Of a stretch of DNA of 58,927 bases, positions 1 to 58,927 are shown piece after piece. Positions within the stretch are counted from its first letter, which is position 1. Every line of letters starts with the position of its first letter. The stretch is from Deltaproteobacteria bacterium (GTDB lineage: Bacteria; Desulfobacterota; GWC2-55-46): contig JACRCE010000057.1 in assembly GCA_016213015.1 (NCBI GenBank), forward strand, positions 1 to 58,927. The letters are read 5' to 3'. The translations under genes were made by a program, and so were the position numbers. Under the pieces are notes generated by a model that was given only the letters and a program-made list of their open reading frames with translations, did not search any database and was not told the DNA's origin.

Positions 1-648
1 CTGACGTCACATGAGTTTACGACAGAGGAAAGACGCATCCTTAGCCGAAGCGCCGCCAATATATTCAAGAAGGATGCGTTGAAGACCGGAGAGTTTCTCT
101 CGCATCTGAAAAATCTGGAAATGCTCTACCCTGAAAAAGCCGGTCTGTTCGACGACGTTACCATGTTGTTCAACAGGAGGTATTTGAAGATTCGTCTTAC
201 GCAGGAGATAAACAGGTCCGCAAGGTACAGCATACCGCTCGTCATTTTGATGATAGACGTGGACCGTTTCGACAACTACCTGTCCAGAAAGGGCGAATAC
301 TACGGGAATCTTATGCTTAAGAAGTTGACCGAGCTTTTGAGGCGCTCGACGCGCTCATCCGACGTAGTGGCGCGCTACGATAGAAACTCGTTTGCCCTTA
401 TACTTACGAACACATTCATTGACGCGGGCGCGTCCCTTGCCAAGAGGTTCATCTCGATGGTGCACGACTATCCGTTCCTTTATGAGGAGGTGCAGCCAGG
501 CGGCAGGGTTACGGTCAGCATCGGCGCCGTTGCCTTCAAAAAGGGCAATACGCTTGATGATATAATCAAATATGCGGAGACCTCGCTCTCGGATGCCCAT
601 AAAAAAGGCGGCAACAGGCTTGAAGTGTATACGTATACGAACCTTTGA
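1..648 (+). CDS. GGDEF-domain protein, 5'-truncated at the window edge. Catalytic motif is degenerate (DRNSF) and the RxxD I-site is retained
   Basis: Frame 1 is open from nt 1. 'MIDVDRFDNY...GEYYGN...RSSDVVARYDRNSFALIL' fits the GGDEF-domain layout, with RSSD 5 aa before the GGDEF position. Confidence 0.75.
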   Translation: MTSHEFTTEERRILSRSAANIFKKDALKTGEFLSHLKNLEMLYPEKAGLFDDVTMLFNRRYLKIRLTQEINRSARYSIPLVILMIDVDRFDNYLSRKGEYYGNLMLKKLTELLRRSTRSSDVVARYDRNSFALILTNTFIDAGASLAKRFISMVHDYPFLYEEVQPGGRVTVSIGAVAFKKGNTLDDIIKYAETSLSDAHKKGGNRLEVYTYTNL

Positions 649-650
649 AG

Positions 651-760
651 ACGGTTAAAGAAGGTTCATGGTTGAGAGAAGGTTAAAGGCGGTTCATGGT
701 TAACCTTGAACCGCCTTTAATCGTTTCTTCAACCTTTTTTCAACCGTATCCCAACCTTTC
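651..760. repeat. Heptad-unit palindromic array (GGTTNAN / NTNAACC units)
   Basis: 'AAGGCGGTTCAtggttaaccTTGAACCGCCTT' core flanked by GGTTAAA/GGTTGAG units and their complements. Confidence 0.7.
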
Positions 761-897
761 TATCATCCCTTCGGCTATACAAAAAATCAACCTTCCAATC
801 GGTATACAGTTCTATCCAACCGTGTTACAATAGTGATAATTGGCGTGGTGGATTGTTCTTATAGGTGCTTGTGCAACATGACAGGCAGGAGGGATAT

Positions 898-1269
898 ATG
901 CCAAAGACAGTGATGATAGTAGATGATTCGGCATCCATTAGACAGGTGGTGAACATAGTGTTGAAAAGCGGCGGCTATGACGTGGTGGAGGCGTGCGACG
1001 GGGTTGACGCCATAAACAAGCTCGGCGCCCGGAAGGTGAACCTCGTGGTATGCGACGTGAACATGCCGAACATGGACGGGTTGACTTTTCTCAAGGCCAT
1101 AAAGGCCACTCACCTCCATAAGTTCACGCCGGTCATCATGCTCACGACCGAGTCGCAGGAGTCCAAGAAGCAGGAAGGCAGGCTTGCCGGCGCAAAGGCA
1201 TGGGTGGTAAAACCCTTCAAGCCCGAGCAGATGCTTGAGGCCGTTTCAAAGCTGATGCTGCCGAACTGA
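898..1269 (+). CDS. cheY: CheY-like single-domain response regulator (paralog 1)
   Basis: ATG 898 follows GGAGGG. DD pair, phospho-Asp in 'VVCDVNMPNMDG', T in 'MLTTES', K in 'VVKPF'. Confidence 0.85.
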   Translation: MPKTVMIVDDSASIRQVVNIVLKSGGYDVVEACDGVDAINKLGARKVNLVVCDVNMPNMDGLTFLKAIKATHLHKFTPVIMLTTESQESKKQEGRLAGAKAWVVKPFKPEQMLEAVSKLMLPN

Positions 1270-1271
1270 AA

Positions 1272-1458
1272 AAAATACCGTGACCGTGAACCGTGACCGT
1301 GTGAAAGATTTAAGGAGAGAGCTTCTCTGATCAATTCGCCGACCCGTCATTCTCGCGTAGCGTAGGCTCTCGTTTTTAGAGCTACCCCCCCCTTTTTTCA
1401 CCCCCCCCCTTAATTCCCGCTATCGGGGGATTTTTACGGTCACGGTTCACGGTATTTT
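1272..1458. repeat. Composite: inverted ACCGTGA-unit arms around a family-C fragment
   Basis: Left 'AAAATACCGTGACCGTGAACCGTGACCGT', right 'ACGGTCACGGTTCACGGTATTTT'. Interior carries 'CTCTGATCAATTC..GTCATTCTCGCG'. Confidence 0.75.
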
Positions 1459-1461
1459 CCC

Positions 1462-1488
1462 TAAAGATTATCAGCGTTGTGCCGATAT
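1462..1488 (+). promoter_or_regulatory. Sigma-28 (FliA) promoter upstream of mcp
   Basis: TAAAGATT-N11-GCCGATAT versus consensus TAAAGTTT-N11-GCCGATAA. Confidence 0.65.
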
Positions 1489-1645
1489 GGATACTATTGG
1501 ATGAGTTCCGAACAGGTATTCATATTATTGTATCCATGCGCGGCTGACGCAAACACAGGGGGCCGAGATATCATCGGCTCCTTTTTTATTTACCATTTTC
1601 GGCATTCATCTGGTATAATAGTTAAAAAGTTTGGGAAGGAGAGGC

Positions 1646-2998
1646 ATGTTAACTCGGCGCGCGCGTCCGGAAAAATTCCTTTTTCTCTATCTGCCCACCT
1701 ACAGGCGTATCGTCATAGTATCAACCGTCGTCGCCCTTATCTTCCCCGGCGTCGTACAGATTTTTTTCGGCGATTACATACAGCTTTTTTTTAAGGACAA
1801 TATCCCCTTATATGCAAATGCGGCGGAGAACGCCTTCTGGGTGATACTCGGCATAGCGAGCGTCTTGGTGATAGCCATGAAACTTTCCGGCAGGTCGTTA
1901 AAGAAGATATCCACCGCCGAGCAGGAGATGTTCAAGGAGTTTGTAGAGCACAGCGATGCCTTTCTCATCCGCAAGCAAAGGTTCGAGCGATACTTCGATA
2001 CACAGCATGAGCTGAACACCCTTACGAGGGCGCATCTCGACACCATGATAAAGATTACTGACGAGGACGCGCATAGGATAATAAACCGCACGCAGAATAT
2101 AGACCAGTCCATGTTATGGATGCACGAGACGCTCAATGCGCTCGATAAGCAAAGCGGCGCGCTTGCCGTTCAATCGAGCGAGACCTTGTTGGCCAACGAA
2201 AAGACGGTCATTGACCTGCATGCCTATATCGACAGGAGGCTCGGCGAGGTCGAGCGCGACTATGAGGTGGTGATGAGCCTTGCCGAGAAGGCAAGGAGCA
2301 TGACCAACCTCGTGGAACTCCTCAAGGACATCAGCGATCAGACCAACCTCCTAGCGCTGAACGCGGCCATAGAGGCCGCAAGGGCAGGTGAGCACGGCAG
2401 AGGCTTTGCAATCGTGGCGCAGGAGGTCAGGAAGCTGTCGAGCCAGTCGGAGCAGGCCGCGACAAAGATAGGCCATGCCATGATGCAGATGGCCCAGGAC
2501 ATAGAGACCCAGTTTGCCAACAAGATAAACCAGCAGGCAAGCCAGCAGGAGTCCCAACTCCTTAAAAATCTCGAAGGCCAGCTCGCTAAATTGGGCGAGA
2601 GCTACAGCGCCCTCGACGCGCTCAACAAGAAGATACTCGAACAGGTGAGGACAAGCTCTAAGAAGGTCTCGGCGCAGGTGTTGGAGCTTCTCGCGGACGT
2701 GCAGTTTCAGGACATCCTGAGCCAGCAGATAAACCTTGTGATGCGTACCCTGACCGATACGAACAAGTACCTTGAGCATCTGAAATACTGCATAAACAGA
2801 GAGGGAAAATGCACGCCTGACTGCTCGGACCCGGACTGCGCTACGACCGAGTTCAGCATCGACGGCCTGTTCAACTATTATGTGATGGACAAACAGAGGG
2901 ATACCCACGAGACCGTCGTAAGCAACGGGAAGGGCAAGAAGGTCGTCAAGGAAAAAGCGGCAAAACAGCTCGTCGAGGGAGAAGTTACATATTTTTGA
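1646..2998 (+). CDS. mcp: Methyl-accepting chemotaxis protein, atypical: short N-terminal membrane part, no obvious HAMP, Cys-rich C-terminus
   Basis: Hairpin-tip signature '[35 protein letters not shown]'. ATG 1646 follows GGAAGGAGAGG; the ORF track starts at TTG 1631. Confidence 0.8.
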
Positions 2999-3009
2999 GA
3001 GGTGTCAAC

Positions 3010-3378
3010 GTGCAAAAGACCATAATGATAGTGGACGACTCGGCTTCCATCAGACAGGTCGTCAACCTGACCCTTAAAAAGGTCGGTTATAACGTGATAG
3101 AGGCTACCGACGGCGAGGACGCGCTGAAAAAACTGGTCGGGGCCAGAGTCAACCTCGTGGTATGCGACGTGAACATGCCCAACATGGACGGGATAACGTT
3201 CCTGAAGTCGCTCAAGAATTCGGCCGCGCATAAGTTTACGCCGGTCATAATGCTTACGACCGAGTCGCAGGAGGCGAAAAAGCAGGAGGGCAGGCAGGCC
3301 GGCGCAAAGGCATGGGTGGTAAAGCCCTTCAAGCCGGAGCAGATGCTCGAGGCGATTGCCAAGCTGATGTGTGATTGA
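3010..3378 (+). CDS. cheY: CheY-like single-domain response regulator (paralog 2)
   Basis: GTG 3010 follows GAGAGG and gives the same N-terminal length as paralog 1. 'VVCDVNMPNMDG', 'MLTTES', 'VVKPFKPEQMLEA'. Confidence 0.85.
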   Translation: MQKTIMIVDDSASIRQVVNLTLKKVGYNVIEATDGEDALKKLVGARVNLVVCDVNMPNMDGITFLKSLKNSAAHKFTPVIMLTTESQEAKKQEGRQAGAKAWVVKPFKPEQMLEAIAKLMCD

Positions 3379-3782
3379 TGGAGATCGGTGAAGTCGTTGA
3401 TAAGATATCGGCCGTTTTGCAGGGTTTTAAGGAAGTGGAGGTTGCCTATCTCTTTGGGTCTTATGCGACCGGTGAGGCACGGGCAACTTCCGACGTAGAC
3501 ATCGCCATCCTTGCGCCGCAACTCGGTCTTGATAGGTTTTGCGAGTTGTGGTCTTGCATTACAATCGCCGCTGGAACCGAACGCATAGACCTTGTTACGC
3601 TTGACGACAAGCCGGCGTTATTCAGATACGAGGTGATAAAAGAGGGCAGGCTTATTTATTGCAAAAACGACGAAACGCTTAATGACTTCGAGATGAAATC
3701 GTGGCAGGCGTATATGGACGGCAAGCATATCAGGGGGATATACTTAAACGACTTTTACGCGGGATTGAGCCGTGGTATTTAA
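3378..3782 (+). CDS. mntA: Nucleotidyltransferase-domain antitoxin (MntA-like, type VII TA)
   Basis: 'FGSYATGEARATSDVDIAIL' matches GS-x(n)-D-x-D of the minimal NTase fold. ATG 3378 overlaps the cheY TGA (TGATG). Confidence 0.75.
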   Translation: MEIGEVVDKISAVLQGFKEVEVAYLFGSYATGEARATSDVDIAILAPQLGLDRFCELWSCITIAAGTERIDLVTLDDKPALFRYEVIKEGRLIYCKNDETLNDFEMKSWQAYMDGKHIRGIYLNDFYAGLSRGI

Positions 3783-4200
3783 GAAGGAATCAATTGAAGA
3801 TCGGCTGCTGAAGCTCGACCAGGCGCTTGGCGTGCTGGAAGGGTATAAGGGTATTACATCGGATAGTTATCTATCCGACATAAAAACGCAATGGGTCGTA
3901 GAGCGAGGCTTTATAATCGCGGCCGAGATGATATTCGATATCAGCGCGCACATATTGTCGAGCGTTTACAGAGAGTATCGCGACGAATACGAAGGCATTA
4001 TAAGGGGCATTGCGGATAAAGGCGTTATATCGCGGACGCTCATGGGCGAGCTTAAAGGCTTCGGCGGCTTCAGGAACGTTCTTATCCATGAATACGTTAC
4101 GCTTGACTCGAGAAAGGTATATGACGCCCTCAAGGGCAAGTTGGCGGCATTGGAGAGATTTAAGAAAGAGATAGCTCAATGGGTTCGCCTGCAAGGGTAG
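3772..4200 (+). CDS. hepT: HepT-like HEPN (DUF86) toxin
   Basis: R-x4-H motif in 'GFRNVLIHEY'. The GTG start overlaps the end of mntA by 11 nt. Confidence 0.75.
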   Translation: MVFKKESIEDRLLKLDQALGVLEGYKGITSDSYLSDIKTQWVVERGFIIAAEMIFDISAHILSSVYREYRDEYEGIIRGIADKGVISRTLMGELKGFGGFRNVLIHEYVTLDSRKVYDALKGKLAALERFKKEIAQWVRLQG

Positions 4201-4332
4201 GCGGTGAAGGCATGCCTGTGTCCGCATATAGCGTAGGCGTAAAGATGATAAAGACCGGCTTGCAGTCAGTCAATATCGGGTTTTTCAACCACCCGTTAGC
4301 GGCGAGATATGATTGTGTGAGGTGATCTGGCG

Positions 4333-4656
4333 ATGGAAGTCTCAACGGAGACGAATAACGACGTTCTGACCCTCCGGCTTGCCGGCGAGGCCACCATTTA
4401 CGGCGCCTCGGAGTTGAAGGCAAGGCTGGACAATGTTTTTTCCGATCATCGGGACTGCGTCTCTCTTGAGCTTGACCTGTCCGGCGTAACCGAGATGGAC
4501 AGCGCTGGACTGCAACTGGCGCTTGCGGCCAAGCGCGAGGCCGTCTCTCTCGGCAAGGGGTTCAAGGTAGTCGCTCACGGCAACGCGTCAAAGGCTCTCG
4601 CTACGCTTTACAATCTCGACGATTATCTGAACGCCGCGGGGAAAGATAATGGATAA
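4333..4656 (+). CDS. STAS-domain protein (anti-sigma-factor-antagonist-like)
   Basis: 'LDLSGVTEMDSAGLQLAL' resembles the SpoIIAA/RsbV DSSGL/DSTGL region, with Ser conserved. Stop overlaps the cheA start. Confidence 0.7.
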   Translation: MEVSTETNNDVLTLRLAGEATIYGASELKARLDNVFSDHRDCVSLELDLSGVTEMDSAGLQLALAAKREAVSLGKGFKVVAHGNASKALATLYNLDDYLNAAGKDNG

Positions 4657-6859
4657 CGTGCTTGGGCAGGTGCGACATACGTTCATAGCCGAGGCGCGCG
4701 AGCTGTTGCAGGAGATCGAGAACGCGCTTCTCGCGCTTGAGGCGCGGCCTCAGGACAACGAATCCATCAACACCCTTTTCCGCGCCGTCCATACGATCAA
4801 GGGTTCATCGGGCATCGTCGGCATGGAAACGGTCGAAAGATTCACGCACCTCGTGGAGAATCTTCTTTCCATCGTGCGCGATGGGCGCATCCGCGTAACC
4901 AACCGCATTATCGAACTACTCCTTGAATCAAGGGATCATATTGCCCTGCTTGTCGAGCTTGCCGCCGAGGAAAGGGAGGCAGACAAGGACGTGCTTGCCC
5001 GCGGCGCGCATCTTGGCGACAGGCTTAATGCGTTTTTCGCCTCCGGTCCCGAGGGCGCAATGGTTTCCGAATCGGCGTCGAAAAAAACGGACGATACCGC
5101 CGCTCAGGGCCGCCTTGCTTCGACCGATGCATGGCATCTGTCCATCAGGTTCGGCCCCGATACCTTTAGAAGCGGCATGGACCCCGCGTCATTCCTGACA
5201 TATCTTACGCGGCTCGGCGATATTACCTCCCTTGTTACCTTGTTCGATCTCATGCCCGCCTTCCGCGAGATGGACCCTGAAAGCTGTTATCTCGGTTTTG
5301 AGATAGACTTGAAGAGCGACTTCGATAAAAAAACCCTTGAGGACGTCTTTGAATTCGTGCGTGAAGACTCCATAATCCGCATCCTGCCGCCGCACAGCAG
5401 GCTCGAATCATACATCGAGCTTATAAACGACCTGCCCGAGGATGCGGAGCTTCTCGGCGAGATACTGCTCAAGGGCGGCGCGCTTTCTCAGACCGAGCTT
5501 GACGACGCGCTAAGACTGCAATCAGCCGAATCCGCCATGGCGGATTCGGAACGGGGCGAGGCGGCTCAGCCCATAGGCAGGATACTCATAAACGAAGGCA
5601 TGGTGCCGGACGTGCTTGTAGACGCGGCCCTTGAGAAGCAAACCCAGACGCGGGTGCATAAATCAAGAGAGAGCGGCACGGTGCGCATCAGCGCCATGAA
5701 GCTCGACGCGCTCGTCAACCTCGTGGGCGAGCTTGTCATATCGAGCGCCAACGTCAATCAGCACACGCGGAGATTGAAGGACAACGGGCTTTTCGAGGCC
5801 GCGTCCAACATGCAGCGTCTGGTCGAGGACGTGCGCGATACGGCCATGAAACTGCGAATGGTTCCCATAGGCGAGACGTTCAGCCGCTTCAACCGCACGG
5901 TCCGCGACATAAGCTCCGGGTCGGACAAGGAGATCGGCCTCGTCATAACGGGCGCGGAAACCGAGTTGGACAAACTCGTGGTGGAGAAGATAAACGATCC
6001 GCTCATGCACCTTGTGCGTAATGCCGCTGATCACGGCATAGAGGGGCGGGCGGAAAGAAACGCGGTCGGCAAGCCCGTAAAGGGGAGTATCTGTCTGAAC
6101 GCCTGTTATGACGCCGGTTCCGTTGTGATCACCGTCTCAGACGACGGCAGAGGGCTTGACAGGGAGAAGATCAAGGAAAAGGCGGTCTCTCTTGGATTGA
6201 TAGAGGCGGACAAAACCCTTTCCGACGGCGATATATACAAGCTCATCTTCGAGCCGGGTTTTTCAACGGCTCAGGAGGTAACCAAGCTCTCAGGCAGGGG
6301 AGTGGGCATGGACGTGGTGCGCCGTAACATAGATTCGCTCAGGGGCACGGTAGGCGTGGACAGCGTAAGCGGAAAGGGCACGACGGTCAGCATAAGACTG
6401 CCTCTTACGCTTGCGATAATAGACGGCTTCATGGTCCACGTGGCAGGGTCAAGCTACGTCATACCGCTTGAGATGGTTACCGAGTGCGTCGATCTGCCTG
6501 ACTCGGAAAGGAACGCCGACAAGAGACGCGGATATATAAACCTTAGGGGCGAGGCGCTTCCCTATATACGGCTTACGTCTTTTTTCGATTGCGCCGAGAC
6601 GCCCGGATACTCCGGCGCGCGGGAGAGTATAGTAATCGTCAGACATGCGGGACGGCTGATCGGGCTTGTGGTGGACGTGCTTGAAGGCGAGATGCAGGCC
6701 GTCATAAAGTCGCTCGGCTCCGTTTACAGGGATGTGAGAGGCATATCGGGCGCGACGATAATGGGGGACGGCACGGTTGCGCTTATTGTAGACGTGCCGG
6801 CTATAGTGCAAACGGTCGAAGAGGAGATAAAGACGGTCGGATCGGCGCAGCGGACTTGA
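4649..6859 (+). CDS. cheA: Chemotaxis histidine kinase CheA (736 aa) with about 200 aa of extra sequence between Hpt and the dimerisation domain
   Basis: Hpt '[12 protein letters not shown]'. '[16 protein letters not shown]', 'GRGVGMDVV', and a C-terminal CheW-like P5. Confidence 0.9.
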
Positions 6860-6885
6860 CGGAACACAATAGGGAGGTTACACGT

Positions 6886-8592
6886 ATGAATTTTTTCAGG
6901 AATCTGAAGACCAGTTCCAAGCTGATAGTGAGTTTTGTCCTGCTCATAATATGCATCATCGTCCTTGGGGTGGTGAGCGTAACGAGGATGGGCGATCTGC
7001 GCGCCATGTTAGAGACCATGTACGACGACAGGCTTATTCCGCTCATAGACCTTGACAAGATAAACGGCGAACTCGGCCAGCTTCGCATAGGCGCGTTGCA
7101 GATAACCAACGAGCCGGACCAGTCCAAGAGGCAGACCATCCAGAACAACGCCGAGGAGTGGGAAAAGGGAATAGAGAGTATCATCGTCAAGTACGGCGCG
7201 ACCAAACTTACGCCGGAAGAGAAAAAGACCTATGAGGAGTTCAGGAGCGCATGGAAGCTGTATAACGACTCAAGGACAAACACCTACAACTGGGCGCTCG
7301 AGGGAAGCTTCGAGAAGGCCAAGCACAACGCGGCCACGGACGCCGGAGTAAAGTTCAAGATTGCCGACGCCAAGCTCAAGAGGCTCATAGAGATTCAAGA
7401 CGAGGTCTCGAAGGATCTTTACAAGCAGGCAGAGGCCAACTATTCCGCGATAAGACTGCTGGTCATAATAGTAACGCTTGTCGTAATAGCCATAGGCGTA
7501 ATCTTCGTTATAATATTAACGAGGATGATAGCTGCGCCGCTGGCAAACCTTACGGCCAACGTGGCCAACAAGATCGCGGTCGGCGATCTGACGGTTGATA
7601 TCGAGGTGAGGGGCACGGATGAGGTTGGCCAGCTCCTCTCAGCCATGAAGAACATGGCGGACAAGTTAAGGGAGGTTGTTTCCGACGTGCGCACCGTCGC
7701 GGACAACGTGGCGTCCGGCTCACAGGAGCTTTCATCGAGCGCTCAGCAGATATCGCAAGGCTCCACCGAGCAGGCGGCCTCCACCGAGGAAACCACCTCC
7801 TCGATGGAAGAGATGGCGGCCAACATAAGGCAGAACTCGGATAACGCCCAGCAGACGGAAAAGATTGCGTCGAAGTCCGCCGCGGATGCCATAGAGAGCG
7901 GCAGGGCCGTGTCTCAGACGGTCGTCGCGATGAAGGAGATAGCAAGCAAGATTTCCATCATCGAGGAGATAGCGAGGCAAACCAACCTACTTGCCCTCAA
8001 CGCCGCGATAGAGGCGGCGCGGGCGGGTGAACACGGCAAGGGCTTCGCCGTCGTCGCGTCAGAGGTTAGAAAGCTGGCCGAGAGGAGCCAGACCGCGGCC
8101 GCCGAGATAAGCAAGCTCTCGTCAACGAGCGTTCAGGTTGCCGAACAGGCCGGCGGGATGCTAACGAAGCTCGTCCCGGATATACAGAAGACCTCCGAGC
8201 TTGTGCAGGAGATAAGCGCCGCGAGCAACGAGCAGAACAGCGGGGCAGAGCAGATAAACAAGGCGCTTCAGCAGCTTGATCAGGTCATTCAGCAGAACGC
8301 GAGCGCGGCCGAGGAGTTATCCTCCACCTCGGAGGAGCTTTCCTCTCAGGCGCTTCAGCTTCAGCACACGATAGACTTTTTCAAACTCCGCGATACAGGG
8401 ACGAGGAAGACGGCCTTTGCCGCAAGGCCGACGCTCAAGGCGCAAAGGGCGCAGGCAGGGCATCTGCCTCATGCGCAGGCAAAGGCACAGCACAAGGCGA
8501 TGCACTCGGCCGCCCCGGCCCCCGGAGGCGTTGCCCTCGACATGGGTCAGCACGGCAAGGACGAGCATGACAACGAATTCGAGAGGTTTTGA
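6886..8592 (+). CDS. mcp: Methyl-accepting chemotaxis protein: 2 TM, periplasmic helical sensor, HAMP, C-terminal EFERF tail
   Basis: ATG 6886 follows AGGGAGG. '[36 protein letters not shown]'. Confidence 0.9.
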
Positions 8593-8593
8593 C

Positions 8594-8668
8594 AACGGTT
8601 ATCGGTTATCAGTGAAGGTAAAAAACAATATCCTTAAACCGATAACCGATAACGGACAATCGATAACT
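8594..8668. repeat. Heptad-unit palindrome (GGTTATC variant)
   Basis: 'CGGTTATCGGTTATC' - 30 nt - 'GATAACCGATAACGG'. Confidence 0.75.
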
Positions 8669-8685
8669 GCTTTTAAGGAGGGGAT

Positions 8686-9186
8686 ATGGCAGTACCCGCC
8701 ATAACACAGACGACTCAGTACCTTACATTCAGACTTGAAGACGAGGTCTTCGCCCTCGACATCTCCAAGGTGCGCGAGGTGCTCGACTTCACCACCGTAA
8801 CGAAGGTGCCGAGGACGCCTGATTTCATGCGAGGCGTCATAAACCTGCGCGGAAGCGTAGTGCCGGTCGTGGACATGCGCCTCAAGTTCGGCATGACGAT
8901 GACGCAAAAGACGGTCAACACGTGCGTCATAATCGCGGAGATAAGCCTTGACAACGAAAAGATCGTGCTCGGCGCCCTTGCCGACTCGGTGCAGGAGGTA
9001 CTCGATCTTGAGCCGAGCCAGATAGAGCCGCCGCCGAGGATAGGCGTAAGGCTCAAGACCGAGTTCATCATGGGCATGGGCAAGCAAGGCGACCAGTTCA
9101 TCATCATCCTCGACGTGGACAAGGTTTTTTCAACGGATGAATTGAGCATGGTGAGCGGCATTAAGGACGCGGCGCACGGCGTATGA
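8686..9186 (+). CDS. cheW: Chemotaxis coupling protein CheW
   Basis: 'YLTFRLEDEVFALDISKVREV...VPRTPDFMRGVINLRGSVVPVVD', typical CheW. AAGGAGGGG RBS. Confidence 0.9.
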   Translation: MAVPAITQTTQYLTFRLEDEVFALDISKVREVLDFTTVTKVPRTPDFMRGVINLRGSVVPVVDMRLKFGMTMTQKTVNTCVIIAEISLDNEKIVLGALADSVQEVLDLEPSQIEPPPRIGVRLKTEFIMGMGKQGDQFIIILDVDKVFSTDELSMVSGIKDAAHGV

Positions 9187-9199
9187 ACGGTTTCACGCA

Positions 9200-10036
9200 A
9201 TGATGACGGATAAAGACTTCAGGCGCTTGAGCGACTATATAAATGCCGAGTTCGGCATAAAACTGCCGCCGTCCAAGAAACAACTGCTTGTATCGCGGCT
9301 GGCAAAGCGGCTCAGAGCGCTCAATATAGGCACATACAAGGAGTACTGCGACTATCTCTTCAGCAATGAAGGCATGGAAAAAGAGATAGTCTGCATGATA
9401 GACCTTGTAACGACCAATAAGACCGATTTTTTCCGCGAAAACGATCACTTCGACTACCTCGTCAATACCGCCCTGCCGGAGCTTGTAAGGAACGACGGCG
9501 CAGGCGTAAGGAAGCCTCTTATGGCATGGAGCGCGGGTTGCTCCACCGGCGAGGAGCCGTATACCCTTGCGATGGTATTGAACGAGTTTGCCCTGAGCTA
9601 TCCGGGTTTGGGGTTCGACTACACCGTGCTTGCCACGGACCTTTCATCGCGCGTCGTCGAGGCCGCGGCAAAGGGGATATACTCATCCGACAGGCTCTCC
9701 CCGGTGCCGGATGAGTTCAAACGCAGGTATTTCCTGAAGAGCAAGGATCAGGCAAAAGGGCTTGTAAGGGTTGTCCCCGAACTCCGCGCTCACGTCAAGT
9801 TCAGGCGCTTGAACTTCATGGAGCGCGACTTCGGCTTCAGGGAGTGCATGGACGTAATATTCTGCAGAAACGTCTTCATATATTTCGACAAACAAACTCA
9901 GGAGAAGATCATCGGCAGACTTCTCGGACATCTGAGGGCCGACAGTTTTCTTTTTATCGGCCACTCGGAGACCTTGCACGCGGGAAACTATCCGCTTGTA
10001 AGGGTTGCCCCATCGGTATACAGAAAGACGGCCTAA
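9200..10036 (+). CDS. cheR: Chemotaxis protein methyltransferase CheR
   Basis: 'TNKTDFFRE', 'AWSAGCSTGEEPYTLAM', 'IFCRNVFIYFD'. Confidence 0.9.
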   Translation: MMTDKDFRRLSDYINAEFGIKLPPSKKQLLVSRLAKRLRALNIGTYKEYCDYLFSNEGMEKEIVCMIDLVTTNKTDFFRENDHFDYLVNTALPELVRNDGAGVRKPLMAWSAGCSTGEEPYTLAMVLNEFALSYPGLGFDYTVLATDLSSRVVEAAAKGIYSSDRLSPVPDEFKRRYFLKSKDQAKGLVRVVPELRAHVKFRRLNFMERDFGFRECMDVIFCRNVFIYFDKQTQEKIIGRLLGHLRADSFLFIGHSETLHAGNYPLVRVAPSVYRKTA

Positions 10037-10068
10037 GCCGGCGTATCGCGTTACAGGAGGTTTTGATC

Positions 10069-10971
10069 ATGCATGGTCTATCGGATGAAGAGATAACCGG
10101 AGAACTGCTCAAGCGATTGAGGGACAAGGACAGGGCGTATCACGACCTTTCGGTGGTTACGAAGAAGCTGGAGGCTGTCAACGCCAGACTCATCGAGTCC
10201 GAAAAGTTGAAGACCGACTTCCTCTCGAACATTAGAAACGAGATAAATAACCCGCTTACGTCCGTGTTGACGCTCTGCGAATTTCTCGTCTCCGACGCGG
10301 ATTCGACAGGGCAGGAGACGCTTATCTCGGTCGCCGGCACCATCTACAGGGAGGCGTTCAACCTGAGTTTCCAACTCAGGAATATCTTCGCGGCGGCCGA
10401 GCTTGAAGCCGGAGACGCCGTGCTGTGCGCCTCAAACGTAGATATCCCCGCGCTTATACGCAATACCACGCTCTCCTTCAAGCAACGCATGACCGAAAAA
10501 AAGCTCTCCGTCGCGATCAACGTCGGAGAGGAGTGGAGCGCCTCTCCTTATTTCGTCGTTGACGCGGACAAGCTCCAGCGCGTACTGGCCAACCTGCTGA
10601 CCAACGCGATAGAGTTCAGCCACGAAGGAAAAAATATCGAGATAAGGGCCGGCAGGGAAGGCTCATCCCTCGTCGTTATCGTCGAGGACCACGGCATCGG
10701 CATCGAGAAGGACGCTCAAGGGATCATTTTCGACAGATTCAGACAGCTTGAAACAGGCGTAACCAAGAGCCACGCCGGGCACGGTCTGGGCCTGTCCATC
10801 GTCAAGGCGTTCGTCGAGTTGATGAACGGAACGATAACCGTACGCAGCGCGAAGAACGAGGGCACGGCCTTTACGGTAACGCTTCCCGAGGGGCAAGCCG
10901 TTGCCGGGGCATCCGCCTTTTCAGAGGACGGGAACGACTTTTTCTTCAACGACAGCGGCGAGAAGTTTTAG
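10069..10971 (+). CDS. Cytoplasmic HisKA/HATPase_c kinase-like protein whose phospho-acceptor His is replaced by Asn
   Basis: ATG 10069 follows AGGAGG. H-box position reads 'FLSNIRNEINNPL' (AAC at 10237-10239). N, G1 and G2 boxes are intact ('NLLTNAIEFS', 'DHGIGI', 'GHGLGLSI'). Confidence 0.75.
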   Translation: MHGLSDEEITGELLKRLRDKDRAYHDLSVVTKKLEAVNARLIESEKLKTDFLSNIRNEINNPLTSVLTLCEFLVSDADSTGQETLISVAGTIYREAFNLSFQLRNIFAAAELEAGDAVLCASNVDIPALIRNTTLSFKQRMTEKKLSVAINVGEEWSASPYFVVDADKLQRVLANLLTNAIEFSHEGKNIEIRAGREGSSLVVIVEDHGIGIEKDAQGIIFDRFRQLETGVTKSHAGHGLGLSIVKAFVELMNGTITVRSAKNEGTAFTVTLPEGQAVAGASAFSEDGNDFFFNDSGEKF

Positions 10972-10997
10972 CCGGAGTATGCGAGAGGCCTCGGAAA

Positions 10998-11480
10998 TTG
11001 CAGACCAATAACACAAAAGACGCGACAAACCATTATCTCTACCCGGGCATGTTGTTTGCACATAACGGACAGTGCGTCATTACGACCATACTCGGTTCAT
11101 GCGTCGCCGTATGTCTGTGGGACGCAACGAAGCTTGTCGGCGGCATGAATCATTACCTTCTGCCCCTGTGGAACGGAGATGGGCTTCCAACGCCAAGATA
11201 CGGCAACGTGGCCATTCCAATGCTCATTGAAAGGATGCGGCTCCTCGGCTCGAGGCGGGAGTCGTTGAAGGCCAAGGTGTTCGGCGGCGCAAACGTGCTT
11301 GAGTCGCTCGGCGGCCTCATCGACGTAGGAGAGCGCAACATCGCGCTGGCCGAGGACATGTTGAGAAGCGAGCGCATAACCGTCGTAAGCAGTGACACCG
11401 GCGGCAATCAAGGCAGAAAGATATTGTTCATGACCGACACGGGAGACGTGTTCGTGAAGAAGGTCGAGAAAAGACCGTGA
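10998..11480 (+). CDS. cheD: Chemoreceptor glutamine deamidase CheD
   Basis: 'LGSCVAVCLWD' active-site Cys region. TTG start, so the start is uncertain. Confidence 0.8.
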   Translation: MQTNNTKDATNHYLYPGMLFAHNGQCVITTILGSCVAVCLWDATKLVGGMNHYLLPLWNGDGLPTPRYGNVAIPMLIERMRLLGSRRESLKAKVFGGANVLESLGGLIDVGERNIALAEDMLRSERITVVSSDTGGNQGRKILFMTDTGDVFVKKVEKRP

Positions 11481-11498
11481 CCGTGATAGGAAATTGTA

Positions 11499-12563
11499 GT
11501 GCCGAATAAAAAGATAAGGGTGCTTATAATAGACGATTCGGCCGTTGTGCGTCAGGCGCTCTCGAAGATTATCTCCTCGGATGCGGCTCTTGAGGTGATG
11601 GGGGCGGCCGCAGACCCGTTCATAGCGGCGGACAAGATACGCGAAGAAGCGCCGGACGTAATCACGCTGGACATCGAGATGCCGCGCATGGACGGCCTGA
11701 CCTTTTTGCAGAAGGTTATGAGCCAGCATCCGATACCCATCGTTGTTATCTCAAGCCTTGCCGAGGAAAATTCCGAGACCGCGCTCCGCGCCGTCGAGTA
11801 CGGCGCGGCAGAGATCATTCAGAAACCTCATCTGGGGATCCGCAATTTTCTGGAGGAGGGCAAGATTCTGATATGCGACGCAGTAAAGGCCGCGGCAACG
11901 GCAAAACTCAGGCGCATAATCGAGAGAAGGGTTTCTCAAAAGCTCACGGCCGACGTTGTGATAGCCAAGGCCAGGACAAGGGCAATGGCCGAGACCACGA
12001 ACAAGGTGGCGGTCATCGGGGCCTCCACCGGCGGAACCGAGGCCATACGCGACATCCTTGAGGCCATGCCGCTTAACTCGCCGGGTCTTGTGATAGTCCA
12101 GCACATGCCTGAACATTTTACCGCGGCCTTTGCAAGGCGGCTTGACGGTATATGCCGCATTTCGGTCAAGGAGGCCGAGACCGACGATACCGTGGTCAGG
12201 GGACGCGCCCTTATCGCGCCCGGCAACAAACATCTTTTGCTCAAGCGTTCGGGGGCGCGTTATTACGTGGAGGTCAAGGACGGCCCGCTGGTTTCCAGGC
12301 ATCGCCCGTCGGTTGACGTGCTGTTCCGTTCCGCGGCCCAGAACGCCGGCAAGAACGCGGTGGGCGTGATAATGACGGGGATGGGAGATGACGGGGCGCG
12401 CGGCATGGCCGAGTTGCATGAGGCCGGCGCGAGATGCGTGGCGCAGAATGAGGATTCATGCGTAGTGTTCGGGATGCCGAGGGAGGCTATAAAGCGCGGC
12501 GCGGTTGACGCCGTACTGCCGCTTTCGGCCATACCGGACGAGATAATAAGGCAGTGCGGGTAA
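11499..12563 (+). CDS. cheB: Chemotaxis methylesterase/response regulator CheB
   Basis: Receiver 'IRVLIIDDS...[13 protein letters not shown]' plus esterase '[10 protein letters not shown]', 'VQHMP', 'TGMGDDGA'. Confidence 0.9.
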
Positions 12564-12589
12564 AAACCAATGGAAGGCGCTCAACAATA

Positions 12590-13321
12590 ATGGCTTGTAT
12601 TTTATGCTCTGCGAACGGTTATGCCGAGATAGGCGACAAGAGGGGTTATACCATAGTAAAGTGCGTTGGTTGCGGATTCGTTTATACGACGCCGCTCCCG
12701 GCCGAAGATGAGCTTGCAACGCTTACCAAAAAGAAGTCGTCTAATTTCAAACCGCACGTAAGCATCAGCCGGACGATAAGGTATCGCTTTTTCGCATCAA
12801 GCGTCAAGCGGCTCTTTCCGAAGAATAAGAAGATAAGACTGCTTGAGGTCGGGTGCAATCACGGAAATTTTCTCGACGTCATCAAAAAAGACGCGAACTT
12901 TGCAGCAACCGGCATAGACCTTAATCCAGCCGCCTTGGAATATGCGAGAGGCCGGGGACTTGACGCGCGCGACGGTACGTTGGAGTCCCATAACTTCCCG
13001 TCCGGGAGTTTCGACGTTGTAGTGGCGCTCCATGTAATCGAGCATTTCCACGACCCGGTGAGGACATTGTCGGAGATGAACAGGGTTTTGTCGGAAGGCG
13101 GTCTGCTTATTTCTATCGTTCCGTGCGTTACACACATAAAGGCGAGGCTTGCAGGGATCAATTGGAAGTATTTCGGCCCGCCGAGCCATCTATGGTATTT
13201 TTCTCCCGCCACGTTCGCGATGCTCCTTGAAAAGACCGGGTTCACGCCGACGTTTTCTTCCAGTTTCTACAACAGGGCGCATCTGAAGACGATAGCAAAG
13301 AAGGCGAAGCAAATACCGTAA
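12590..13321 (+). CDS. Class I SAM-dependent methyltransferase with an N-terminal Cys4 ribbon
   Basis: 'CILCS...KCVGCGF' followed by 'LLEVGCNHGNF'. The alternative GTG start at 12554 overlaps the end of cheB. Confidence 0.6.
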   Translation: MACILCSANGYAEIGDKRGYTIVKCVGCGFVYTTPLPAEDELATLTKKKSSNFKPHVSISRTIRYRFFASSVKRLFPKNKKIRLLEVGCNHGNFLDVIKKDANFAATGIDLNPAALEYARGRGLDARDGTLESHNFPSGSFDVVVALHVIEHFHDPVRTLSEMNRVLSEGGLLISIVPCVTHIKARLAGINWKYFGPPSHLWYFSPATFAMLLEKTGFTPTFSSSFYNRAHLKTIAKKAKQIP

Positions 13322-13323
13322 AA

Positions 13324-13385
13324 CTACCGTGACCGTTGTCCGTGACCGTAAAAGATTTCTCTTTTACACGGTTCACGGTTTTTTA
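13324..13385. repeat. Heptad-unit palindrome (ACCGTGA variant) between convergent genes
   Basis: 'ACCGTGACCGTTGTCCGTGACCGTAAAAGAtttcTCTTTTACACGGTTCACGGT'. One arm recurs inverted at 44301-44330. Confidence 0.75.
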
Positions 13386-13693
13386 TACGCGCTTCCCCAT
13401 CGGCACATCGCATTGAGCACCGGCACGAGGCTTTTCCCCGTCTTGGTCAGCGAATATTCCACACGCGGCGGCACGACCGGATAGACCTTCCTGCTTACGA
13501 TGTCGTCCTTTTCCATCTGTCTGAGTTGAGCCGTCAGCATCTTCTGGGTTATGCCGTCAACGCCCCTGCCGAGTTCGCTGAACCGCTTCGTTCCATCCAT
13601 GAGTTCTCTTAATATAAGCACCTTCCATTTGCTCCCGATTATCGCCAACGTTATTTCCACGGGGCAATTTATCTTTTTCTTGTCCATAAGCAT
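13373..13693 (-). CDS. HxlR-family winged-helix transcriptional regulator
   Basis: '[30 protein letters not shown]...[25 protein letters not shown]'. Confidence 0.85.
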
Positions 13694-13750
13694 CCCTCGC
13701 TGTTATATGACGCTTACCAAAAGGTATGTATATTACAAAAAGGTGTCTAC

Positions 13751-13779
13751 TTGACAAAAAGCAGGCATGGCAATAATAT
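13751..13779 (+). promoter_or_regulatory. Candidate sigma-70 promoter for the flavin-barrel gene
   Basis: TTGACA-N17-TAATAT. A 148-nt repeat lies between it and the ATG at 13980. Confidence 0.4.
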
Positions 13780-13785
13780 ACTACC

Positions 13786-13933
13786 AGGCCGCTGAAAAAC
13801 GCCCATCTGCGGCGTTGTCTGCGTCGCTCCTCACTGCGACGCACAGCAAAGTGCGTCTCATTCGTCGCTCCTTGACGCCTTGCATCTGAACGTTTTTGAG
13901 CGGCCTTCGGCAGCATGGGATTTTTCAGCAATC
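13786..13933 (-). repeat. MITE-like element, family A, copy 1 (inverted relative to copies 2-4)
   Basis: About 148 nt. Long terminal inverted repeats ('GCTGAAAAACGCCCATCTGC...') and an inner palindrome. Aligns to the reverse complement of copy 2. Confidence 0.8.
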
Positions 13934-13979
13934 TACTACGCGAGACGTAAAAATACAAGAAAAAGAGGAGGCGTTGGAT

Positions 13980-14423
13980 ATGAGCGAGGAACTGAGAGAG
14001 AAGGTTATTTCCTACATGAAGGCGCATTTCTATCTGAGCCTTGCCACTGTCAACACGGACAATCTAAAACAACCGCACGCCGGCAGCGTCGTGTATGTCA
14101 ATAACGGATTGGATCTGTATTTTGGGACATCCGCAAAGACGCAAAAGTTCATTAACCTGACGGCTAATCCCAAAGTGGCGCTGACCATTGACGACTTTGC
14201 CGCCGATTGGGCGGAGATAAGAGGCCTTCAGATTGAAGGCGCTGCTCAAGTCGTAAAGGAGGAGTCCACGGCTTTTGTCTATGGGATTTTTGCGGAGAAG
14301 TTTCCGGTAATAAAAAACCTTCCGCCCATGCCTGATAATCGCTTCATAAAGATAACGCCGCGCAAGCTCTGGATGCTCGACTACGGCAAGGGCTTCGGTC
14401 ATCGGGATTATCTGGAGTTGTAA
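13980..14423 (+). CDS. Pyridoxamine-5'-phosphate-oxidase-like FMN-binding split-barrel protein
   Basis: ATG 13980 follows AGAGGAGG. 'YLSLATVN...PHAGSVVYV', 'KVALTIDD'. The upstream part of the tracked ORF lies inside a repeat. Confidence 0.55.
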   Translation: MSEELREKVISYMKAHFYLSLATVNTDNLKQPHAGSVVYVNNGLDLYFGTSAKTQKFINLTANPKVALTIDDFAADWAEIRGLQIEGAAQVVKEESTAFVYGIFAEKFPVIKNLPPMPDNRFIKITPRKLWMLDYGKGFGHRDYLEL

Positions 14424-14437
14424 TCAACGGGCCGGTT

Positions 14438-14467
14438 CGACCGTCCGTATTCGTCAACGGACGGTCG
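14438..14467. terminator. Bidirectional stem-loop between convergent genes
   Basis: Perfect 11-bp stem CGACCGTCCGT / ACGGACGGTCG with an 8-nt loop, followed by TTT. Confidence 0.6.
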
Positions 14468-14472
14468 TTTCG

Positions 14473-15816
14473 CTACGCCGCGTGTTCCTTTTCAGCGCCT
14501 TCCTTCTCGAAGAAGGCCGCAAGGTCGATGTCGGCGGTTGTCGGGTTGACGGTTGAAATGACGCTCCGCGAGCTGTCTGCGGCCAGATCGAGCGGCACGG
14601 GGGCGGGTAGAGCCTCGCCGTTTTTGTCGAAGAGCAGTTTTATGGCCGGCAATTCGAGGGCGTCCTTGTTGACGCTCGTTACGACGCCTATCTCGTTGCT
14701 TGAAAGCCTTACCAGAGTGCCGACCGGATACGTGCCGATCATGTTGATGAAGACGTTGAGCGCGTCAGGGTTGAAGTGCCTGCCTGAGAAGTTCAGCATG
14801 ACCCTCAGCGCCTCGGCAGGGTTATGCGGCTGCTGGTAGACCCTGAGCGTAGTCAGCGCGTCAAAAGCGTCGGATATGGTGATTATCTGCGTCAGGGGAT
14901 GCAGGTTGCTCATCGTTTGCGGGTAGCCTGAATGGTCGAATCTTATATGGTGTTCGTAGATGAGCTTGCCGATAAGTTCCGTCATCCCGTCCATTCGTTT
15001 TATGATGTTCGAGCCGAGGAGCGGATGCTCCTTTATCTTTTCCCACTCATCAGAGCTTAACCCGCCGGGTTTTCTTATTATCTGTTCCGATACGCCCGTC
15101 TTGCCGATGTCGTGCAGAAGAGCGCCGATGCCCACCGCGTGCAGTTCGTCCCTGTCGATGTTCATGGCCTTGCCGAGGGACAGCGCGATTATCGAGACGT
15201 TGACCGAGTGGTTGTAGAGGTAGTTGTCGTAGTTCTTGATCATCGTGAGGCCGATGATGGCGTTGGCGTCGCTCAACACGGACTCGGTAAGCTCGTTTAC
15301 GACGTCGTTGACGGGCTCTGATTTAGGTATCTTGCCGAGCCGAACGTCGTTCATCACGTTTTTGACCGTCTCGACCGCGCCGTTGTATATCTCGACTATC
15401 TTTTTTCTGACGGTCTTGAGGGTTATGTGCGTAACGCCTTTCGCATGCAGAAGTTTGTGCAACTCCTGCCCCTTTGGCGCATCCTGTCCGGCAAGCGTAT
15501 CAAAGAGGCTGAAAAGCTCTTTTTCGGTTACGCCTTTTTCAAATATGACGGCGTCCACCTGCTTGTCGGCGAGATGGGCAAGTAGTTCCGGAAACATCTG
15601 TTCTCCGTTCGACACGGGATGGTCTTCAAACACCAGCGCGTCGTTGACGTTGCCGATCATCAGATTTTTCTGCGTCTTCAGGACGTCCGTCAGAAGATCG
15701 TAGGATTTTTTGGACGGCGCGGCTATGGCCGGATGTCCCGGCGGATAGAGCTTCTTGCTCTTCATGGCCGCGTTTATGCTCTTGAGGATCGCATCCTGCA
15801 TGTCGGGCGATATCAT
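14473..15816 (-). CDS. HD-GYP domain phosphodiesterase with an uncharacterised N-terminal domain
   Basis: 'HSVNVSIIAL', 'LLHDIGKTGV', 'HHIRFDHSGYP'. Confidence 0.85.
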   Translation of the reverse strand: MISPDMQDAILKSINAAMKSKKLYPPGHPAIAAPSKKSYDLLTDVLKTQKNLMIGNVNDALVFEDHPVSNGEQMFPELLAHLADKQVDAVIFEKGVTEKELFSLFDTLAGQDAPKGQELHKLLHAKGVTHITLKTVRKKIVEIYNGAVETVKNVMNDVRLGKIPKSEPVNDVVNELTESVLSDANAIIGLTMIKNYDNYLYNHSVNVSIIALSLGKAMNIDRDELHAVGIGALLHDIGKTGVSEQIIRKPGGLSSDEWEKIKEHPLLGSNIIKRMDGMTELIGKLIYEHHIRFDHSGYPQTMSNLHPLTQIITISDAFDALTTLRVYQQPHNPAEALRVMLNFSGRHFNPDALNVFINMIGTYPVGTLVRLSSNEIGVVTSVNKDALELPAIKLLFDKNGEALPAPVPLDLAADSSRSVISTVNPTTADIDLAAFFEKEGAEKEHAA

Positions 15817-17393
15817 TTAATTCTCGCTTTTGCGTCGAGTATTCTCCGGCAGGCGGCATGAAGATCGCCGGAGGAGGCCGCCGCACAGTCGCGAACCGCG
15901 TCAATGGCCTTCTTCGAGCCTATCGCGCCGAGCGCATTGGCCGCAAGCGCCCGCGCTTGTTCGTTGGATTCTTTGCCGAACCAGACCTTGCGCAGCAGTA
16001 TAGGCACCAGATACGGCAATGCCTTTTCATTCCCGATGTTGCCGAGCGCCTTGATGGCTTCCTTCGTTGCCTCGCGCGTTTCGGCAAAGGGGTCCCTTTT
16101 ACCGGCTATTTTGCCGAGAATGTCGATAGCCGAGGAGTCTTTGAGCATACCGAGGGATATTATGGCCTGATTCACGAGCGATTCTTCTTTTTCCTCAAGG
16201 GCGTTGATAAGTATCGCGGTCGAGCGTTTGGAGCGTATCTTGACGAGGCTTTTCAAGACCTCTTTTTTTACCCGCGTGTCTTCGTGACCGTAAGCGTTCT
16301 CAAGTTCGTCAAGGCAGCCCTCGTCCCCAAGTTCACCCAATATCGCCGCCATCTGCCTTACGATGAACCATTTGTCGCTTTGGAGGCGGTGCTCCACGTT
16401 GGGACGCATCTTGGGGCCGAACATGACGACGCCGTCAAAGTAGTGGCGTCTTGACGCGGCGTCTTCCGACGAGACGAGCGCGTCGAGGAGCGGCTCAAAG
16501 GCTTGAGTATCGGCTATGAGCAGGATGCGTTTTATCGCGTCGCGCAAAGGCTCCTCCTTTGCGCCTAACTTGCCGACGAGCAGCCGCATCATATCAGGAT
16601 TGAACAAAGAGCGCAACCGCTCATCCGCCGCAGCCGTTATCTCCTCGGGAAGCCCTGATGACGGCTTCATGCCCTCAAGGAAGACGATCATGACGCCCAG
16701 CACATTGTCAAGATCTCCGGCATGTAGAAGTTCATCGGCCTTTTCTTTTATGCGCGCAGACAGGTCGTTGTATCTGAGAGAGTCCCGTTCAACGCGAATC
16801 TTGGCTATCAGGGTCGCCAAGTCGTCTGCCGAGGCTTGTTCTTTTTCATCGGGTTGTTTTTTCAGCTCATCGGCCTCCCCTGCTTCACCTGCCGCTTCAG
16901 GCAGTTCCTTTTCCGCCGCTTCCTGCTTCTTCTTTTCTTCAAGATCGGCCTTGAGTTTTTCAAGGTCGTCGTAAGTAAGCGCGTTCAGGAGTATGCCGCT
17001 TACGTCCGCTCCGGCCATGAGCGTCTCAGCCCCGCCTCTCGCATGTACGTCGTCAGGCTCAAGCTTCAACATGGACAGAAATACACTCAGTTCGCGGCTG
17101 TTGAAACGGTGGGTGAAGGTTATCTGGTTTATGCGTCTGAAGAATATCTTGCGCGCAAGGGACGCGACATCAAGGTTGCCTGGCGCTATTGGAGTTTTGT
17201 CGTCGTAAAACCCCTTCTGATCAAGCCTCCATTTCAGATCGCCGTTCTCGTCCACATTTTTTTTGATGATAGAAAAGCACCTCTCAAGCGCTTGATCGAG
17301 GTTAGGATGGCCGTCAGGATAGAAATTATGCATCTTGACAGCCTTGGTCAGTTCAATTAGTATATTTGTGTGGCTTTGCAGTTCCGTAACCAT
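15813..17393 (-). CDS. HEAT-repeat protein. Its N-terminal domain is paralogous to that of the downstream HD-GYP protein
   Basis: C-terminal HEAT-like repeats ('AIKALGNIGNEKALPYL', 'AANALGAIGSKKAIDAV'). ATGA overlap with the next gene. Confidence 0.7.
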   Translation of the reverse strand: MVTELQSHTNILIELTKAVKMHNFYPDGHPNLDQALERCFSIIKKNVDENGDLKWRLDQKGFYDDKTPIAPGNLDVASLARKIFFRRINQITFTHRFNSRELSVFLSMLKLEPDDVHARGGAETLMAGADVSGILLNALTYDDLEKLKADLEEKKKQEAAEKELPEAAGEAGEADELKKQPDEKEQASADDLATLIAKIRVERDSLRYNDLSARIKEKADELLHAGDLDNVLGVMIVFLEGMKPSSGLPEEITAAADERLRSLFNPDMMRLLVGKLGAKEEPLRDAIKRILLIADTQAFEPLLDALVSSEDAASRRHYFDGVVMFGPKMRPNVEHRLQSDKWFIVRQMAAILGELGDEGCLDELENAYGHEDTRVKKEVLKSLVKIRSKRSTAILINALEEKEESLVNQAIISLGMLKDSSAIDILGKIAGKRDPFAETREATKEAIKALGNIGNEKALPYLVPILLRKVWFGKESNEQARALAANALGAIGSKKAIDAVRDCAAASSGDLHAACRRILDAKARIK

Positions 17394-17426
17394 TATACCG
17401 CTCTTCCCAACGTATTTATCTGAATT

Positions 17427-17454
17427 ATCATAACAAAATTAAGTCGTTTGTCAA
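17427..17454 (-). promoter_or_regulatory. Candidate sigma-70 promoter for the HEAT/HD-GYP operon
   Basis: Minus strand TTGACA-N16-TATGAT, about 35 nt before ATG 17393. Confidence 0.5.
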
Positions 17455-17473
17455 CCCACCTTTCTTGAGAGAG

Positions 17474-17523
17474 AAGGTTGAGAGGCGGTTGAAACCTTGA
17501 ACCGTCGTTAACCTTCGTTAACC
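17474..17523. repeat. Heptad-unit array (GGTTGAN/TTAACC) abutting the radA ATG
   Basis: 'AAGGTTGAGAGGCGGTTGAAACCTTGAACCGTCGTTAACCTTCGTTAACC'. Confidence 0.65.
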
Positions 17524-18882
17524 ATGAACCCTAAGCTGAAAACCATATACTCGTGTCAGTCATGCGGCCATGCGGCGCATAAATGGCTTGGCAGGTGTCC
17601 CGATTGCGGCGGTTGGAACAGCTTTGTCGAGGAGCGCGCGCCTCAAGCGCCGAAGGGGAGATACGTGTCCGGTTCCTCGTCAACGCCGCAGGCCATAACG
17701 CGGCTTGACATGAAGGAGGAGGACAGGATGCCGACCGGCATAGCCGAGCTTGACAGGGTGCTCGGGCACGGTTTGGTTCCGGGTTCGGCCGTGCTCATCG
17801 GCGGGGAACCGGGCATCGGGAAGTCTACCCTCCTATTGCAGGCAATGGGCGCGCTTGCCCGCGCCAATCGCAAGGTGTTGTACGTTACCGGAGAGGAGTC
17901 CATGCGCCAGATAAGGCTCAGGGCCGAGCGTCTCGGCGCGGTTTCGGACAACCTTATCGTCTTTTCTGAGACCTCGGTTGAAAGGGTCTTGGCAGTAATC
18001 AAAGAGATTGCCCCGGACGTAATCGTCATTGATTCCATACAGACCGTTTACAGCGAGGCGCTCGATTCATCGCCCGGGAGCGTTAGTCAGGTGCGCGAGG
18101 CGTCTCACAGGCTCATTACCGTTGCAAAGGCGATGGAAGCGCCGCTGTTCCTCGTAGGACACGTTACAAAGGACGGCGCCATAGCCGGGCCAAAGGTGCT
18201 GGAGCACATGGTTGACACGGTTCTTTATTTCGAGGGCGACAGGGGGCATCTGTTTAGGATATTAAGGGCGGTAAAGAACCGTTTCGGCTCTATAATGGAG
18301 ATAGGCGTCTTTGAGATGCGGCAAAACGGGTTGTGCGAGGTCTTGAATCCGTCCGAGACCTTCCTTGCCGAGAGGCCGGATGGCGCGTCAGGTTCAGCCG
18401 TGGTATCGAGCCTTGAGGGAACAAGAACGATACTCGTGGAGGTGCAATCTCTCGTATGTCCAACGCTTTTCGGGATGCCGAGAAGAACCGTCGCGGGCGT
18501 GGATTATAACAAGGTGATCCTCATCGCCGCCGTGCTGGAGAAAAAGGCGGGCATGGCGCTTGCAAATCACGACATATTCATAAAGGTGGCCGGAGGGATG
18601 CGGCTCGACGAACCCGCGGTTGACCTTGGCGTAGCGGCCTCCATTGCCTCGAATTTCCTTGACAAGCCGGTTGATCCCAAGACCGTTATCATAGGAGAGC
18701 TTGGCCTTGCAGGCGAGGTAAGGGCCGTGAATCAGGTTGAATCCCGGATAAAGGAGGCCGCAAAGCTTGGATTTCAAAGGTGCATCCTCCCAAAGGACAG
18801 CCTCAAGGGTCTTCCCAGCCTCAAGGGGATGACGCTCATTGGCGTAAAGTCCGTGAAAGAGGCGATAGATGCCATGTTCTAA
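17524..18882 (+). CDS. radA: DNA repair protein RadA/Sms
   Basis: Zn ribbon 'CQSCGHAAHKWLGRCPDCGGWNSF', Walker A 'GGEPGIGKST', 'KNRFG', Lon-like C-terminus. Confidence 0.95.
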   Translation: MNPKLKTIYSCQSCGHAAHKWLGRCPDCGGWNSFVEERAPQAPKGRYVSGSSSTPQAITRLDMKEEDRMPTGIAELDRVLGHGLVPGSAVLIGGEPGIGKSTLLLQAMGALARANRKVLYVTGEESMRQIRLRAERLGAVSDNLIVFSETSVERVLAVIKEIAPDVIVIDSIQTVYSEALDSSPGSVSQVREASHRLITVAKAMEAPLFLVGHVTKDGAIAGPKVLEHMVDTVLYFEGDRGHLFRILRAVKNRFGSIMEIGVFEMRQNGLCEVLNPSETFLAERPDGASGSAVVSSLEGTRTILVEVQSLVCPTLFGMPRRTVAGVDYNKVILIAAVLEKKAGMALANHDIFIKVAGGMRLDEPAVDLGVAASIASNFLDKPVDPKTVIIGELGLAGEVRAVNQVESRIKEAAKLGFQRCILPKDSLKGLPSLKGMTLIGVKSVKEAIDAMF

Positions 18883-19057
18883 GGAACCTCCGATTAATTC
18901 TTTTCTGTCATTCTCGGCTCCGCCGAAGCAATCTCGTCTTAAAGTAACCCCTCCTAAGCCTCCCCTTAAAATAAGGGGAGGAGTTTTCTTAGTAGAGATT
19001 GCCGCGCCGCCTGCGGCGGCTCGCAATGACGGCTTAAATAGAATCAATCAGAGCTTC
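18883..19057. repeat. MITE-like element, family C, copy 1
   Basis: Termini 'CCGATTAATTC..GTCATTCTCG' and 'CGCAATGAC..GAATCAATCAG'. Internal 'CCTCCCCTTaaaataAGGGGAGG' hairpin. Starts right after the radA stop. Confidence 0.7.
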
Positions 19058-19087
19058 AGTAAACGGATAATACGCGCGTTTTCCGGC

Positions 19088-20572
19088 ATGGCCGTTGTAC
19101 TCCTGCTCTCCTTTATTTCCGACTCATCAGCCGCGAGCCACGTCTCAAAAAAACCGTACATAACGGCCGAGGGCCGTCTGACCTACGCCATGTTCATGGC
19201 CGATGATGGTGAATACGAGGCCGCTTGCCGGGAGTTTCAAAGACTCATAGAGGAGTTTCCCGCAAACGCGCTCATTGAAAAGGCGCAGTACGGCCTTGCC
19301 GGGACATACATGAAATCAGCGCGTTACAAGGAGGCTCAAGAGACATACGGGATGTTTTTATCCAATTTTCCGGATTCCTCTCTTGCGCCGTCCGCGCGGG
19401 CAGGGGAGACTCAGGCCAAAAACGCCGGACTGATGGCGCGGCTTCCGGTCGTGCAAGCGCCTGTTTATAATCCTTTGTCTAACGGGAGAGATGAACTGAG
19501 GGCCGTTCAGATATTGGTCCTCGATGCGAAGAACGATGCGGACGTTGACAGAGAGTTTGAGCGATTGAAAAACGCTGGCGTGAACGCCGTGATATTCAGG
19601 GTCTTTCACAACAAGGGGGACAGGTTTCACGCGAGCGCCGTACCGAGGCAAAAGAGGGGCGTGTATTTTAATGCCGAACACGCGCCTGTAGTTGACGATA
19701 TACTCCCAAAGGTACTGGCGCTTGCCCACGCGAGAGGTCTCAAGGTATTCGCATGGATGACCACGCGATACGCGGATTACGGGGTCGAGGAGGATGAGAC
19801 GATTGCGTGCAGGTCTTATGATTTTGTCGGCAAGACCTTTTCGCGTTGCGCCGGTCTTGATCTCTTCAACGAAACCGCGGTCAAGAGACTTGAGGCGATA
19901 TACTCAGACCTTGCCGATTACGACATTGACGGCATACTCTTTCAGGACGACCTCGTCCTGAAGCACAACGAAGGCTTTGGGGAGCAGATGACCACGCTAT
20001 TCAGAAAGGATACGCGGCGCGCCATCTCGCCCGATGTGTTGTACATGCCGGCAAACGACGGCTCCACGGTGCGATATACGCCGCTTTTCTGGGAGTGGGC
20101 CGCGTGGAAGAACAAAAGACTTCTTGAGGTGGCGTCAAGGCTTCGCGCCGTCGTACGGAAAAAGAGGCCGGACGCCTTGTTCGCTATAAATCTTATGTAC
20201 GAGAGCATAACCAACCCTCCGATGGCGCTCGCGTGGCTGTCGCAGGATTTTTCCAAGGCCGTTAAAACGGACTTTGATTATTACTCGATTATGGCGTATC
20301 ATAAGCAGATGGAGGACGAACTCGGCTCTACCCCTCAGGCAATAAGGGATATGATAGCCGATATGGCCTCCCATGCGGCGCGCACTGTTAAAGACCGGAA
20401 CAGGGTGCTTATAAAACTTCAGACCGTTGACTGGAAAACGTCCCAACCGTTGCCGCAAGGCGATATAATCGGCCTCATAAGCGGCGTTAGAAAGGCAAGC
20501 GGATGCAGCATCGCGCTGGTGCCGTACCGCCGGGGATTTCCGCTTGATGCGCTGGGCGCTGATAACTATTGA
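19088..20572 (+). CDS. Secreted TPR protein fused to a PgaB-C-terminal-like (GHL13-type) glycosyl-hydrolase-like domain
   Basis: Signal-like 'MAVVLLLSFISDSSAAS'. 'NAVIFRVFHN', 'GLKVFAWM', 'DIDGILFQDDL' resembles the PgaB C-terminal domain. The tracked start at 18869 runs through a repeat. Confidence 0.45.
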   Translation: MAVVLLLSFISDSSAASHVSKKPYITAEGRLTYAMFMADDGEYEAACREFQRLIEEFPANALIEKAQYGLAGTYMKSARYKEAQETYGMFLSNFPDSSLAPSARAGETQAKNAGLMARLPVVQAPVYNPLSNGRDELRAVQILVLDAKNDADVDREFERLKNAGVNAVIFRVFHNKGDRFHASAVPRQKRGVYFNAEHAPVVDDILPKVLALAHARGLKVFAWMTTRYADYGVEEDETIACRSYDFVGKTFSRCAGLDLFNETAVKRLEAIYSDLADYDIDGILFQDDLVLKHNEGFGEQMTTLFRKDTRRAISPDVLYMPANDGSTVRYTPLFWEWAAWKNKRLLEVASRLRAVVRKKRPDALFAINLMYESITNPPMALAWLSQDFSKAVKTDFDYYSIMAYHKQMEDELGSTPQAIRDMIADMASHAARTVKDRNRVLIKLQTVDWKTSQPLPQGDIIGLISGVRKASGCSIALVPYRRGFPLDALGADNY

Positions 20573-20578
20573 CCTCTT

Positions 20579-21289
20579 ATGCCAATAACCGTCAACAAAG
20601 ACGTCTGCGGACTTTGCCGGTGCGAGATACGGCATAACGCCCTGTTCGCCGGCCTTACCGCGGCGCAGCTTGACGCCTTCAAGGACGTTGTCAAGACCTC
20701 TCAGCTCAAAAGGCGCGAGATGGTGTTCATGGAAGGCGATCCTTGCTCCGGCCTTTATATAATCCGTCTCGGCAGGGTCAAGCTGGTCAGGGCATCGAGT
20801 TCAGGCAAGGAGCAGATAATAAAGATAACGTACTCAGGCGACATGTTGGGCTTCGAGGTCTTCTACGGCTCCAAGGTCTATGCCCATACCGCCATTGCAA
20901 TGGACGACTCCGAGCTTTGTTACGTGTCAAAGGCCGCGCTCTTCCGGATCCTCGAAAAAGACCCGGCAATAGCAAGAAAGATTATCATAGCGCTCGGCTC
21001 CGAGTTGAATCAGGCGTATGAGAGGATCGGCTCGCTTGGGCTTTTGAATGCAAGGGAAAAGATGGCGCATCTTTTGTATACGCTTGCGAACGAATACGGC
21101 GTGAAGGCGGACCGAGGAGTAAAGTTGAGCCTTACGCTCTCGCGCCTCGACATCGCGGAGCTGCTCGGAATAACGCAGGAGACCTCCATACGTCTCCTAA
21201 AAAGCTTCAAGGAGGACGGCATCCTTGAGATAAAAAGAAAAGAGATTCTGATAAAGTCGCTGCCAAGGCTCAAGGAGATGGGGGAGTAG
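20579..21289 (+). CDS. Crp/Fnr-family transcriptional regulator with N-terminal CxxCxC
   Basis: cNMP-binding-like barrel, C-terminal HTH 'RLDIAELLGITQETSIRLLKSF', and N-terminal 'VCGLCRC'. Confidence 0.8.
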   Translation: MPITVNKDVCGLCRCEIRHNALFAGLTAAQLDAFKDVVKTSQLKRREMVFMEGDPCSGLYIIRLGRVKLVRASSSGKEQIIKITYSGDMLGFEVFYGSKVYAHTAIAMDDSELCYVSKAALFRILEKDPAIARKIIIALGSELNQAYERIGSLGLLNAREKMAHLLYTLANEYGVKADRGVKLSLTLSRLDIAELLGITQETSIRLLKSFKEDGILEIKRKEILIKSLPRLKEMGE

Positions 21290-21305
21290 CCCCAATAACA
21301 CCCGC

Positions 21306-22742
21306 ATGGCATTTTCCATCCGCACAAGGCTGACCTTCTGGTACGTTACGCTCCTGACCTTAAGCCTCATCGTCTTTAGCGCGGCCTTCTCCTATTCCGT
21401 CTACCGCATATCCATAAACCGCATAGACGGCCAGATTGCATCGGTGGCCGAGATGATGGTGCATACCATTGTCAAGCCTTCAGGCGAGTTTTTTTTGCCG
21501 AGGGACTTCGACATCATACTCGGCAGATTTTTCGGCATCCGCACAGCGGGTCATTACATACAACTGCTCGACGCGAAAGGCGCCATAGTGGCGCGTTCAT
21601 CCTCGCTCGAAGGACGTTACAACATGCCGCTGTCAAAGGAGGCTTATGCAGAGGCGCTCAAGGGGGTTCAGACGTATGAAAATGTAAAGGGGGCGAGGAG
21701 ATTCCCCATAAGGGTTGTAACAAAGCCCATTATATTCAAGGGGGCGCGGCTCGTGGCCATCGTGCAGGTCGGCTCGTCGCTCGAAGGCATGGAGGACATA
21801 TTCCATTCGTTGGCGCTCATATTAGGGCTCGGCGTCGTCGCCGTGGTCATTACTGCCTCGGTCTTCGGCGCGCTGCTCGCCAGAAAGGCATTAAAGCCCG
21901 TCGCCCAGATTACGGCGCAGGCAAGAAAGATTACCGCCGAAAATCTCAACGAGAGGCTTGAGGTCAGGGTCTCTCAGGACGAGATAGGTTCTCTTGCGGT
22001 TACCATCAACGAGATGATAGAAAGGCTTGAAGCTTCTTTCAATCGCATCCGCCAGTTCACGGCCGACGCGTCGCATGAGTTGAAGACCCCGTTGACCATA
22101 CTCAAGGGCGAGATGGAGATGGCGTTGCGATCAAAGGACGACGTGCAGTACATGCAAACGGTCATTGCGTCGTCCCTTGAGGAGATAGACAGGATGAGTT
22201 ATATAGTAAGGAACCTCCTTGACCTTGCAAGGCTCGACGCTGATAAGGAGGCGTTGGAAAGACAGCCGGTCAAACTTGACGAGATTCTTGCCGGGCGCTA
22301 TGAACACCTTCAGCGTTTTGCCCTTGACTCTCGCGTGGAGTTGGTTATGCTTAATAACGCGCCGTGTACGGTCATGGGGGACGCCGTCAGGATAGGCCAA
22401 CTCTTCTATAACCTCATTGACAACGCCATTAAGTACAGCCCTGAAGGCGCAAGGGTTGAAATCTCGCTTGACGCGGAGGCAAGGCAAGCGGTTGTCAGGA
22501 TACGGGATACCGGCATCGGTATTGCCAAAGAAGACCTGCCGTATATATTCGACAGGTTCTACAGGGTGGACAAGGCGCGAACAACCGCCCTTGGAGGCGC
22601 GGGATTGGGGCTTAGCATCTGCAAGGAGATAGTTGAGAGCCTTGGCGGCTCCATCGAGGCGCAAAGCGAGGCCGGCAAGGGTACGCTTTTTATAGTAAGG
22701 CTCGCGTTGATGGACAACTCCTTTTCCTCTCCCCTTTATTAA
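21306..22742 (+). CDS. Membrane sensor histidine kinase (2 TM, HAMP, HisKA, HATPase_c)
   Basis: 'FTADASHELKTPLT', 'NLIDNAIKYS', 'DTGIGI', 'GAGLGLSI'. Confidence 0.9.
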   Translation: MAFSIRTRLTFWYVTLLTLSLIVFSAAFSYSVYRISINRIDGQIASVAEMMVHTIVKPSGEFFLPRDFDIILGRFFGIRTAGHYIQLLDAKGAIVARSSSLEGRYNMPLSKEAYAEALKGVQTYENVKGARRFPIRVVTKPIIFKGARLVAIVQVGSSLEGMEDIFHSLALILGLGVVAVVITASVFGALLARKALKPVAQITAQARKITAENLNERLEVRVSQDEIGSLAVTINEMIERLEASFNRIRQFTADASHELKTPLTILKGEMEMALRSKDDVQYMQTVIASSLEEIDRMSYIVRNLLDLARLDADKEALERQPVKLDEILAGRYEHLQRFALDSRVELVMLNNAPCTVMGDAVRIGQLFYNLIDNAIKYSPEGARVEISLDAEARQAVVRIRDTGIGIAKEDLPYIFDRFYRVDKARTTALGGAGLGLSICKEIVESLGGSIEAQSEAGKGTLFIVRLALMDNSFSSPLY

Positions 22743-23001
22743 AGGAGACCTTTGCATAACTCAAAAAAAGGTCACGGTTGTCATTCTGAGCGAAGCGAAG
22801 AATCTTACTTCGTTGGTAATTCAGCAAGTTATAAGATTCGGAGCCTGCCCCGAGCGAAGCGAGGGGTCTCTTGCCGCGTTATGCCGATGAATTGGTTTGC
22901 TTCGGCTATGCCTCGCAACCGCAAAAGCGCTCCTCAGAATGACAGACGACGGTTTTTTAGAGAGTCCTTAACAGTTATGCAAAGGTCTCTTATTAAAGGG
23001 G
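22731..23001. repeat. Element of about 270 nt bounded by inverted repeats, related to family C
   Basis: Inverted repeats of about 30 nt, 'CCCCTTTATTAAAGGAGACCTTTGCATAACT' and 'AGTTATGCAAAGGTCTCTTATTAAAGGGG'. Inner 'GTCATTCTGAG...CTCAGAATGAC'. Confidence 0.7.
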
Positions 23002-23046
23002 AGGCTTAGAGGGGTTGAGCGGATATTCCATAAGGGGGTTATATTT

Positions 23047-24075
23047 ATGAACATCGGAGTGCTTACCGGCGGCGGGGACTGCCCGGGCCTGAATGCCGTT
23101 ATAAGGGCAGTGGTAAGAAGGGGGGATCAGTTCGGGTACGAGTTTACAGGCATACGCGACGGATGGAGGGGGCTTGTAGAGAGCGAGACCGTCAAGATGA
23201 CGCCGGAGTTCGTCTCAGGGCTTTTGCCCGTAGGCGGCACAAAGCTCGGCACTTCGCGGACGAATCCGCTTAAATCCGAAAAAGACACCGCGGCTGTCAT
23301 AAACAACATAAAACAGCTTAAGCTCGACGCGCTCATCTGCATCGGCGGCGACGACACCCTCGGCGTAGCGACAAAGCTCTTTCAAAAGGGCATCAAGACT
23401 ATAGGCGTGCCCAAGACCATTGACAACGACCTTTCAGGCACCGACTTTACGTTCGGCTTTGATACGGCCGTCAGCATAGTCGCATGGTCGCTTGACAGGC
23501 TTCACACGACGACCGAGGCGCATCATAGGGCGATGGTGGTCGAGGTCATGGGTAGACACGCGGGCTGGATTGCCGTCTACGGCGGCATCGCCGGAGGCGC
23601 AAACGTGATACTTATACCGGAAAAGCCGTTCGACATTACCGAGGTCTGTTCGTATATAGATAAACGAAGGCAACGCGGCAAATGCTCGAGCATCGTTGTG
23701 GCCGCGGAAGGCGCGTATCCAAAGGAAGCGGGCGGCATGATAACCAAGGACAAGGCGCTTGACGCATTCGGACACGCCAAGCTCGGCGGGGTGGGCGAGT
23801 TTCTTGCCAAGGAAATAGAGAATAGAACCGGCATCGAGTCCAGGCACGTGGTGCTTGGGCATCTTCAACGCGGGGGCACTCCAACGGCCTACGACAGGAT
23901 ACTTGCGACGCGCTTCGGCGTAAAGGCCGTTGAACTGATACATGAGGGCAGGTTCGGCAGGATGGTAGCCCTGCAGGGCAACGCCATAACAGACATCTCC
24001 CTTGCCGACGCCACAAGCAAGACAAAGACGGTTGACGCGGAGTCCTTGAGGATTGCCGAGATATTTTTAGGGTAG
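23047..24075 (+). CDS. pfk: 6-phosphofructokinase, with residues typical of PPi-dependent enzymes
   Basis: 'GVLTGGGDCPGLNAVIR', 'GGDDT' and 'PKTIDND' (Asp/Lys signature). Confidence 0.85.
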   Translation: MNIGVLTGGGDCPGLNAVIRAVVRRGDQFGYEFTGIRDGWRGLVESETVKMTPEFVSGLLPVGGTKLGTSRTNPLKSEKDTAAVINNIKQLKLDALICIGGDDTLGVATKLFQKGIKTIGVPKTIDNDLSGTDFTFGFDTAVSIVAWSLDRLHTTTEAHHRAMVVEVMGRHAGWIAVYGGIAGGANVILIPEKPFDITEVCSYIDKRRQRGKCSSIVVAAEGAYPKEAGGMITKDKALDAFGHAKLGGVGEFLAKEIENRTGIESRHVVLGHLQRGGTPTAYDRILATRFGVKAVELIHEGRFGRMVALQGNAITDISLADATSKTKTVDAESLRIAEIFLG

Positions 24076-24081
24076 GGGCGA

Positions 24082-24558
24082 ATGGACGGTAGGATTCAGA
24101 TGACGACAACCCATGCCGTCGTGTTGACGCTGCTGATAAGCGTAATGGGTTGTTCAAAGACCTCGGACGAGACGGCGATACGCGCCGTTGTCGCCAAGGC
24201 GGTTGAAGCCGCTGAGTCAAAGGATGTAGGCGGCTTCATGAAGCTGATCTCAAAGGCATATAAGGACGATTCGGGTAACGACTACAACGCGGTGAAAGGC
24301 ATCATCCTGTATCAGTTCTTCAGGAGCGATAATGTCATGGTCTTCGTTCGCAGTCTTGAAGTCGAGATAAAGGGCGATACGGCCGTTGTCAACGCAAAGG
24401 TCGCGCTCTCAAGAGGAGCGGACATCAAGGGTTTGAAGGACATCCCGCCAGACGCGGCCTCGGCAATGACATTTTCAGTAGTGTTGAAGAAAGAAGACGG
24501 CAGATGGAAGGCCGTCAATGCAAGGTGGGAACGGACAGGGGTTAGTGGGCTGATCTAA
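24082..24558 (+). CDS. Small lipoprotein, NTF2/SnoaL-like fold suspected
   Basis: Lipobox 'LISVMGCSK'. The fold assignment is only an impression from the sequence pattern. Confidence 0.35.
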   Translation: MDGRIQMTTTHAVVLTLLISVMGCSKTSDETAIRAVVAKAVEAAESKDVGGFMKLISKAYKDDSGNDYNAVKGIILYQFFRSDNVMVFVRSLEVEIKGDTAVVNAKVALSRGADIKGLKDIPPDAASAMTFSVVLKKEDGRWKAVNARWERTGVSGLI

Positions 24559-24692
24559 GGAAGCTCTGATTAATTCTTTTTTTGTCATTGCGTTGTTGTT
24601 TTCCTTCCCCGCTTAAAACACGCGAGGACAAGTGAATACGAGATTGCTTCGCGGTGCGAGAATGACGGGTTAGTGAATTAATCAGAGATTCC
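24559..24692. repeat. MITE-like element, family C, copy 2
   Basis: Termini 'GGAAGCTCTGATTAATTC...GTCATTG' and 'GAGAATGAC...GAATTAATCAGAGATTCC'. Confidence 0.7.
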
Positions 24693-24725
24693 TTAGCATA
24701 AAGTACGCCTATCCCCTGCTTTGCC

Positions 24726-25844
24726 TTAAAACCTCGGCTCCCCGTCAACGATAACCTCAACCTTGTCTTCGCCCTTTATCACCTCAAGCGTAGGTCTGAA
24801 GAATATGAAGTCCTCGTGGAACGGGACGCTTACCTTTCCTCCGAACGAGGAGTTGTCTCCGATGGCGATATGCAGCGTGCCGAGTATCTTTTCGGTTTCA
24901 AGGATGTTGTTTGGACGAGTTGCCTTGTCGTTCGTGCCTATGCCAAGCTCCGCGATATTGCCGATCAGGGGATTGGAATCGATCAATCCCCTGAGCTTAT
25001 CGGCGAACTCACCTTTGCCCGCGACGTCGACCACAGAGCCGTCCTTCACATAAAGCTCGACCGGCCTCGATAGTTTTCTGTCCGGCGCCCATTCGACTAT
25101 AAGCGTGCCGTTTGCCGTGCCCTCGACAGGCGCAAGGAATGCCTCTCCGGCCGGCAGGTTGCTGAATGAACCGGGCCCGGTTATTATGCCGGTGTCGGCA
25201 ATGGCTCTCCGGCCTGCTATCGAAAAATTTATCGCCGTGCCGTTGTGCGTGGTTATATAGACCTCTTCGCCTTTGGCAAGCATGGCGGCAACGCGGTTTG
25301 TGCGGTCCTGCACCTCGTTCCAGTCCGCGCTCATGGCCCCATCGAGCATATCCTCCTCGAAAAGCGGCATGCTTGCGTATCTTGCGCCCATGATATTCGT
25401 AAGAAAATCCCTGAACCGCGTATGCGACGTGGAAAAGTGCGAAAGCGCGATTATCGCGTGAGGCGAGACGCCCGCCTCTTTTATAATGCGTTCAGCGGCC
25501 TTGAGCAATGCCTTGTCCGCCTGTTTTTTCAAAATCCTGTCCATCATCCCTGCTTCAATCAATCTATTTACGGCATTGGCGCCGAATGCGGCCTTCCATA
25601 ATTCTATCGGCGGCTCCTTGCCGTGCCCCATCCTTGACGGGAACTCCGCATAGACCGTATTGCAGTATTCCCTTCCGGCTTCGGCGGCGTCAAGGGCAAG
25701 CGCGGACGTTCTTTCACGTTTTTGTTTTGCATCTACGGACAAGTGTTCATCGGCGTTTACAATGTCCGTAAAGATCAGGACTTTTTCATCCTTTTTGACG
25801 CCAAGGTTTATCGTGAAGATTCTTTTCAGCGCGTCAACGTTCAT
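24726..25844 (-). CDS. M29-family (AmpS/aminopeptidase T-like) aminopeptidase
   Basis: 'NLPAGEAFLAPV', 'ELGIGTN', 'LHIAIGDN'. Confidence 0.65.
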   Translation of the reverse strand: MNVDALKRIFTINLGVKKDEKVLIFTDIVNADEHLSVDAKQKRERTSALALDAAEAGREYCNTVYAEFPSRMGHGKEPPIELWKAAFGANAVNRLIEAGMMDRILKKQADKALLKAAERIIKEAGVSPHAIIALSHFSTSHTRFRDFLTNIMGARYASMPLFEEDMLDGAMSADWNEVQDRTNRVAAMLAKGEEVYITTHNGTAINFSIAGRRAIADTGIITGPGSFSNLPAGEAFLAPVEGTANGTLIVEWAPDRKLSRPVELYVKDGSVVDVAGKGEFADKLRGLIDSNPLIGNIAELGIGTNDKATRPNNILETEKILGTLHIAIGDNSSFGGKVSVPFHEDFIFFRPTLEVIKGEDKVEVIVDGEPRF

Positions 25845-25884
25845 ATTGCCTCCATGCCTGCGGTTCTATTGACTGCTGTTTTTG

Positions 25885-25912
25885 AATATACCAGCGTTAT
25901 GCAGTAAGTCAA
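25885..25912 (-). promoter_or_regulatory. Candidate sigma-70 promoter for the aminopeptidase gene
   Basis: Minus strand TTGACT-N16-TATATT. Confidence 0.4.
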
Positions 25913-25925
25913 GGCGCTCGTCGTG

Positions 25926-25983
25926 CGGGCAATATAGATTTTTATCTGCCTTGGTGTTTATTCCCTATTAAAGTTCTTTGGCT
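25926..25983 (-). repeat. 58-nt intergenic repeat, family D, copy 1
   Basis: The reverse complement matches 47814-47871 with 6 mismatches in 58 nt (my hand alignment). Confidence 0.75.
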
Positions 25984-26045
25984 TCCCGTTGGCTAAGCTA
26001 CGGTTAGCCCCGGCAAGGAATTGCTCATTTTGAGACCACGTCTTA

Positions 26046-26120
26046 TCGCGCCCAGCACCACTTTGCAATACGAGACTTGTCAAACGATACGCTTTTGTGA
26101 CACGAAGTGGTGCTGGGCGC
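26046..26120. repeat. Hairpin element, family B, copy 1
   Basis: Perfect 17-bp stem CGCGCCCAGCACCACTT / AAGTGGTGCTGGGCGCG around a 41-nt loop. Confidence 0.8.
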
Positions 26121-26163
26121 GAGTCGCCGTGTAACCGGTCTTTCAAGAAAGGTAGACAAAATA

Positions 26164-26192
26164 TTGACATCCGTTTTTATTTCGCGTATAAT
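26164..26192 (+). promoter_or_regulatory. Consensus sigma-70 promoter upstream of the NtrC-family regulator
   Basis: TTGACA-N17-TATAAT, an exact consensus, 45 nt before ATG 26238. Confidence 0.7.
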
Positions 26193-26237
26193 TTCAAACA
26201 TCAGGTCAGTATTTTGGCTGGCATCTGGAGCGTTCGT

Positions 26238-27662
26238 ATGGCCGAGCGAGCGATACTGCTCATTGATGACGATGAAAATTCAAGGCTTAGCCTCTGCGAG
26301 ATATTGGAGCTGCAGGGCTACGGCGTAATAGCCGTTGCCACCGGCGAAGAAGGGCTGAGGCTCCATAAAGAGAACAACTTCAAGCTGATCCTGACGGATT
26401 TGCGGCTCCCGGGCTTGAGCGGCATCGACGTTATCAGGAAGGTCAAGTCTCTAACCCCGGACGCTGAAACAATCATCCTTACAGGTTATGCAACGGTAGA
26501 GACCGCCGTCGAGGCCATGCGCATCGGCGCCTTCAGTTATCTTAAAAAGCCGTTCGGCAAAGATGAACTGCTCGTTACCCTTGAAAAAGCGCTTGAACAC
26601 CATCGCCTCAAGACGGAAAACACCAAACTCAAATCAGAGATACGGCAAAGTTGCGCCGCGGCCATAACCGGCACGAGTCAGGCGGTGGTTGTGCTCAGGG
26701 AGGGCATCGAGAAGGTCGCCGATACCGACTCTACCGTATTGATCCTCGGGGAGAGCGGCACCGGAAAGGAGCTTGTCGCCAAGGCTCTGCATTACGGCAG
26801 TTCGCGTTGCAACAAGCCGTTTGTTCCTATAAATTGCGCGGCCATACCCGAAGACCTGCTTGAAAGCGAGCTGTTCGGTTTTGAGAAGGGGGCGTTTACC
26901 GGCGCAATAGCCGCAAAGGCGGGCAGGTTCGAGGTCGCTGACGGCGGGACCATATTTCTCGACGAGATAGGGGATATGAGTCCGGGCCTTCAGGTCAAGA
27001 TACTGAGAGTTCTGCAGGAAAAGGAGTTTGAAAGGATCGGGGGCCGGAGCCCGATAAAGGTTGACGTAAGGGTAGTGGCCGCTACGAATCAGGACCTTGA
27101 GGCCGCCGTAGAGCACAAAAGATTCAGGAAGGACCTGTACTACCGCTTGAACGTAATACCCATCCATACGCCCACGCTCAGGGAGCGCAGGGACGACATA
27201 CAGATTCTCTTGAAGCACTTCCTCGACAAAGGGTTTCATCTCAAGAAGAAAGAGATTAAAGGCCCGACCCCTGAGGCAATGAAGGCGCTTCAAGAGTACG
27301 ACTGGCCGGGCAATATCAGAGAGCTTGAAAACCTCGTGGAAAGGCTCATTGTCCTCAAGGAGGACGGAAGCGCTATAACCATCAAGGACCTGCCAGATAA
27401 GATAAGGCAAAAGACCTTTGATTCCGCTGTGTTGGCAGGCAATATTAATATGCCGGCTGATGGCATAGACTTTAACGCGGTTGTGGATAACTTTGAAAAG
27501 GATTTGATCATGACGGCCATGAGCAAGGTAGGCGGCGTAAAGAAAAAGGCGGCCGAGTATCTTGGTCTTAACCGTACTACGTTGATCGAGAAGATGAAGC
27601 GCAAGGGTATGATCGAGGCGGATGATGACGCGGAGGATATTGTAGAACGCACTAACCCATGA
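26238..27662 (+). CDS. NtrC-family sigma-54-dependent response regulator (receiver, AAA+, Fis-type HTH)
   Basis: 'ILLIDDD...[10 protein letters not shown]', 'GESGTGKE', '[15 protein letters not shown]', and C-terminal '[18 protein letters not shown]'. Confidence 0.9.
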
Positions 27663-27690
27663 CTGTCTCGCAATAACATCGTTCATACAA

Positions 27691-27723
27691 AATAACCCCG
27701 CCATTTATGGCTGGGTTATTTTG
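27691..27723. terminator. Bidirectional Rho-independent-type terminator between convergent genes
   Basis: AATAACCCCGCCA-ttta-TGGCTGGGTTATT. 13-bp stem with one mismatch, A/T-rich flanks. Confidence 0.65.
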
Positions 27724-27749
27724 TCTTCTCGAAATACAGACTTGATCCG

Positions 27750-28151
27750 CTACTTGTTCAACTCGTCATATTTCGCGTACAGGATGTTCTCTTCCTTCCA
27801 AATCCTCATCTTCAGGTCGGAGAACAACGCACCGCACGCCTTGGCAAAATCGGTGCCCGCGCTTCCAGTGGAATACTTGTCGAAAAACTGCATGACGGCC
27901 TTTGACGTAACCTCCATGTCGCTCACGAACAGATCAAGCGCCTGCTTGAGTGACGGGTCCGTCTCAGCGGCCTTCTTGAGCACGGGATAGAGACTATCGT
28001 CTTCTTTTTTAAGGTGCGCCAAAAGTCCCATCTTTGCGGAGATCAGCTTATCCCTGCCCTCCTTTGAACTTACACCAAGTTTGCTGACCTCAGTCAGCAT
28101 CTCGACGATCACATTGTGGTCGTTCTTAAGTTCTTCTACGAGTATTGACAT
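27750..28151 (-). CDS. Hemerythrin-like (HHE cation-binding) domain protein
   Basis: 'LKNDHNVIVEML', 'LLAHLKKEDDSLYP'. AAGGAGG RBS. Confidence 0.5.
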   Translation of the reverse strand: MSILVEELKNDHNVIVEMLTEVSKLGVSSKEGRDKLISAKMGLLAHLKKEDDSLYPVLKKAAETDPSLKQALDLFVSDMEVTSKAVMQFFDKYSTGSAGTDFAKACGALFSDLKMRIWKEENILYAKYDELNK

Positions 28152-28195
28152 TATTATCGCCTCCTTGCTTTGTGGTTCCGTCTGCCTTTAATCCA

Positions 28196-28224
28196 AGTAT
28201 ACTCAAGTATCCGTTAAATGTCAA
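28196..28224 (-). promoter_or_regulatory. Candidate sigma-70 promoter for the hemerythrin-like gene
   Basis: Minus strand TTGACA-N17-TATACT. Confidence 0.55.
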
Positions 28225-28348
28225 TGCGATTCAATTTTGCGCGGCGTATGTGCATGTCGTATCACGCCATCCGGCGTAGTTGCATATTTTTTAGGGCATA
28301 TTTCAGCCTAATAGGCCTGTCGTTCAGCGTCATTTTTATGACTATGTA

Positions 28349-28361
28349 AATCAAATTATTG
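28349..28361 (+). promoter_or_regulatory. IHF-consensus-like site upstream of the sigma-54 promoter
   Basis: AATCAAATTATTG fits WATCAANNNNTTR. It lies about 100 nt upstream of the -24 element. Confidence 0.3.
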
Positions 28362-28458
28362 ACATGCGTGGGGCAAAGAAATTGATGTAATATGCCCAGA
28401 TAGGCTGTTTATCAAACAAAATCCAAATTTATCAGCACGTTTGCGCGTCAATTTATGT

Positions 28459-28474
28459 TGGCACGTAGGTTGCA
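28459..28474 (+). promoter_or_regulatory. Sigma-54 (-24/-12) promoter upstream of flhG-fliA
   Basis: TGGCACGTAGGTTGCA versus consensus TGGCACG-N4-TTGCW. 52 nt before ATG 28526. Confidence 0.75.
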
Positions 28475-28525
28475 GTAGTTATATCTCAACCGAACCATTT
28501 GTGTGCTTCTCAGGCCGGAGAACAG

Positions 28526-29395
28526 ATGCATAAAGAAATCGGACATAATGCCCAAAATAATGTGCAAGCTGAACGTCAACCGCCAACACGGGTTATATCC
28601 ATAAGCAGCGGCAAGGGCGGCGTCGGCAAGACTAACACGGTCGCCAATCTTGCGGTCGCCCTTGCGAGGCTTGGAAAGAGGAGCCTTTTGATGGACGCGG
28701 ACCTTGGTCTGGGGAACCTCGACCTGTTGTTCGGCGTTCAGCCCGAATATAACATTACTCATCTCCTTAGCGGGGCAAAAACAATAGACGAGGTGTTGGT
28801 AAAAGGGCCTGACAACATCCTCATCCTGCCTGCCGCGTCCGGCGTTCAGGAGCTTACAAACCTTACGGCCGATGAGAGGCTCTCCCTCATCGCGCATCTT
28901 GAAAGCCTCTCCGTCAAGTTTGATATTATGCTGATCGACACCGGAGCCGGCATATCGGACAACGTGCTGTTCTTCAGCGGCGCCTCACATGACATAATGG
29001 TCGTGGTTACGCCTCATGGCGCGTCCATCACCGACGCCTGCGCCCTGATGAAGGCGCTTCTCAAAAAACGCGGCGAGCGTTCCTTCAAGCTCCTTGTCAA
29101 CGGCGTCAAAAGCAGGAAGGAGGGGCTTGAAGCCTATAGGAACGTCGTCGCCCTTGCCTCCACTATGCGCCTCGACATATCGGTTGATTATCTCGCCTGC
29201 GTACCGTTTGACGAAAACGTACGGAGGAGCGCCGCTCGCCGGATGACCGTCATGGAGGCGTTCCCGGAGTCGAAGGCGAGCATGGGTTACGAAGAGCTTG
29301 CAAGGGTCGTGTTGGATCTTCCGTATCCGGCGACGATGAAGGGCGGAATGCAATTTTTCTGGAGACGGACGTTTGATGCCGCGAACAGGGCGTAG
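28526..29395 (+). CDS. flhG: MinD/ParA-family flagellar number regulator FlhG (YlxH/FleN-like)
   Basis: Deviant Walker A 'SGKGGVGKT'. A C-terminal amphipathic tail ('MKGGMQFFWRRTF') is suspected. Lies immediately upstream of fliA. Confidence 0.75.
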   Translation: MHKEIGHNAQNNVQAERQPPTRVISISSGKGGVGKTNTVANLAVALARLGKRSLLMDADLGLGNLDLLFGVQPEYNITHLLSGAKTIDEVLVKGPDNILILPAASGVQELTNLTADERLSLIAHLESLSVKFDIMLIDTGAGISDNVLFFSGASHDIMVVVTPHGASITDACALMKALLKKRGERSFKLLVNGVKSRKEGLEAYRNVVALASTMRLDISVDYLACVPFDENVRRSAARRMTVMEAFPESKASMGYEELARVVLDLPYPATMKGGMQFFWRRTFDAANRA

Positions 29396-29398
29396 CAG

Positions 29399-29546
29399 TG
29401 CGTAAGAAAAACCAAATGACGTTGAAGGCTACTCAAAAAGCCGTAGATGCGAGGCGGCGAGGAAGCGATGAATGAGACGCACTTTGTTGTGCGTCGCAGT
29501 GAGGAGCGACGAGACAACAAAGCATATGCGGTTTTTTCAGCAGCAT
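29399..29546 (+). repeat. MITE-like element, family A, copy 2 (between flhG and fliA)
   Basis: '...CTCAAAAAGCCGTAGATGCGAGGCGG...GACGCACTTTGTTGTGCGTC...GAGACAACAAAGCATATGCGGTTTTTTCAGC'. Confidence 0.8.
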
Positions 29547-29580
29547 GGTAGTCAAAAAAAAGAAAGATAAGGATCGTGCA

Positions 29581-30315
29581 ATGAATACATACTGCACCGC
29601 GTTGAAACCGGAAAAGTCAAGGCTGTTGGGTGAACATCTGCACATCGTCAAGATAATCGCCTATCAGGTGGCCGGCGGATTGCCGCAGCATATAGACGTC
29701 AACGATCTGATAAGCGCGGGCATGATCGGCCTCCTCGAATCCGTGGAGAGGTTCGACTCGTCGCGGGGCGTGCAGTTCAACACCTATGCGTCTATCCGTG
29801 TGCGCGGCGCGATAATGGACGAATTGAGGAGCTTGGACTGGATGACGCGCTCCATGCGCGACAAGTCCAACCGTCTGGAAAAGGCATACGGCGCCATAGA
29901 GAAAAAGACGGGCAGGCCGGCCGGTGAAGAGGAGGTGGCCGAGTTGATGGGCATTACGACCGAGGAGTTTAACGCCCTTTTGAGCGAGGTGCGTTCCTTA
30001 AACGTCCTGAATCTCGAGGACATGGGGCTTAAAAATTTCGACGAGGGCATGGACATATTGGAGTGCATAAAGGACCCGAACGGCTGCGACCCTATGAGCG
30101 CGATGAAAACAACGGAGCTTAAAAGGAGCGTTGCCGAGGCGATAGCCTCGCTCCCCGAGAAGGAAAAGCTCATCATATCGCTTTACTACTACGAGGAGTT
30201 GACCCTCAAGGAGATCGGCAAGGTGCTCGATATAACCGAGTCGAGGGTCTGCCAGCTTCATACCCAGACCATGTTAAGGCTCAAGTCAAGGCTCAGTGTG
30301 TACGCAGATGCGTAA
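29581..30315 (+). CDS. fliA: Flagellar sigma factor FliA (sigma-28)
   Basis: 'LISAGMIGLLESVERFD...FNTYASIRVRGAIMDELRSLDW' and region 4 'LTLKEIGKVLDITESRVCQLH'. The tracked start at 29545 lies in a repeat. Confidence 0.85.
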   Translation: MNTYCTALKPEKSRLLGEHLHIVKIIAYQVAGGLPQHIDVNDLISAGMIGLLESVERFDSSRGVQFNTYASIRVRGAIMDELRSLDWMTRSMRDKSNRLEKAYGAIEKKTGRPAGEEEVAELMGITTEEFNALLSEVRSLNVLNLEDMGLKNFDEGMDILECIKDPNGCDPMSAMKTTELKRSVAEAIASLPEKEKLIISLYYYEELTLKEIGKVLDITESRVCQLHTQTMLRLKSRLSVYADA

Positions 30316-30471
30316 GCTTTTAGGCTGAAGGCGTTCAGGCTGTAGCGCGAAAATCGGCGGGATGGATGAAGCAAAGCGCGCCCAATCAAACGCCGCTGCC
30401 GATAATCGTCAACCATTTTCTGATATTATTGAAAAAATAGCGTATAATCTCACTGTAGAACCTTCCCCACA

Positions 30472-32409
30472 ATGAACGACATTGAAACCATAAAAAATCA
30501 ATTATCCGGCTCGGATCCGCTTGCGCGCAGGGATGCCTGCGCCTTGATAGGCGAGAGGCGGATCGTGGATTTTATCCCGGAGTTGGTCAGGATTATAAGG
30601 GATTCAAACCCGGGGGTCAGGGACGCGGCTCTCAACGCCCTTGTCTACATCGGCGGAGCTCGGGTGGCCGAGTCGATCGCGCATCTTCTCAGGGACAACG
30701 ACGCCTCAGTCCGAAATATGGCGATAGAGGTGCTTGAACTATCCGGTCGAGACGCCGTGTCCGTCGTAACCGCTCTGCTCGACGACGATGACGACGACGT
30801 CGTTAAATTTGCGGTGGACATACTTAAAAATATCAATGAAGCAGGCTCCTGCGCGGATGTCCTGAAATTGATGCGGCATCGGAACCCGAACGTGCGCGCC
30901 TCCGCCGCGATATGCCTTGGGCGTCTCAAACCCGCGGGCGCGTTGGAAGAGTTGATCAAGGCCATGGCCGATCATGAGGAGTGGGTGAGGTTTTCCGTGG
31001 TCGAGGGGCTGGGGCTGCTTAAAGACCCCCGCGCACAGCCGTCTCTTTTGTCCCTCATAGTCTCAGGCGAGGGCGTTTTGATGGAAGCGGCCATTGACGC
31101 CCTGAGTTGCATCGCAACGTCGGACGACGCGGCAGGTGTGCTTGTCGAGCTTGAACCGGCCATAGAGGCGGGAAGGGTCGTTGCTATCGGCTCGATAGTG
31201 GACCTGCTTGAAAAGGCGTTCTCTCCGGGCGCCGGATTCACGCCCTCCGACGACTTCAAGCGGATATATTTCAAATACCTTGCAACGGCGGTCAGGGAAG
31301 GGGACGAGCGCGTCAAACTGGACGCTCTGAGAGGCGTTGGCTTCCTTAAACTCGGCAGCGGCCTTGACCTGATATTCAAGTTTTTGGACGGTCTTAAAGA
31401 GCTTGACGAGGACACGGAAAGGCTACTTGTGGACACCGTCATATCGATAGCGCTTGCAAACCGTTCGGTCGTCATTCCGATGCTCCATGCGGGGATGGGC
31501 AATGGCGGGATAGGTTTCAAGGTATGCGTAAAGGCGATAGCGGGCATAAGGCCGCCCGAGTCGGTCGGGCCTCTTGCCGCGCTTATGAAGACCGCCAATA
31601 CTCACGAACTGAGGGACGTTGCCTCGGCGCTCGAGGCGATCGGCACAAAGGAGGCGTCCGCCGCGCTTACAGCCTCGTTGAAGGCTTCAGACGGTCATGC
31701 GCGCGGCATATCGGCGCGCGCCCTTGCCTCGCTTGCCGGCGAAGAGGCGGTAAAACCGTTGTTTGCCGCTCTCTTGGAGGAAAAATACAGGGACGTTGCC
31801 GAGGCAATAGTCGATGCGCTTGCGGGTATACCCTCCTTGGAAGCGCGCCAAGGCTTCTATCGCCTGTTAAGTTCTGAAAGGGAAGACCTGCGCGAGATGA
31901 GCGCGCGGGCATTGAGCTTTATCGGCGACGAGGAAGCGTCGGGGCGTCTTAAGTCGGCCGTTGACGATTCGAGCGCGGCGGTGAGAAAGTCGGTCTACAA
32001 TTCGCTTGCAAGGATAGGACTCCCGGACGCGGTGGACACGGTAATAGACGGATTGAAGGACCATGACGCCGGCGTCAGGCTTACGGTGTTGAAGGCGCTC
32101 GGCGGCTGGAGCGGCGCTCGGCTTCAGGCGGCCGTTCTCGGATGTCTTCAAGACGAGAACATGTGGGTAAGACACCATGCGGCTATGCTGTTGGGCGAGA
32201 TGGCGGATATGGACGCCGAGGACAGCGTCGTGGCTCTGCTTGACGACGACGAGGCGGTGGTAAAGGTCGCGGCCGCAAAGGCATTGGAGAGGATCGGCGG
32301 ACTCAAGGCCGTCTCCGCGCTGGAAAAACTGCTTAAATCCCCGGACGACAGGGTAGCGGCGGCGTCGCAAGCCGCGCTAAAGGCCATAAAATGCTCTCGC
32401 TTGGTCTAA
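30472..32409 (+). CDS. HEAT-repeat (PBS-lyase-like) protein, 645 aa
   Basis: Many repeats of 'D.D..VR..A..ALG.IG...A...L' type. The 3' end overlaps the cheR start by 19 nt. Confidence 0.75.
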   Translation: MNDIETIKNQLSGSDPLARRDACALIGERRIVDFIPELVRIIRDSNPGVRDAALNALVYIGGARVAESIAHLLRDNDASVRNMAIEVLELSGRDAVSVVTALLDDDDDDVVKFAVDILKNINEAGSCADVLKLMRHRNPNVRASAAICLGRLKPAGALEELIKAMADHEEWVRFSVVEGLGLLKDPRAQPSLLSLIVSGEGVLMEAAIDALSCIATSDDAAGVLVELEPAIEAGRVVAIGSIVDLLEKAFSPGAGFTPSDDFKRIYFKYLATAVREGDERVKLDALRGVGFLKLGSGLDLIFKFLDGLKELDEDTERLLVDTVISIALANRSVVIPMLHAGMGNGGIGFKVCVKAIAGIRPPESVGPLAALMKTANTHELRDVASALEAIGTKEASAALTASLKASDGHARGISARALASLAGEEAVKPLFAALLEEKYRDVAEAIVDALAGIPSLEARQGFYRLLSSEREDLREMSARALSFIGDEEASGRLKSAVDDSSAAVRKSVYNSLARIGLPDAVDTVIDGLKDHDAGVRLTVLKALGGWSGARLQAAVLGCLQDENMWVRHHAAMLLGEMADMDAEDSVVALLDDDEAVVKVAAAKALERIGGLKAVSALEKLLKSPDDRVAAASQAALKAIKCSRLV

Positions 32410-33248
32410 GCAACAGGCCAAAGCTCTCGCCTGAGACCTTCCGCCTTTTGAGGGACGTCATATATGTGCGTTCAGGCATCGCCTTTGCCGAGGCGAAGAC
32501 GTATTTGCTTGAGACCCGCCTGTCAAGGCGGCTTGAGATCAGGGGTCTCAAGACCTTCGAGGATTACTATTATTTTTTGACGTACGATCCTGAGCGCGAA
32601 CAGGAGTTTACCCAGCTCCTGAACGTGATAGTCACGAACGAGACCAGTTTTTTCCGCGATCAGACCCAGCTTGACGTCTTCAGCAAAGGCGTAGTGCCGC
32701 GTATTATGGAAGAAAAATCGAGGAGCGGCTCCAAAAATCTGCGTATCTGGAGCGCGGCCTGTTCGACTGGCGAAGAGCCTTATACGCTGGCCATGCTTCT
32801 TATGGAGGCCGGTCTGCCGGCAAAGGGCTGGACCATCGAGATCGTGGCCAGCGACATAAGCGAGATAGTGCTCCGGGCCGCGGAGGCCGGCCATTACGAC
32901 AAATATTCGCTCAGGAACACCCCTGATGTTTATCAGAAAAAATATTTTTCAAACAGCGCGGATGCCTTCTCCATAAAGGAGTCGGTGCGAGGATTCGTCA
33001 GGTACAAGCGCATCAATCTGATAGAGGCAAACGATACGCGGTCGGTTATTGGTTTCGACGTGATATTCTGCAGAAACGTATTCATATACTTCGACGACGT
33101 TTCCAAGAAGAGGGCCGTGAGCCATCTGTATGATTCCCTTGCAAGGGGCGGGTATCTGTTCGTGGGCTTTTCAGAGTCGCTCCATAATATAACGAGGCTT
33201 TTCAAACCGGTAAGCATTGACAGGTCGCTTGTGTACCAGAAGGCGTGA
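32391..33248 (+). CDS. cheR: Chemotaxis protein methyltransferase CheR
   Basis: 'TNETSFFRD', 'IWSAACSTGEEPYTLAM', 'IFCRNVFIYFD'. Confidence 0.9.
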   Translation: MLSLGLSNRPKLSPETFRLLRDVIYVRSGIAFAEAKTYLLETRLSRRLEIRGLKTFEDYYYFLTYDPEREQEFTQLLNVIVTNETSFFRDQTQLDVFSKGVVPRIMEEKSRSGSKNLRIWSAACSTGEEPYTLAMLLMEAGLPAKGWTIEIVASDISEIVLRAAEAGHYDKYSLRNTPDVYQKKYFSNSADAFSIKESVRGFVRYKRINLIEANDTRSVIGFDVIFCRNVFIYFDDVSKKRAVSHLYDSLARGGYLFVGFSESLHNITRLFKPVSIDRSLVYQKA

Positions 33249-33255
33249 GGCGCGT

Positions 33256-33627
33256 ATGGACAAGATGGAAAAGAAGGTGCTGATTATCGACGACTGCGAC
33301 ATGACGAGACGGCTCTTGAGTTACATCGTAAGAGCGAACGGCTACAAGATAATGAGCGCCACCAACGGCTTCGAGGCGCTTGAGATCATGGCGTCGAACC
33401 AGATAGACCTTGTAATCACGGACCTCAACATGCCGCAGATGGACGGGCTTGAGCTTACAAGGAACCTGAGGGCCGGGGAGGCGTACCACGAAATCCCCAT
33501 AATCATGGTGACAACCGAGGGCGGCGATGATAACATAAAAACCGGCATGACCGCCGGAGTGAGCGCCTATCTCGTAAAGCCCTTCAGCGCGCAAAAACTC
33601 CTTTACGAGATGTCGAAGCTGATATGA
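33256..33627 (+). CDS. CheY-like single-domain response regulator
   Basis: 'VLIIDDCDM', '[13 protein letters not shown]', 'MVTTEG', 'LVKPF'. Confidence 0.8.
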
Positions 33628-33683
33628 AGCCGGTATAAATCCCTTTGTTATTATAGTCACCCGCGGTACTATTTTTTTGACAG

Positions 33684-33833
33684 GTTGTAAGAAAAACCCA
33701 ATATTGCCGCAGGTTGCTCAAAAACGCCTAGATGCGAGGCGTCGAGGAGCGACGAATGAGACGCACTTTGTTGTGCGTCGTTCGTTCCGAGCGACGAGAC
33801 AACAAAGCAGATGGGCGTTTTTCAGCAACCTGC
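33684..33833 (+). repeat. MITE-like element, family A, copy 3 (between cheY-like and cheY)
   Basis: Same architecture and orientation as copy 2. Confidence 0.8.
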
Positions 33834-33856
33834 TAAAACTACCGGAGGTTTCAGGC

Positions 33857-34267
33857 ATGTACGACCAGAACATGAAGATACTCGTCGTTGACGACTTCGG
33901 CACCATGAGGAGGATAATCAAGAATATCCTGCTTGAGATCGGCTATCACAACATAGAGGAGGCCGAGGACGGCGAGATCGCCCTTCAGAAATTGAAGGCA
34001 GGCGGCATAGAGTTCGTGATTACCGATTGGAACATGCCCAACATGTCCGGTCTGGAGCTTCTTACCGCCATCAGGCTCGACGAGGCTTTGAAGGGTATTC
34101 CGGTTCTCATGGTAACGGCAGAGGCCGCCAAGGAGAACGTCGTCAACGCGGTGCAGGCAGGGGTGAGCAACTATATCGTCAAGCCGTTTACGGCAACTGT
34201 GCTCAAGGAGCGCGTGGACGCGATACTTGCCAAGGTCAAGGCCGCCCAGAACCAGAAATATAAATAA
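33857..34267 (+). CDS. cheY: Chemotaxis response regulator CheY (enterobacterial-type)
   Basis: '[14 protein letters not shown]', 'EEAEDG..AL.KL.AGG', '[16 protein letters not shown]', '[11 protein letters not shown]', 'IVKPFTA'. The upstream part of the tracked ORF is a repeat. Confidence 0.9.
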
Positions 34268-34306
34268 CGCCGTCGGTCATGTTCCCCTTGAAAGGAGATT
34301 TCAGCT

Positions 34307-34918
34307 ATGCCTGAAACGGAGTGGAGTGAACTCTTAAAACGTGTGAAAGATGAACTGGCGCTTCTCGTCAAGTTCGTGGACAAGACGCGAAACGGGCTTG
34401 ACAGCATCGAGTCCACCGTCAAACTCAGCACGGAAAAGTTTCCCGAGGCATCCCGTCAGATAGACCTCGTTGCCGGCGAGCTTGAGAATGCGGCCAATAA
34501 CATCATTACGCTCCTTGAGTCCATGATGCTGGAACAGGAAAGGACTCAGTACCTTATCAAATCGCTCTCGGAATGGATAAGTTCAGTGAGCGCCGACAAC
34601 AAAGACAAGGCATCTGACGCCATCGGCCAGCTTGGCGCCATAAACATAAAACTTAAAAAAGACCTGATGGAGATATTCTCAAACCTTTCCTTTCAGGACC
34701 TGACCGGCCAAAAATTGAGGAAGGTGATGACCAGCCTTTCATCGGTCGAGACCAGGCTTTTGGAACTTGCGCTCACCTTCGACATCGTAGGGGACAAGGG
34801 CAAGGTTCACAAGGCCAAGAAGGATATGCTCGACGTGCTCAGCGACGCTAAAAAGGAAGAGCCGATGAAATTGAATCAGGAGGTCGTTGATAAGATATTA
34901 AGGGAGCTTGGCGCGTAA
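34307..34918 (+). CDS. cheZ: CheZ-like CheY-P phosphatase
   Basis: Catalytic D-x3-Q in 'LSFQDLTGQKL', size about 200 aa, position directly after cheY. Confidence 0.6.
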   Translation: MPETEWSELLKRVKDELALLVKFVDKTRNGLDSIESTVKLSTEKFPEASRQIDLVAGELENAANNIITLLESMMLEQERTQYLIKSLSEWISSVSADNKDKASDAIGQLGAINIKLKKDLMEIFSNLSFQDLTGQKLRKVMTSLSSVETRLLELALTFDIVGDKGKVHKAKKDMLDVLSDAKKEEPMKLNQEVVDKILRELGA

Positions 34919-34920
34919 AG

Positions 34921-34980
34921 GCCGTGACCGTGAACGGCTAAACGAGATTGCAGCGCGGAGCGAGAACGACCGTGAAAGAT
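34921..34980. repeat. Short chimeric repeat (ACCGTGA units plus a family-C-like core)
   Basis: 'GCCGTGACCGTGAACGGC...GAGATTGCAGCGCGGAGCGAGAACGACCGTGAAAGAT'. Confidence 0.6.
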
Positions 34981-34982
34981 AA

Positions 34983-36653
34983 ATGTCCTTAAACGAGATG
35001 GACGACATTATAAACGACTTCATCGTGGAGGCCGGGGAGACGCTTGACGGCCTTGACAGGAAGTTCCTTGCCCTTGAAAAGTCCCCGCGCGACGCAACCC
35101 TCTTAAACGACATCTTCAGGTCCATGCACACCATCAAGGGAGCGGCCGGGTTTTTAGGCTTCCAGCAGATGGTCGAGGTGTCTCACGTCGCCGAAGACGT
35201 GCTCAACAGGCTCAGAAAAGGCGAGATGGTCGCCGACGCGGCCATAATGGACGCCCTGTTGCATTCCGTTGATATGGTCAAACGCCTCCTCAGAAATATA
35301 AAGGACAAAAATAGCGCTCAGGAGAATATCGAACCGATAACAAACGCGCTCAAGGCCGTGCTTGCACACGCGCCGCATAAGGCGCAAGATGCGGCGAAGC
35401 CGTCCGTGGCAACGCCCTCCGATGCGAAGGAGTCTCAGGAGGCAACGCTCAGGGACAAGGAGACGAGCCTCAGGGTTGATATCGAAAGGCTTGACGCGGT
35501 CTTGAATCTTGCCGGAGAGCTGGTGCTCTCGCGGAACAGGTTGTTGCGCCTCGGCTCAAAGGTTCACGAAAGCAGGCTCGACGACGCGCTTTCCTCGCAG
35601 TTGGGAGAGGCACTCGCCTCGCTTGACCTCGTTACCTCCGATCTGCAGCTTGCGGTGATGAAGATGAGGATGCAGCCCATCGCAAAGGTGTTCAACAGAT
35701 TCCCGCGCATGGTCAGGGACCTTGCCAGACAGCACAACAAGGAAATCGAGCTTGTCGTTACCGGACAGGAGACGGAACTCGACAAGACGGTCATCGAGGA
35801 GATCGGCGATCCGCTGGTGCATCTCATAAGAAATGCGGTTGATCACGGCATGGAGGAGACCGGGGAGCGCGCATCGAAGGGCAAGCCGCGCACCGGCACG
35901 ATACGGTTATCGGCCTCTCAGGAGGGCAGGAACATACTCGTGTCCGTGAGCGACGACGGGCGCGGCATGGACCCGTCGTTGATAAAACGCTCGGCCATGG
36001 ACAAGGGGCTTATATCGGCCGGGGAGGCGGAAGCGCTCTCGGCCAGGGAGGCGTTGAACCTCATATTCATCCCTGGTTTTTCAACCGCCAAGAAGGTGTC
36101 GAACCTTTCAGGGAGAGGCGTGGGCATGGACGTGGTCAAGACCAACATATCGCGCATCAACGGCAGCATCGGCATCGAGTCCGAACCCGGCAAAGGCACG
36201 AAGATAGAGTTCAGGCTGCCTCTGACGCTGGCCATCATACAGGCGCTGACCGTCGAGGTCAACGGAGAGGTCTACGGCATCCCGCTTTCCACGGTCGTCG
36301 AGAATATCAGGATACGAACCGACGAGATAAAGACCGTTAACGGCAAAGAGGTCATCCATCTCAGGAACAGGGTGTTTCCGGTCATGAGGCTCGGCTCGCT
36401 CGTCTCGGCGAGCGAGGTACAGAGAGACTCCGCATGGAAGTATATCGTCATTGCCGGCATAGGAGAGAGGTCATTCGGGCTTCTCGTGGACAAGTTGAAC
36501 GGCCAGGAAGAGATAGTCATGAAGTCGATGGGCGAATATCTCAAGGGCACCGAGGGCATTGCCGGCGCGTGCATCACGGGCGACGGAAACGTAATACTCA
36601 TCCTTGACGTGGCGGGTCTCCTTGAGGCGCTTGCAAGGACGTATGCGTACTGA
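34983..36653 (+). CDS. cheA: Chemotaxis histidine kinase CheA (556 aa, no recognisable P2 domain)
   Basis: Hpt 'FRSMHTIKGAAG'. 'DPLVHLIRNAVDHGME', 'GRGVGMDVV', P5 CheW-like. Only about 40 aa link Hpt to P3. Confidence 0.9.
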   Translation: MSLNEMDDIINDFIVEAGETLDGLDRKFLALEKSPRDATLLNDIFRSMHTIKGAAGFLGFQQMVEVSHVAEDVLNRLRKGEMVADAAIMDALLHSVDMVKRLLRNIKDKNSAQENIEPITNALKAVLAHAPHKAQDAAKPSVATPSDAKESQEATLRDKETSLRVDIERLDAVLNLAGELVLSRNRLLRLGSKVHESRLDDALSSQLGEALASLDLVTSDLQLAVMKMRMQPIAKVFNRFPRMVRDLARQHNKEIELVVTGQETELDKTVIEEIGDPLVHLIRNAVDHGMEETGERASKGKPRTGTIRLSASQEGRNILVSVSDDGRGMDPSLIKRSAMDKGLISAGEAEALSAREALNLIFIPGFSTAKKVSNLSGRGVGMDVVKTNISRINGSIGIESEPGKGTKIEFRLPLTLAIIQALTVEVNGEVYGIPLSTVVENIRIRTDEIKTVNGKEVIHLRNRVFPVMRLGSLVSASEVQRDSAWKYIVIAGIGERSFGLLVDKLNGQEEIVMKSMGEYLKGTEGIAGACITGDGNVILILDVAGLLEALARTYAY

Positions 36654-36654
36654 C

Positions 36655-36690
36655 GAAGGTTAGAGACGGTTGAGAAACGGTTGAAGAAGG
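36655..36690. repeat. Heptad-unit array (GGTTGAN) between cheA and cheB
   Basis: 'GAAGGTTAGAGACGGTTGAGAAACGGTTGAAGAAGG'. Confidence 0.55.
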
Positions 36691-36698
36691 AAGATTAA

Positions 36699-37745
36699 GT
36701 GCCCAAATTAAAAGTGCTCATCGTTGACGACTCAGCGTTCATGCGCAGGGTCTTAAAGCAGATGTTGGAGACGGACCCGTATATAGAGGTGGCAGGCTCT
36801 GCCCGTGATGGCGCCGAAGGCGTGGAGATGTGCGCTTCTCTTTCTCCTGACGTGGTAACGATGGACGTCGAGATGCCCAAGATGGACGGGCTTGAGGCGA
36901 CCCGTCTGATAATGGAGAGGTTTCCGACGCCGATATTGATCGTCAGTTCCCTTACTCTGGAAGGCGCGCAGGCGACGTTCGACGCCCTTGACAGGGGAGC
37001 CGTGGACTATATCTCAAAAAACCTCGTCTCGTCGGCGGTGGACGTCTTGAAGATTCAGGACGAACTCATCGCCAAGGTAAAGGCGGTCGGGCACAGGGGA
37101 AAGACCGGGCGTTGGCTAAGGGCATTCAGAAAACCGGACGCGCCCGTAATCGTCAACAAACGTTACGGCACGCAAAAGATCGGCTTTGTGGCGATAGGCG
37201 CTTCAACGGGCGGGCCAAGAGCCATTCAGGAGGTGCTCTCCCACCTGCCTGCCGACCTCGATACGCCTTTCTTGATCGCTGTGCACATGCCAAAGGCGTT
37301 TACCGGTTCATTCGCGGAACGCCTCGACACGCTATGTAAACTCCCGGTCAAGGAGGCCGAGCACGGCGAGATTATAAGGACGAGGCAGGTGCTTTTAAGT
37401 CCCGGAGGGTCGCAAACAAGGATTAAAAGAAAAGGCGGCACGAATTTTTGCGTTGACATATCCGACGACCCGCATGATGCGCTGTACAGACCCTCCGTTG
37501 ACATCTCCATGAGTTCGATAGCCGATTGTTATCCGGGACGCTCGCTCGGCGTGATATTGACCGGCATGGGACATGACGGAGTCGAAGGCATGAAGGCCAT
37601 CAAGGAGCGCGGAGGCAAGACCATAGCGCAGGACGCCGAGACAAGCACGATATTCGGAATGCCAAAGGCGGTAATAGACGCGGGTATGGCGGATAAGGTG
37701 CTCGCCCTCGACAAGATTGCCGCTGAGATTGTCAACATGATATGA
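36699..37745 (+). CDS. cheB: Chemotaxis methylesterase/response regulator CheB
   Basis: GTG start. 'VLIVDDS...VVTMDVEMPKMDG', 'VAIGASTGG', 'TGMGHDG'. Confidence 0.9.
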   Translation: MPKLKVLIVDDSAFMRRVLKQMLETDPYIEVAGSARDGAEGVEMCASLSPDVVTMDVEMPKMDGLEATRLIMERFPTPILIVSSLTLEGAQATFDALDRGAVDYISKNLVSSAVDVLKIQDELIAKVKAVGHRGKTGRWLRAFRKPDAPVIVNKRYGTQKIGFVAIGASTGGPRAIQEVLSHLPADLDTPFLIAVHMPKAFTGSFAERLDTLCKLPVKEAEHGEIIRTRQVLLSPGGSQTRIKRKGGTNFCVDISDDPHDALYRPSVDISMSSIADCYPGRSLGVILTGMGHDGVEGMKAIKERGGKTIAQDAETSTIFGMPKAVIDAGMADKVLALDKIAAEIVNMI

Positions 37746-37803
37746 ATGTGCTATGCTTACAGTGAATGCACTCTTTTTTGTGCATGACAGAATCGTTGTA
37801 AAT

Positions 37804-37866
37804 ACCGTGTCAATGACCGTTGGCCGTTAAAAATTTTTTCACGGCTCACGGTCACGGTTCACGGCC
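37804..37866. repeat. Heptad-unit palindrome (CACGGT variant) between cheB and cheW
   Basis: 'ACCGTGTCAATGACCGTTGGCCGTTaaaaattttttCACGGCTCACGGTCACGGTTCACGGCC'. Confidence 0.7.
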
Positions 37867-37885
37867 TTTTAGAGAGGAGGCTGAT

Positions 37886-38359
37886 ATGGAGGCTGCAAAG
37901 GAAAAAGAGGTCTTGCAACTCGTTACATTCAGGCTTGGACAGGAGGAGTTTTCTCTCGACATATTGAAGGTTCAGGAGATAATACGCCACATGGAGCTTA
38001 CGCGCGTTCCGAGGACGCCGGATTTCGTGGAGGGCGTAATAAACCTGAGGGGCAGGGTGATACCGGTGCTTGACCTTAGAAAAAGGTTCGGACTGCCGGG
38101 CGCCGAGGATACGAGCGCCACGCGGATAATCGTGGTCGAGGTCTCCGGCGTTACCGTGGGACTCAAGGTTGACGGCGTGTCCGAGGTCTTACGCATCAAC
38201 GCCGACACGGTCGAGCCGCCGCCCGCGCTGGTTACGAACATCGAGTCCGACTACATAAAAGGCGTCGGGAAACTCGACAACCGGCTGCTTATACTGCTTG
38301 ATGTTTCCAAGATACTAAGCAGATCCGAAAAGGACGCGCTCGGCAAGGTGGTTGTTTAA
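37886..38359 (+). CDS. cheW: Chemotaxis coupling protein CheW
   Basis: ATG 37886 follows GAGAGGAGG. 'LVTFRLGQEEFSLDILKVQEI...VPRTPDFVEGVINLRGRVIPVLD'. Confidence 0.9.
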   Translation: MEAAKEKEVLQLVTFRLGQEEFSLDILKVQEIIRHMELTRVPRTPDFVEGVINLRGRVIPVLDLRKRFGLPGAEDTSATRIIVVEVSGVTVGLKVDGVSEVLRINADTVEPPPALVTNIESDYIKGVGKLDNRLLILLDVSKILSRSEKDALGKVVV

Positions 38360-38362
38360 TAG

Positions 38363-38560
38363 GTTGTTGAAAAAGCAAATATTGACAAAGGCTGTTCAAA
38401 AAGCCGCAGATGCGAGGCGGCAAGGAGCGACGAATGAGCCCAGCACCACTTTGTTGCACGAGGGAATTTGTCAAGCAACATGCTTTCGTAATCCAAAGTG
38501 GTGCTGGGCGCAGTTCTGAGCGACGAGACAACAAAGCAGATGCGGCTTTTTCAACAGCCG
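38363..38560 (+). repeat. MITE-like element, family A, copy 4 (between cheW and mcp), centre replaced by a family-B hairpin
   Basis: Family A arms flank nt 38438-38509. Confidence 0.8.
38438..38509. repeat. Hairpin element, family B, copy 2 (inside family A copy 4)
   Basis: 16-bp stem GCCCAGCACCACTTTG / CAAAGTGGTGCTGGGC with a 40-nt loop related to the copy 1 loop. Confidence 0.8.
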
Positions 38561-38582
38561 TCTAAGGAACCAAGGAGGTTTT

Positions 38583-40664
38583 ATGAGCATACAATCGGTC
38601 AAGGCAAGGCTGTTGGGGAGCTATCTTTTCCTCATACTTCTTTTTATCATCCAGATACCCATAGTCTATCTTCTCGTTGTGCAGATGAGCAAGAAATACG
38701 CGCAGATAGTCGAGGTGGCCGCGTTAAGAAAACGCTCGATCGAGATAAACTATGTCCTGAACCGGCATATCATGAACAGGGAGGACGCGCTTGAAGAGGT
38801 CTTTCAAACGAAGATGGCCGAGTTCGATCAGACGCTTGTCAGGTTGAAGACCGGCTGGGGAGAGGTGCCGCCGATAACCGGCGAAGCCTCTCTCGACAAG
38901 TATAACGGCGTCATGCAGAAGTGGACGCCCATGCGCTCGACGCTCAATGCCGCGATGGACGCTGGCGATAAGCTGAGGGAGAGCATGAACGAACTGGATG
39001 CCGGCGCGTTCCCGTTCATCGGCAAGTTGAACGAGATAGTCGCGGGTTTCAGCGTTCTCAAGGACGGCGGGAACGGGAAAAGGGTGGATGTAGCCGGCGC
39101 TCAGAGGATGAAGACCATGAAGCTTGCGTACCTTCTGGAGCGATATGCGCGGTCCAACGATAAGCTCGATGAAATCGGCGCGCAGATAGACGATACCATG
39201 AAGGACCTTGAAATCAACTACGCGGCGCTTAAAAACGGTTCCGTTGCGCTCAAAATTTCGCCGCTCAAGGATAGGGCACTACTCAACAAATTCGTCGAAG
39301 CCGAGGCCGTATATGCCAAGAGAAAGGCGCTCATCCTTTCCACGATGGAATATAAGAGCGATTTCAGCAAGTTCACCAACGAGCTTTCAAACGTGCATAC
39401 CCCGCAGATGATAGCCGCGACAGAGGCGCTTACCGCCGAAATAGTCGCAGGGGCCGTCAACTCGGCCATGAAGGGCGTACTGTTCATGGCGCTTGTGCTT
39501 GTCGTCTCGGCCGGATGCGCCGCGTTTTTCATCTGGATGACCAATCATCAGGTGTTGACGCCCATCCTCACGATAAAGGAGACGGTGGACGGTTTTGCGA
39601 GCGGCGATCTGTCGCTTAGGTCGGGTGTGAAGGTAACGCTCCTCGGCAAGGAGTTGAATGACGAGATAACCGGATTGAGCAACAGCGTTGACTCGATGGC
39701 GATACGGATGTCCTCCGTCATAGGCAGGATAACCGATTCGTCGAGCCAGCTTGCCTCGGCCGCCGAGGAACTCGCCGCGTCATCCACGCAGATAGCCTCC
39801 GGGGCCGATAAACAGTCGGGGCAGACCGTGCAGGTCGCCTCTGCCATGGAGGAGATGAACGCCACGGTCGTCGAGGTAGCCAAGAATTCGCAGCAGGTTT
39901 CAGACGCGGCCAAGAGCGCACAAGACATCGCCCTTAAAGGCGGCACGGTAGTCAATCAGGCTGTCAGCGCGATGCAGGAGGTCTCCGTTTCAACCAATAT
40001 GACGGCGGACACCATAAGGAAGCTCGGCAAAGGCTCGGAGGAGATAGGCAGTATCGTGTCGGTCATCAACGACATCGCGGACCAGACGAACCTTCTCGCT
40101 CTCAACGCGGCCATAGAGGCCGCAAGGGCCGGGGAGCAGGGCAGGGGTTTTGCGGTAGTCGCGGACGAGGTGAGAAAACTCGCGGAGAGGACCACAAAGG
40201 CCACAAAAGAGATAAGCGAGATGATAAAGGCCATACAGTCCGAAACGACCAAGGCCGTTACAGCGATGGGCGAGGGGGCCTCAAAGGTCGAAAACGGCGT
40301 GAGGCTGGCCAATGAGGCGGGCGATTCGTTGAAGAGCATAGTCAAGAGCGTCGAGTACGTGAGCGGCATGATAACGCATATCGCCACGAGCGCCGAGGAG
40401 CAAAGCTCCACGACCGACGAGATAACGCAGAACATGGACTCTATCGCCGAGGTCGCAAAGGGCAACGTGGCCGCGATAGCCGAGGTGTCCCGCGCAACCA
40501 CGGACATGGCGCGTCTGGCCTCCGAACTAAAGGAGCTTGTTACGGGCTTCAAGACGCGCGGGCAAGGCGTCGTGGTGCCTATTCGCGATAAGCCGCGGGA
40601 CGCGGGTAACGCAATGGCCGGATCGGGCCTGAGCGCGGCCTCGCTTTTGACGAGAAAAGGCTGA
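38583..40664 (+). CDS. mcp: Methyl-accepting chemotaxis protein (large periplasmic helical sensor, HAMP)
   Basis: '[36 protein letters not shown]'. AAGGAGG RBS. Confidence 0.9.
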
Positions 40665-40669
40665 TAGGA

Positions 40670-40765
40670 ATGTTAAAGGCGGTTGAGGTAAGAAGGTTGA
40701 GAAGAAGGTTCAAGGTTAACCCTGAACTTTTTTCAACCCTGAACCATCGTTAACCATCTTAACCT
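40670..40765. repeat. Heptad-unit palindromic array between mcp and the FlgM-like gene
   Basis: 'GGCGGTTGAGGTAAGAAGGTTGAGAAGAAGGTTCAAGGTTAACCCTGAAC...CAACCCTGAACCATCGTTAACCATCTTAACC'. Confidence 0.7.
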
Positions 40766-40792
40766 TAAAGTTTCCGGCGCGATTGCCGATAA
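40766..40792 (+). promoter_or_regulatory. Sigma-28 (FliA) promoter upstream of the FlgM-like gene
   Basis: TAAAGTTT-N11-GCCGATAA, an exact match to the enterobacterial consensus. Confidence 0.75.
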
Positions 40793-40849
40793 AAAGATAT
40801 GGGAAGCGTCAACTGGATTGCGTACAGCCTGGTGATAAAGAAAGACACG

Positions 40850-41110
40850 ATGAAAAACGACGTAATCATAATAAACGCGCAACCGGCTGCGGTTAAGAGA
40901 AAGGCCGGGAATGACCAACGTACGAGCGCCGTCGGATACGCGGCGATGGACGCCCCGATAGATACATTCGAGGGCAGGGAGCGCGACAAGTTCTTGTTCG
41001 GTCTCAAGACGAATATCGCCTGCGGCGCTTACGCGATAAAACCGGAGCTTATCGCCGAAAGGCTGATAGAGGCGTCATTAGCATGCGTTTTGCGCCGAAG
41101 AACGCTTTGA
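40850..41110 (+). CDS. flgM: FlgM-like anti-sigma-28 factor (tentative)
   Basis: Size is 86 aa. C-terminal 'LKTNIACGAYAIKPELIAERLIE' resembles the FlgM sigma-28-binding helices. A consensus sigma-28 promoter lies directly upstream. The alternative start at 40799 would be near-leaderless. Confidence 0.5.
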   Translation: MKNDVIIINAQPAAVKRKAGNDQRTSAVGYAAMDAPIDTFEGRERDKFLFGLKTNIACGAYAIKPELIAERLIEASLACVLRRRTL

Positions 41111-41144
41111 ATTTAGATTCGATTTGGCGGACATTTACCCGACT

Positions 41145-42731
41145 ATGACTATCCAGACGAGGATAATGCTTGTAGACGACGACGATGCGGTGCGCGAAGT
41201 CATCAGCGAGATGCTGTCGAGGAAAGGTTGGCTGGTAACTGAGTTCAGCGACGCCGAGCAGGCGCTTTGCGAGCTTGGCTCCAACAGATACTCTCTGATC
41301 CTCGCCGATATAAACATGCCGGGACTAAACGGCATGGAATTTCTCGAGAGGGCCAAGGAACTTGCCTGCGGCGTTCCGGTCGTTATGATAACCGGGTATC
41401 CGTCCATAGACCTCGCCGTCGAGGCCATGAAGGTAGGGGCCGTTGATTTTCTCTCCAAGCCCTTCAAGGCCGAAGAGCTTGAGATAACGGTAAGGAAGGC
41501 CATTGACGGGGCAAGGGTTTTCAACTCCAATCAGGCGGCTGACGGAACGGACGCCGCTTTGTCCGTACGCGCGTTGCCTGACGTGGCCAAACACAGGCTT
41601 GAGGACAAGATAAAGGAATTATCCATACTGCATACGATAAGCGAAACTCTCGACGAGGTGACTGAGCGCGACGAAATCTATAGAAAGACCATGGACCTGG
41701 GGCTGATCATCGCCGACGCGACCAGCTCATTCATCATGGCTGTCGAGCATGGCGGCGCCGAGTTTTCCATGCGCGCAAGCACCGGATTCGGGGCGGCCGG
41801 CCCTGTAACCGGAATCAGGGTCATGGCGGATGAGGAGCCGTTCAGAAGCGTCATAAAAAACAGGTGCTACTCTTATCTGTTGCCGGACGAGGATACTCAC
41901 GCTCGTTTTTGCGCGGATGTTTACGGAGGCCCCCGTCGAAGGCCGCTCCTTCTCGTGCCGATGATGATAAACAAGGAGGTGGTTTCGCTCCTCGGCCTCA
42001 ACTGCAGGGAGAGCGTGCTGGAACTCAAAAGCGACTCCGTTGCGCTTTTGTCCAATCTGGCGGCAAAGGCGTCCCTCAAGCTGGAAAATATAACCCTTTC
42101 CGAAAACATCTTTTCAAGCATAGTAGGCGCGATAGATTCGCTCATCAACGCGCTTGACGCGAAAGATACCTACACGAAAGATCATTCAAACAGGGTAACC
42201 CAGTATGCGCTTAAGATAGCCAGAGCGCTCGGATGCAAGAATGAAGTGATCAACAGCATCGGCTTCGCCGGGCCGCTTCACGATATAGGAAAGATAGGCG
42301 TAAGGGACGACATCCTGCTGAAAAAGGGCGGTTTTACGATAAACGAACGCGAACTGATGAGGCTCCACGTCCTGCGCGGCGAGGAGATATTGCGCCCGTT
42401 GAATCTCATGTCAACCGAAAAAGAGGTCGTCCTGTATCATCACGAACGCTGGGACGGCAACGGGTATCCGAACGGCCTGTCGGCGAGGAACATCCCTTTG
42501 GCCGCAAGGGTATTCAGCGTGGCGGACACTTACGACGCCATGACCTCGACACGTCCGTACAGGAGCGCCTTGAGCGCCGAAGTCGCGCGCGATGAAATAT
42601 GGAGATGCAAGGGCACGCAGTTCGATCCTGAGGTGGTAAACGCCTTTATGGAGTGCGGCATCCTTACCCCGGAAGGCGGCAGGCCCATTGATCTGATGAT
42701 CCATCCTGACAGGTTGGCGAGACATCATTGA
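41145..42731 (+). CDS. Response regulator with GAF-like and HD-GYP domains (RpfG-like)
   Basis: 'IMLVDDDD...LILADINMPGLNG', 'HSNRVTQYAL', 'PLHDIGKIGV', 'HHERWDGNGYP'. Confidence 0.85.
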   Translation: MTIQTRIMLVDDDDAVREVISEMLSRKGWLVTEFSDAEQALCELGSNRYSLILADINMPGLNGMEFLERAKELACGVPVVMITGYPSIDLAVEAMKVGAVDFLSKPFKAEELEITVRKAIDGARVFNSNQAADGTDAALSVRALPDVAKHRLEDKIKELSILHTISETLDEVTERDEIYRKTMDLGLIIADATSSFIMAVEHGGAEFSMRASTGFGAAGPVTGIRVMADEEPFRSVIKNRCYSYLLPDEDTHARFCADVYGGPRRRPLLLVPMMINKEVVSLLGLNCRESVLELKSDSVALLSNLAAKASLKLENITLSENIFSSIVGAIDSLINALDAKDTYTKDHSNRVTQYALKIARALGCKNEVINSIGFAGPLHDIGKIGVRDDILLKKGGFTINERELMRLHVLRGEEILRPLNLMSTEKEVVLYHHERWDGNGYPNGLSARNIPLAARVFSVADTYDAMTSTRPYRSALSAEVARDEIWRCKGTQFDPEVVNAFMECGILTPEGGRPIDLMIHPDRLARHH

Positions 42732-42733
42732 AG

Positions 42734-42806
42734 ATGGTTGAAAAACGGTTTAGGGCTATCCTTTAACCGCCTTTCAACCTTGAACCGTCTCTCAACCCTG
42801 AACCCT
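42734..42806. repeat. Heptad-unit palindromic array upstream of tilS
   Basis: 'GGTTGAAAAACGGTTTAGGG...TTTAACCGCCTTTCAACCTTGAACCGTCTCTCAACCCTGAACC'. Confidence 0.7.
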
Positions 42807-42852
42807 CTCTTGTTAATCCCGCCTCAAAGTAATATAATGCCCGTCAAACCTA

Positions 42853-44253
42853 ATGAAAAGAGAGAAGCTCGTCCTAAAAGTCCGTCGTGCGATCGAGAAC
42901 AACGCCATGCTCAAGGCGGGCGAGGTAATCGTTTGTGCCGTTTCAGGCGGCATTGATTCCGTTGTCATGCTGTATGTCCTTGCGTCCTTGAAGGATGAGT
43001 ATTCCCTTAAGCTCGTGGTCGCTCACCTGAACCATAACCTGAGAGGGGCCGAGTCTCAGCGCGAGATGGCCTTTACAAAGGCGCTTGCAAAACGGTTCGG
43101 AGCGCGTTTCCATGCAAAGACTCTTAAGGAAGGCGCGCTGGGCAGCGCATCCGTTCAGGAGGCGGCAAGGCTTGAGCGAAGGAGGTTTCTTGAGCAAACG
43201 GCCATGAAGTTCAAGGCGGCCGGCGTGGCAACCGGGCATAACCTCGACGATCAGGCCGAGACAATGCTGATGAGGCTTATAAAGGGGGCCTCTCTTTCCG
43301 GGCTTGCCGGTATCCGATTGAAAAGGGGCATGTTCATCAGACCGCTCCTCGACGTGTCAAGGGCTGAGATTGAAAGCTACGCAAAGGCCAATGGCATCGA
43401 GTATGTCGTTGATTCGTCGAATATGACCGACAAATACCTGCGTAACGACGTTAGGCATCATCTGATGTGTTACATTAGAAGGCGATACAACCCGAATATC
43501 GCCGAGACCATCGCAAGGACGGCAAGCCTTCTGAGGGCGGATGAGGAGTATATCGGCAGGGAGGCTCAAAAGGCATTTCAAGACGCCTTGATAACGACCG
43601 ACTCTAAAACGATAACGCTCGATGTTGACAAACTTGTTGGACTGCACAGCGCGATAGTTTCAAGGGTGTATCTTTCCGCGGTCCATTTTTTGATAGGTGA
43701 TTCAAAGAGTTATAGCCATTATGTAAAGCAGTTTATTGATTTGATAAAATCCTCAGGGCCCAATGCCGTCTTACGTCAGCCGGGTGTATGGTCAGAAAGA
43801 AATTATACGCGGGTTACGATTACGAGCAAGGCGCCGTTGAGGTCTGAGTTTCGTCGGATAGAACTTGCAGTGCCGGGACTTACTGTCTTTAAGGGAGCGG
43901 GCATCGGCATCAAGGCCGAGATAGTCGCGGTCGGGCGCGTTCCAGAGCGTTTTTTGCCGGACGAGGCAACGGCGTACTTCGATTACGATATGATGCCGAG
44001 GTGTAATCTTGTGGCAAGGCCCATGCTTGCAGGCGACCGGATAGTTCCATTCGGTTTGGCCGGAACCAAGAAGGTCAAAGATTTGTACATTGACAAGAAG
44101 GTCCCTGCTTTCCAACGGCGCGTCATTCCTCTTATCCTAAGCGGAGAGGATATCTTATGGATACCCGGCGTGAAAAGGTCTGATCTGTACAGACTCTCAG
44201 GGACAACGAAGCGCGTGTTGAAGCTGGTTAAGACCGTGAACCGTGACCGTTGA
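42853..44253 (+). CDS. tilS: tRNA(Ile)-lysidine synthetase TilS
   Basis: PP-loop 'CAVSGGIDS', 'ATGHNLDDQAET', and C-terminal 'LYIDKKVP...RVIPLI'. Confidence 0.9.
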   Translation: MKREKLVLKVRRAIENNAMLKAGEVIVCAVSGGIDSVVMLYVLASLKDEYSLKLVVAHLNHNLRGAESQREMAFTKALAKRFGARFHAKTLKEGALGSASVQEAARLERRRFLEQTAMKFKAAGVATGHNLDDQAETMLMRLIKGASLSGLAGIRLKRGMFIRPLLDVSRAEIESYAKANGIEYVVDSSNMTDKYLRNDVRHHLMCYIRRRYNPNIAETIARTASLLRADEEYIGREAQKAFQDALITTDSKTITLDVDKLVGLHSAIVSRVYLSAVHFLIGDSKSYSHYVKQFIDLIKSSGPNAVLRQPGVWSERNYTRVTITSKAPLRSEFRRIELAVPGLTVFKGAGIGIKAEIVAVGRVPERFLPDEATAYFDYDMMPRCNLVARPMLAGDRIVPFGLAGTKKVKDLYIDKKVPAFQRRVIPLILSGEDILWIPGVKRSDLYRLSGTTKRVLKLVKTVNRDR

Positions 44254-44349
44254 CCGTGTAAAGGCCGTGAACCGCGACCGTGAACCGTGTAAAAAAGAAA
44301 TCTTTTACGGTCACGGACAACGGTCACGATAGTTTCACGATTCACGGAC
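44232..44349. repeat. Largest ACCGTGA-unit palindromic array; it covers the tilS stop
   Basis: 'ACCGTGAACCGTGACCGTTGACCGTG..GCCGTGAACCGCGACCGTGAACCGTG' then 'TTACGGTCACGGACAACGGTCACG..TTTCACGATTCACGG'. Confidence 0.8.
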
Positions 44350-44441
44350 ATGATCGCGGTCTTTGGAGCTTTTTTCTTGCGGGATTGGATGCGCTTTTGA
44401 TAAGATAATATAATTTACCAATAGTCTGCGGGGTGAGCGCG

Positions 44442-44945
44442 ATGTTGATCTCTTATAAGGGCATAATGCCCAAGGTGCATGAAACCGTATATATCGAAGA
44501 GAGCGCCAAGGTCATAGGCGACGTCGAGATAGGGGAGTTGTCCAGCATCTGGTTCAACGCGGTTGTCAGGGGCGACGTCAACTACATACGCATCGGCAGA
44601 CGCACGAACGTGCAGGACAACTGCACCTTGCACGTTACAAAGGACACCTGCCCGCTCATCATAGGCGATGAGATAACCATCGGGCACAACGTAACCCTGC
44701 ACGGCTGCGTGGTCAGGGACAGATGCCTTATCGGCATGGGCGCAATCGTGCTCGACAACGCGGACATAGGCTCTGACTCGATAATCGGCGCTGGAAGCGT
44801 GGTTACCGAGGGCGCGAAGATACCGCCGGAGAGCCTTGTCATGGGCATACCCGGGAAAGTGGTGCGCCGACTGAAGCCGGATGAGATCGCGCGCATCAAA
44901 AAGTCGGCGGCCAATTATATCGAGTATGTGAAGGATTATCGGTAA
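44442..44945 (+). CDS. Gamma-carbonic-anhydrase-like hexapeptide-repeat protein
   Basis: 'VIGDVEIGE.SSIWFNAVVRGDVN.IRIG..TNVQDN..LH'. Alternative GTG start at 44433. Confidence 0.8.
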   Translation: MLISYKGIMPKVHETVYIEESAKVIGDVEIGELSSIWFNAVVRGDVNYIRIGRRTNVQDNCTLHVTKDTCPLIIGDEITIGHNVTLHGCVVRDRCLIGMGAIVLDNADIGSDSIIGAGSVVTEGAKIPPESLVMGIPGKVVRRLKPDEIARIKKSAANYIEYVKDYR

Positions 44946-44977
44946 TTATCCGTAAATTCTTTTGAGCACGGTGAATC

Positions 44978-46165
44978 ATGTTAAACGACGGCGAATTGAC
45001 AGCGTCATTGCAAGATATCGAGTCGGACAGGGTTGAGCGAAAAGCCTCCGTCTCTGATAGGAAAGAGATAAAACAGGCAATCTGCGCCTTTGCTAATGAC
45101 ATGTCGAATTCTAAAATGCCGGGCGTCATCTTTATTGGTGTACATAATGACGGTGGTTGTTCCAACCTGCCGATAACCGACGAATTGTTGCTCATGCTGT
45201 CGGATATGCGATCGAACGGTAATATATTACCGTTTCCAATAATGTCGGTGCAAAAAAAGATGTTAAATGGTTGCGCGATGGCCGTTATAGAGGTGGAGCC
45301 GTCCGATGAAACTCCCGTTAGATTAGACGGCCGGGTGTGGATACGCATTGGCCCAAGCAGGAGAACGGCAACCTCGGCTGAGGAACGAGCGTTATCGGAA
45401 AAAAGGCGAAGCAATAATCTTCCGTTCGATCATCGTCCGTTGAAGGGTTCGTCATTGGAGGAGCTTGATCTCGATTTTTTCAAGCGCGAATACCTGCCAA
45501 ATGCAGTTGACCGTGATGTCCTTGAGCAGAATCAGCGTACGATAAACGAGCAACTTGCATCAGTGCGTTTTCTAACCGCTGATGGGATTCCAACCGTTGT
45601 AGCCATGCTCGTTATCGGTAAAGACCCGCGTAAGTGGCTGCCATGCGCGTACATTCAATTCTTACGCATTGACGGGGTTGATATAACCGACCCCATATTG
45701 AATCAGCGGGAGATAAGCGGCCCGTTGACGGAAGTCTTGTTAAACCTTGATGATCTTCTTAAAATCAATATTTTCACTTCCAGCGATGTCTCTCAATCAA
45801 CCACGGAGATAAAACACCCGGATTTTCCAATCGTTGCGCTTCAACAGTTAAGCCGTAATGCCGTCATGCACAGGGCTTATGAACACACAAATGCGCCGGT
45901 TCGCATTAATTGGTTTGCGGACAGGATCGAGATTTCCAACCCCGGCGGATTGTACGGGCAGGTCACCCAAGAAAATTTCGGCAAAGGGCAGACTGATTAT
46001 CGTAATCCTGTTCTTTCCGAGGCTATGAAGACGCTTGGGTTCGTACAACGTTTTGGGATGGGGATACCGCTTGCCAAGAAAGAGCTTCATGAGAATGGCA
46101 ATCCTGAACCGGAATTCAGTTTCGATGGCAATAACGTCCTTGCGATTATCAGAAAACGGCAATGA
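44978..46165 (+). CDS. AlbA_2 (Schlafen-like DNA-binding) plus HATPase_c_4-type putative regulator
   Basis: N-terminal 'ESDRVERKAS' type motif, and C-terminal 'NAVMHRAYE...I.NPGGL' resembling the RecG-like/HATPase_c_4 family. Recognised from memory of the family only. Confidence 0.5.
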   Translation: MLNDGELTASLQDIESDRVERKASVSDRKEIKQAICAFANDMSNSKMPGVIFIGVHNDGGCSNLPITDELLLMLSDMRSNGNILPFPIMSVQKKMLNGCAMAVIEVEPSDETPVRLDGRVWIRIGPSRRTATSAEERALSEKRRSNNLPFDHRPLKGSSLEELDLDFFKREYLPNAVDRDVLEQNQRTINEQLASVRFLTADGIPTVVAMLVIGKDPRKWLPCAYIQFLRIDGVDITDPILNQREISGPLTEVLLNLDDLLKINIFTSSDVSQSTTEIKHPDFPIVALQQLSRNAVMHRAYEHTNAPVRINWFADRIEISNPGGLYGQVTQENFGKGQTDYRNPVLSEAMKTLGFVQRFGMGIPLAKKELHENGNPEPEFSFDGNNVLAIIRKRQ

Positions 46166-47154
46166 AAACGATCGTTTTTTTCAACAATAAAGGCGGCGTC
46201 GGTAAAACATCTCTCGTATATCATCTGGCATGGATGTTTGCCGACCGCGGAGTCAAAGTCGTAGCGGCCGACATGGACCCACAGGCAAATCTGACCTCGA
46301 TGTTTCTTGATGAAAATCGTCTTGAAGAACTCTGGCCTGATGGTGAGCACCCAAAAACCATATTTGGCAGCATTCGTCCAATCATGCGCGGGCTAGGTGA
46401 TATCACGGAGCCGCACGTCGAGGAGATATCCGATAATATCGGTTTGCTGGTTGGAGATCTTGGATTATCCGGTTTTGAAGATAACCTTTCATATAATTGG
46501 ACTAAATGCGGCGATCGTGATGAAGCCGCATTTAGAGTCATATCTGCATTCCATAGGATAATGCTATATGCCTCGAAGCGCATGCAGGCTGAGCTTGTTC
46601 TTATTGACGTAGGGCCTAATCTCGGCGCAATAAATCGCGCCGCTATTATTTCCTCTCAAGACGTCGTCGTTCCGTTGGCGCCGGACCTCTTTTCGCTTCA
46701 AGGCTTGAAGAACTTAGGGCCTGCCCTGAGGCACTGGCGGGATGAATGGAAGGATAGGTTAAAGAAGAACCCTGACGCTACGCTTGACTTGCCGCAAGGT
46801 GTGATGAAACCGATCGGCTATGTGATACTTCAATATGCAATACGCGCCGACAAACCTGTGAAGGCGTATGAGCGCTGGATGGCTCGTATACCGAAAATCT
46901 ATCGTGAGTCGGTGTTGGATGAGGAATTATTTGCCGCAATTGCAGACGTTGCACAAGACCCATATTGCCTTTACATGGTAAAACATTATAGGAGTCTGAT
47001 GCCTCTTGCCATGGAAGCACGTAAGCCTATATTCTTTCTGAAGCCCGCTGACGGCGCCATAGGTTCTCATGCCGTGTCAGTTCAGAATTGTTACGACGAT
47101 TTTGAAAGGTTGGCTCGTAAAATAGCGCTGATGCGCGGGATACCAATACAATAA
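46162..47154 (+). CDS. ParA/MinD-superfamily ATPase with a long C-terminal extension
   Basis: Deviant Walker A 'NNKGGVGKTS', 'DMDPQANLT'. ATGA overlap with the upstream gene. Confidence 0.7.
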   Translation: MKTIVFFNNKGGVGKTSLVYHLAWMFADRGVKVVAADMDPQANLTSMFLDENRLEELWPDGEHPKTIFGSIRPIMRGLGDITEPHVEEISDNIGLLVGDLGLSGFEDNLSYNWTKCGDRDEAAFRVISAFHRIMLYASKRMQAELVLIDVGPNLGAINRAAIISSQDVVVPLAPDLFSLQGLKNLGPALRHWRDEWKDRLKKNPDATLDLPQGVMKPIGYVILQYAIRADKPVKAYERWMARIPKIYRESVLDEELFAAIADVAQDPYCLYMVKHYRSLMPLAMEARKPIFFLKPADGAIGSHAVSVQNCYDDFERLARKIALMRGIPIQ

Positions 47155-47172
47155 TTCGGTTAATCATCGTAT

Positions 47173-47814
47173 ATGTTCAACCTCACATTTTTCGAGCTCC
47201 TGCAAAAGGGCGGCATTACCGTAATCGTGCTTGGTTTTTTTTCCATCGTCTCGATTGCCGTGATGCTTGAGAGGGCCTTTTTTTTCCGCTCTTTCAAACG
47301 CGGGGTAGATTCGTTTTACCGCGCCCTTGCGGACGTCGTTGCCAAAGGCGGGGCTGAGGCCGGCGCTATCCTTTGCGCCAATGCCGCATCGCCTCTTGCG
47401 TCCATATACGTCGCCGGTTACGCAAGGCGCAAAAAAGGCAGGGATGAAGTCCTTCGCGCAATGGAGCTTGCGGGCAGGGGCGAGTTGTCCCAGCTTGACA
47501 GGCTTGTCGGACTCCTTGGAACCATCGGCTCAACGGCCCCGTTCATCGGGCTTTTCGGAACCGTGCTCGGCATTATCAGGGCGTTTTCCGATCTGAGTTC
47601 CGCTCACGCCTCATTAGGTCCGGCCGCGGTCGCCGACGGCATCGCCGAGGCGCTTGTGGCAACCGCAGTCGGGTTGTTCGTAGCCGTACCCGCTGTCATG
47701 GCATATAACTATTTCGTCAGAACGTCGTCTAAATACGCGCTCATGCTTGAGGCGAAGTCATCGGAGTTCGTTGACATGATAATGGCCGACTTACCTTTCT
47801 TGAAAGAAAGGTAA
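47173..47814 (+). CDS. MotA/TolQ/ExbB-family proton channel protein
   Basis: 3 TM. 'LLGTIGSTAPFIGLFGTVLGII.AF' and 'ALVATAVGLFVAVPAV.AYN'. Confidence 0.85.
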   Translation: MFNLTFFELLQKGGITVIVLGFFSIVSIAVMLERAFFFRSFKRGVDSFYRALADVVAKGGAEAGAILCANAASPLASIYVAGYARRKKGRDEVLRAMELAGRGELSQLDRLVGLLGTIGSTAPFIGLFGTVLGIIRAFSDLSSAHASLGPAAVADGIAEALVATAVGLFVAVPAVMAYNYFVRTSSKYALMLEAKSSEFVDMIMADLPFLKER

Positions 47815-47871
47815 GCCAAAGAACTTTAATAGGGAATAAATAGCAGGGCAGATTAAAATCAATATTGCCCG
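47814..47871 (+). repeat. 58-nt intergenic repeat, family D, copy 2 (between tolQ-like and tolR-like genes)
   Basis: 'AGCCAAAGAACTTTAATAGGGAATAAATAGCAGGGCAGATTAAAATCAATATTGCCCG'. Confidence 0.75.
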
Positions 47872-47897
47872 TGCGGCTTACGGGAGGTCTTTAAATC

Positions 47898-48329
47898 TTG
47901 GCTTGGAAAACCAACATCTCGCATGAAAAGGTGATGGCTGAGATAAACATCACGCCGCTTACGGACGTGATGCTCGTCCTGCTTGTCATCTTCATGGTAA
48001 CGACCCCGCTTATCATGAGCGGCGCGCTTAACGTCAAACTCCCGCGCGCGGGGAGCGCGGTAAGCGGGAGCCAACAGGGTCTGACCGTTACGGTCGGCGC
48101 AAACGGCGCGATCGAGCTTGACGGCAGGGCGGTCGCGTTCCAAGACCTTCATTCGATTCTCAAGGAAAGGCTCGCCTCCGGCGCGGATACCTCGGTCGCG
48201 GTAAAGGCCGACTCCGATGCAAGACACGGAGACGTCGTAAGGGTGCTCGATATCGCTAAGCAGGCCGGGGCGCTCAAGCTGGGTATAGCCGTAGAGCGCG
48301 GGGATGAGAGGCGCAACGCAGTCAGATGA
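47898..48329 (+). CDS. ExbD/TolR-family protein
   Basis: 'AEINITPLTDVMLVLLVIFMV'. TTG 47898 lies 10 nt after GGGAGG; alternative ATG at 47934. Confidence 0.85.
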   Translation: MAWKTNISHEKVMAEINITPLTDVMLVLLVIFMVTTPLIMSGALNVKLPRAGSAVSGSQQGLTVTVGANGAIELDGRAVAFQDLHSILKERLASGADTSVAVKADSDARHGDVVRVLDIAKQAGALKLGIAVERGDERRNAVR

Positions 48330-49282
48330 CGCACAGATACGCGGCAATAGACATAGGCACCAACACCTTGAGGCTTCTCATCGCCGGGATGGACAACAAT
48401 GGAATCACGCCCATCGTATACGACAGGCGTATCACAAGGCTTGGCGGCAAGTACGATGAAAAGACCGGGATAGACCCTGCCTCGGCGGAACGGACGATAA
48501 ACGCGCTCGCAGAGTTCAAAAGGCAAATCCGCTTAAACGGGGTTGAAAACGTAACGGCGGTCGCAACCTCGGTGGTGCGTCGTTCAGCCAACAAGGAATG
48601 GTTCCTCGGCGAGGCGTTGAAAAAAACAGGCGTCGTCATTGACGTGATATCAGGCGATGAGGAGGCGCGTCTGTCGCTCCTTGGAGTGCTTTCCGTGTTG
48701 AGGCCCGGAGGGTGCGAAAGGCGCATGGTCATTGACATAGGCGGAGGATCAACCGAGTTCATATTGACCGATACGGCATCAAAGCCTCGCGCATGGAGCA
48801 TGGAGATGGGGGTCGTTCATCTGACTGAGATGCATCTCAAGAGCGACCCGCCAAGCGCAGGTGAAGTCCATGACCTTGAGGCGGACATCGAGGCTACGAT
48901 AAACGAACTCAAGCAACTTATGCTCGTCTCCGGCGTTGACCCTGCCGCGTATTCAAAGGCCGTAGGCGCTCAATTCGTGGGAACCGCAGGCACAATTACG
49001 ACCCTTGCCGCGCTCGACATGAATCTGATCGAGTACGACCGCAACAGGATAAACAATCATAAACTCTCAAAGGAAACGATACGGGCTGTCTACGACCGTC
49101 TGCTTGCGATGAATATGAAGGAACGCTCAGGGGTATTGAGCCTTGAGAAGGGCAGAGAAGACCTTATAATACCCGGCACCGCAATAACGCTTTGCGTAAT
49201 GGAGGCGTTCGGCTTTGATGAGGTGATTGTTTCGGACGCGGGGTTGCTTGAAGGCGTGATACTCTCAAAAGGAGGGTTGTAA
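48326..49282 (+). CDS. Ppx/GppA-family phosphatase (N-terminal ASKHA domains only)
   Basis: 'YAAIDIGTNTLRLLIA', 'DIGGGSTEF'. Confidence 0.8.
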   Translation: MTHRYAAIDIGTNTLRLLIAGMDNNGITPIVYDRRITRLGGKYDEKTGIDPASAERTINALAEFKRQIRLNGVENVTAVATSVVRRSANKEWFLGEALKKTGVVIDVISGDEEARLSLLGVLSVLRPGGCERRMVIDIGGGSTEFILTDTASKPRAWSMEMGVVHLTEMHLKSDPPSAGEVHDLEADIEATINELKQLMLVSGVDPAAYSKAVGAQFVGTAGTITTLAALDMNLIEYDRNRINNHKLSKETIRAVYDRLLAMNMKERSGVLSLEKGREDLIIPGTAITLCVMEAFGFDEVIVSDAGLLEGVILSKGGL

Positions 49283-50743
49283 ATGGGCGATAACACAAGA
49301 ACCGCTCTTACGTTTGACGACGTTTTGCTTGAACCGGCGTTCTCGAGGATACTGCCGAGGGACGTTGACGTGTCAACGAGGCTTACAAACGAGATACGTC
49401 TTAACGTGCCGCTCATAAGCGCGGCAATGGATACGGTAACGGAGTCGCGCATGGCCATAGCAATAGCTCAGGAGGGCGGCATCGGGATAATACACAAGAA
49501 CCTCACCATCGACGAGCAGGCCGGGATGATCGACAAGGTGAAGAAGTACGAATCCGTCGTCATAAAAAATCCGCTTACCCTTCATCCCGACCAGAGGTTG
49601 TCCGACGCCCTTGAGATAATGAAGACCGAGCAGATATCCGGTTTTCCGGTCGTCAAGGACGGTGTGCTCGTGGGCATCCTGACCAACAGGGACCTGCGCT
49701 TCGAGAGTAATCCCGAAAAGCGCATCGTTGACATGATGACAAAGGACGTGGTTACGGCCTTGCAGGGCATCAGCATCGAAAAGGCCAAAGAGATACTCCA
49801 TAAGCACAGGATAGAAAAACTGCCGGTAGTTGACAAGAAAAATCACCTCAAGGGCCTTATCACCGTAACCGACATAGAAAAGAGGGAGAGGTTTCCAAAC
49901 TCATGTAAGGACAAACATGGGCGTTTGAGGGTAGGCGCGGCGGTCGGCGTGTCGTTTGACAGGGAGGCGCGGATAGACGCCCTTTTGAAGGCAGGGGCCG
50001 ACTGCATCGTGGTTGACACGGCCCACGGCCACAGCAAGGGGGTGCTTGAGGCCATCATGGACACAAGAAAGACGTTTAAGAAGTGCCAGCTCATCGCAGG
50101 CAATATCGCCACGGCAGAGGCCGCTCAAGCGCTCATCAAGGCAGGGGTTGACGCGATAAAGGTCGGGGTCGGGCCGGGTTCCATCTGCACGACACGGGTC
50201 GTTACAGGCATCGGCGTGCCCCAGATAACCGCCGTATCGGACGTGGTGCAGGTGGCAAGGAGAAAGGGTATCCCTGTCATTGCCGATGGCGGCATAAAAT
50301 ATTCAGGCGACGTAACAAAGGCCATCGCGATCGGAGCGGACACCGTAATGGTGGGCGGCCTGTTTGCGGGCACCGACGAAAGCCCGGGCGAGACCATACT
50401 CTATCAGGGCAGGACGTATAAGGTTTACAGGGGCATGGGTTCTATAGAGGCCATGAAAAAAGGCAGTAAGGATAGGTACTTTCAAGACGACGTTGAGAGC
50501 GACCTTAAATTCGTGCCGGAGGGCATCGAGGGCAGGGTGGCTCATAAGGGGGCCATCTCGTCGTTGATATATCAACTTGTCGGCGGGCTTAAAGCGGGCA
50601 TGGGATACTGCGGCGCGGCCAATATAAGCGAGTTGCACAGGAAGGCTCGGTTCGTGAGGATTACGGCCTCCGGCCTCCGTGAGAGCCACGTGCACGACGT
50701 TACCATCACCAAAGAGGCGCCGAACTACAAGACGGAAGTATAA
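49283..50743 (+). CDS. guaB: IMP dehydrogenase
   Basis: 'LTFDDVLL.P', CBS pair, '[11 protein letters not shown]', 'GGIKYSGD'. Confidence 0.95.
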
Positions 50744-50815
50744 CCTATAGGGGAGCAAAGAAGCCCCTCGCCGGCGGATGTGCTTTATGTCCTGTGTTCT
50801 TGAAAAAGGAAAACC

Positions 50816-52363
50816 ATGCAAGACATCCATACTCAAAAAATACTGATCCTCGACTTCGGCTCACAGTACACTCAGCTCATTGCGCGCCGGGTGCGCGAGC
50901 AGAAGGTCTACTGCGAGATACACCCTTACAAGGTCGGTCTGAAGTTCATAAAAGGCTTTGCCCCTCAGGGCATAATCCTATCAGGCGGCCCCTCGTCCGT
51001 CTATGACAAGGCCGCTCCTAAGATTCCAAAAGAGGTCTTTGACCTCAACATCCCTGTGCTCGGCATCTGTTATGGGATGCAACTCATGGCGCATCTCCTC
51101 GGAGGAAGGGTTCAGAGATCAAAGGAGCGGGAGTACGGCGGGGCCGGCCTTGAAATAAGAAAAACAAGCACCTTGTTTAGCGGTCTTGCAGGCTCAATCA
51201 ACGTCTGGATGAGCCACGGCGACAAAGTGGAAATAGTCCCGCATGGATTCAGCGTAACGGCAAGGAGCACAAATGCGGCCAACTGCGCCATGCAGGACGA
51301 GGCAAGGAAACTCTTTGGCGTTCAGTTCCACCCTGAGGTATCTCATACCCCGGAGGGTAGCAAGATACTGGGGAACTTTCTCTTTAACGTATGCGAATGT
51401 GAGCCGCTTTGGAACATGCGCTCTTTTATCGATTCCTCCATCTCGGCAATACGCGCAAAGGTTGGAGACAACAAGGTGGTCTGCGGCATAAGCGGCGGGG
51501 TTGACTCATCCGTCGCGGCGCTCCTTGTTCACAAGGCCATCGGAAAAAACCTGACCTGCATATTCGTTGACAACGGCGTCTTGAGAAAGGGAGAGGCGGA
51601 CAGGGTGGAGGCCATGCTTAAAAGGCACTTTCATATGAATATCAAGCGCGTCAACGCGGCTGACAGATTTCTCAGGAAACTAAAGGGCGTCATAGACCCT
51701 GAGCGTAAACGGAAGATTATCGGCAACGAGTTCATCAGGGTGTTTCAGGATGAGGCGAAGAAGATAAAGAACGTCTCCTTTCTCGCGCAGGGAACGCTCT
51801 ACCCGGACGTGATAGAGAGCGTGTCGTTCAAGGGGCCTTCGGCCACGATCAAGAGCCATCATAACGTGGGCGGACTTTTGAAGAACATGCGCCTTCAACT
51901 CGTGGAGCCGCTCAGAGAGCTTTTCAAGGACGAGGTGAGGGCGCTTGGCAAAGAACTCGGCATGGACGAGGAGCTTATCAATAGACAGCCGTTCCCGGGC
52001 CCGGGTCTTGCCATACGGATAATAGGCGAGGTTACGCGCAAAAGATGCGATATACTGAGAGAGGCGGACGCGATAACCCTTGAGGAGATAACCGCCGCCG
52101 GACTCTATAATAAGCTGTGGCAGTCCTTTGCGGTTTTACTTCCCATAAAGACCGTGGGCGTTATGGGCGACGAGAGGACTTACGAGAACGTGGTTGCCAT
52201 ACGCGCCGTCCAGAGCGTTGACGGCATGACCGCGGACTGGGTGCGGCTACCGTATGACTGCCTTGGCAGGATATCCACGAGGATAATCAACGAGGTCAAG
52301 GGCGTTAATCGAGTGGTCTACGACATAAGCTCCAAGCCGCCGAGCACTATAGAATGGGAGTAA
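50816..52363 (+). CDS. guaA: GMP synthase (glutamine-hydrolysing)
   Basis: GATase 'GICYGMQL', PP-loop '[10 protein letters not shown]', C-terminal '[10 protein letters not shown]'. Confidence 0.95.
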
Positions 52364-52370
52364 CGAGAAA

Positions 52371-53066
52371 ATGGTAGAGGACCTTAAAGGTCAGGAGACG
52401 TGGCGGCTCTTCCGCATAATGAGCGAGTTCATCGAAGGGTTTGACGAGCTTTCGGACATAGGCCCGGCAGTTTCGATATTCGGCTCCGCGAGGCTTGGCA
52501 AGGGCAACAAGTATTACAAGCAGTGCCTTGACGTGTCGAGCCTGCTCTCGAAAAACGGCTACAGCATCATAACCGGCGGCGGCCCGGGCATCATGGAGGC
52601 GGCCAACAAGGGCGCGAGGATGAACGGCGGGCTCTCGGTCGGGCTTAACATAACGCTTCCGATGGAGCAAAAGCCCAACAAGTTCCAGAACCGATCCTTG
52701 AACTTCAAGTATTTCTTCGCCAGAAAGGTCATGTTCGTCAAGTACGCCATAGGGTACGTCTGTATGCCCGGCGGCTTCGGCACGCTCGACGAGTTCTTCG
52801 AGGCGCTTACCCTCATACAGACACATAAGATATATCCATTCCCGCTCATCCTCTTCGGACGCGAATACTGGACGCCGCTAATGGACTTCATGAAACACAC
52901 GATGATGAAACACAAGACTATTTCTCCCGAAGACCTGAAGTTTATTGACCTTACCGACGATCCTCAGGTCGTGCTCGATATAATGAACAGACACATGAAC
53001 AGCAAATTGAAATTGATAGAAGACGCGGCAAGACAGGGCAAGAAAAAGGCCGTGAAGAAGAAGTAA
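52371..53066 (+). CDS. LOG-family (TIGR00730-type) nucleotide phosphoribohydrolase
   Basis: 'ITGGGPGIMEAANKGA' and 'PGGFGTLDEFFE'. Confidence 0.85.
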   Translation: MVEDLKGQETWRLFRIMSEFIEGFDELSDIGPAVSIFGSARLGKGNKYYKQCLDVSSLLSKNGYSIITGGGPGIMEAANKGARMNGGLSVGLNITLPMEQKPNKFQNRSLNFKYFFARKVMFVKYAIGYVCMPGGFGTLDEFFEALTLIQTHKIYPFPLILFGREYWTPLMDFMKHTMMKHKTISPEDLKFIDLTDDPQVVLDIMNRHMNSKLKLIEDAARQGKKKAVKKK

Positions 53067-53106
53067 CCCTGATTGTTTGGAAGAATCCGGCTGAAGAGGT
53101 TTTTTT

Positions 53107-53463
53107 ATGGCAAGATACGATGGAGACTTAACAATGATTACCGAAGAAACGATCAAAGAGGCCGCGAAACGGCTTGCAGATAAGTTTCATCCGGACCGGA
53201 TTATCCTTTTCGGTTCTTATGCGAGGGGCACGGCGGACAAGCACAGCGACGTTGACCTGCTCGTGATATGCCGGGTTAAGAAAAATAGAAGGAAGCTGGC
53301 GAATGAGATGGATATGACGCTATGGGGGCTTGAAATGGCTAGGGATATTATAATCCTTACGCCCGAAGAGTTTGAACGTGATAAGCATATCCCAGGCACC
53401 ATAGCAAGGCCGGCATGGAAAGAAGGCAAGGTCATGTATGAGCATAAAAAGACAAGACATTGA
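53107..53463 (+). CDS. Nucleotidyltransferase-domain protein (MNT-type antitoxin)
   Basis: 'LFGSYARGTADKHSDVDLLV'. Confidence 0.75.
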   Translation: MARYDGDLTMITEETIKEAAKRLADKFHPDRIILFGSYARGTADKHSDVDLLVICRVKKNRRKLANEMDMTLWGLEMARDIIILTPEEFERDKHIPGTIARPAWKEGKVMYEHKKTRH

Positions 53464-53854
53464 AATAAAGGTGCGCGAGTGGACTTCCTTTGCCGATGAG
53501 GATTTAAGGGTTGCCCGTCAGGCCCTTAAACTTTCAAGTAGTTGTCCTTACAGGATCGTTGCATATCATGCTCAACAATGCGCGGAGAAATATTTAAAGG
53601 CGTTCTTGGTCTATAAGAAAAAAGACTTTCCTTATACCCATAATATAGCGCGTCTGCTGGAATTATGTCAGCATCATGGTTCGTGGCCTAATGATCTGCT
53701 GGTTGCGGCAGAATTGACCTCTTATGCCGTTACCGCTCGCTATCCCGGAGAAGACACAGTGAGCAGAACAGAGGCGTTAAAAGCGGTTGAATCGGCCTCT
53801 CTCGCAAGAAAAACCGTAAGGTCTGCCTTAAAGCAGGAGGGTTTGATTTTGTGA
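53438..53854 (+). CDS. HEPN-domain protein (partner of the preceding NTase)
   Basis: 'AYHAQQCAEKYLKAFL...YTHNIARLLE'. 26-nt overlap with the NTase gene. Confidence 0.7.
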   Translation: MSIKRQDIEIKVREWTSFADEDLRVARQALKLSSSCPYRIVAYHAQQCAEKYLKAFLVYKKKDFPYTHNIARLLELCQHHGSWPNDLLVAAELTSYAVTARYPGEDTVSRTEALKAVESASLARKTVRSALKQEGLIL

Positions 53855-53893
53855 GCGTTGCCTCTATCGGCAGCCACTAAAAGGAGTCTTTAC

Positions 53894-54079
53894 ATGCCAC
53901 ATACGCACGATCATGAGGAGTACCGGAAGATAGAAGTCCTGATTGAACAAGACCAGCTTGAACTGTTAACCGCTCTCGCGGACGAGTACAGGGAAAAACT
54001 CGGCAAGGGGTGGGACCTTAGCGCCGTCGTAAGGGTGGCCGTGGGGGATTTTTTGACTAAGATGGGGAAGATGAGCTGA
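53894..54079 (+). CDS. Small ribbon-helix-helix (CopG-like) protein, tentative
   Basis: 61 aa. AAGGAG RBS. 'RKIEVLIEQDQLELLTALADE' fits a beta-strand then helix pattern. Confidence 0.4.
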   Translation: MPHTHDHEEYRKIEVLIEQDQLELLTALADEYREKLGKGWDLSAVVRVAVGDFLTKMGKMS

Positions 54080-54083
54080 CCGA

Positions 54084-55166
54084 ATGTATTCAAACTACCT
54101 GACCCAAGTCAAAGGCCGCGTGGATTCAAATAAGGACTGCGGCGTTGACGAGATGCGCTCTCTTGTCGACAAGGCTGAGGCGCGCCTTTTCGGCGAGGCC
54201 GGGCGCTTCGAGACCTTTCACTGGAGCGCCAACATCCACGGCGTAGTCATCAGGCTCGTTACCAACTCAAGGCACCTTTATGAGTTCTGGGTTGAAAACT
54301 GGTATCCGGCCCCGCGCTCCCATACCGTGCTTCCTCACGGGGTCATCTACGCCGTAACCGGCATCTCAGGCGAGGCCCCGCGCGCCCACTACAACCACGA
54401 GACAAAGACGGCCGTGTTCGTCAACACCGAATACTACGGCCAGTGCAAGAGCTGGGCGCTCGGCATGGCCGCCGATATATTGGAGACCCAGCACGGCATA
54501 CATTCCATACACGGCTCATGCGCCGTGGTCAAGGGCAAGGGCGTCGTTATAATCGCCCCGACCGGCACCGGGAAATCAACGCATACATGGGGGTTGATGC
54601 AGCTGCCCGACGGCAAGATTCACTCGGACGACTGGATATTCCTTCAGTACAAGAAGGGGCTTGCCATGGCCGACATCTCGGAGAGAAAGTTCTACCTCCG
54701 CACGGACATGGTAAGGAGCTTTCCTGAGATAGCCCCTCTGCTGAAAAAAAGCATGTGCGAGAACGTGGTTGACAGCGACTTTACGGCCTTCGGCAACTCA
54801 AGGGCGCTCCTTGACCCGGAATGGATAGCCGGGCCCGATAAGTTCGTGGAGAGAACGGCCGTCGCGTCCGTAGTCCTATTGAGGCGCGACAAGGAATCGC
54901 CGCCGGAACTCAGGCTCAACGCCGATGACGCGCTGCGTATCCTTGAACAGGGCAGGGTGCTCTCGCTTGCGGGCTCCGGCGCGAAGGACGGGGAGTTCAC
55001 TTACGAGCCGTACTACAACCCGTATCTACTCGTCAGAAGGAATAAGATGCAGAACGACTTCTTCAGGCAACTGTTCTCAGCCGCGACATGTCATATCTTG
55101 AATACCGGAGTCGAGGACGTGAGCCAGACTCAATCGCGCATAAGACGCATCGTGGATGAGGCATGA
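54084..55166 (+). CDS. HPr-kinase/PEPCK-fold P-loop protein of unknown function
   Basis: 'HGSCAVVKGKGVVIIAPTGTGKSTHTWGL...GKIHSDDWIFL' parallels the HprK C-domain (P-loop followed by DD). Confidence 0.45.
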   Translation: MYSNYLTQVKGRVDSNKDCGVDEMRSLVDKAEARLFGEAGRFETFHWSANIHGVVIRLVTNSRHLYEFWVENWYPAPRSHTVLPHGVIYAVTGISGEAPRAHYNHETKTAVFVNTEYYGQCKSWALGMAADILETQHGIHSIHGSCAVVKGKGVVIIAPTGTGKSTHTWGLMQLPDGKIHSDDWIFLQYKKGLAMADISERKFYLRTDMVRSFPEIAPLLKKSMCENVVDSDFTAFGNSRALLDPEWIAGPDKFVERTAVASVVLLRRDKESPPELRLNADDALRILEQGRVLSLAGSGAKDGEFTYEPYYNPYLLVRRNKMQNDFFRQLFSAATCHILNTGVEDVSQTQSRIRRIVDEA

Positions 55167-55371
55167 AACGACCGCAGATGCGTAAACGTCGGAAAGATAA
55201 CGCCAAACAGTAAACACACCACAGGCTGTATTCCTCCTTTGACAACCAACTGACGTTTCTTGTTTTTCAAGCCTCTTAATAATTCACTTGCAATGCTATA
55301 GTACTAATGGTAACATCTGCGTATAAATTCAATTGGCGCAAAGCAATATAACTTATATCATGGAGAATGTT

Positions 55372-55695
55372 ATGTCAGATGGCTACATAATGGTGCTCAT
55401 CACAGTATCAAAGCCTGAGGAAGGCGAGGCAATAGCCAAAAAAGTGGTTGAGGAAGGGCTTGCGGCATGTTGCAATATAGTCTCAGGGCTTCGTTCGATA
55501 TACAGTTGGGAAGGCAAGTTGTGCAACGAGCCTGAGGCGTTGTGTATCTTCAAGACCCGCGCATCCATGTTCGACAGGCTCAAGGACAGGATAAAGGAGT
55601 TGCACAGCTACAAGGTTCCCGAGATAATCTCAATCGACATAAAGAACGGTCTTGCCGAGTACCTTGGCTGGATTGACGAGAGCACCAACGGTTAA
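55372..55695 (+). CDS. cutA: Divalent-cation tolerance protein CutA
   Basis: 'EEGLAACCNI......SIYSWEGK......E..L..KT', 'YKVPEIISI'. Confidence 0.8.
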   Translation: MSDGYIMVLITVSKPEEGEAIAKKVVEEGLAACCNIVSGLRSIYSWEGKLCNEPEALCIFKTRASMFDRLKDRIKELHSYKVPEIISIDIKNGLAEYLGWIDESTNG

Positions 55696-56171
55696 AGCGT
55701 CTGACTCCCTGGGCCTGCCGCTCCTCCGATCGCATATCTTATAATCCCTGTTTCATTTATAAAGAACCACTTCATCGAGGCGTTGTTGTTCGTGGGGTTG
55801 GCATTCACTGTGAAGGCAGGGGTTCCGTCGCCATTCGTTCCGGCGGTCAGCGTGAAGGTATAGTCCTTTTCAATGCGCACCGGCCCGCCTGGGCCGTTTG
55901 TCAGTACGCCGGTTGTTTCAAGTACGTCAAAGTCCGCGGTGTATCCCCCTCCCGCGTCCTGTTTGTATAATTCCTCGGATTTATTGATTGACGTAAGATA
56001 TGATATTGCCGCGGTCTCTCTCGCTTTATTCAGAACGTTGCCGTAGAGCGTTACGGATATGGCGGCAAGGATGGCGATTATGCTTACAACCGCAAGGAGT
56101 TCAAGCAGGGTAAAGCCGTTATCTGCCACGGCTTCCCATCTTGCCGAGTGCCATTTGGTCGAACTTTTCAC
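55692..56171 (-). CDS. Type IV pilin / T2SS pseudopilin-like protein with a prepilin N-terminus
   Basis: 'ADNG|FTLLELLAVVSIIAILAAI': Gly-Phe cleavage site and Glu at +5. Confidence 0.8.
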   Translation of the reverse strand: MKSSTKWHSARWEAVADNGFTLLELLAVVSIIAILAAISVTLYGNVLNKARETAAISYLTSINKSEELYKQDAGGGYTADFDVLETTGVLTNGPGGPVRIEKDYTFTLTAGTNGDGTPAFTVNANPTNNNASMKWFFINETGIIRYAIGGAAGPGSQTL

Positions 56172-56172
56172 G

Positions 56173-56763
56173 TTATTTCCTGTTTATACCGCCTGAGAAG
56201 GCGTCGGGAGAGGCGCTCAACCTGCTCATAAGGGTCTTTATCGCCTCCAGAGCCTCATCCTTTTTCCCTTCTTCGATCAAGCGTCTTATTTGTTCAAGGG
56301 TTGCGTTAAGAGAGGCGTGAAGCGCGTTGTCGCCTGAGCGCGCTTCATGCAGAAAGTCCGAGAGCCTGTTGAATATGCCTTCTATCTCAACGAGGTTGTC
56401 GCGTCTTCTCAGGCGTATGTGTTGGCCGAACCTGCCGGCCATGAACTCTTCCGCCGTTTTTTCAAACCTATAGATAGGCCCGGCTATACGGTGGGTTACG
56501 AATATCATGTATACCGCGGTCAGGATGGCGACTATGATTATGCTTATCCATATCCTCGAGTGCAGGTACAGCACTGTATGCGCCGCAATGGCCTGCTCCT
56601 GCAGCCCGGTTGAATAGTACAGGTCTCGGTAAAGAGGGTAAAAGATGATTGCGCCAAGCGCTATCGAATATAAGATGACGAAGCCGAACGCCTTCACGGC
56701 CGCTTCCATCTGGTAGCTCGGCTTGATTAGAAAGCGTCTCCTTCTGTGCTGTTCCATGTTCAT
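56173..56763 (-). CDS. 2-TM membrane protein with a HAMP-like linker
   Basis: Two hydrophobic segments, then 'HRIAGPIYRFEKTAEEFMAGRFG..I.LRRRDNLVEIEGIFNRL'. Confidence 0.5.
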   Translation of the reverse strand: MNMEQHRRRRFLIKPSYQMEAAVKAFGFVILYSIALGAIIFYPLYRDLYYSTGLQEQAIAAHTVLYLHSRIWISIIIVAILTAVYMIFVTHRIAGPIYRFEKTAEEFMAGRFGQHIRLRRRDNLVEIEGIFNRLSDFLHEARSGDNALHASLNATLEQIRRLIEEGKKDEALEAIKTLMSRLSASPDAFSGGINRK

Positions 56764-56814
56764 GGCAACGCCCCGTTGACTTATAATTCAATGTAAAGAT
56801 GAGTTATTGACGTG

Positions 56815-56842
56815 ATTATACCATGTTTTGATTGGATTTCAA
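56815..56842 (-). promoter_or_regulatory. Candidate extended -10 sigma-70 promoter for the HAMP-protein/pilin genes
   Basis: Minus strand TTGAAA-N16-(TGG)TATAAT. Confidence 0.5.
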
Positions 56843-56916
56843 CCCCACTCTTACCTCTCCTTGAAAAAAGGGGAGGAGTTGGTTGCAGGGCGGGCAATGC
56901 CTGTCCTACAACCCGG

Positions 56917-58927
56917 TCAATACCCCACATTCGGCAGGTTGGTGTCTGTCGTGTCCTTGTAAACTATACGGTGGTAGTTTCCAGAGTAGTTGCCGGTTGT
57001 CTCGAACCATGTGTAGTACATCCTGTATTTGCCGTCCGGCAACAGGATTATCTCCGGATCCATGGCGCTGTCTGTGCTGGAGCCGCCTGTATTCAGGGTT
57101 TTCATCAAAGAAAGGTTTGTCGGCCCGGGCAGGTTAGCGTCCGTCGTATCCTTGTACAGTATCCTCCAGCACGCGCAATTCGGCACATTGTCGCCATAGC
57201 CGTAATAGAGCCTGTAGCCGGTTGCGGTCTGCAAAACCTTGGGCCATGACGCCCTGTCGTATTGCGTCCCTCCCATGCCGAGGTCTATTGCCGAACCGAG
57301 GTTGGTATTGTCAGGCGGGTTGCCGTTGGTCGTGTCCCTGTAGGAAAGTTTTTCGTTGCTACTTACAAGGTTGGCGTAATACACGCGGTAGCCCCCGCCT
57401 GGACGCGCCACCACGTTCGGGTGCATCGTGCTGGTTCCGATAAGCTGAGTTGCCGCGCCGAGGTTTCCCGCGTTCGGCGGGTTTGTGTCCGTGGTGTCCC
57501 TGTACACGATGGTGTTGTTGCCGCCTGAAGCGCGGTTGTAGTATAGCCTGTAGCGTCCGTCGCCAAGTTGCACTATCTCCGGGCCGTATGCTTGATCACC
57601 CGATACGCCTATGCCGAGCAGTTGAAGCGGACTTGACGCGATGTTGGTGTCGTTCGGCGGGTTGGTGTCGCTGGTGTCTTTGTACCCGATATCCCAGAAA
57701 TTGGCTGATGTGTCCGATTTATAGGCGTAATACATCCTGTAACGGCCGTCGGATAGTTGCATAACCTCAGGGTTGGTGGCCCTGTCGTCCTTGGAAGTGC
57801 CTACTATGCCAGGATTCGTAGCAGGCACTTTCGGACCAAGGTTTATTTTTGATATCAGCGCGTATAGCACGATGGTGTCGCCGAGGTTGTTGTTGTCTAT
57901 CCTGTGAAGCGACTGTTTGAGGTGGCAACTGCTCGTGCCGCACCCTTTAAGGCTTCCGCCGCAACTGCTTTCATTGGTCATAAGGCCGCCATAATAGTAA
58001 TGGCATGCGTTGCATATATAGTTGTGGCTCGCGGACGTAATATCATTCCCGTTTACGCGCTTTCTAAAAAGGCTGGACAAGGGGGAGCCGTGAGGTTCAT
58101 GGCAGTTTACGCAGGCAAGCACGAAGTTTATCCCGGCTATCCTGTCGGCCATCTCATACGGGGCTTTTGTATATACCGCAAAGCCCCTGCCTATAGGCTC
58201 GTTGTAAAACGGACTTGCCGCGTCGGTATCGGGCGTGTTGCAGTTGTTGACATAAGGACTCCCGGGGGCGCAGCATCCGAAGGGCGAGACGTTTGCCGCG
58301 TCAAGGCCGTGCGGCTCCCAGCCTGAGGCCGTAACGCAGTCGCCGTCCGGCTGGCTTCCGCTTGCACAGTAGTTCTTATTAACGCCGGGCGGGAAGGCGT
58401 TGCCGGCCGAGTCCTTGCCCCAATATATCGGCAGGTGGGTGCCGACCTGATGTTGGTGGCAGTCAAGGCAGAAGGTTACGTAGTCCGGGAGCGCGTTGCC
58501 GTCAGGCTCGTACCCGCCCGTTGTGCCGCCGTAAGGCGGCCTGTATATTGCATATTGATCAAAGGGCATGTTGGTTGCTCCTAACCCATACCCTCTGTCC
58601 TTGTTGAACTGCCAGCCGCCAGTGCCTATGTTGGGGAAGTGTTGCAAAAGGCCGTTCATCTTCTCTTCCGGGTCGTCTCCCCATAGGTCTCCGGGCTGAT
58701 AGGACATTCCCCATGAGGAAGGCGGCCATTGGTAGGGATAGGTTGCGGGGTTCGAGAGGTAGAGCGACTGGGTTACGCCCGGTAATACAATCGGCGTTGG
58801 CGAGCCAGTGCCGCTCGTGGCGTCGTCCCACCTGCCAGAGGCGAGGTGCGGGTTATGACAGGTGGTGCACTCGACGGCGTAATGAACGTTTATAGGCGTA
58901 GCCGCGTCTGCATGGTAGTATGATGTC
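56917..58927 (-). CDS. Large secreted-type multi-CXXCH (c-type-heme-motif) protein with five C-terminal tandem repeats of about 55 aa. The N-terminus lies beyond the window
   Basis: My translation shows the frame stays open from 58707 to 58927 ('...VECTTCHNPH...'). CXXCH x4 plus one CX4CH. Repeats of type 'PE.VQL.DGRYR.YY...I.Y.DT.DTNPPN'. Confidence 0.75.
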   Translation of the reverse strand, partial: TSYYHADAATPINVHYAVECTTCHNPHLASGRWDDATSGTGSPTPIVLPGVTQSLYLSNPATYPYQWPPSSWGMSYQPGDLWGDDPEEKMNGLLQHFPNIGTGGWQFNKDRGYGLGATNMPFDQYAIYRPPYGGTTGGYEPDGNALPDYVTFCLDCHQHQVGTHLPIYWGKDSAGNAFPPGVNKNYCASGSQPDGDCVTASGWEPHGLDAANVSPFGCCAPGSPYVNNCNTPDTDAASPFYNEPIGRGFAVYTKAPYEMADRIAGINFVLACVNCHEPHGSPLSSLFRKRVNGNDITSASHNYICNACHYYYGGLMTNESSCGGSLKGCGTSSCHLKQSLHRIDNNNLGDTIVLYALISKINLGPKVPATNPGIVGTSKDDRATNPEVMQLSDGRYRMYYAYKSDTSANFWDIGYKDTSDTNPPNDTNIASSPLQLLGIGVSGDQAYGPEIVQLGDGRYRLYYNRASGGNNTIVYRDTTDTNPPNAGNLGAATQLIGTSTMHPNVVARPGGGYRVYYANLVSSNEKLSYRDTTNGNPPDNTNLGSAIDLGMGGTQYDRASWPKVLQTATGYRLYYGYGDNVPNCACWRILYKDTTDANLPGPTNLSLMKTLNTGGSSTDSAMDPEIILLPDGKYRMYYTWFETTGNYSGNYHRIVYKDTTDTNLPNVGY

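What the first reader, a model, noticed from the sequence alone, without database searches (positions are those of the whole stretch)
4333..4656. STAS-domain protein translationally coupled to cheA inside a chemosensory operon
A 107-aa STAS (SpoIIAA/RsbV-like) ORF keeps the normally phosphorylated serine in 'EMDSAGL' (Ser57, nt 4501-4503). Its stop overlaps the cheA ATG by 8 nt (4649 vs 4656), so the two are probably co-translated. STAS proteins are the switch component of partner-switching cascades and are not part of the canonical Che core. The same operon also encodes a GHKL ATPase that lacks its phospho-His (10069-10971). Together these suggest the pathway is read out, or gated, through a partner switch rather than only through CheY and the motor. 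I cannot tell from the sequence whether this operon class is already described.
Basis: partly seen in the sequence, partly recalled or inferred. Interest (0 to 1): 0.75.

Follow-up and report, generated by a model that had tools for sequence, protein, structure and literature searches.

The report
CheA-linked STAS accessory of F8 chemosensory operon
The small STAS gene overlapping cheA is real, but it belongs to a widespread and already catalogued kind of chemosensory operon, and it looks more like a helper protein bound to the CheA kinase (as CheS is in Sinorhizobium) than like part of a phosphorylation-driven partner switch.

Summary
ORF 4333-4656 is a 107-aa STAS protein (Pfam 1e-14; AF2 model TM 0.78 to SpoIIAA/RsbV). 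Ser57 sits on the canonical phospho-site, and its stop overlaps the cheA ATG by 8 nt. The 10069-10971 product is a HisKA/HATPase_c protein with Asn in place of the phospho-His.

The partner-switch interpretation is mostly not supported.
- STAS-cheA adjacency holds in 78 of 79 assessable GTDB loci, within a fixed MCP-CheY-STAS-CheA-MCP-CheW-CheR-CheD-CheB order.
- The cluster's receptor is 34H, which points to class F8.
- STAS genes beside cheY/cheA are already described: F7 stage 1 (Ortega 2020), Shewanella che2, Campylobacterota gene-order maps, and CheS of S. meliloti, which binds CheA.
- No RsbW-type kinase or PP2C phosphatase lies in the window or is conserved in relatives.
- The His-less kinase is always followed by cheD (75/75 loci), often without any STAS, so it is CheD's partner.
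- All che-linked STAS proteins share a Gln where SpoIIAA/RsbV have Gly. The "phospho-Ser" varies among them (S/T/A/I/L).
- STAS co-occurs with a P2-like CheA domain.

Most likely this is a CheS-like CheA accessory: a new member of a known kind, of modest interest.

The parts
4333..4656 (+). STAS-only protein, 107 aa (CheS-like CheA accessory); its AGGTGA Shine-Dalgarno is at 4320-4325
   Evidence: Pfam STAS_2 9.7e-15; PDB phmmer; AF2 plus Foldseek TM 0.78 to SpoIIAA/RsfB/TM1442/RsbV; 250 genome relatives
4501..4503 (+). Ser57 codon, at the N-cap of helix alpha2, the position of the SpoIIAA/RsbV phospho-Ser
   Evidence: S or T in 133 of 150 HMM-selected representatives, C or A in 12. A/I/L/T in sister che-linked STAS proteins
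4513..4515 (+). Gln61 codon, the signature residue of che-operon STAS proteins (canonical antagonists have Gly here)
   Evidence: 150 of 150 representatives. Also Gln in the Vibrio F7 5' STAS, S. meliloti CheS and L105/L136/L137. Gly in TM1442, SpoIIAA and the Vibrio 3' STAS
4649..4656 (+). 8-nt overlap ATGGATAA between the cheA start and the STAS stop; the cheA SD GGGGA is at 4638-4642
   Evidence: In 81 relatives the stop-to-start gap runs mostly from -16 to +48 nt, with 20 overlapping (start codons chosen heuristically)
4649..6859 (+). CheA, 736 aa: Hpt(P1), P2-like middle domain, MshEN-like helical segment, P3, P4(HATPase_c), P5(CheW-like)
   Evidence: Pfam and NCBIfam; family conservation profile
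5120..5422 (+). CheA middle alpha/beta domain (aa 158-258), in the P2 position. It is shared with STAS-associated CheAs and is the proposed STAS/CheY docking region
   Evidence: HMM of this region hits the Vibrio F7 stage-1 CheA (1.5e-16), S. meliloti CheA (4e-14, about aa 179-262) and the L105/L136/L137 CheAs, all with a STAS gene nearby. It does not hit E. coli CheA, the window's second CheA or the 900-aa CheAs, none of which has a STAS. AF2 pLDDT 84.6. Foldseek gave no significant match
5432..5644 (+). MshEN-like double 24-residue motif in CheA (aa 268-291 and 308-331)
   Evidence: NCBIfam c-di-GMP motif hit; PilF alignment, E 0.15; regex test against the Wang 2016 relaxed motif
1631..2998 (+). 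McpA-like short chemoreceptor, first gene of the conserved cluster; a promoter-like site lies at 1590-1619
   Evidence: Pfam MCPsignal; conserved position in relatives; promoter scan; irregular heptad pattern
2995..3378 (+). CheY (cluster response regulator, CheYb); a paralogue CheYa lies at 901-1269
   Evidence: Pfam Response_reg; conserved immediately upstream of STAS in relatives
3375..4200 (+). MNT (3375-3782) and HepT (3772-4200) toxin-antitoxin pair inserted between cheY and STAS
   Evidence: Pfam Polbeta/NTP_transf_2 and HepT-like. Absent from beta/gamma relatives. A divergent pair sits at the same place in L005
6856..8592 (+). 4HB-HAMP chemoreceptor of heptad class 34H with C-terminal EFERF
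   Evidence: Pfam. 7-residue deletions in both arms relative to Tar (36H), with 40H and 36H internal controls
8686..10036 (+). CheW (8686-9186) and CheR (9200-10036)
   Evidence: ORF list; tblastn synteny
10069..10971 (+). His-less HisKA/HATPase_c protein (Asn57 in place of the phospho-His; ExxN motif and ATP boxes kept; C-terminal EKF). It is the partner of CheD, not of STAS
10998..12563 (+). CheD (10998-11480) and CheB (11499-12563)
   Evidence: ORF list; synteny

Best explanation
The ORF encodes the STAS accessory subunit of an F8-class (34H-receptor) chemosensory pathway. This pathway is a second, non-motor system in a delta-proteobacterial genome whose flagellar FliA-CheY-CheZ-CheA cluster lies elsewhere in the same window. 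The STAS protein is made in a fixed ratio with CheA, by tight and here overlapping translational coupling. It is proposed to bind CheA at or near its P2-like middle domain, using the canonical STAS interaction face (beta2-alpha1 'TIY.A..LK', 'D-S-A-G-L-Q-L-L..AKREA', 'HS..V'). There it would tune docking, phosphotransfer to, or dephosphorylation of the cluster's CheY, as CheS does for CheA/CheY1 in Sinorhizobium meliloti.

What is shown: the fold, the conservation of the pairing, the class, the absence of partner-switch enzymes nearby, and the co-occurrence with the P2-like domain. What is inferred: physical binding to CheA, the effect on CheY, and the idea that Ser57 acts as a helix N-cap or interface residue rather than a phospho-acceptor.
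For: The STAS fold is established. STAS is followed by cheA in 78 of 79 assessable GTDB loci, in the order MCP-CheY-STAS-CheA-MCP-CheW-CheR-CheD-CheB. The gaps are short or overlapping, and the same order is seen in Pfam-annotated contigs.

The 34H receptor points to F8. F7 and F8 are sister classes, and F7 stage 1 begins with 'anti-sigma factor antagonist, cheY, cheA' (PMC7184735). I re-found this arrangement in Vibrio locus L170. CheS of S. meliloti is a STAS-only protein encoded MCP-CheS-CheY1-CheA. It binds CheA and raises CheY1 affinity about 100-fold (PMC12654446, PMC4214558, PMC8429497; locus L086).

All che-linked STAS proteins share Gln61, where SpoIIAA, TM1442 and the phosphatase-linked Vibrio STAS have Gly. 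The 'phospho-site' varies among them (S, T, A, I, L). An HMM of the CheA middle domain detects every CheA that has a neighbouring STAS, including S. meliloti CheA at about aa 179-262, and none that lacks one. No RsbW or PP2C is found in the window, and no conserved extra gene in relatives.
Against: Sequence similarity to CheS itself is weak: BLASTP finds nothing, and hhalign gives probability 39%, E 3e-4. Common descent therefore rests on synteny and the shared Gln. Within the closest subfamily, Ser/Thr57 and Asp56 are well kept (89% and 100%), which is also what a phospho-regulated antagonist would show. No interaction was tested, because the tools offered no co-folding. The CheS-binding region of S. 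meliloti CheA (residues 163-256) is quoted from my memory of Dogra 2012, which was not held in the library. The co-occurrence test with the P2-like domain uses few independent negatives (5 CheAs).
Confidence: 0.55

Rival explanations
1. It is a genuine phospho-dependent partner switch. Ser57 would be phosphorylated and dephosphorylated by an RsbW-type kinase and a PP2C phosphatase encoded elsewhere, or by CheA's own GHKL domain. The STAS protein would then switch between CheA and another target such as an anti-sigma factor, giving the pathway a non-CheY output.
For: Ser57 lies exactly on the SpoIIAA/TM1442 phospho-site in a D-S-A-G context. S or T is kept in 133 of 150 subfamily representatives, and Asp56 in 150 of 150. 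The gene order STAS then GHKL kinase, with stop/start overlap, mimics rsbV-rsbW and spoIIAA-spoIIAB (comparison from established knowledge). Che-linked partner switches do exist: Shewanella Che1 CrsR/CrsA controls RpoS (PMC9855816), and F7 stage-1/2 clusters carry a second STAS plus a Ser phosphatase (PMC7184735; L170).
Against: No RsbW, PP2C or anti-sigma gene lies in the 58.9 kb window, and none is conserved next to the 80 relatives. The Gly of DS(S/A)GLG is replaced by an invariant Gln. In F7 stage 1, it is the other (3') STAS, with canonical DSAGLG, that sits beside the phosphatase, while the cheA-proximal STAS has Ala at the site. Sister che-linked STAS proteins have I, L or A there, and 8% of the subfamily have C or A. 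S/T at a helix N-cap needs no phosphorylation to be conserved.
Confidence: 0.15
2. The His-less GHKL protein (10069-10971) would be the serine kinase, or the switch partner, of the STAS protein.
For: Both genes lie in one operon. The His-less protein keeps all its ATP-binding boxes, so it may still use ATP. Its CA domain also gives a sub-threshold match to the RsbW-type Pfam model HATPase_c_2 (26.9 bits against a cut-off of 27.4).
Against: There is a double dissociation. Of the 80 GTDB STAS-cheA loci, only the delta-proteobacterial relatives L005 and L034 carry it between cheR and cheD. Its family (120 of 120 with Asn at the His position) is followed by cheD in 75 of 75 loci. Only 6 of 20 well-flanked loci have a STAS, and 7 of 20 have no other che gene.
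Confidence: 0.04
3. The STAS protein would be a phosphorylation-independent adaptor that links CheA to something other than CheY. Candidates are the McpA-like receptor encoded two genes upstream, another chemosensory array, or a c-di-GMP-related partner. In this reading it acts as a scaffold or localisation factor rather than a modulator of phosphotransfer.
For: The McpA-like MCP, CheY, STAS and CheA are always encoded in a row. In F7 systems, McpA-like receptors co-evolve with the cluster yet assemble in another array (PMC7184735). The CheA carries an MshEN-like segment, and degenerate GGDEF and HD-GYP genes flank the operon.
Against: There is no direct evidence. The only biochemically studied che-linked STAS, CheS, acts on CheA and CheY1. 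The co-occurrence with the P2-like (CheY-docking) domain favours a CheY-related role.
Confidence: 0.15

Closest known systems
CheS of Sinorhizobium meliloti / Agrobacterium (class F7, alpha-proteobacteria)
   Same: It is a STAS-only protein of about 100 aa, encoded in the che operon between the leading soluble MCP and cheA, next to cheY (L086). It carries Gln at the position equivalent to Gln61. Its CheA carries the same P2-like middle domain. The system has two CheY paralogues.
   Different: The gene order is MCP-CheS-CheY1-CheA rather than MCP-CheY-STAS-CheA. The sequence is barely alignable (BLASTP none; hhalign probability 39%). CheS reads 'VGTLCVQ' where the window reads 'MDSAGLQ', so it has lost the Asp and the Gly of the D-S-x-G motif (it has Thr at the Ser position). 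CheS works with 36H receptors and controls the flagellar motor.
cheA-proximal 'anti-sigma factor antagonist' of F7 stage-1 clusters (V. cholerae cluster III type; Ortega et al. 2020)
   Same: It is a small STAS gene directly upstream of cheY-cheA in an accessory, non-motor Che cluster that contains CheD. The family HMM hits it at 1.6e-12, and it shares the '..AG(L/V)QLL' motif.
   Different: The order is STAS-CheY-CheA. It has Ala at the phospho-site. Receptors are 36H Aer2-like. The cluster has two CheW genes, a second canonical STAS and a Ser phosphatase, none of which is present here.
Shewanella oneidensis che2 locus ('uncharacterized anti-sigma factor antagonist') and Che1 CrsR/CrsA
   Same: che2 has the same nine-gene content: six Che proteins, two MCPs and one STAS (PMC9855816). 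Che1 shows that a Che cluster can be wired to a STAS partner switch.
   Different: The che2 STAS is uncharacterised, and I could not compare its sequence. Che1's switch needs CrsR (REC-PP2C-kinase), for which there is no counterpart in the window.
SpoIIAA / RsbV / TM1442 anti-sigma-factor antagonists
   Same: They share the fold (TM 0.76-0.80), the length and the Ser at the N-terminus of helix alpha2 in an (M/I)DS(A/S)G context.
   Different: They are encoded next to an RsbW/SpoIIAB kinase and act on a sigma factor. They have Gly where this family has the invariant Gln61. No cognate kinase, phosphatase or sigma module lies nearby here; the only sigma gene in the window is a sigma-70-family gene (most likely FliA, from its place beside the flagellar Che genes) in the other Che cluster.

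Membership tests
STAS domain superfamily (Pfam STAS/STAS_2) | Sequence match above the curated cut-off, and a four-strand/four-helix STAS fold | tested here: met
   STAS_2 55 bits (cut-off 29.2) and STAS 35.3 bits (cut-off 22.6). AF2 pLDDT 84.9. Foldseek TMq 0.76-0.80 to SpoIIAA, RsfB, TM1442 and RsbV
Phospho-regulated anti-sigma-factor antagonists (SpoIIAA/RsbV type partner switch) | Ser/Thr at the N-terminus of helix alpha2 | tested here: met
   Ser57 aligns with the TM1442/SpoIIAA site. It is variable in sister che-linked STAS proteins
Phospho-regulated anti-sigma-factor antagonists (SpoIIAA/RsbV type partner switch) | Full DS(S/A)GLG motif | tested here: not met
   The window reads DSAGLQ. 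Gln61 is invariant in 150 of 150 representatives, whereas TM1442, SpoIIAA and the Vibrio 3' STAS have Gly
Phospho-regulated anti-sigma-factor antagonists (SpoIIAA/RsbV type partner switch) | Cognate RsbW/SpoIIAB-type GHKL serine kinase/anti-sigma factor encoded alongside | tested here: not met
   A Pfam scan of the candidate ORFs of 90 aa or more in the window found none; the only stand-alone GHKL proteins are CheA, the His-less HisKA protein and one ordinary HK. None is conserved in the 80 loci. The rest of the genome could not be examined
Phospho-regulated anti-sigma-factor antagonists (SpoIIAA/RsbV type partner switch) | PP2C (SpoIIE/RsbU-type) phosphatase | tested here: not met
   No SpoIIE/PP2C hit in the window or in the Pfam-annotated relatives L001-L004 and L087
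Phospho-regulated anti-sigma-factor antagonists (SpoIIAA/RsbV type partner switch) | Actual phosphorylation of the Ser | not testable with these tools
   Needs Phos-tag, mass spectrometry or in-vitro kinase assays
CheS (CheA-bound STAS accessory of alpha-proteobacterial F7 systems) | STAS-only protein encoded beside cheY and cheA in a che operon that has a leading soluble MCP and CheD | tested here: met
   Window operon compared with S. meliloti L086
CheS (CheA-bound STAS accessory of alpha-proteobacterial F7 systems) | Detectable sequence orthology to CheS | tested here: inconclusive
   BLASTP gives no hit. hhalign gives probability 38.9%, E 3.2e-4 over 72 columns. The Gln is shared
CheS (CheA-bound STAS accessory of alpha-proteobacterial F7 systems) | Binds CheA and enhances CheY binding and dephosphorylation | not testable with these tools
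   There is only indirect support: STAS co-occurs with the P2-like CheA domain
F8 chemosensory class (Wuichet-Zhulin scheme) | Cluster receptor of heptad class 34H | tested here: met
   The 6856-8592 MCP has symmetric 7-residue deletions relative to Tar (36H). Controls: the window's other MCP has +14/+14 (40H) and the Vibrio Aer2-like receptor has 0/0 (36H). F8 uses 34H receptors (PMC7184735)
F8 chemosensory class (Wuichet-Zhulin scheme) | CheA/CheB/CheR classified by the published class HMMs (MiST) | not testable with these tools
   The HMMs are not available here. Indirect support: Methylotuvimicrobium buryatense (L082), a relative of M. alcaliphilum for which an F8 cluster is reported, is in the family (PMC7184735)
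F7 stage-1/2 Che cluster with partner-switch module (Ortega 2020; Shewanella Che1 CrsR/CrsA) | Aer2-like 36H receptor, a second STAS, and a Ser phosphatase or CrsR | tested here: not met
   The receptor is 34H with a 4HB sensor. There is one STAS and no phosphatase

The most novel reading that the evidence does not exclude
In the F8 subfamily, which unlike its sister groups keeps Asp56 and Ser/Thr57, the STAS protein might be reversibly phosphorylated by CheA's own GHKL (P4) domain. The STAS-then-kinase gene pair, with overlapping stop and start, copies the rsbV-rsbW layout. Chemoreceptor state would then be written into a STAS~P switch that gates CheY docking or releases the STAS protein to a remote target. 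That would be a hybrid between a chemosensory pathway and a partner switch.
Probability: 0.08. Interest if true: 0.8.

Novelty: new member of a known kind. Interest (0 to 1): 0.3.

Why it matters
STAS genes next to cheA are common in the F7/F8 chemosensory classes; I found 250 GTDB species genomes for this subfamily alone. The only one studied biochemically is CheS of S. meliloti. The outputs of these accessory, non-motor Che systems remain largely unknown.

The comparison made here gives three testable handles:
- a signature residue (Gln61 in place of Gly) that separates che-linked STAS proteins from true anti-sigma antagonists;
- a variable 'phospho-site';
- strict co-occurrence with a P2-like CheA domain.

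Together these point experiments at a CheA/CheY-docking role rather than a sigma-factor switch. This window itself adds one more, TA-interrupted, example. It does not change the picture.

Tried and rejected
I repeated it with 11 sequences. The pattern it used (E[MIL]DSAGLQ[LV]) makes DSAGLQ invariant by construction in those loci. I therefore took residue statistics from the pattern-free HMM search instead.
- BLASTP of the window STAS against S. meliloti CheS found nothing.
- Foldseek of the CheA aa 140-345 model gave only weak ferredoxin-like/PII/HPPK matches (E>3e-3, TMq <0.3). Neither 'P2' nor 'MshEN' can be claimed from structure.
- Only 2 of 74 family CheAs have two strict MshEN motifs, so c-di-GMP binding is doubtful.
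- Wuichet & Zhulin 2010 and Dogra 2012 are not held. Fig. 1B of Mo 2022, which holds the gene orders with 'S' and 'K', is an image and is not held.
- A literature search for a CheD-linked pseudokinase returned nothing relevant. The Geobacter/Desulfuromonas genome papers mention neither STAS nor this kinase.
- The promoter/terminator scan was uninformative for the 4200-4333 gap, with no + strand site. The best + strand promoter-like site is 1590-1619, upstream of the first MCP.
- Clustering all non-che ORFs of the 80 loci found only shadow ORFs of che genes and genus-specific synteny.
- Co-folding STAS with CheA or with the His-less kinase was not possible. Structure prediction takes one chain and accepts only window or database sequences.
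- tblastn against plasmids gave two same-family clusters, annotated simply as 'STAS domain-containing protein'.

Full report
**Observation.** It encodes 107 aa. It matches Pfam STAS_2 (E 9.7e-15) and STAS (E 1.1e-8), both above their cut-offs. It aligns to TM1442 and SpoIIAA so that 'EMDSAGL' lies on their 'YMDSAGL' and 'FMDSSGL'. Nt 4492-4515 read EMDSAGLQ, so Ser57 is nt 4501-4503. An AlphaFold2 model (pLDDT 84.9) has the STAS beta/alpha order, with helix alpha2 starting at residue 57. Foldseek returns RsfB, SpoIIAA, TM1442 and RsbV at TMq 0.76-0.80. The stop TAA (4654-4656) overlaps the cheA ATG (4649) in ATGGATAA, and a GGGGA Shine-Dalgarno lies 6 nt upstream of that ATG. The 10069-10971 product is HisKA plus HATPase_c. 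When aligned to HK853, 'SHELRTPLT' reads 'RNEINNPLT', so the phospho-His is Asn while the ATP boxes are intact.

**Operon anatomy.** The genes on the + strand, are:
- a degenerate GGDEF protein (79-648);
- CheY (901-1269);
- a terminator-like site followed by a promoter-like site (1557-1619);
- an McpA-like MCP (1631-2998);
- CheY (2995-3378);
- an MNT/HepT toxin-antitoxin pair (3375-4200);
- STAS;
- CheA (4649-6859);
- a 4HB-HAMP MCP (6856-8592);
- CheW, CheR, the His-less kinase, CheD and CheB, then a methyltransferase.

A second Che cluster (28499-40664) runs FlhG-like, a sigma-70-family factor (most likely FliA), HEAT, CheR, CheY, CheY, CheZ, CheA, CheB, CheW, MCP, and looks like the flagellar system. 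Its MCP is 40H. The STAS-containing cluster is therefore an additional, probably non-motor, pathway.

**Conservation.** A scan of one genome per GTDB species found 250 relatives of the STAS protein. Of the best 80 loci, one ends at the STAS gene. Of the other 79, 78 have cheA as the next gene. The fixed order is MCP-CheY-STAS-CheA-MCP-CheW-CheR-CheD-CheB, across Aeromonas, Zobellella, Azonexus, Sulfuricella, Gallionellaceae, Chromatiaceae, Methylotuvimicrobium and delta-proteobacterial MAGs. Independent contigs with Pfam-annotated genes, and an annotated Pseudomonas plasmid, show the same order. The distance from the STAS stop to the cheA start is mostly -16 to +48 nt, and 20 of 81 overlap. 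Tight coupling is therefore general, while the 8-nt overlap is particular to this lineage; it also occurs in the closest relative, L005. The TA pair is an insertion. It is absent from the beta/gamma relatives, but a divergent MNT/HEPN pair sits at the same place in L005.

**Class.** Relative to E. coli Tar (36H), the cluster's MCP lacks exactly 7 residues in each arm of the signalling hairpin. In the same alignment the window's other MCP has +14/+14 (40H), and a Vibrio Aer2-like receptor has none (36H). A 34H receptor is the mark of class F8 (PMC7184735). Methylotuvimicrobium, whose relative M. alcaliphilum is reported to have an F8 cluster, is in the family (L082). I could not run the class HMMs.

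**What is already known.**
- Ortega et al. [quoted passage not shown] They treat F8 as the sister class. I recovered exactly this layout in Vibrio sp. THAF191d (L170).
- Fortier et al. [quoted passage not shown] For che1 they list the CrsR/CrsA partner switch acting on RpoS.
- Mo et al. [quoted passage not shown]
- In alpha-proteobacteria the STAS-only protein CheS, encoded MCP-CheS-CheY1-CheA (L086), binds CheA. It raises CheY1 affinity about 100-fold and speeds signal termination (PMC12654446, PMC4214558, PMC8429497).

The operon class and the STAS-cheA association are thus described. The function of the F8 STAS protein is not.

**Testing the partner-switch idea.**
1. No RsbW/SpoIIAB-type kinase, PP2C phosphatase or anti-sigma factor is encoded in the window. 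Clustering all non-che ORFs of the 80 loci finds no conserved extra gene.
2. The His-less kinase belongs to a large family of roughly 300-aa proteins. All 120 examined have Asn at the His position, invariant ATP boxes and a C-terminal E(R/K/E)F. In 75 of 75 loci with room downstream, the next gene is cheD. Of 20 loci with at least 6.5 kb upstream, only 6 have a STAS and 7 have no other che gene; examples are dnaN-HK-cheD-gyrB in L088 and L089. Conversely, the beta/gamma STAS clusters lack it. It is CheD's partner, not the STAS protein's.
3. In 150 representatives chosen by HMM score alone, position 57 is S (68), T (65), C (7) or A (5). Asp56 and Gln61 are each 150 of 150.
4. The sister che-linked STAS proteins read DAAGVQ (Vibrio 5'), DIACLQ, DLTFLQ, DISGLQ (L105, L137, L136) and GTLCVQ (CheS). 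The canonical antagonists, and the phosphatase-linked Vibrio 3' STAS, read DS(S/A)GLG.

The constant feature of che-linked STAS proteins is therefore the Gln, not the Ser. An S or T at a helix N-cap can be kept for structural reasons.

**Link to CheA.** CheAs of this family share a conserved alpha/beta domain (aa 158-258) in the P2 position, followed by an MshEN-like helical segment. An HMM of the alpha/beta domain hits the Vibrio F7 stage-1 CheA (1.5e-16) and S. meliloti CheA (4e-14, about residues 179-262). From memory of Dogra 2012, that region overlaps the mapped CheS-binding fragment; I could not verify this. The HMM also hits the CheAs of L105, L136 and L137. Each of these has a STAS gene beside cheY-cheA. 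It does not hit E. coli CheA, the window's second CheA or three 900-aa CheAs, none of which has a STAS gene. The sample of negatives is small, but the pattern fits a STAS protein that works with the CheY-docking part of CheA.

**Mechanism.** The most likely mechanism (about 0.55) is that the protein is a CheS-like accessory. It would be made stoichiometrically with CheA and would bind it through the conserved alpha2 face, modulating CheY docking, phosphotransfer or dephosphorylation. Rivals are:
- a true phospho-switch using a remote kinase and phosphatase, or CheA itself (about 0.15);
- a phosphorylation-independent adaptor to receptors or other partners (about 0.15);

**Verdict.** It is a new member of a known kind, and I score interest at 0.3. 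The more unusual thing met on the way is the invariant pairing of the His-less kinase with CheD, for which I found no description.

Noticed in passing
window 10069-11480 (His-less kinase 10069-10971, CheD 10998-11480); loci L087-L169: A family of roughly 300-aa HisKA/HATPase_c proteins has an invariant Asn at the phospho-His (120 of 120, 'FLSNIRNEINNPLT'). The ExxN phosphatase motif and the ATP-binding boxes are intact, and there is a C-terminal E(R/K/E)F. The next gene is cheD in 75 of 75 loci. This holds in F8 clusters, in STAS-less Che clusters and as orphan pairs such as dnaN-HK-cheD-gyrB. It may be a CheC-like partner of CheD, for example a CheY-P phosphatase or an ATP-dependent regulator. 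No dedicated NCBIfam model exists and I found no paper.
   Followed up: yes
window 5432-5644 (CheA aa 262-332): CheA has an MshEN-like double 24-residue motif: [24 protein letters not shown] and [24 protein letters not shown]. The second fits the Wang 2016 relaxed c-di-GMP motif. The first has Leu instead of R/K/P/N at position 1. The segment is family-wide in F8 CheAs and absent from the E. coli, S. meliloti and Vibrio F7 CheAs and from the window's second CheA. Only 2 of 74 family members have two strict motifs, so c-di-GMP binding is uncertain. MshEN-CheA fusions were noted in PMC5013675.
   Followed up: partly
window 3375-4200; L005:938-1613: An MNT (nucleotidyltransferase) / HepT (HEPN RNase) toxin-antitoxin pair is inserted between cheY and the STAS gene, inside the operon. 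The closest relative has a pair of the same kind at the same spot, but too divergent for tblastn at 1e-5. This suggests repeated insertion or replacement at this junction.
   Followed up: partly
window 28499-40664: A second, flagellar-type Che cluster runs FlhG-like ATPase, sigma-70-family factor (most likely FliA), HEAT-repeat protein, CheR, two CheY, CheZ, a short CheA (556 aa, no P2-like domain), CheB, CheW and a 40H MCP. It resembles F6.
   Followed up: partly
window 79-648, 14473-15816 (-), 41124-42731: There is a c-di-GMP theme around the operon. The GGDEF-domain protein has an active-site motif reading DRNSF but keeps an RxxD (RSSD) I-site, so it is likely a receptor rather than a cyclase. 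There is also an HD_5 (HD-GYP-type) protein and a REC-GAF-HD_5 protein.
   Followed up: no
window 8575-8589 and 10960-10968: The 34H MCP ends in EFERF, which aligns with the NWETF/EWEEF CheR-tethering pentapeptide of Tar and the Vibrio Aer2-like receptor. The His-less kinase family also ends in E(R/K/E)F, preceded by an FFF/FF patch. Whether the two tails dock to the same partner is unknown.
   Followed up: no
L170:8292-8585 and L170:18727-19026 (Vibrio sp. THAF191d, record NZ_CP046066.1): The two STAS genes of an F7 stage-1 cluster differ in kind. The cheA-proximal one reads VDAAGVQLL, which is not phosphorylatable and is of the Gln type. The distal one, beside the position of the reported Ser phosphatase, reads IDSAGLGML, which is canonical. 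The PLSDB record is unannotated in this region.
   Followed up: partly
window 53107-53854: There is a second HEPN-domain ORF (53438-53854), preceded by an overlapping 118-aa ORF (53107-53463). It may be another MNT/HEPN toxin-antitoxin pair.
   Followed up: no
L066 (Undibacterium MAG) 9484-9732: This is the only one of the 80 GTDB loci in which a family STAS gene has 10 kb downstream without cheA. MCP and CheW-like genes lie upstream.
   Followed up: no

Follow-up and report, generated by a model that had tools for sequence, protein, structure and literature searches.

What can a protein with the fold of a histidine kinase, but without the phospho-acceptor His, do inside a chemosensory operon? 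The question is raised by a gene in the window, the 58,927-nucleotide stretch of a Deltaproteobacteria bacterium genome analysed here, where an earlier note had placed it between cheR and cheD and had read its H-box with Asn (AAC, 10237-10239) in place of His and with Arg directly before it. The neighbours and both codons were confirmed, and the evidence below points to a large, multi-phylum family of His-less kinase look-alikes that is an undescribed chemosensory accessory protein, here called HKL; a literature search found no characterisation of this family. The best explanation is that HKL is a conserved, neofunctionalised branch of the HisKA-type transmitters. The genes of the operon considered here are:

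2995-3378, + strand, cheY of the operon (single REC), a candidate receiver substrate
4333-4656, + strand, STAS-domain protein, with D-S-A-G kept, directly upstream of cheA
4649-6859, + strand, cheA, with Hpt, dimerisation, HATPase_c and CheW domains and without REC
6856-8592, + strand, operon MCP (4HB-HAMP-MCPsignal), with four methylation/deamidation-consensus sites and a C-terminal EFERF pentapeptide
8686-9186, + strand, cheW, assigned by Pfam
9200-10036, + strand, cheR, the upstream neighbour of the HKL gene, assigned by Pfam
10069-10971, + strand, the HKL gene (His-less HisKA/HATPase_c), 300 amino acids plus stop (ATG at 10069, TAG at 10969-10971)
10998-11480, + strand, cheD (chemoreceptor glutamine deamidase, Pfam CheD), the invariant downstream partner
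11499-12563, + strand, cheB (REC plus methylesterase), a candidate receiver substrate

HKL operons share the gene order cheY-STAS-cheA...cheR-cheD-cheB described for F7 systems. In the window the operon cheY has a paralogue at 898-1269 that is 78% identical to it, the NCBIfam CheD matches to the cheD product lie under their equivalog cut-offs, and the MCP has consensus modification sites that contain Q, with residues 286 and 455 as candidate sites for CheD. The start of HKL appears secure: about 216 homologues have starts that align with M1, and AGGAGG at 10055-10060 lies 8 nt 5' of the ATG. The features within the gene are:

10084-10410, + strand, N-terminal coiled-coil helix running into DHp helix 1 (residues 6-76), and DHp helix 2 (residues 82-114), from the AF2 model
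10219-10257, + strand, remodelled H-box F51-L63 (FLSNIRNEINNPL), with N57 in place of the phospho-acceptor His and with E58 and N61 as phosphatase motif
10240-10242 and 10249-10251, + strand, E58 and N61, forming E-x-x-N, that is, the HisKA E/D-x-x-T/N phosphatase motif
10591-10620, + strand, N box N175-S184 (NLLTNAIEFS), including N175 and N179, with E182 where Lys stands in 50/50 of the nearest canonical kinases
10687-10701, + strand, G1 box D207-H-G-I-G211 (D 95%, G209 99% and G211 96% conserved)
10729-10740, + strand, F box F221-D-R-F224, from the family alignment
10777-10794, + strand, G2 box G237-H-G-L-G-L242, with H238 family-specific (89%; Thr 80% in canonical kinases)
10912-10968, + strand, acidic disordered C-terminal tail (residues 282-300, pLDDT 44), with a G-N-[DE]-F-[FLI]-F motif and ending E-x-F

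Several lines of evidence place HKL among the HisKA proteins despite the absence of the phospho-acceptor His. Pfam matched HisKA (PF00512) at residues 48-114 with 27.0 bits, just over the cut-off of 26.9, and HATPase_c (PF02518) at residues 165-275 with 102 bits, while an NCBIfam search returned no specific HKL model, all matches being generic kinases far below their cut-offs. The AF2 model (pLDDT 83.8, pTM 0.75) has the helical hairpin and is that of a standard DHp+CA transmitter. It contains no transmembrane-like segment and begins with a long N-terminal helix, in line with the earlier description of a soluble protein with an N-terminal coiled coil, and HKL is predicted to be a soluble HisKA + HATPase_c protein. 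The top PDB match, and the best by sequence (E 5e-46 to the HKL profile), was HK853 of Thermotoga maritima (PDB 2c2a, 3dge), a bifunctional HisKA kinase/phosphatase. The model fitted best to HK853 complexed with its receiver RR468 (TM 0.84-0.87, rmsd 2.3-3.0 A), and the match to free HK853 was weaker (TM 0.68, rmsd 6.7 A). Common to both proteins are the DHp hairpin, the CA domain and the four boxes N, G1, F and G2, and in both a Glu at H+1 is followed at H+4 by a polar residue of the phosphatase motif. HKL differs from HK853 in having no sensor or transmembrane part, and the partner of its gene is cheD, not a cognate regulator.

The H-box of HKL reads DFLSNIRNEINNPL, codon 57 being AAC (Asn) and codon 56 (10234-10236) AGA (Arg). 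Since a single A-to-C change at 10237 would restore His, it had been cautioned that two explanations must be excluded, an error in the sequence and an ordinary kinase that was inactivated by mutation only very recently. An alignment of orthologues, as proposed at the time, returned Asn at this position in 214 of 216 relatives, which are 37-100% identical and belong to the Nitrospirota, Desulfobacterota, Magnetococcales, Bacteroidota and Campylobacterota. Furthermore, both Asn codons are in use (AAT 34 and AAC 30 over 64 distinct loci), five other active-site positions are changed and co-conserved, and purifying selection is evident over the whole protein, with motifs intact from 83% to 37% identity. 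One relative, P0173, has His at position 57. Error or recent decay is refuted by the conservation of Asn together with the use of both codons, so that we give it practically no probability; for the same reason, read-level support at 10237-10239 has become moot.

In a comparison of residue conservation between 217 HKL family rows and the 50 nearest canonical kinases, His occupied the phospho-acceptor position in 50/50 of the latter. Nowhere is the HKL family alignment more conserved than in the H-box, with E58 at 98%, N61 at 98% and P62 at 99%. Ser53 lies one helical turn ahead of position 57. The coordinated changes, in HKL numbering, are S56R (Arg or Lys at H-1), H57N, R60N (H+3), T61N (H+4), K182E and T238H, corresponding in HK853 to S259, H260, R263, T264, K383 and the Thr of the G2 box. 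Since Asn replaces His, HKL is predicted to be incapable of autophosphorylation on the canonical site. No other conserved His that might serve as acceptor was found in the DHp domain of the family; the two conserved His residues both lie in the CA domain, where H238 (89%) belongs to the G2 box and H235 (78%) to the stretch of the ATP lid that directly precedes this box.

The ATP-binding boxes had been described as intact. This holds for the presence of the N, G1 and G2 boxes, whose Asn, Asp and Gly residues are 95-100% conserved, and by sequence the nucleotide-binding core, including the F box, appears to be kept. It does not hold in full, since the N-box Lys has become Glu (E 78% and K 14% in the family; K 100% in canonical kinases) and the G2 Thr has become His. 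Elsewhere, the helical region has a family-specific conserved stretch, EAFxLxFQLRNIFAAAELEAGE.

The second line of evidence is genomic. In every locus with downstream DNA, cheD lies directly 3' of HKL on the same strand, with a gap of -59 to +129 nt in the 63 pairs measured and with L087 as one further pair. Stand-alone HKL-cheD pairs also occur, with no other che genes within about 10 kb; a Magnetococcales example lies between dnaN and gyrB. The motif Cys and His (GSC and NH) of the CheD partners are conserved, and we take them to be catalytic, as in T. maritima CheD. Natural REC-HKL fusions keep the Asn, and in the one such locus fetched (P0195, L087) cheD is again next downstream. An apparent HKL-CheD fusion, P0276 (459 aa), proved to be a frameshifted read-through in a poor assembly and has no Rosetta-stone value. 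On adjacency, and leaving aside the direction and nature of any interaction, HKL and CheD appear to form a two-gene module with linked functions. The linkage to cheD, the retained E-x-x-N and the N-box Lys-to-Glu change were all absent from the earlier note.

That note had instead suggested a Ser-kinase role toward the STAS protein of the operon. According to this hypothesis HKL would be a Ser/Thr kinase of the SpoIIAB/RsbW kind, with an intact ATP site, and would phosphorylate the STAS protein in partner switching. Like those kinases, HKL has a GHKL domain without a phospho-His, its N, G1, F and G2 boxes are conserved, and a STAS gene is mostly found in the same operon (39 of 45 full HKL operons, by a Pfam census of unassigned ORFs and an iterated HMM). 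The window's own STAS protein, with its D-S-A-G, has a phosphorylatable Ser. Furthermore, since no PP2C or RsbW-type gene figures in the 25 Pfam families that occur most often in the in-cluster ORFs, the STAS protein has no other obvious kinase nearby. The same Pfam census showed neither a sigma factor nor a PP2C partner. However, HKL is found with no STAS gene within about 10 kb in the six remaining operons and in nine stand-alone HKL-cheD pairs, and never without cheD, and the STAS gene itself adjoins cheY/cheA. At the canonical phospho-Ser position, only 11 of 46 operon STAS proteins have Ser/Thr and 34 have Leu/Ile/Met/Val, in an alignment of short divergent domains that could be off by one residue, whereas the HKL signature is invariant in the same operons. 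STAS also occurs regularly in the F7 clusters of gamma-proteobacteria, and the gene order described for these has no such kinase-like gene (PMC7184735). HKL differs from SpoIIAB/RsbW in having a DHp/HisKA hairpin and in scoring below threshold for HATPase_c_2 (PF13581; 26.9 bits against 27.4), and the Lys that contacts the ATP phosphates in canonical kinases is Glu. Since so few of the STAS proteins have a Ser/Thr to phosphorylate, a STAS kinase is not favoured as the conserved function of HKL, and we regard it as very improbable, although for the clade of the window it is conceivable in view of the D-S-A-G of the local STAS protein and of the STAS genes in 39/45 full operons.

We return to the linkage with cheD, for which a close parallel is the CheC-CheD system of Bacillus subtilis and Thermotoga maritima (with CheX/FliY), where a phosphatase-like gene likewise lies directly upstream of cheD. 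CheC binds CheD by substrate mimicry, through a receptor-like methylation-site helix. In CheC/CheX an E-x-x-N active site dephosphorylates CheY~P, and CheC regulates CheD (refs 78-79 of PMC2577667). HKL stands where CheC would, with E58-x-x-N61 as its motif, and CheC-like ORFs are rare in its operons (2 of 148 unassigned in-cluster ORFs). The two proteins are not homologous, however: HKL gave no Pfam match to CheC or CheX (PF04509, PF13690), and it has a DHp+CA fold with an ATP-binding domain. The receptor-like methylation/deamidation consensus was found in none of 220 HKL proteins, so that any binding to CheD would not be by CheC-type substrate mimicry.

We favour, at somewhat less than an even chance, the reading that HKL is a kinase-dead, receiver-directed transmitter that has kept the HisKA phosphatase motif and works with CheD as CheC does in Bacillus. 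We infer that the HKL dimer would bind a phosphorylated receiver on its DHp helices in the fashion of an ordinary kinase. The receiver would be the operon CheY and possibly CheB, both of which, CheY as a single-domain protein, are present in HKL operons. E58-x-x-N61, with N57 as a second amide, would position water, and the acyl-phosphate would be hydrolysed. HKL would then act as a dedicated phosphatase and/or as a CheY~P sensor, with CheY~P or CheB~P being dephosphorylated or sensed, and a physical or functional interaction with CheD would couple the CheY~P level to receptor modification. In operons where a CheC-like gene is rare, HKL may thus take over the role of CheC toward CheD in Bacillus and Thermotoga.

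Would such a phosphatase work without His? The myxobacterial kinase CrdS (Myxococcus xanthus) works alongside a Che-like system. HKL resembles CrdS in having E-x-x-N, with an acidic H+1 and Thr/Asn at H+4 of DHp helix 1. For the phosphatase activity of HisKA proteins, the Thr/Asn at H+4 was shown to be the one exclusively required residue, and in CrdS N375 at this position is essential (PMC3510030). [quoted passage not shown] In some HisKA kinases the phospho-acceptor His does aid phosphatase catalysis, with activity diminished in HK853 H260A and PleC H610A reportedly without both activities (PMC5727384; PMC3510030), and therefore a His-less HisKA phosphatase is, by analogy, plausible but not guaranteed. 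Among chemotaxis proteins there is a precedent for a CheY~P phosphatase derived from the kinase family, since CheA3 of Rhodobacter sphaeroides is a dedicated CheY6~P phosphatase. CheA3 is of the CheA type (Hpt/P5) rather than HisKA, has no sequence relationship to HKL and is not linked to CheD.

Taken by itself, the phosphatase model leaves the kept nucleotide core (N175, N179, D207, G1, G2) without explanation, and likewise the N-box Lys-to-Glu and G2 Thr-to-His changes. Tentatively, and with a probability clearly short of even, HKL might represent an unrecognised enzyme class: a HisKA-derived, nucleotide-binding, hydrolysis-only phosphatase of CheY~P/CheB~P, in which the Asn abolishes back-transfer and which is obligatorily coupled to CheD. 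It would then explain CheD regulation in CheC-less systems of Nitrospirota, Desulfobacterota, Bacteroidota, Magnetococcales and Campylobacterota.

The alternative of a DivL-like pseudokinase, already raised in the earlier note, is a live rival, though we consider it unlikely. HKL would in that case be a non-catalytic scaffold that, on binding CheY~P and/or CheD, exerts allosteric control over the availability of CheD or the activity of CheA/receptors, with nucleotide as a conformational cofactor only. DivL of Caulobacter crescentus is a HisKA/HATPase protein that has lost its phospho-acceptor and acts by binding a phosphorylated single-domain receiver. By sequence and by fold alike, its structure (PDB 4q20, at rank 10) stands high among the matches to HKL, in which the phospho-acceptor is gone and the fold fully conserved. 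The invariant R16, N38, L41 and E45 of the N-terminal helix suggest a partner-binding surface, REC occupies the N-terminal end of the fusions as an input domain would, and the N-box Lys-to-Glu change may impair triphosphate handling. Against this, E58, N61 and three amides that surround the site show a conservation of at least 85-98%, seemingly beyond the needs of binding. Retention of E-x-x-N is itself not proof of a phosphatase, since DivL keeps E-x-x-T after its Tyr and has no known phosphatase role, and the sequence data do not separate scaffold from phosphatase. Orthology to DivL is not supported, with an identity of about 27% and a different architecture and context: DivL has Tyr rather than Asn, is a large membrane-anchored PAS protein, is lineage-specific and has no CheD link.

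It is also conceivable, but improbable in our estimation, that HKL is an enzyme that uses ATP on some new acceptor or target: it would phosphorylate CheD, MCP or CheR/CheB or remodel them at the expense of ATP, or would autophosphorylate on a non-His residue such as the invariant Ser53. The residues at the junction of gamma-phosphate and acceptor (S56R, H57N, R60N, T61N, K182E, T238H) were changed together and then fixed, with the adenine/Mg site retained, and the gene lies inside the cheR-cheD-cheB block. The conserved C-terminal E-x-F (F as last residue in 177/214 tails, E at -3 in 142/214) also resembles the final three residues of the operon MCP pentapeptides. However, such chemistry is without precedent among HisKA proteins, Lys-to-Glu speaks against efficient phosphoryl transfer, and Ser/Ala at H-4 is common in ordinary kinases too (A 70%, S 24%). 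The operon MCPs do have pentapeptides of the CheR/CheB-binding type x[FWY]xx[FWY], whereas just 1 of 214 HKL tails fits this pattern.

To our knowledge, CheC is the only known regulator of CheD, and CheD is present in many chemosensory systems without CheC. HKL, as a kinase look-alike linked to cheD, is a concrete candidate for the control of CheD in these systems. If it is a phosphatase, it would join the few CheY~P phosphatases (CheZ, CheC/CheX/FliY and CheA3) as a new family, and would be a natural experiment on the need for His in the HisKA phosphatase reaction. In the source annotations, HKL proteins are named 'HAMP domain-containing (sensor) histidine kinase' or similar, or 'hypothetical protein', and in the gene-order schemes of one comparative study the gene was counted simply as a histidine kinase (PMC9239204). 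Since HKL is named as a kinase, two-component counts are inflated and a component of chemotaxis is hidden. Cultured carriers exist, namely Alkaliflexus imshenetskii, Geofilum rubicundum, Labilibacter sediminis, Fulvivirga sediminis and Agaribacillus aureus, and the function of HKL is therefore directly testable.

Within the ORF listed at 9844-10971 (+), the true start of the gene for the His-less HisKA/HATPase_c protein (HKL) was placed at ATG 10069, since AGGAGG (10055-10060) lies 8 nt 5' of it and Met1 lines up with the start of all homologues in the alignment. In Pfam, the 300-aa translation matches HisKA barely over threshold (residues 48-114, 27.0 vs 26.9 bits) and HATPase_c strongly (residues 165-275, 102 bits), with the RsbW-type HATPase_c_2 slightly under threshold (26.9 vs 27.4 bits). 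Codon 57 (10237-10239) reads AAC and codon 56 AGA, therefore the H-box is FLSNIR-N-EINNPL as against FLANMS-H-ELRTPL in kinases, confirming the earlier note's reading of Asn in place of the phospho-acceptor His and of Arg in place of the Ser before it. The neighbours that it had named, cheR and cheD, were likewise borne out.

Genes of the che operon in the window
1631-2998 (+), MCP, first gene of the operon; only MCPsignal match in Pfam; C-terminus EVTYF
2995-3378 (+), cheY, single-domain
3375-3782 (+), MNT-type nucleotidyltransferase, toxin-antitoxin pair with HepT, inserted between cheY and STAS
3772-4200 (+), HepT-like RNase, toxin-antitoxin pair with MNT, same insertion
4333-4656 (+), STAS gene, 5' of cheA
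4649-6859 (+), cheA
6856-8592 (+), MCP, between cheA and cheW
8686-9186 (+), cheW
9200-10036 (+), cheR, directly 5' of HKL
10998-11480 (+), cheD, directly 3' of HKL
11499-12563 (+), cheB, 3' of cheD

A word-indexed search returned 2862 relatives with E<1e-10, and the 120 ranked highest are all about 300 aa long with 47-83% identity. When 1.84 billion cluster representatives were searched exhaustively and without a profile, approximately 100 further small proteins were added, down to 37% identity, beyond which the ranking passes to ordinary large hybrid kinases at about 30% identity. When orthologues were aligned, as the earlier note had suggested (217 small proteins, 216 covering the H-box), position 57 was found to be Asn in 214, and His (P0173) or Cys (P0183) in one family member each, both with every other family signature intact; the position is His in all 50 flanking canonical kinases. 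Since both Asn codons are in use across 64 distinct loci (AAT 34, AAC 30), the residue has been kept through synonymous turnover. With 214 of 216 relatives in agreement, Asn57 is almost certainly a conserved family trait, and sequencing error was rejected as its source, there being next to no chance of an artefact. One Tyr57 protein, P0276 (MBE7415781.1), was discarded as an HKL-CheD fusion, being a frameshifted read-through caused by an assembly error; it joins HKL and CheD in one 90% cluster.

Going by record titles, HKL carriers include Nitrospirota, Geobacter, Desulfuromonas, Trichlorobacter and other Desulfobacterota, Magnetococcales, one Sulfurimonas and many Bacteroidota (Marinilabiliaceae, Cytophagales, Flavobacteriia), the cultured ones including Alkaliflexus, Geofilum, Labilibacter, Plebeiibacterium, Fulvivirga, Agaribacillus and Shiella. 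In public records the protein goes by "HAMP domain-containing (sensor) histidine kinase" or a similar name, NCBIfam holds no HKL-specific model, and we found no study of the protein in the literature, where an earlier passing mention in the original F-class classification work is possible. Because a feature that defines the functional histidine-kinase family was looked for and found to be absent, HKL is not placed in that family. It is instead a real, strongly conserved and apparently undescribed His-to-Asn HisKA/HATPase variant that forms a module with CheD.

The substitution at position 57 is one of several when the family is compared with the 50 nearest real kinases.

Active-site positions, canonical kinases vs HKL family (H, phospho-acceptor position)
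H-1: Ser 100% vs Arg/Lys 96%
H: His 100% vs Asn 98%
H+1: Glu vs Glu 98%, unchanged
H+3: Arg 98% vs Asn 85%
H+4: Thr 98% vs Asn 98%
Helix 2 of the helical hairpin (DHp): DLLDLSR-type vs ...EAFxLxFQLRNIFAAAELEAGE
N box, after NxxxNA: Lys 100% vs Glu 78% (Lys 14%)
G2 box: GTGLGL vs GHGLGL (His 89%)

The family retains the adenine/Mg core (N175 99%, N179 100%, D207 95%, G1/G2 glycines 96-100%), and no other part of the protein is as well conserved as the H-box. The pattern, an active site altered and since fixed, is one of neofunctionalisation and not of decay. A conserved His elsewhere in the DHp was sought across the family alignment and none was found. In the AF2 model, built from a 43-sequence alignment (pLDDT 83.8, pTM 0.75), a long helix (6-76) and a return helix (82-114) precede an alpha/beta ATP-binding domain (122-273), in which the ATP lid is modelled at low confidence, and a floppy tail; the predicted fold is that of an ordinary transmitter. 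The top Foldseek matches were HK853 chains from HK853-RR468 complexes (3dge, 6rh0, 5uht), a profile search of PDB sequences agreed, and the pseudokinase DivL (4q20), to which HKL is analogous and not orthologous, ranked tenth. The model resembles receiver-complexed HK853 (TM 0.84-0.87, rmsd 2.3-3.0 A) more than free HK853 (2c2a; TM 0.68, rmsd 6.7 A), a preference for the receiver-bound form that is only a hint.

The C-terminal 19 residues (10912-10968, +) are acidic, disordered in the model and carry the motif G-N-[DE]-F-x-F, with F last in 177 and E at -3 in 142 of 214 members. The terminal F is lost (…DQMDEK) in six loci, all Geobacter/Desulfuromonas-type: L014, L017 and L024, which lack a cheA directly 5' of the pair, and L020, L023 and L060, where it lies 3' of cheB and not cheR. 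Almost all MCPs of related operons (about 40 loci) end in x-[FY]-E-[KR]-[FY]-type pentapeptides, presumably CheR/CheB tethers; that of the MCP at 6856-8592 is EFERF (8575-8589, +). The HKL tail shares their last three residues (E-x-F) and is itself no pentapeptide.

Among 86 fetched loci, annotated by phmmer with the Che proteins of the window as queries, cheD lies directly 3' on the same strand of every HKL member with downstream DNA, and independent look-ups with precomputed Pfam labels gave the same adjacency. In 63 measured pairs the ORF-to-ORF gap lies between -59 and +129 nt, mostly in the range +/-15, and in four loci HKL is followed by two copies of cheD. The GSC and NH motifs are conserved in the linked CheD proteins, their Cys and His being taken as catalytic, as in T. 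maritima CheD. In some loci the pair stands alone and other che genes are absent within about 10 kb (e.g. L003/L004, L008, L014, L016, L017, L024), and L010, L012 and L019 have no che gene 5' of the pair and an MCP or separate che cluster 3'. Three cluster representatives are receiver (REC)-HKL fusions, all with Asn, and in the one with a fetched locus cheD is again next. It is very likely that HKL is functionally linked to CheD. The usual complete operon, (MCP)-cheY-STAS-cheA-(MCP/cheW)-cheR-HKL-cheD-cheB, has the order of the gamma-proteobacterial F7 type except that there cheD is described as the gene right after cheR, and none of kinase-like type is listed in between (PMC7184735).

A further hypothesis of the earlier note, that HKL acts on the operon's STAS protein as a Ser kinase, is disfavoured as a conserved role. 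Since a STAS gene of roughly 100 aa occurs in 39 of the 45 operons with cheA upstream, Bacteroidota included (Pfam census and iterated HMM), the idea is not dismissible on co-occurrence, and because the window's own STAS keeps D-S-A-G, clade-specific activity of this kind is possible. However, at the phospho-Ser position of SpoIIAA/RsbV, directly behind the conserved Asp, only 11 of 46 operon STAS proteins have Ser/Thr and 34 have Leu/Ile/Met/Val, most reading D-[LI]-[TS]-F (e.g. L031:5010-5315), and the HKL signature is unchanged in the operons concerned. Judged by this residue, such STAS proteins are probably not under canonical partner-switch phosphorylation. STAS is moreover absent from the nine loci without cheA upstream of HKL-cheD and from six operons, whereas cheD never is; STAS adjoins cheY/cheA, and is also part of F7 clusters, for which the published gene order includes no kinase-like gene of this sort (PMC7184735). 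STAS phosphorylation is not a conserved function of HKL, which is no SpoIIAB-type kinase, and that HKL is a STAS Ser kinase seems improbable.

In four HisKA proteins the H+4 Thr/Asn is needed only for phosphatase activity (Willett & Kirby, PMC3510030). CrdS has a natural H-E-x-x-N motif; CrdA~P, with a half-life of 53.5 min, still decays with one of 2.6 min in the presence of its H371A form (wild type, 0.7 min), and N375A abolishes the effect (PMC3510030). In HK853, H260 and T264 jointly position the water and H260A is diminished (PMC5727384), and PleC H610A was reported dead for both activities (PMC3510030). The need for His is thus variable. In CheZ and CheX this chemistry is done by an acid together with an amide (D-x-x-x-Q, E-x-x-N). 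HKL has E58 and N61 and, along the same face of the helix, two more amides (N57, N60). Given these residues and precedents, we favour a kinase-dead transmitter that would dock a phosphorylated receiver, CheY or perhaps CheB, either hydrolyse or sense its phosphate, and have a functional tie to CheD like that of CheC in Bacillus and Thermotoga. There too the phosphatase gene is followed by cheD, HKL being analogous and not orthologous to CheC. A CheC-like domain was found in only 2 of 148 unassigned ORFs inside the HKL clusters (Pfam census). CheC contacts CheD by substrate mimicry; since no receptor-like methylation consensus was found in any of 220 HKL proteins, any HKL-CheD contact would be different. 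We regard this receiver-directed phosphatase or sensor as the best explanation, tentatively and at slightly under an even chance. The analysis itself shows the family, its invariant Asn, the retained motif, the fold, the linkage to cheD and the REC fusions; receiver binding, catalysis and contact with CheD are inferred from them. The explanation does not account for the K->E and T->H changes, for what the C-terminal tail does or for the conserved nucleotide pocket, although certain kinases, EnvZ among them, have a phosphatase activity that ADP/ATP stimulate. A pure scaffold is rather unlikely, and action on a new ATP-dependent target improbable.

In two Magnetococcales MAGs (L003 and L004, 7455-13890) the HKL-cheD pair is part of the origin-region cluster dnaA-dnaN-gyrB, where it separates dnaN from gyrB, and any other che gene in the fetched DNA is far away. 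Marinilabiliaceae (Bacteroidota, generally non-flagellated gliders) have the complete operon MCP-cheY-STAS-cheA-cheW-cheW-cheR-HKL-cheD-cheB (L029, L031, L033, L036, L038, L039, L042, L044-L046, L050, L081), and 3' of it another cheR-like gene and one for a REC protein of roughly 190 aa; their H-box variant is FISNI[ST]NEIVNPF. In the related operons L001, L005, L009, L011 and L013 STAS directly follows cheY, unlike the window with its MNT/HepT insertion (3375-4200). The window has two single-domain CheY paralogues (898-1269 and 2995-3378, +; 78% identity), with a GGDEF protein (79-648) upstream of the first. A class-I SAM methyltransferase gene (Methyltransf_23/11; 12554-13321, +) shares 10 nt with the end of cheB, and its co-transcription with the operon is possible. 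Two genes on the minus strand with a 4-nt overlap, one for an HD_5 (HD-GYP-like) protein (14473-15816) and one for a protein with HEAT repeats (15813-17393), adjoin radA (17524-18882, +).

Follow-up and report, generated by a model that had tools for sequence, protein, structure and literature searches.

Tandem heptamer repeats have, to our knowledge, been described in cyanobacteria, Xanthomonas and Geobacter for more than 30 years, during which they were given neither an origin nor a mechanism nor an associated gene, and the STRR heptamers of cyanobacteria such as Calothrix are comparable dispersed repeats. The PF05635 proteins form a large family with a solved structure, for which we know of no function outside diversity-generating retroelements (DGRs). 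In Coxiella burnetii the intervening sequence (IVS) of the 23S rRNA carries an S23p open reading frame (ORF) and a stem with heptamers in variable number, and is cleaved by RNase III; ORF-bearing IVSs of the 23S rRNA, in Coxiella and Leptospira, have been proposed to be selfish, once-mobile elements (PMC4990558). The GGGAATC repeats of Xanthomonas and the GGGGAYT repeats of Nostoc are dispersed and mostly intergenic tandem heptamers, which in Xanthomonas form 70-75 convergent inverted pairs that are gene-less and capable of forming hairpins; of the repeats in Xanthomonas, 83% hold the same position in two species (PMC4692102). The units of both are rich in G and were investigated for G-quadruplex formation, no link to PF05635 being drawn (PMC4692102). 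Geobacter metallireducens contains three classes (1-3) of array pairs on opposite strands, with 3-5 tandem repeats of 7-9 nt and tens of copies, which were annotated as 'predicted global regulator binding sites' and read as putative IHF or HU sites, no gene-bearing form being reported (PMC2700814). Short multi-copy extragenic palindromes that form hairpins are also known as REP/BIME and, together with the RAYT protein, as REPINs (PMC3116915).

Here we describe the spacer repeats of a groundwater deltaproteobacterium, starting from an initial annotation of a 58,927-nt contig, JACRCE010000057.1, referred to below as the window. The genome joins the heptamer repeats and PF05635 in one place, with an empty hairpin family, one gene-bearing copy, an orthologous site from which the gene is missing, and pairs of filled and empty sites in two species.

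Three families of hairpin elements

The heptamer repeats in the spacers of this bacterium are real hairpin-forming DNA elements, present in about 110 copies genome-wide. They fall into three related families of non-coding palindromic elements, F1, F2 and F3, and the arrays reported in eleven spacers of the window were all present and all belong to these families. The eleven loci are as follows.

651..760, F2 hairpin; GGTTNAN units alternating with GGTTRARRRRC-type units, then their complements (repeat I1)
1272..1458, F1 hairpin; other repeat DNA, about 130 nt long, is nested in its apex as an insertion
8594..8668, F3 hairpin; (CGGTTAT)2, an asymmetric core AGTGAAGGTAAAAAACAATATCCTTAAACC, then (GATAACC)n (repeat I10)
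13316..13385, F1 hairpin with convergent genes on either side; one arm is identical, inverted, to 44300-44328
17474..17530, F2 hairpin in the promoter-side spacer of divergent genes; it reaches and covers the start codon of the gene downstream
34921..34980, degenerate remnant of an F1 element, which keeps left-arm units and a single stray CCGTGA unit and lacks an intact right arm
36655..36690, F2 half element, left arm only, between cheA-like and cheB-like genes
37804..37866, F1 hairpin after the cheB-like gene
40670..40765, F2 hairpin after an MCP gene (repeats I5 and I14)
42734..42806, F2 hairpin after a response-regulator/HD-GYP-like gene (repeat I9)
44232..44349, F1 hairpin, the focal element; 7 CCGTGA-type units to the left of an apical module GTAAAAAAGAAATCTTTTAC and 3-5 TCACGG-type units to its right

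The general build is a long imperfect hairpin, in which a small apical module sits between two arms of tandem 6-7-nt units. F1, with about 72 copies, has the form (CCGTGA[A])n ... (TCACGG)n, while F2 is built from GGTTCAN/GGTTGAGAGAC units and F3 from CGGTTAT units, these two families together accounting for about 40 copies. Each arm is an array of 2-8 units whose number and order vary from copy to copy; the two arms contain the same number of units in only 18 of 72 F1 copies and differ in the other 54, and several half elements are present in the genome. Separately, a motif of about 30 nt of the CCCCCTGATAAGGGGG type was observed at the apex of several F1 hairpins.

The initial annotation had described a single family of units with a (C)GGTT/AACC(G) core. 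A CGGT core is indeed common to F1, F2 and F3, and the apical module is common to F1 and F3, but in F1 the core runs in the opposite sense with respect to the hairpin, and the GGTTCAC/GGTCACG units are merely the right arm of the CCGTGA family. The proposed 7-nt internal periodicity applies to F3 alone, the sole family with a plain period of 7; spacing in F1 alternates between 7 and 6, giving a 13-nt di-unit, and in F2 between 7 and 10-12. Short units followed by their reverse complements were found in general, the exceptions being the remnant at 34921-34980 and the half element at 36655-36690. The 29-mer at 13328-13356 does recur, inverted, at a distant locus and had no match in shuffled sequence, although its position there is 44300-44328, one base away from that first given. 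The view that these are not CRISPR arrays agrees with our results, the units being 6-11 nt long and abutting, not direct repeats of 23-50 nt with unique spacers of comparable length between them.

The focal element overlaps a coding region, with the stop codon of the tilS-like gene (44251-44253) lying inside its left arm. Its predicted fold has an energy of -45 kcal/mol as RNA (z -4.1) and -31.1 kcal/mol as DNA (z -5.3). None of the 11 window copies holds an ORF in its loop, and the whole window gave no Rfam match at the gathering score.

Genome-wide census

We surveyed the organism's own genome (G000; 2.27 Mb in 117 contigs, 98.7% complete). Arm polarity is fixed in each family, and each family is commoner than in Markov-simulated genomes by a factor of 10-20. 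CCGT chains followed within 80 nt by ACGG chains occur 88 times genome-wide compared with 4-7 times in order-3 Markov simulations, whereas the reversed polarity occurs 10 times against 4-13 simulated, which is the background level. Similarly, GGTT chains followed by AACC chains were found 46 times against 2 in simulation, and in the reversed polarity 4 times against 1-6. Within the window the pattern CCGTGN{1,2}CCGTG was observed 13 times where shuffles predict 0.16. Over-representation of 7-mers overall was not informative, since the elements make up a small part of the genome. The arrays themselves are far above both shuffled and Markov backgrounds, and their confinement to one contig, another doubt raised at the outset, is excluded by their presence elsewhere in this genome and in other genomes, where they are patchy across relatives.

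Filtering left about 73 F1 loci, of which we analysed 72. On gene calls that are crude, made by greedy selection of the longest ORFs, the families are almost entirely intergenic, and the F1 copies called inside genes are chance matches or lie in over-extended ORFs. Among the 58 copies that could be classified by spacer type, 41 are in co-directional, 5 in convergent and 12 in divergent spacers, a distribution close to that of background spacers of at least 40 nt (681, 180 and 206, respectively). We also noted a toxin-antitoxin pair at C41, with a solo left arm on one side and a full hairpin on the other.

Orientation and folding

The mean RNA fold energy of the copies is -37.6 kcal/mol on the sense strand and -37.7 kcal/mol on the antisense strand, with 20 and 21 copies favouring each, and loop orientation is split 20:18. 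By both measures, fold energy and loop orientation, the orientation census proposed in the initial annotation revealed no bias relative to transcription. That annotation had also remarked that most elements lack a U-tract, and this was borne out. The element tails read YTTTW. A role as intrinsic terminators was rejected, since a scan of 33000-46000 for GC-rich stems followed by at least five T in eight positions flagged no F1 element and, marginally, one F2 core, with a total not above that in shuffles.

These data bear on whether the elements could be functional RNA modules selected in operons, where they would set che stoichiometry as intercistronic stabilisers, as processing sites or as terminators. 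They do sit at cistron boundaries, often a few bases from a stop codon, with very stable folds of about -0.43 kcal/mol per nt, and REP/BIME sequences offer precedents for such roles in E. coli operons. We nevertheless consider this very unlikely, given the lack of orientation bias and of any sense-strand G-U advantage, the 12 of 58 classified copies in divergent spacers and the result of the terminator scan. Orthologous copies also change without retained pairing, as at C74:18450 compared with the congeneric genome G001, and congeners lack these elements at the same operon junctions.

Turnover between related genomes

As congeneric reference we used G001, a fragmented metagenome-assembled genome (MAG) whose flanks are 83-92% identical at the window sites. 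At none of ten window sites does this genome carry the same element. Three are empty: the 1272-1458 site cleanly so and with no target duplication, the 36655 site with a 13-nt spacer, and the 37804 site with a 16-nt spacer only. An unrelated 61-nt spacer stands at 13316-13385 and 92 nt of unrelated sequence at 42734-42806. The sites at 40670-40765 and 44232-44349 are each occupied by a different element, the remnant at 34921-34980 is matched by an F3 element, and F1 elements are found at 17474-17530, with a nested insert at the tip, and at 8594-8668, together with other repeats. At 31 further anchored sites about 15 elements were retained, about 6 were absent and about 10 were replaced by another element. 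Some sites resemble replacement or recombination more than simple insertion. Judged from these alignments, the elements have evidently been gained, lost and replaced between congeneric genomes, and they are not conserved regulatory sites.

How the elements move was approached through the filled and empty pairs. No target-site duplication was present at 1272-1458, C74:20042 or C115:33512, and we identified no enzyme, target duplication or insertion footprint that would account for the spread. Retro-mobility, including a DGR, was rejected, as G000, G001 and G005 contain no RVT_1 domain. The initial annotation had suggested REP-like elements, and in the broad sense this fits, since the census and the orthologous sites show dispersed, intergenic palindromes with fast turnover. 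Strict membership of REP/REPIN, in which a RAYT, a domesticated IS200-like tyrosine transposase, works on single-stranded hairpins to copy extragenic palindromes, is a different matter. Around 100 dispersed palindromic copies, empty sites free of target duplication, as HUH enzymes predict, and the preference of other repeats for inserting into the elements are all in keeping with it. However, the genome-wide search found no RAYT in the organism's own genome and no REP-type consensus. The Y1_Tnp domain (PF01797) had no match in G000 or in G024, both with many copies, and weak matches in G001 and G005. The elements are variable tandem arrays and not fixed REPs of 20-40 nt with a conserved head in inverted doublets, and their sole ORF-bearing relative encodes a four-helix bundle and not a RAYT. 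We regard a REP/REPIN origin as highly improbable.

Much the same may be said of classical MITEs, deletion derivatives of insertion sequences with a DDE transposase that are mobilised in trans via their terminal inverted repeats. Other MITE families are already present in this genome, and the termini share a weak consensus, tAAAGRCCGTG, on both sides. The terminal T and A are conserved in only 42% and 58% of copies, on which ground a TA target duplication of the IS630-like type was rejected, and flank positions beyond -6 are not conserved. Clean empty orthologous sites without flanking duplication, and the variation in arm length and unit number from copy to copy, also argue against MITEs. Between arms spaced 80-2500 nt from each other we found ordinary genes, a toxin-antitoxin pair or the four-helix-bundle gene and, in this draft assembly, never a transposase. 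There is accordingly only a slim chance that the elements are MITEs.

A gene-bearing copy and the PF05635 family

One F1 copy, of the roughly 110 elements in this genome, bears a gene; it is located outside the window. At C107:2312-2740 the order is an F1 left arm, a ribosome-binding site, an ORF of 119 amino acids and an F1 right arm, with arms made up of CCGTGA(A)/TCACGG units. Against TIGR02436 the ORF reaches 118 bits, and it matches PDB 2gsc with E = 1e-17, placing it in the PF05635/TIGR02436 four-helix-bundle family (S23p/IVP, distantly Avd-like). Larger F1-bounded cargo was considered and rejected, as the only clean ORF in a loop is this four-helix-bundle gene. In G001, a sister species, the orthologous site has the same arms and the ORF is missing, which points to interconversion of gene-bearing and gene-less forms at one site.

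A PF05635 gene flanked by F3-type arms was found in G016, a genome from a related genus; on the protein tree it groups with the C107 gene as its sister, with support of 100/99. Across the phylum, inverted flanks at z > 5 border 16 of 30 PF05635 genes and 0 of 27 control genes, and a tandem period of 7 is present in 24 of 25 strong flanks. With heptamer classes assigned by eye, the protein tree requires 6 changes of class, against a mean of 16.6 and a minimum of 12 in shuffles. The sequence of the flanking units appears, on this tree, to track the protein clade and not the host taxon. No F2-armed PF05635 gene was found in any genome examined, and none of any kind was detectable in G001 or G024, two fragmented MAGs with many F1 and F3 arrays.

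The covariation of heptamer class with protein clade would also be expected if the elements were arrays of binding sites, kept by host selection, for a protein that binds DNA or RNA, such as a nucleoid protein, a global regulator or a pentamer of the four-helix bundle, the hairpin being secondary. The unequal arms of 54 of the 72 copies and the half elements are easier to reconcile with arrays of sites than with a stem under strict selection. Arm polarity is fixed, and for the paired heptamer/octamer sites of Geobacter metallireducens the IHF/HU idea has been put forward (PMC2700814). Against this, congeners do not have the same sites even in conserved operons, the average period of 6.5 nt is out of step with the helical repeat of duplex DNA, and some array-rich genomes have no candidate four-helix-bundle protein. 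On balance we think selected binding arrays unlikely.

A model for the elements

The explanation we favour is that the eleven loci are probably gene-less derivatives of IVS-like PF05635 heptamer-hairpin cassettes, which are gained and lost between genes. The window copies have the paired inverted arrays of about 7-nt units and the common arm units of such a cassette. We class them as gene-less derivatives and not as full members because they contain no ORF in the loop. The elements would then be insertions, selfish or near-neutral, and not regulators of particular genes. Transcription of either strand within an operon, for instance in the two che clusters, could give an RNA stem of 25-40 bp, and by analogy with the rRNA IVS of Coxiella this stem may be a substrate for RNase III, cutting or buffering the polycistronic mRNA at cistron boundaries. 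Copies with unequal arms may still fold because tandem-repeat arms can pair in several registers.

A bolder idea, which we consider rather doubtful, is that the heptamer arrays and the PF05635 pentamers are one genetic system, in which the protein binds the units of its own arms and promotes copying or insertion of the hairpin. Binding would putatively take place on single-stranded DNA or RNA with roughly one unit per subunit, and the single gene-bearing copy at C107 could amplify dozens of gene-less F1 hairpins in trans. If true, this would be a new class of mobile element, structure-dependent and without a transposase. It would also account for the rRNA intervening sequences, for the heptamer repeats of cyanobacteria and Xanthomonas, and for read-through insertions inside genes, such as that in the C60 methylase.

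The elements have practical consequences too. They break MAG assemblies, they extend or replace the ends of genes, as with the C-terminus of tilS here, and they may be taken for regulatory sites or CRISPR-like arrays.

Comparison with known systems

In Nostoc punctiforme, Elhai et al. in 2008 reportedly described very small elements at the tips of hairpins in host repeats, among them tandem heptameric ones. The CCCCCTGATAAGGGGG-type motif at F1 apices is similar in its placement, a likeness that serves only as a lead; the phylum and the sequences differ. With REP and REPIN sequences the present elements share the lack of target duplication, the targeting by other mobile DNA and possible effects on mRNA stability; they differ in the absence of a RAYT from the genome, in their variable tandem arms and in the associated gene, which encodes a four-helix-bundle protein. 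The Geobacter metallireducens arrays are alike in being intergenic, including at operon junctions, lineage-specific and accompanied by insertion sequences landing alongside, and have other unit sequences. The heptamers of Xanthomonas and Nostoc are likewise dispersed intergenic arrays whose repeat length varies between related genomes, whereas the present units have no G-runs and turn over much faster than those in Xanthomonas.

The rRNA IVS differs from the present elements in location and number. The elements described here lie between protein-coding genes and not in rRNA, they form multi-copy families of about 40-70 copies, and approximately 99% of copies are without an ORF, either through loss or because they never contained one. 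At C107 the F1 copy nevertheless has exactly the build of the IVS, with a PF05635 gene enclosed by a long heptamer stem.

Heptamer hairpins in the window and across the genome

The element at 44232-44349 belongs to F1, one of three genome-wide families (F1, F2 and F3) of hairpin elements with tandem-unit arms. The initial annotation had claimed such arrays in at least eleven spacers, and the other ten on its list all hold comparable ones, most of the loci being detected independently by Tandem Repeats Finder and an inverted-repeat finder. Heptamer enrichment over background was borne out, with 13 occurrences of CCGTGN{1,2}CCGTG in the window vs 0.16 in shuffles, as was the inverted recurrence of a 29-mer, located at 44300-44328. 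Nor are the arrays limited to this contig: chains and loci were found across the source genome. The whole window gave no Rfam match.

All eleven loci lie within the two chemotaxis (che) clusters (window 1-13400 and 33000-44400, ~25 kb in total) and the remaining ~34 kb holds none, a raw count unscaled for spacer number or size. The stop of a tilS-like gene falls within the focal element (44220-44253; end …KLVKTVNRDR*), and the tilS-like gene of a congeneric genome, G001, reads into a different repeat; the ancestral C-terminus, seen in other genera, is gone in both. Further window spacers (24559-24725, 38360-38582 and 29396-29544) carry unrelated repeats, for example GGAAGCTCTGATTAATTC…GAATTAATCAGAGA and an inverted pair of CCCAGCACCACTTTG at 38435-38512 and 26037-26131, which are probably MITE families of the source genome.

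The whole source genome, G000 (2.27 Mb, 117 contigs, 54% G+C, 98.7% complete), in which the window is contig C21, was scanned for chains of every 4-mer, requiring at least three occurrences at 6-12 nt spacing. The cores ACGG, CCGT, ACCG and CGGT stood out with 75-125 chains vs 5-17 in one simulated genome, and arm polarity is fixed in the element families.

Table. Chain order and element architecture.
CCGT chains then ACGG chains within 80 nt: observed 88, simulated 4-7
ACGG chains then CCGT chains (reverse order): observed 10, simulated 4-13
GGTT chains then AACC chains: observed 46, simulated 2
AACC chains then GGTT chains (reverse order): observed 4, simulated 1-6
44232-44349, focal F1 element: left, seven CCGTGA-type units; apex GTAAAAAAGAAATCTTTTAC; right, three to five TCACGG-type units
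F1: (CCGTGA/CCGTGAA)n, apex AAAGA-GAAA-TCTTT or variants, (TCACGG)n; 72 loci analysed of ~73 that passed filtering
F2: GGTTCAN alternating with GGTTGAGAGAC-type units, then complements
F3: (CGGTTAT)n, asymmetric core GGTTTAAGGATAATTATTCTTTCACCTTCAC, (GATAACC)n

F2 and F3 together account for ~40 loci. Unit spacing in F1 alternates between 7 and 6 nt ((7,6)+(6,7) pairs, 145; (6,6), 27; (7,7), 7), and in F2 spacings of 7 alternate with 10-12. Arms contain 2-8 units, most commonly 4-5, and only 18 of the 72 F1 copies have equal numbers in both arms. F1 conservation stops about six bases beyond the outermost unit, with the terminal consensus tAAAGRCCGTG at both sides. True copies are nearly all intergenic; apparent copies inside genes were chance matches or over-extended ORFs from a crude gene caller.

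Nested repeats favour the F1 apex (window 1302-1436; C26:9336-9456, C81:10528-10610, C90:5046-5122 and C90:9050-9127 on other source contigs). A tip module of ~30-45 nt, GTCCCCCTGATAAGGGGGAYTTAGGGGGTTGA, sits exactly at the apex in several G000 and many G001 copies (e.g. L013 2722-2804), including G001 hairpins with GCGTGAT-type arms, and at one orthologous pair G001 is filled and G000 empty (C104:4682).

A strand-specific RNA element was rejected: across 41 copies in co-directional spacers, sense and antisense RNA folds were equally stable (-37.6 vs -37.7 kcal/mol; 20 vs 21 copies favouring either strand), and the orientation of asymmetric apices is even (20:18). Canonical terminators were likewise rejected for the hairpin elements. 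Divergent spacers hold twelve copies, so there is no exclusion from the promoter side.

A gene-bearing F1 copy and its relatives

An F1 element at C107:2312-2740, between mlaE-like and mlaF-like genes, encloses a gene: directly after its left arm come a ribosome-binding site and a 119-aa ORF, and then the F1 right arm. The ORF encodes a TIGR02436 four-helix-bundle protein (118 bits) and is one of two PF05635 genes in the genome (124.8 bits). It matches Avd below threshold (E = 7e-4), and its nearest solved relative is pentameric XCC0516 (PDB 2gsc). The orthologous G001 site has identical-type arms, a degenerate interior and no ORF. A typical gene-less F1 loop reads ...AGAGAAA-TCTTTTACGG, which both the pre-start GGAGAAA and post-stop GTCTTAACGG of the cassette resemble; this resemblance fits a putative derivation of gene-less F1 copies through ORF loss.

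In the relative G016, a PF05635 gene encoding the sister of the C107 protein (support 100/99) is flanked by F3-type GGTTATC and GATAACC arrays. Around the second G000 gene, on C60, the arms are of a fourth heptamer type, AGTGGNN / NCTGACC. This cassette (~8500-9450; L049 1109-3298, minus strand) lies inside a 729-aa DNA-methylase-like ORF with a DPTCGSGTT motif, which stays open across the entire cassette in another frame; in the methylase-like protein, two additional segments (…SEQCSVGSKKPNTDHRSLTTDHQPLATGH… and …DRGQCSVDSKTGHRPLTTDH…) resemble the translation of gene-less hairpins with this heptamer type.

The final ~18-22 nt of the mlaE-like gene (TATGTCGTCAATGATGG[CGTAA]) are doubled around a small F1 hairpin in both species (G000 C107:2100-2330, where another MITE disrupts the hairpin; G001 L029 5500-5610), either a long insertion-made duplication or a local tandem duplication. 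At C41:7060-8070, a solo F1 left arm and a complete F1 hairpin bracket a toxin-antitoxin pair of the nucleotidyltransferase/DUF86 (MNT/HepT-like) type.

Of 301 genomes sampled from the phylum, 153 carry PF05635 genes. For 30 such genes from 29 genomes, the 110-nt flanks were compared with those of 27 control genes from the neighbourhood. The two flanks shared a significant inverted repeat (z > 5) in 16/30 PF05635 genes vs 0/27 controls. Strong tandem repeats in one or both flanks were seen for 17/30 vs 3/27, and the period was 7 for 24 of the 25 strong flanks. The heptamer class varies by lineage yet tracks the protein tree, classes assigned by eye requiring six changes vs a mean of 16.6 (minimum 12) in shuffles, and one class covers up to five host families. 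Because the units follow the protein tree while classes span host families, ORF and arms form one co-inherited, horizontally distributed unit.

Turnover between related genomes

The window has a syntenic counterpart in G001 (83-92% identity), and none of ten comparable window spacers carries the same element there. Three sites (1272-1458, 36655-36690 and 37804-37866) are empty in G001; the remaining sites contain an element of another family, some other repeat or sequence of no relation, the focal site being occupied by a different palindromic repeat. Among 31 further G000 sites anchored by their flanks, a same-family element is kept at ~15, often with different unit numbers, apex or nested insert, is absent at ~6 and is replaced by something else at ~10. 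Pairing-breaking changes build up in retained copies (e.g. C74:18450).

The families are patchily distributed among 40 relatives. F1 is present in G000, G001, G005 and G024 and missing from G015, a congener of G024; F2 is present in G000 and the distant G037, with almost none in G001; F3 has a broader distribution in the taxonomic family. Among 185,579 species genomes, an exact F1-unit 25-mer was found in no more than a handful of 'Deltaproteobacteria'/Thermodesulfobacteriota groundwater MAGs. This patchiness and site turnover point to insertional, fast-turning-over DNA rather than conserved cis-regulatory sites of che operons.

One orthologous site (G000 C13:9724-9782; G001 C45:3278-3644, L086) keeps the core GGTGAAGGNGAAAAATA…TCCTTAAACC, flanked by GGTTCAA/GGTTCAT units in G000 and CGGTTAT units in G001. 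It looks as if arm units are exchangeable or convertible around a constant core.

Several kinds of mobile DNA were rejected. The suggestion of REP-like elements holds in a broad sense and fails for REPINs, as G000 has no Y1/RAYT match. For retroelements, reverse transcriptase is absent from G000, G001 and G005. For classical MITEs, target duplication is absent at clean filled/empty pairs and no transposase-bearing parent was found in this draft assembly.

Identity and comparison with known systems

We lean towards reading the hairpin elements as gene-less derivatives of IVS-like heptamer-hairpin cassettes. No PF05635 gene was detected in the array-rich G001 and G024, both MAGs, which speaks against the protein being strictly required in trans, provided that these assemblies do not simply miss the gene; no gene-bearing relative of F2 was found. 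When transcribed, the elements would likely fold into stems sensitive to RNase III at the boundaries between cistrons.

The literature searched contained no link between dispersed gene-less heptamer hairpins and PF05635 cassettes. In the Coxiella 23S rRNA IVS, an S23p ORF lies in a stem whose heptameric repeats vary in number and which RNase III cuts (PMC4990558). Gene-less inverted heptamer arrays are described in Xanthomonas (PMC4692102) and, with a proposal of IHF/HU binding, in Geobacter metallireducens (PMC2700814). The Avd-like nature of PF05635 has been recognised (PMC10053308), and the family was noticed scattered within cas operons (PMC3936711). The hairpin elements are a variant of a type of repeat that is already known, though poorly understood. 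The window adds a genome with the gene-less form amplified to ~110 copies, an orthologous site occupied by a gene-bearing copy in one species and a gene-less one in the other, sites filled in one of two species and empty in the other, and negative findings on RAYT, reverse transcriptase, strand bias and target duplication. What the large orphan PF05635 family does, and where bacterial heptamer repeats come from, thereby become questions accessible to experiment.

Follow-up and report, generated by a model that had tools for sequence, protein, structure and literature searches.

The exchange of electrons between a microbe and a mineral, an electrode or a partner cell relies mainly on multiheme cytochromes, and to our knowledge little is understood about how these proteins come to be placed at their targets. 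Heme attachment to c-type cytochromes takes place outside the cytoplasm. Fusions of heme c with a catalytic β-propeller are well known, and include cytochrome cd1 nitrite reductase, quinohemoprotein alcohol dehydrogenase and hydrazine synthase, in which propellers of six to eight blades hold the catalytic cofactor or site. Among propellers of five blades, tachylectin-2 is an internally symmetric lectin, and GH43-type enzymes use three catalytic acids: an Asp as general base, an Asp that modulates pKa and a Glu as general acid. In gene clusters of Desulfovibrio ferrophilus (DFE_0451/0452/0463; PMC8322314) and 'Ca. Tenderia' (UetH/UetI; bioRxiv 10.1101/2022.05.06.490989), multiheme cytochromes are accompanied by NHL-type propellers encoded as proteins of their own, for which a role in interactions or adhesion has been proposed.

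In this study, we examine a 58,927-nucleotide stretch of deltaproteobacterial DNA (the window), at the edge of which lies the 3' part of a multiheme c-type cytochrome gene (minus strand, 56917..58927; ORF 56917..58926). The ORF comprises 669 codons plus a stop, and both the ORF call and its translation leave it open at the window and contig end, with the 5' part off the contig. It is the sole ORF of at least 80 amino acids with any CXXCH in the whole window. The original prediction of an open ORF carrying four CXXCH motifs and one CX4CH is borne out. On the minus strand these are CTTCH, followed by NPH (58855..58869), CLDCH (58456..58470), CVNCH, followed by EPH (58099..58113), CNACH (58000..58014) and the CX4CH motif CGTSSCH (57922..57942). 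They represent motifs five to nine of nine, and each is invariant in an alignment of homologues (A1).

The remaining motifs come from P0025, a 405-residue fragment encoded on another contig, which shares exactly 47 identical residues (141 nt) with the N-terminus of the ORF. If joined, the two would yield a protein of about 990-1027 residues with a signal-peptide-like N-terminus and nine heme motifs, eight CXXCH and one CX4CH, in a heme domain of about 650 residues. The N-terminal half, which contributes five of the nine motifs as well as the presumed signal peptide, is thus taken from a different contig and joined by the overlap alone; because the overlap falls on the most conserved motif, the join might be to a paralogue or strain variant. 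In P0025, MHLLNIRSLFSGILLSLSVIILFPLHADA precedes the invariant mature start TGG.F..EHGG. On inspection of its sequence, and with the contig join presumed, it has a hydrophobic stretch and LHADA|TGG, with which the homologues align at the same place. This N-terminus is type I signal-peptide-like, and neither a lipobox nor any other signal for sorting to the surface was seen in it. As the presumed N-terminal part, P0025 makes export of the cytochrome, which had been proposed earlier, plausible. The best reading of the window ORF is that it encodes the last two-thirds of a nonaheme c-type cytochrome that is exported and has this joined length.

All nine motifs are conserved in six relatives (P0002-P0007), which share 51-73% identity over the heme domain, and this invariance indicates that they are not chance occurrences. 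The same alignment contains ten invariant histidines outside the motifs (A1 numbering: H39, H99, H180, H219, H309, H310, H347, H526, H599 and H661), which could serve as distal ligands for the nine hemes. With ten spare invariant histidines for nine hemes, the domain is most likely a chain of bis-His hemes that transfers electrons, and not a catalytic heme enzyme. A likeness to paired CXXCH / CxxxxCH proteins had been noted, and its first part stands. The window part passes the PF09699 (Paired_CXXCH_1) cut-off marginally, at 21.4 bits against 20.6; for TIGR01905 (cut-off 25.2) it falls below at 21.0, but P0025 lies above at 29.4, and relatives pass clearly, with 33-53 bits. The second part does not stand, as neither the window protein nor P0025 matched PF09698 or TIGR01904 (CxxxxCH...CXXCH) at E up to 1, which leaves a bare CX4CH; the more distant relatives P0011 and P0017 do carry PF09698. 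Judged by its sequence, the heme core belongs to an uncharacterised branch of the paired-CXXCH cytochromes. It had no relative among PDB sequences, even by profile search, and a nine-CXXCH core by itself (ORFs of 704-735 aa) is present in more distant loci.

The C-terminal 305 residues (56920..57834, minus strand) are predicted to form a five-bladed β-propeller on the combined basis of blade alignment, AF2 modelling and Foldseek. The five tandem repeats of about 55 residues recognised earlier are confirmed by the blade alignment; they make up the last 284 residues (aa 386-669, nt 56920-57771), begin at 57771, 57582, 57423, 57246 and 57057 on the minus strand, and share 32-55% identity between pairs. 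Within the domain but N-terminal to the repeats, the putative closure segment NPGIVGTS (57793-57816, minus strand) aligns in the register of the missing last strand. The AF2 model of the repeat region has a pLDDT of 92.7 and a pTM of 0.92, and DSSP assigns to it 18 strands of at least three residues, grouped into five repeat units. The top Foldseek matches are all five-bladed propellers (GH43/GH62/GH130/GH68; E 3e-9 to 1e-6, TMq 0.54-0.71). The model therefore upholds, with high confidence, the predicted fold of the repeats as a closed five-bladed propeller. Membership of GH43, GH62 or GH130 was considered and rejected: the catalytic acids are not conserved, no Pfam model matches the propeller, GH families included, and the match to NF053746 (GH43) is local, covering 27 residues (E 1.9e-5) with 23.7 bits against a cut-off of 750.

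The family to which the propeller belongs is rare and lacks a Pfam model; in giant surface proteins its blades come in blocks of 5, 10 or 15. Elsewhere the propeller is found mainly in lipoproteins or in giant proteins of several domains, among them LamG, Calx-beta or He_PIG, and propeller and LamG occur together in P0008, P0099 and P0100. Of these, P0099 is of the prepilin type, which hints faintly at a link with pili. No CXXCH was found among the 147 other propeller representatives, so the fusion to a cytochrome, encountered in one contig alone, is unique so far. Relatives of the cytochrome differ at the corresponding position: P0006 ends in Laminin_G_3 (E 5.5e-13), P0002 has a sub-threshold LamG at its C-terminus, and P0007 has no extra C-terminal domain. 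The best reading is that the fusion is a new domain architecture, the multi-CXXCH cytochrome type itself being already known.

The explanation that we favour, at a little above even chance, is an exported nonaheme electron-transfer cytochrome with a non-catalytic binding or targeting propeller, lying beside HAMP-like and prepilin genes by incidental adjacency. Three observations point to a lectin-like module of this kind: the conserved positions are near-identical in the five blades, GH43-type catalytic acids are not conserved, and in the nearest relatives of the cytochrome its place is empty or taken by a LamG-like (concanavalin-type) domain. The propeller is probably a swappable binding module. 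Beyond the cytoplasmic membrane, it would anchor the chain of hemes to a ligand, be it a polysaccharide, a cell surface, a mineral or a partner protein. For this protein, we infer that heme is attached, that it is exported, that its propeller serves in binding, and that it ends up in the periplasm or at the cell surface.

A bolder form of this explanation, which we regard as tentative, is that of a targeted electron conduit, in which a nine-heme wire would be addressed by its lectin-like propeller to an extracellular ligand, such as exopolysaccharide, a partner cell, a mineral or even the pilus encoded next door. Relatives would then swap targeting domains, with propeller, LamG and Ig-like repeats as interchangeable versions. 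The propeller itself might define a new family of adhesion domains, in which the Y(R/K)DTTDTNPP loops would make up five equivalent sites.

Rather doubtful is the alternative that the protein is strictly periplasmic and uses its propeller as a platform for protein-protein docking. The type I signal-peptide-like N-terminus without a visible sorting signal would fit such a location, and separate six- and seven-bladed propellers are conserved partners of multiheme cytochromes in D. ferrophilus and 'Ca. Tenderia' (PMC8322314; bioRxiv 10.1101/2022.05.06.490989). However, this propeller is otherwise found mostly in lipoproteins and giant proteins of a kind expected at the cell surface, and no porin or periplasmic partner gene is visible in the window. 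Outer-membrane β-barrel or cytochrome partners were absent downstream in the window, the only side present on the contig, and a search returned no porin-cytochrome partner from the source genome. One relative of the cytochrome has a Porin_O_P gene 4 kb away.

That the propeller is instead a catalytic or cofactor-binding domain exchanging electrons with the heme chain, or a GH43-like glycosidase fused to a redox module, we consider unlikely. The known heme c enzymes provide a precedent, the nearest structures are glycoside hydrolases, and there is weak similarity to GH43 at the level of single blades, both in the NF053746 match and in 4kc7 (E 0.012). Yet identity to the GH43/GH62 structures is just 9-16%. 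In an alignment of 25 family members the invariant residues are Arg and Tyr only, and no Asp or Glu column is invariant or near-invariant. The conserved positions recur five-fold, a pattern of lectin-type propellers, and do not cluster in one asymmetric active site. The LamG-like domain, or nothing, at the same position in close relatives also argues against catalysis, as does the lack of any redox module in all other propeller proteins.

A third alternative, which we find improbable, is that the cytochrome and the two genes downstream form one operon building a redox-active surface appendage, such as a pilus or pseudopilus to which the cytochrome would be attached as decoration or docked via the propeller. 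The first of these genes (56173..56763, minus strand) begins 153 nt beyond the cytochrome gene and encodes a membrane protein of 196 residues with two hydrophobic segments, the motif HRIAGPIYR after the second, and a coiled-coil-like tail. HRIAGPxYR is conserved among its homologues (P0232-P0236), and local matches link the protein to histidine kinases (WalK, E 8e-8), in their TM2-HAMP region. Its description as a 2TM-HAMP protein holds for the hydrophobic segments and a HAMP-like region, but the PF00672 (HAMP) score of 15.5 bits is below the curated cut-off of 25, and we call it HAMP-like only. After a gap of 2 nt follows a 159-residue type IV prepilin (55692..56171, minus strand), whose recognition by the motif G|FTLLE is corroborated by PF07963 (27.8 bits against 21.2) and TIGR02532 (32.2 against 16.3). 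As had been pointed out, its stop overlaps that of the convergent cutA gene in the TTAA at 55692-55695.

The idea of one gene string is right as to common strand and proximity, but to nothing beyond that. Beyond the stop of the cytochrome gene lies a hairpin that lacks an adjoining T-run, but no intrinsic terminator was detected, so read-through into the HAMP-like and prepilin genes is possible; in addition, P0099 has a prepilin-type N-terminus and lies 1.1 kb from another pilin gene. Against these points, the extended -10 promoter candidate proposed earlier (56815..56842, minus strand) lies between the cytochrome and HAMP-like genes. With TTGAAA, a 16 nt spacer and TGgTATAAT, it matches the sigma-70-type consensus at 11/12 hexamer positions plus the TG extension, which is a consensus match only. 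No prepilin adjoins the cytochrome in any of 36 cytochrome-anchored loci, and in just two of them is one present at a distance of 5-9 kb, so that the adjacency is not conserved. The closest relatives have TPR, DUF1573-cytochrome c and dCache kinase/regulator genes as neighbours instead. The HAMP-like/prepilin pair, for its part, recurs in L019 and L020/L021 beside unrelated genes and without cytochromes. Genes for pilus assembly (PilB/GspE, PilC/GspF, PilM-Q/secretin), which might have been expected nearby, were absent from the window ORFs scanned (all except 17524-20572 and a few small ORFs), as were cytochrome-maturation genes. The original prediction of a single unit or surface structure of cytochrome, HAMP and pilin is thus not supported. 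The HAMP-like and prepilin genes are probably not part of the cytochrome unit, and by their sequence context they are probably an independent two-gene module with its own promoter.

An assembly chimera is very improbable. In its favour, the contig ends within the cytochrome gene at a graph branch, its overlap with the other contig is exactly 141 nt and the fusion is known from this contig only. On the other hand, heme domain and propeller meet about 1 kb from the contig end, within a single ORF that has no interruption, the GC content of the region is within the range of the rest of the window, and four CXXCH and the CX4CH share the contig with the propeller.

Under the favoured explanation, of an exported cytochrome with a binding propeller, a conserved nine-heme core takes exchangeable tails of a binding type, either a five-bladed propeller or a LamG-like domain, or has no tail at all. 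Should these tails turn out to be targeting modules, they would provide a simple modular principle governing the placement of such wires, and also a new compact propeller domain family to study. Since both heme core and propeller lack a solved or annotated relative at the sequence level, each is a reasonable structural-genomics target. For annotation, the lesson is a negative one, in that a neighbouring pilin should not be taken as evidence of a cytochrome-pilus apparatus.

Among described systems, the heme core resembles the PF09699/TIGR01905 cytochromes of Geobacter- and Shewanella-type genomes in its repeated CXXCH, often as CXXCHxPH, and in the export suggested by its N-terminus. It differs from them in spreading nine motifs over about 650 residues (about 70 per heme), in the extra invariant blocks WPGGQYG, PKQLVEL, GTGGWxFN and EPHG, in its C-terminal non-heme domain, and in having no sequence match to solved cytochromes. 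With the CxxxxCH...CXXCH family of Geobacter (PF09698/TIGR01904) it has in common one CX4CH (CGTSSCH) after a CXXCH.

The modelled propeller would share its fold with those of GH43/GH62 (clan GH-F), GH130 and GH32/68, and the blade motif P-x-V-x-L-x-D-G-x-Y-x-x-Y-Y is common to it and GH43 blades. Unlike GH43/GH62, it has strong five-fold internal sequence symmetry, a Y(R/K)DTTDTN(P/L)P loop in every blade that is specific to its family, and no conserved Asp/Asp/Glu. Its likeness to tachylectin-2 is conceptual only: five near-identical blades might offer five equivalent sites for the proposed non-enzymatic binding. As in the heme c enzymes with propellers, a β-propeller and a c-type heme module are parts of one covalent chain in an exported (here predicted) protein; unlike them, it has five blades, nine heme motifs and no sign of an active site. 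Finally, the D. ferrophilus and 'Ca. Tenderia' clusters encode their six- to seven-bladed propellers as separate proteins, whereas the present propeller has five blades, belongs to another family and is joined in cis to the cytochrome.

The protein encoded at the contig end combines two unannotated elements in a single chain, as judged from its sequence: a heme core and a propeller family. The minus strand contains a cytochrome ORF of 669 residues (56917..58926), open at the contig end, and all five heme motifs claimed for it are present: CTTCH (58855-58869), CLDCH (58456-58470), CVNCH (58099-58113), CNACH (58000-58014), and the CX4CH-type motif CGTSSCH (57922-57942), all on the minus strand. 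No CXXCH was found in any other ORF of at least 80 aa in the 58.9-kb window. As a description of the sequence, the original prediction was accurate for the ORF, motifs, repeats, downstream genes, promoter candidate, and stop overlap.

A putative N-terminal part of the cytochrome was recovered by homology search as P0025, a 405-aa fragment on a 53,510-base contig; its C-terminal 47 residues match the first 47 of the ORF in the window without a difference. The overlap between the two contigs, which share a source, is exactly 141 nt long and falls on the heme motif with the highest conservation (CTTCHNPHLASGRWDD), inside the cytochrome gene (window 58786-58927). This position suggests that the contig ends at an assembly-graph branch, and the join is accordingly putative. 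The overlap may reflect a paralogue or a variant from another strain. Looking up P0025 exactly gave zero matches, and the exact 83-nt contig-end pattern was absent from metagenome contigs. The putatively joined cytochrome comprises 1027 codons, a length that falls to about 990 if translation begins at the likelier start MHLLNIRS, and has eight CXXCH motifs and one CX4CH. At the N-terminus a hydrophobic stretch runs to LHADA, after which comes the invariant mature start TGG.F..EHGG.

The heme domain is 51-73% identical to that of the six closest homologues (P0002-P0007), in which all nine heme motif positions of the joined protein are invariant. Ten additional histidines beyond the heme motifs are invariant in A1, the alignment of the cytochrome with these relatives, and would suffice for bis-His ligation of nine hemes, from which we infer that the heme domain serves as an electron-transfer chain. 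PF09699 passes marginally on the window part of the cytochrome (21.4 vs a cut-off of 20.6), and TIGR01905, one of the two model types suggested, passes on P0025 (29.4 vs 25.2). Membership in the other, TIGR01904, was rejected for want of any hit, and the CxxxxCH family models PF09698 and TIGR01904 alike gave no match to the cytochrome. A sequence search of the PDB, with the single sequence or a seven-sequence profile, returned no solved structure for the heme domain.

The C-terminal 284 residues of the ORF consist of five tandem repeats of 46-63 aa each, with 32-55% pairwise identity. Their relatives are few: when 1.84 billion representative proteins were scanned in full with HMMER, only 176 were returned, 22 of them below 1e-30, and in most of the closer ones a blade HMM finds the blades in blocks of 5, 10 or 15. 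Because a single-sequence AlphaFold2 prediction was unusable (pLDDT 56), the model was built on a 25-sequence alignment of such blocks. It gave a closed five-bladed beta-propeller (pLDDT 92.7, pTM 0.92), bearing out the earlier suggestion that the repeats are propeller blades. The top Foldseek matches in the PDB are all five-bladed propellers (GH43, GH62, GH130, GH159, and levansucrase; E down to 3e-9, TMq 0.54-0.71, identity 9-16%). The last blade ends after its third strand and the segment NPGIVGTS before blade 1 stands in the same register as the LGxGxS segment after the other blades, an arrangement that fits the usual propeller closure.

A glycosidase of the GH43 family is the reading to which the structural matches might point, and searches of the PDB by sequence and profile gave no more than marginal matches, to GH43 blades. 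The 25-sequence alignment contains no conserved acidic residue, so the propeller fails the GH43 catalytic test, and GH43 membership was rejected on this ground and on the lack of an HMM match. No Pfam model for the propeller family was found. The only invariant residues in the same alignment belong to the GxYRxYY strand (its Arg and Tyr). Conserved positions recur across the five blades, each of which has a Y(R/K)DTTDTN(P/L)P loop. Such five-fold repetition would be expected of a multivalent binding module, which the propeller would then be, rather than of a single active site.

Comparison among relatives points to modularity in this arrangement. In P0006 the propeller's position is occupied by a Laminin_G_3 domain; P0002 ends in a LamG-like domain that scores below threshold, and in A1 the tails of P0003-P0005 align with it; and P0007 has no C-terminal tail there, with N-terminal Ig-like repeats instead. 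More distant relatives consist of the nine-CXXCH core alone, in ORFs of 704-735 aa. Those at nine loci (L007-L009, L017, L025-L028, L034) are about 30% identical and lack any C-terminal module; L027 is interrupted by a contig end and shows only 7 motifs in 506 aa. With such varied tails on the same core, the heme core is constant and the tail swappable among domains that are typically adhesive.

Elsewhere the propeller is carried mostly by lipoproteins or by very large proteins that contain LamG, Calx-beta or He_PIG domains. None of these 147 representatives has a CXXCH motif, so the cytochrome fusion is unique in that library. P0084-P0088, from the propeller HMMER scan, are lipoproteins of 1500-1800 aa with two or three tandem propeller copies and no Pfam domain at all. 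The blade HMM counts 10, 12 or 15 blades in them, with exactly 15 in three of the five. P0099 (L023, 3183-7064; 1293 aa) has a prepilin-type N-terminal motif, three Laminin_G_3 domains and a five-bladed propeller of this family. It resembles a giant adhesin of pilin-like type, and 1.1 kb upstream of its gene is another pilin gene.

Two minus-strand genes follow the cytochrome, encoding a 196-aa HAMP-like protein with two hydrophobic segments (56173..56763) and a 159-aa prepilin (55692..56171), whose stop was confirmed to overlap the cutA stop in TTAA. The promoter candidate proposed ahead of them (56842-56815, minus strand) was upheld as a sequence match, with 11 of 12 hexamer positions matching and a TG extension. 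Adjacency to a pilin had been taken to suggest a surface structure. As a conserved unit it was not borne out: close relatives have no HAMP-like or pilin gene adjoining the cytochrome, and a motif scan found an adjacent prepilin at none of 36 cytochrome-anchored loci. Pilin genes occur at two of the 36, 5-9 kb away. Only distant relatives (21-39% identity) came from the metagenome scan, and they served for this count alone. The pseudopilin at L002 was rejected as evidence of linkage, because the gene is of GspG type, is encoded on the opposite strand and lies 5.4 kb off. Neighbours of the close relatives are instead TPR, DUF1573-cytochrome c, and dCache histidine kinase/response regulator genes, a set conserved at L002, L003, L005, and the P0005/P0251 contig; no hit from the source genome was flagged as a counterpart of the DUF1573-cytochrome c.

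The HAMP-like protein has few homologues (7 clusters), with an invariant HRIAGPxYR after the second hydrophobic segment. Its gene is directly followed by a prepilin gene in three of the four contexts with a readable downstream gene, amid unrelated flanking genes. The pair lies at window 55692-56763 (minus strand), L019 8001-9120, L020 1704-2782 and L021 1260-2338. By this recurrence the pair is a conserved two-gene module of its own and, given the near-consensus promoter between the units, its adjacency to the cytochrome is most likely incidental. No canonical terminator was detected after the cytochrome gene, so read-through into the pair is possible. Pilus-assembly and cytochrome-maturation genes, which had been suggested as neighbours to look for, were absent from the window ORFs scanned. 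The 0/36 count, the separate pair, and the promoter together leave the pilin-based surface reading unsupported.

Among the remaining window genes are chemotaxis clusters and genes for signalling and purine functions. Two plus-strand chemotaxis clusters (4649-13321 and 28499-40664), each near a HEAT-repeat protein, encode CheA, CheW, CheR, CheB, MCPs (one with a PilJ-type N-terminal domain), CheY, CheZ, and a FliA-like sigma factor. A toxin-antitoxin-like pair of MNT-type nucleotidyltransferase and HEPN genes (53107-53854, plus) is separated from cutA by a 360-aa ORF with the P-loop APTGTGKST and no Pfam hit (53858-55166, plus), which is preceded by a 73-aa ORF.

Enzymes that combine heme c with a propeller, such as cd1 nitrite reductase, use the propeller catalytically and have more blades than the five found here. 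Our literature search found no precedent for a multiheme cytochrome fused to either a five-bladed propeller or a LamG domain. On these grounds we class the protein as a new domain architecture among presumably exported multiheme cytochromes, with its function, location, and ligand as inferences. A parallel lies in NHL-type propeller proteins, described as partners conserved alongside multiheme cytochromes (PMC8322314; bioRxiv 10.1101/2022.05.06.490989); in those systems the propeller is a separate protein, whereas here it is fused to the cytochrome itself.
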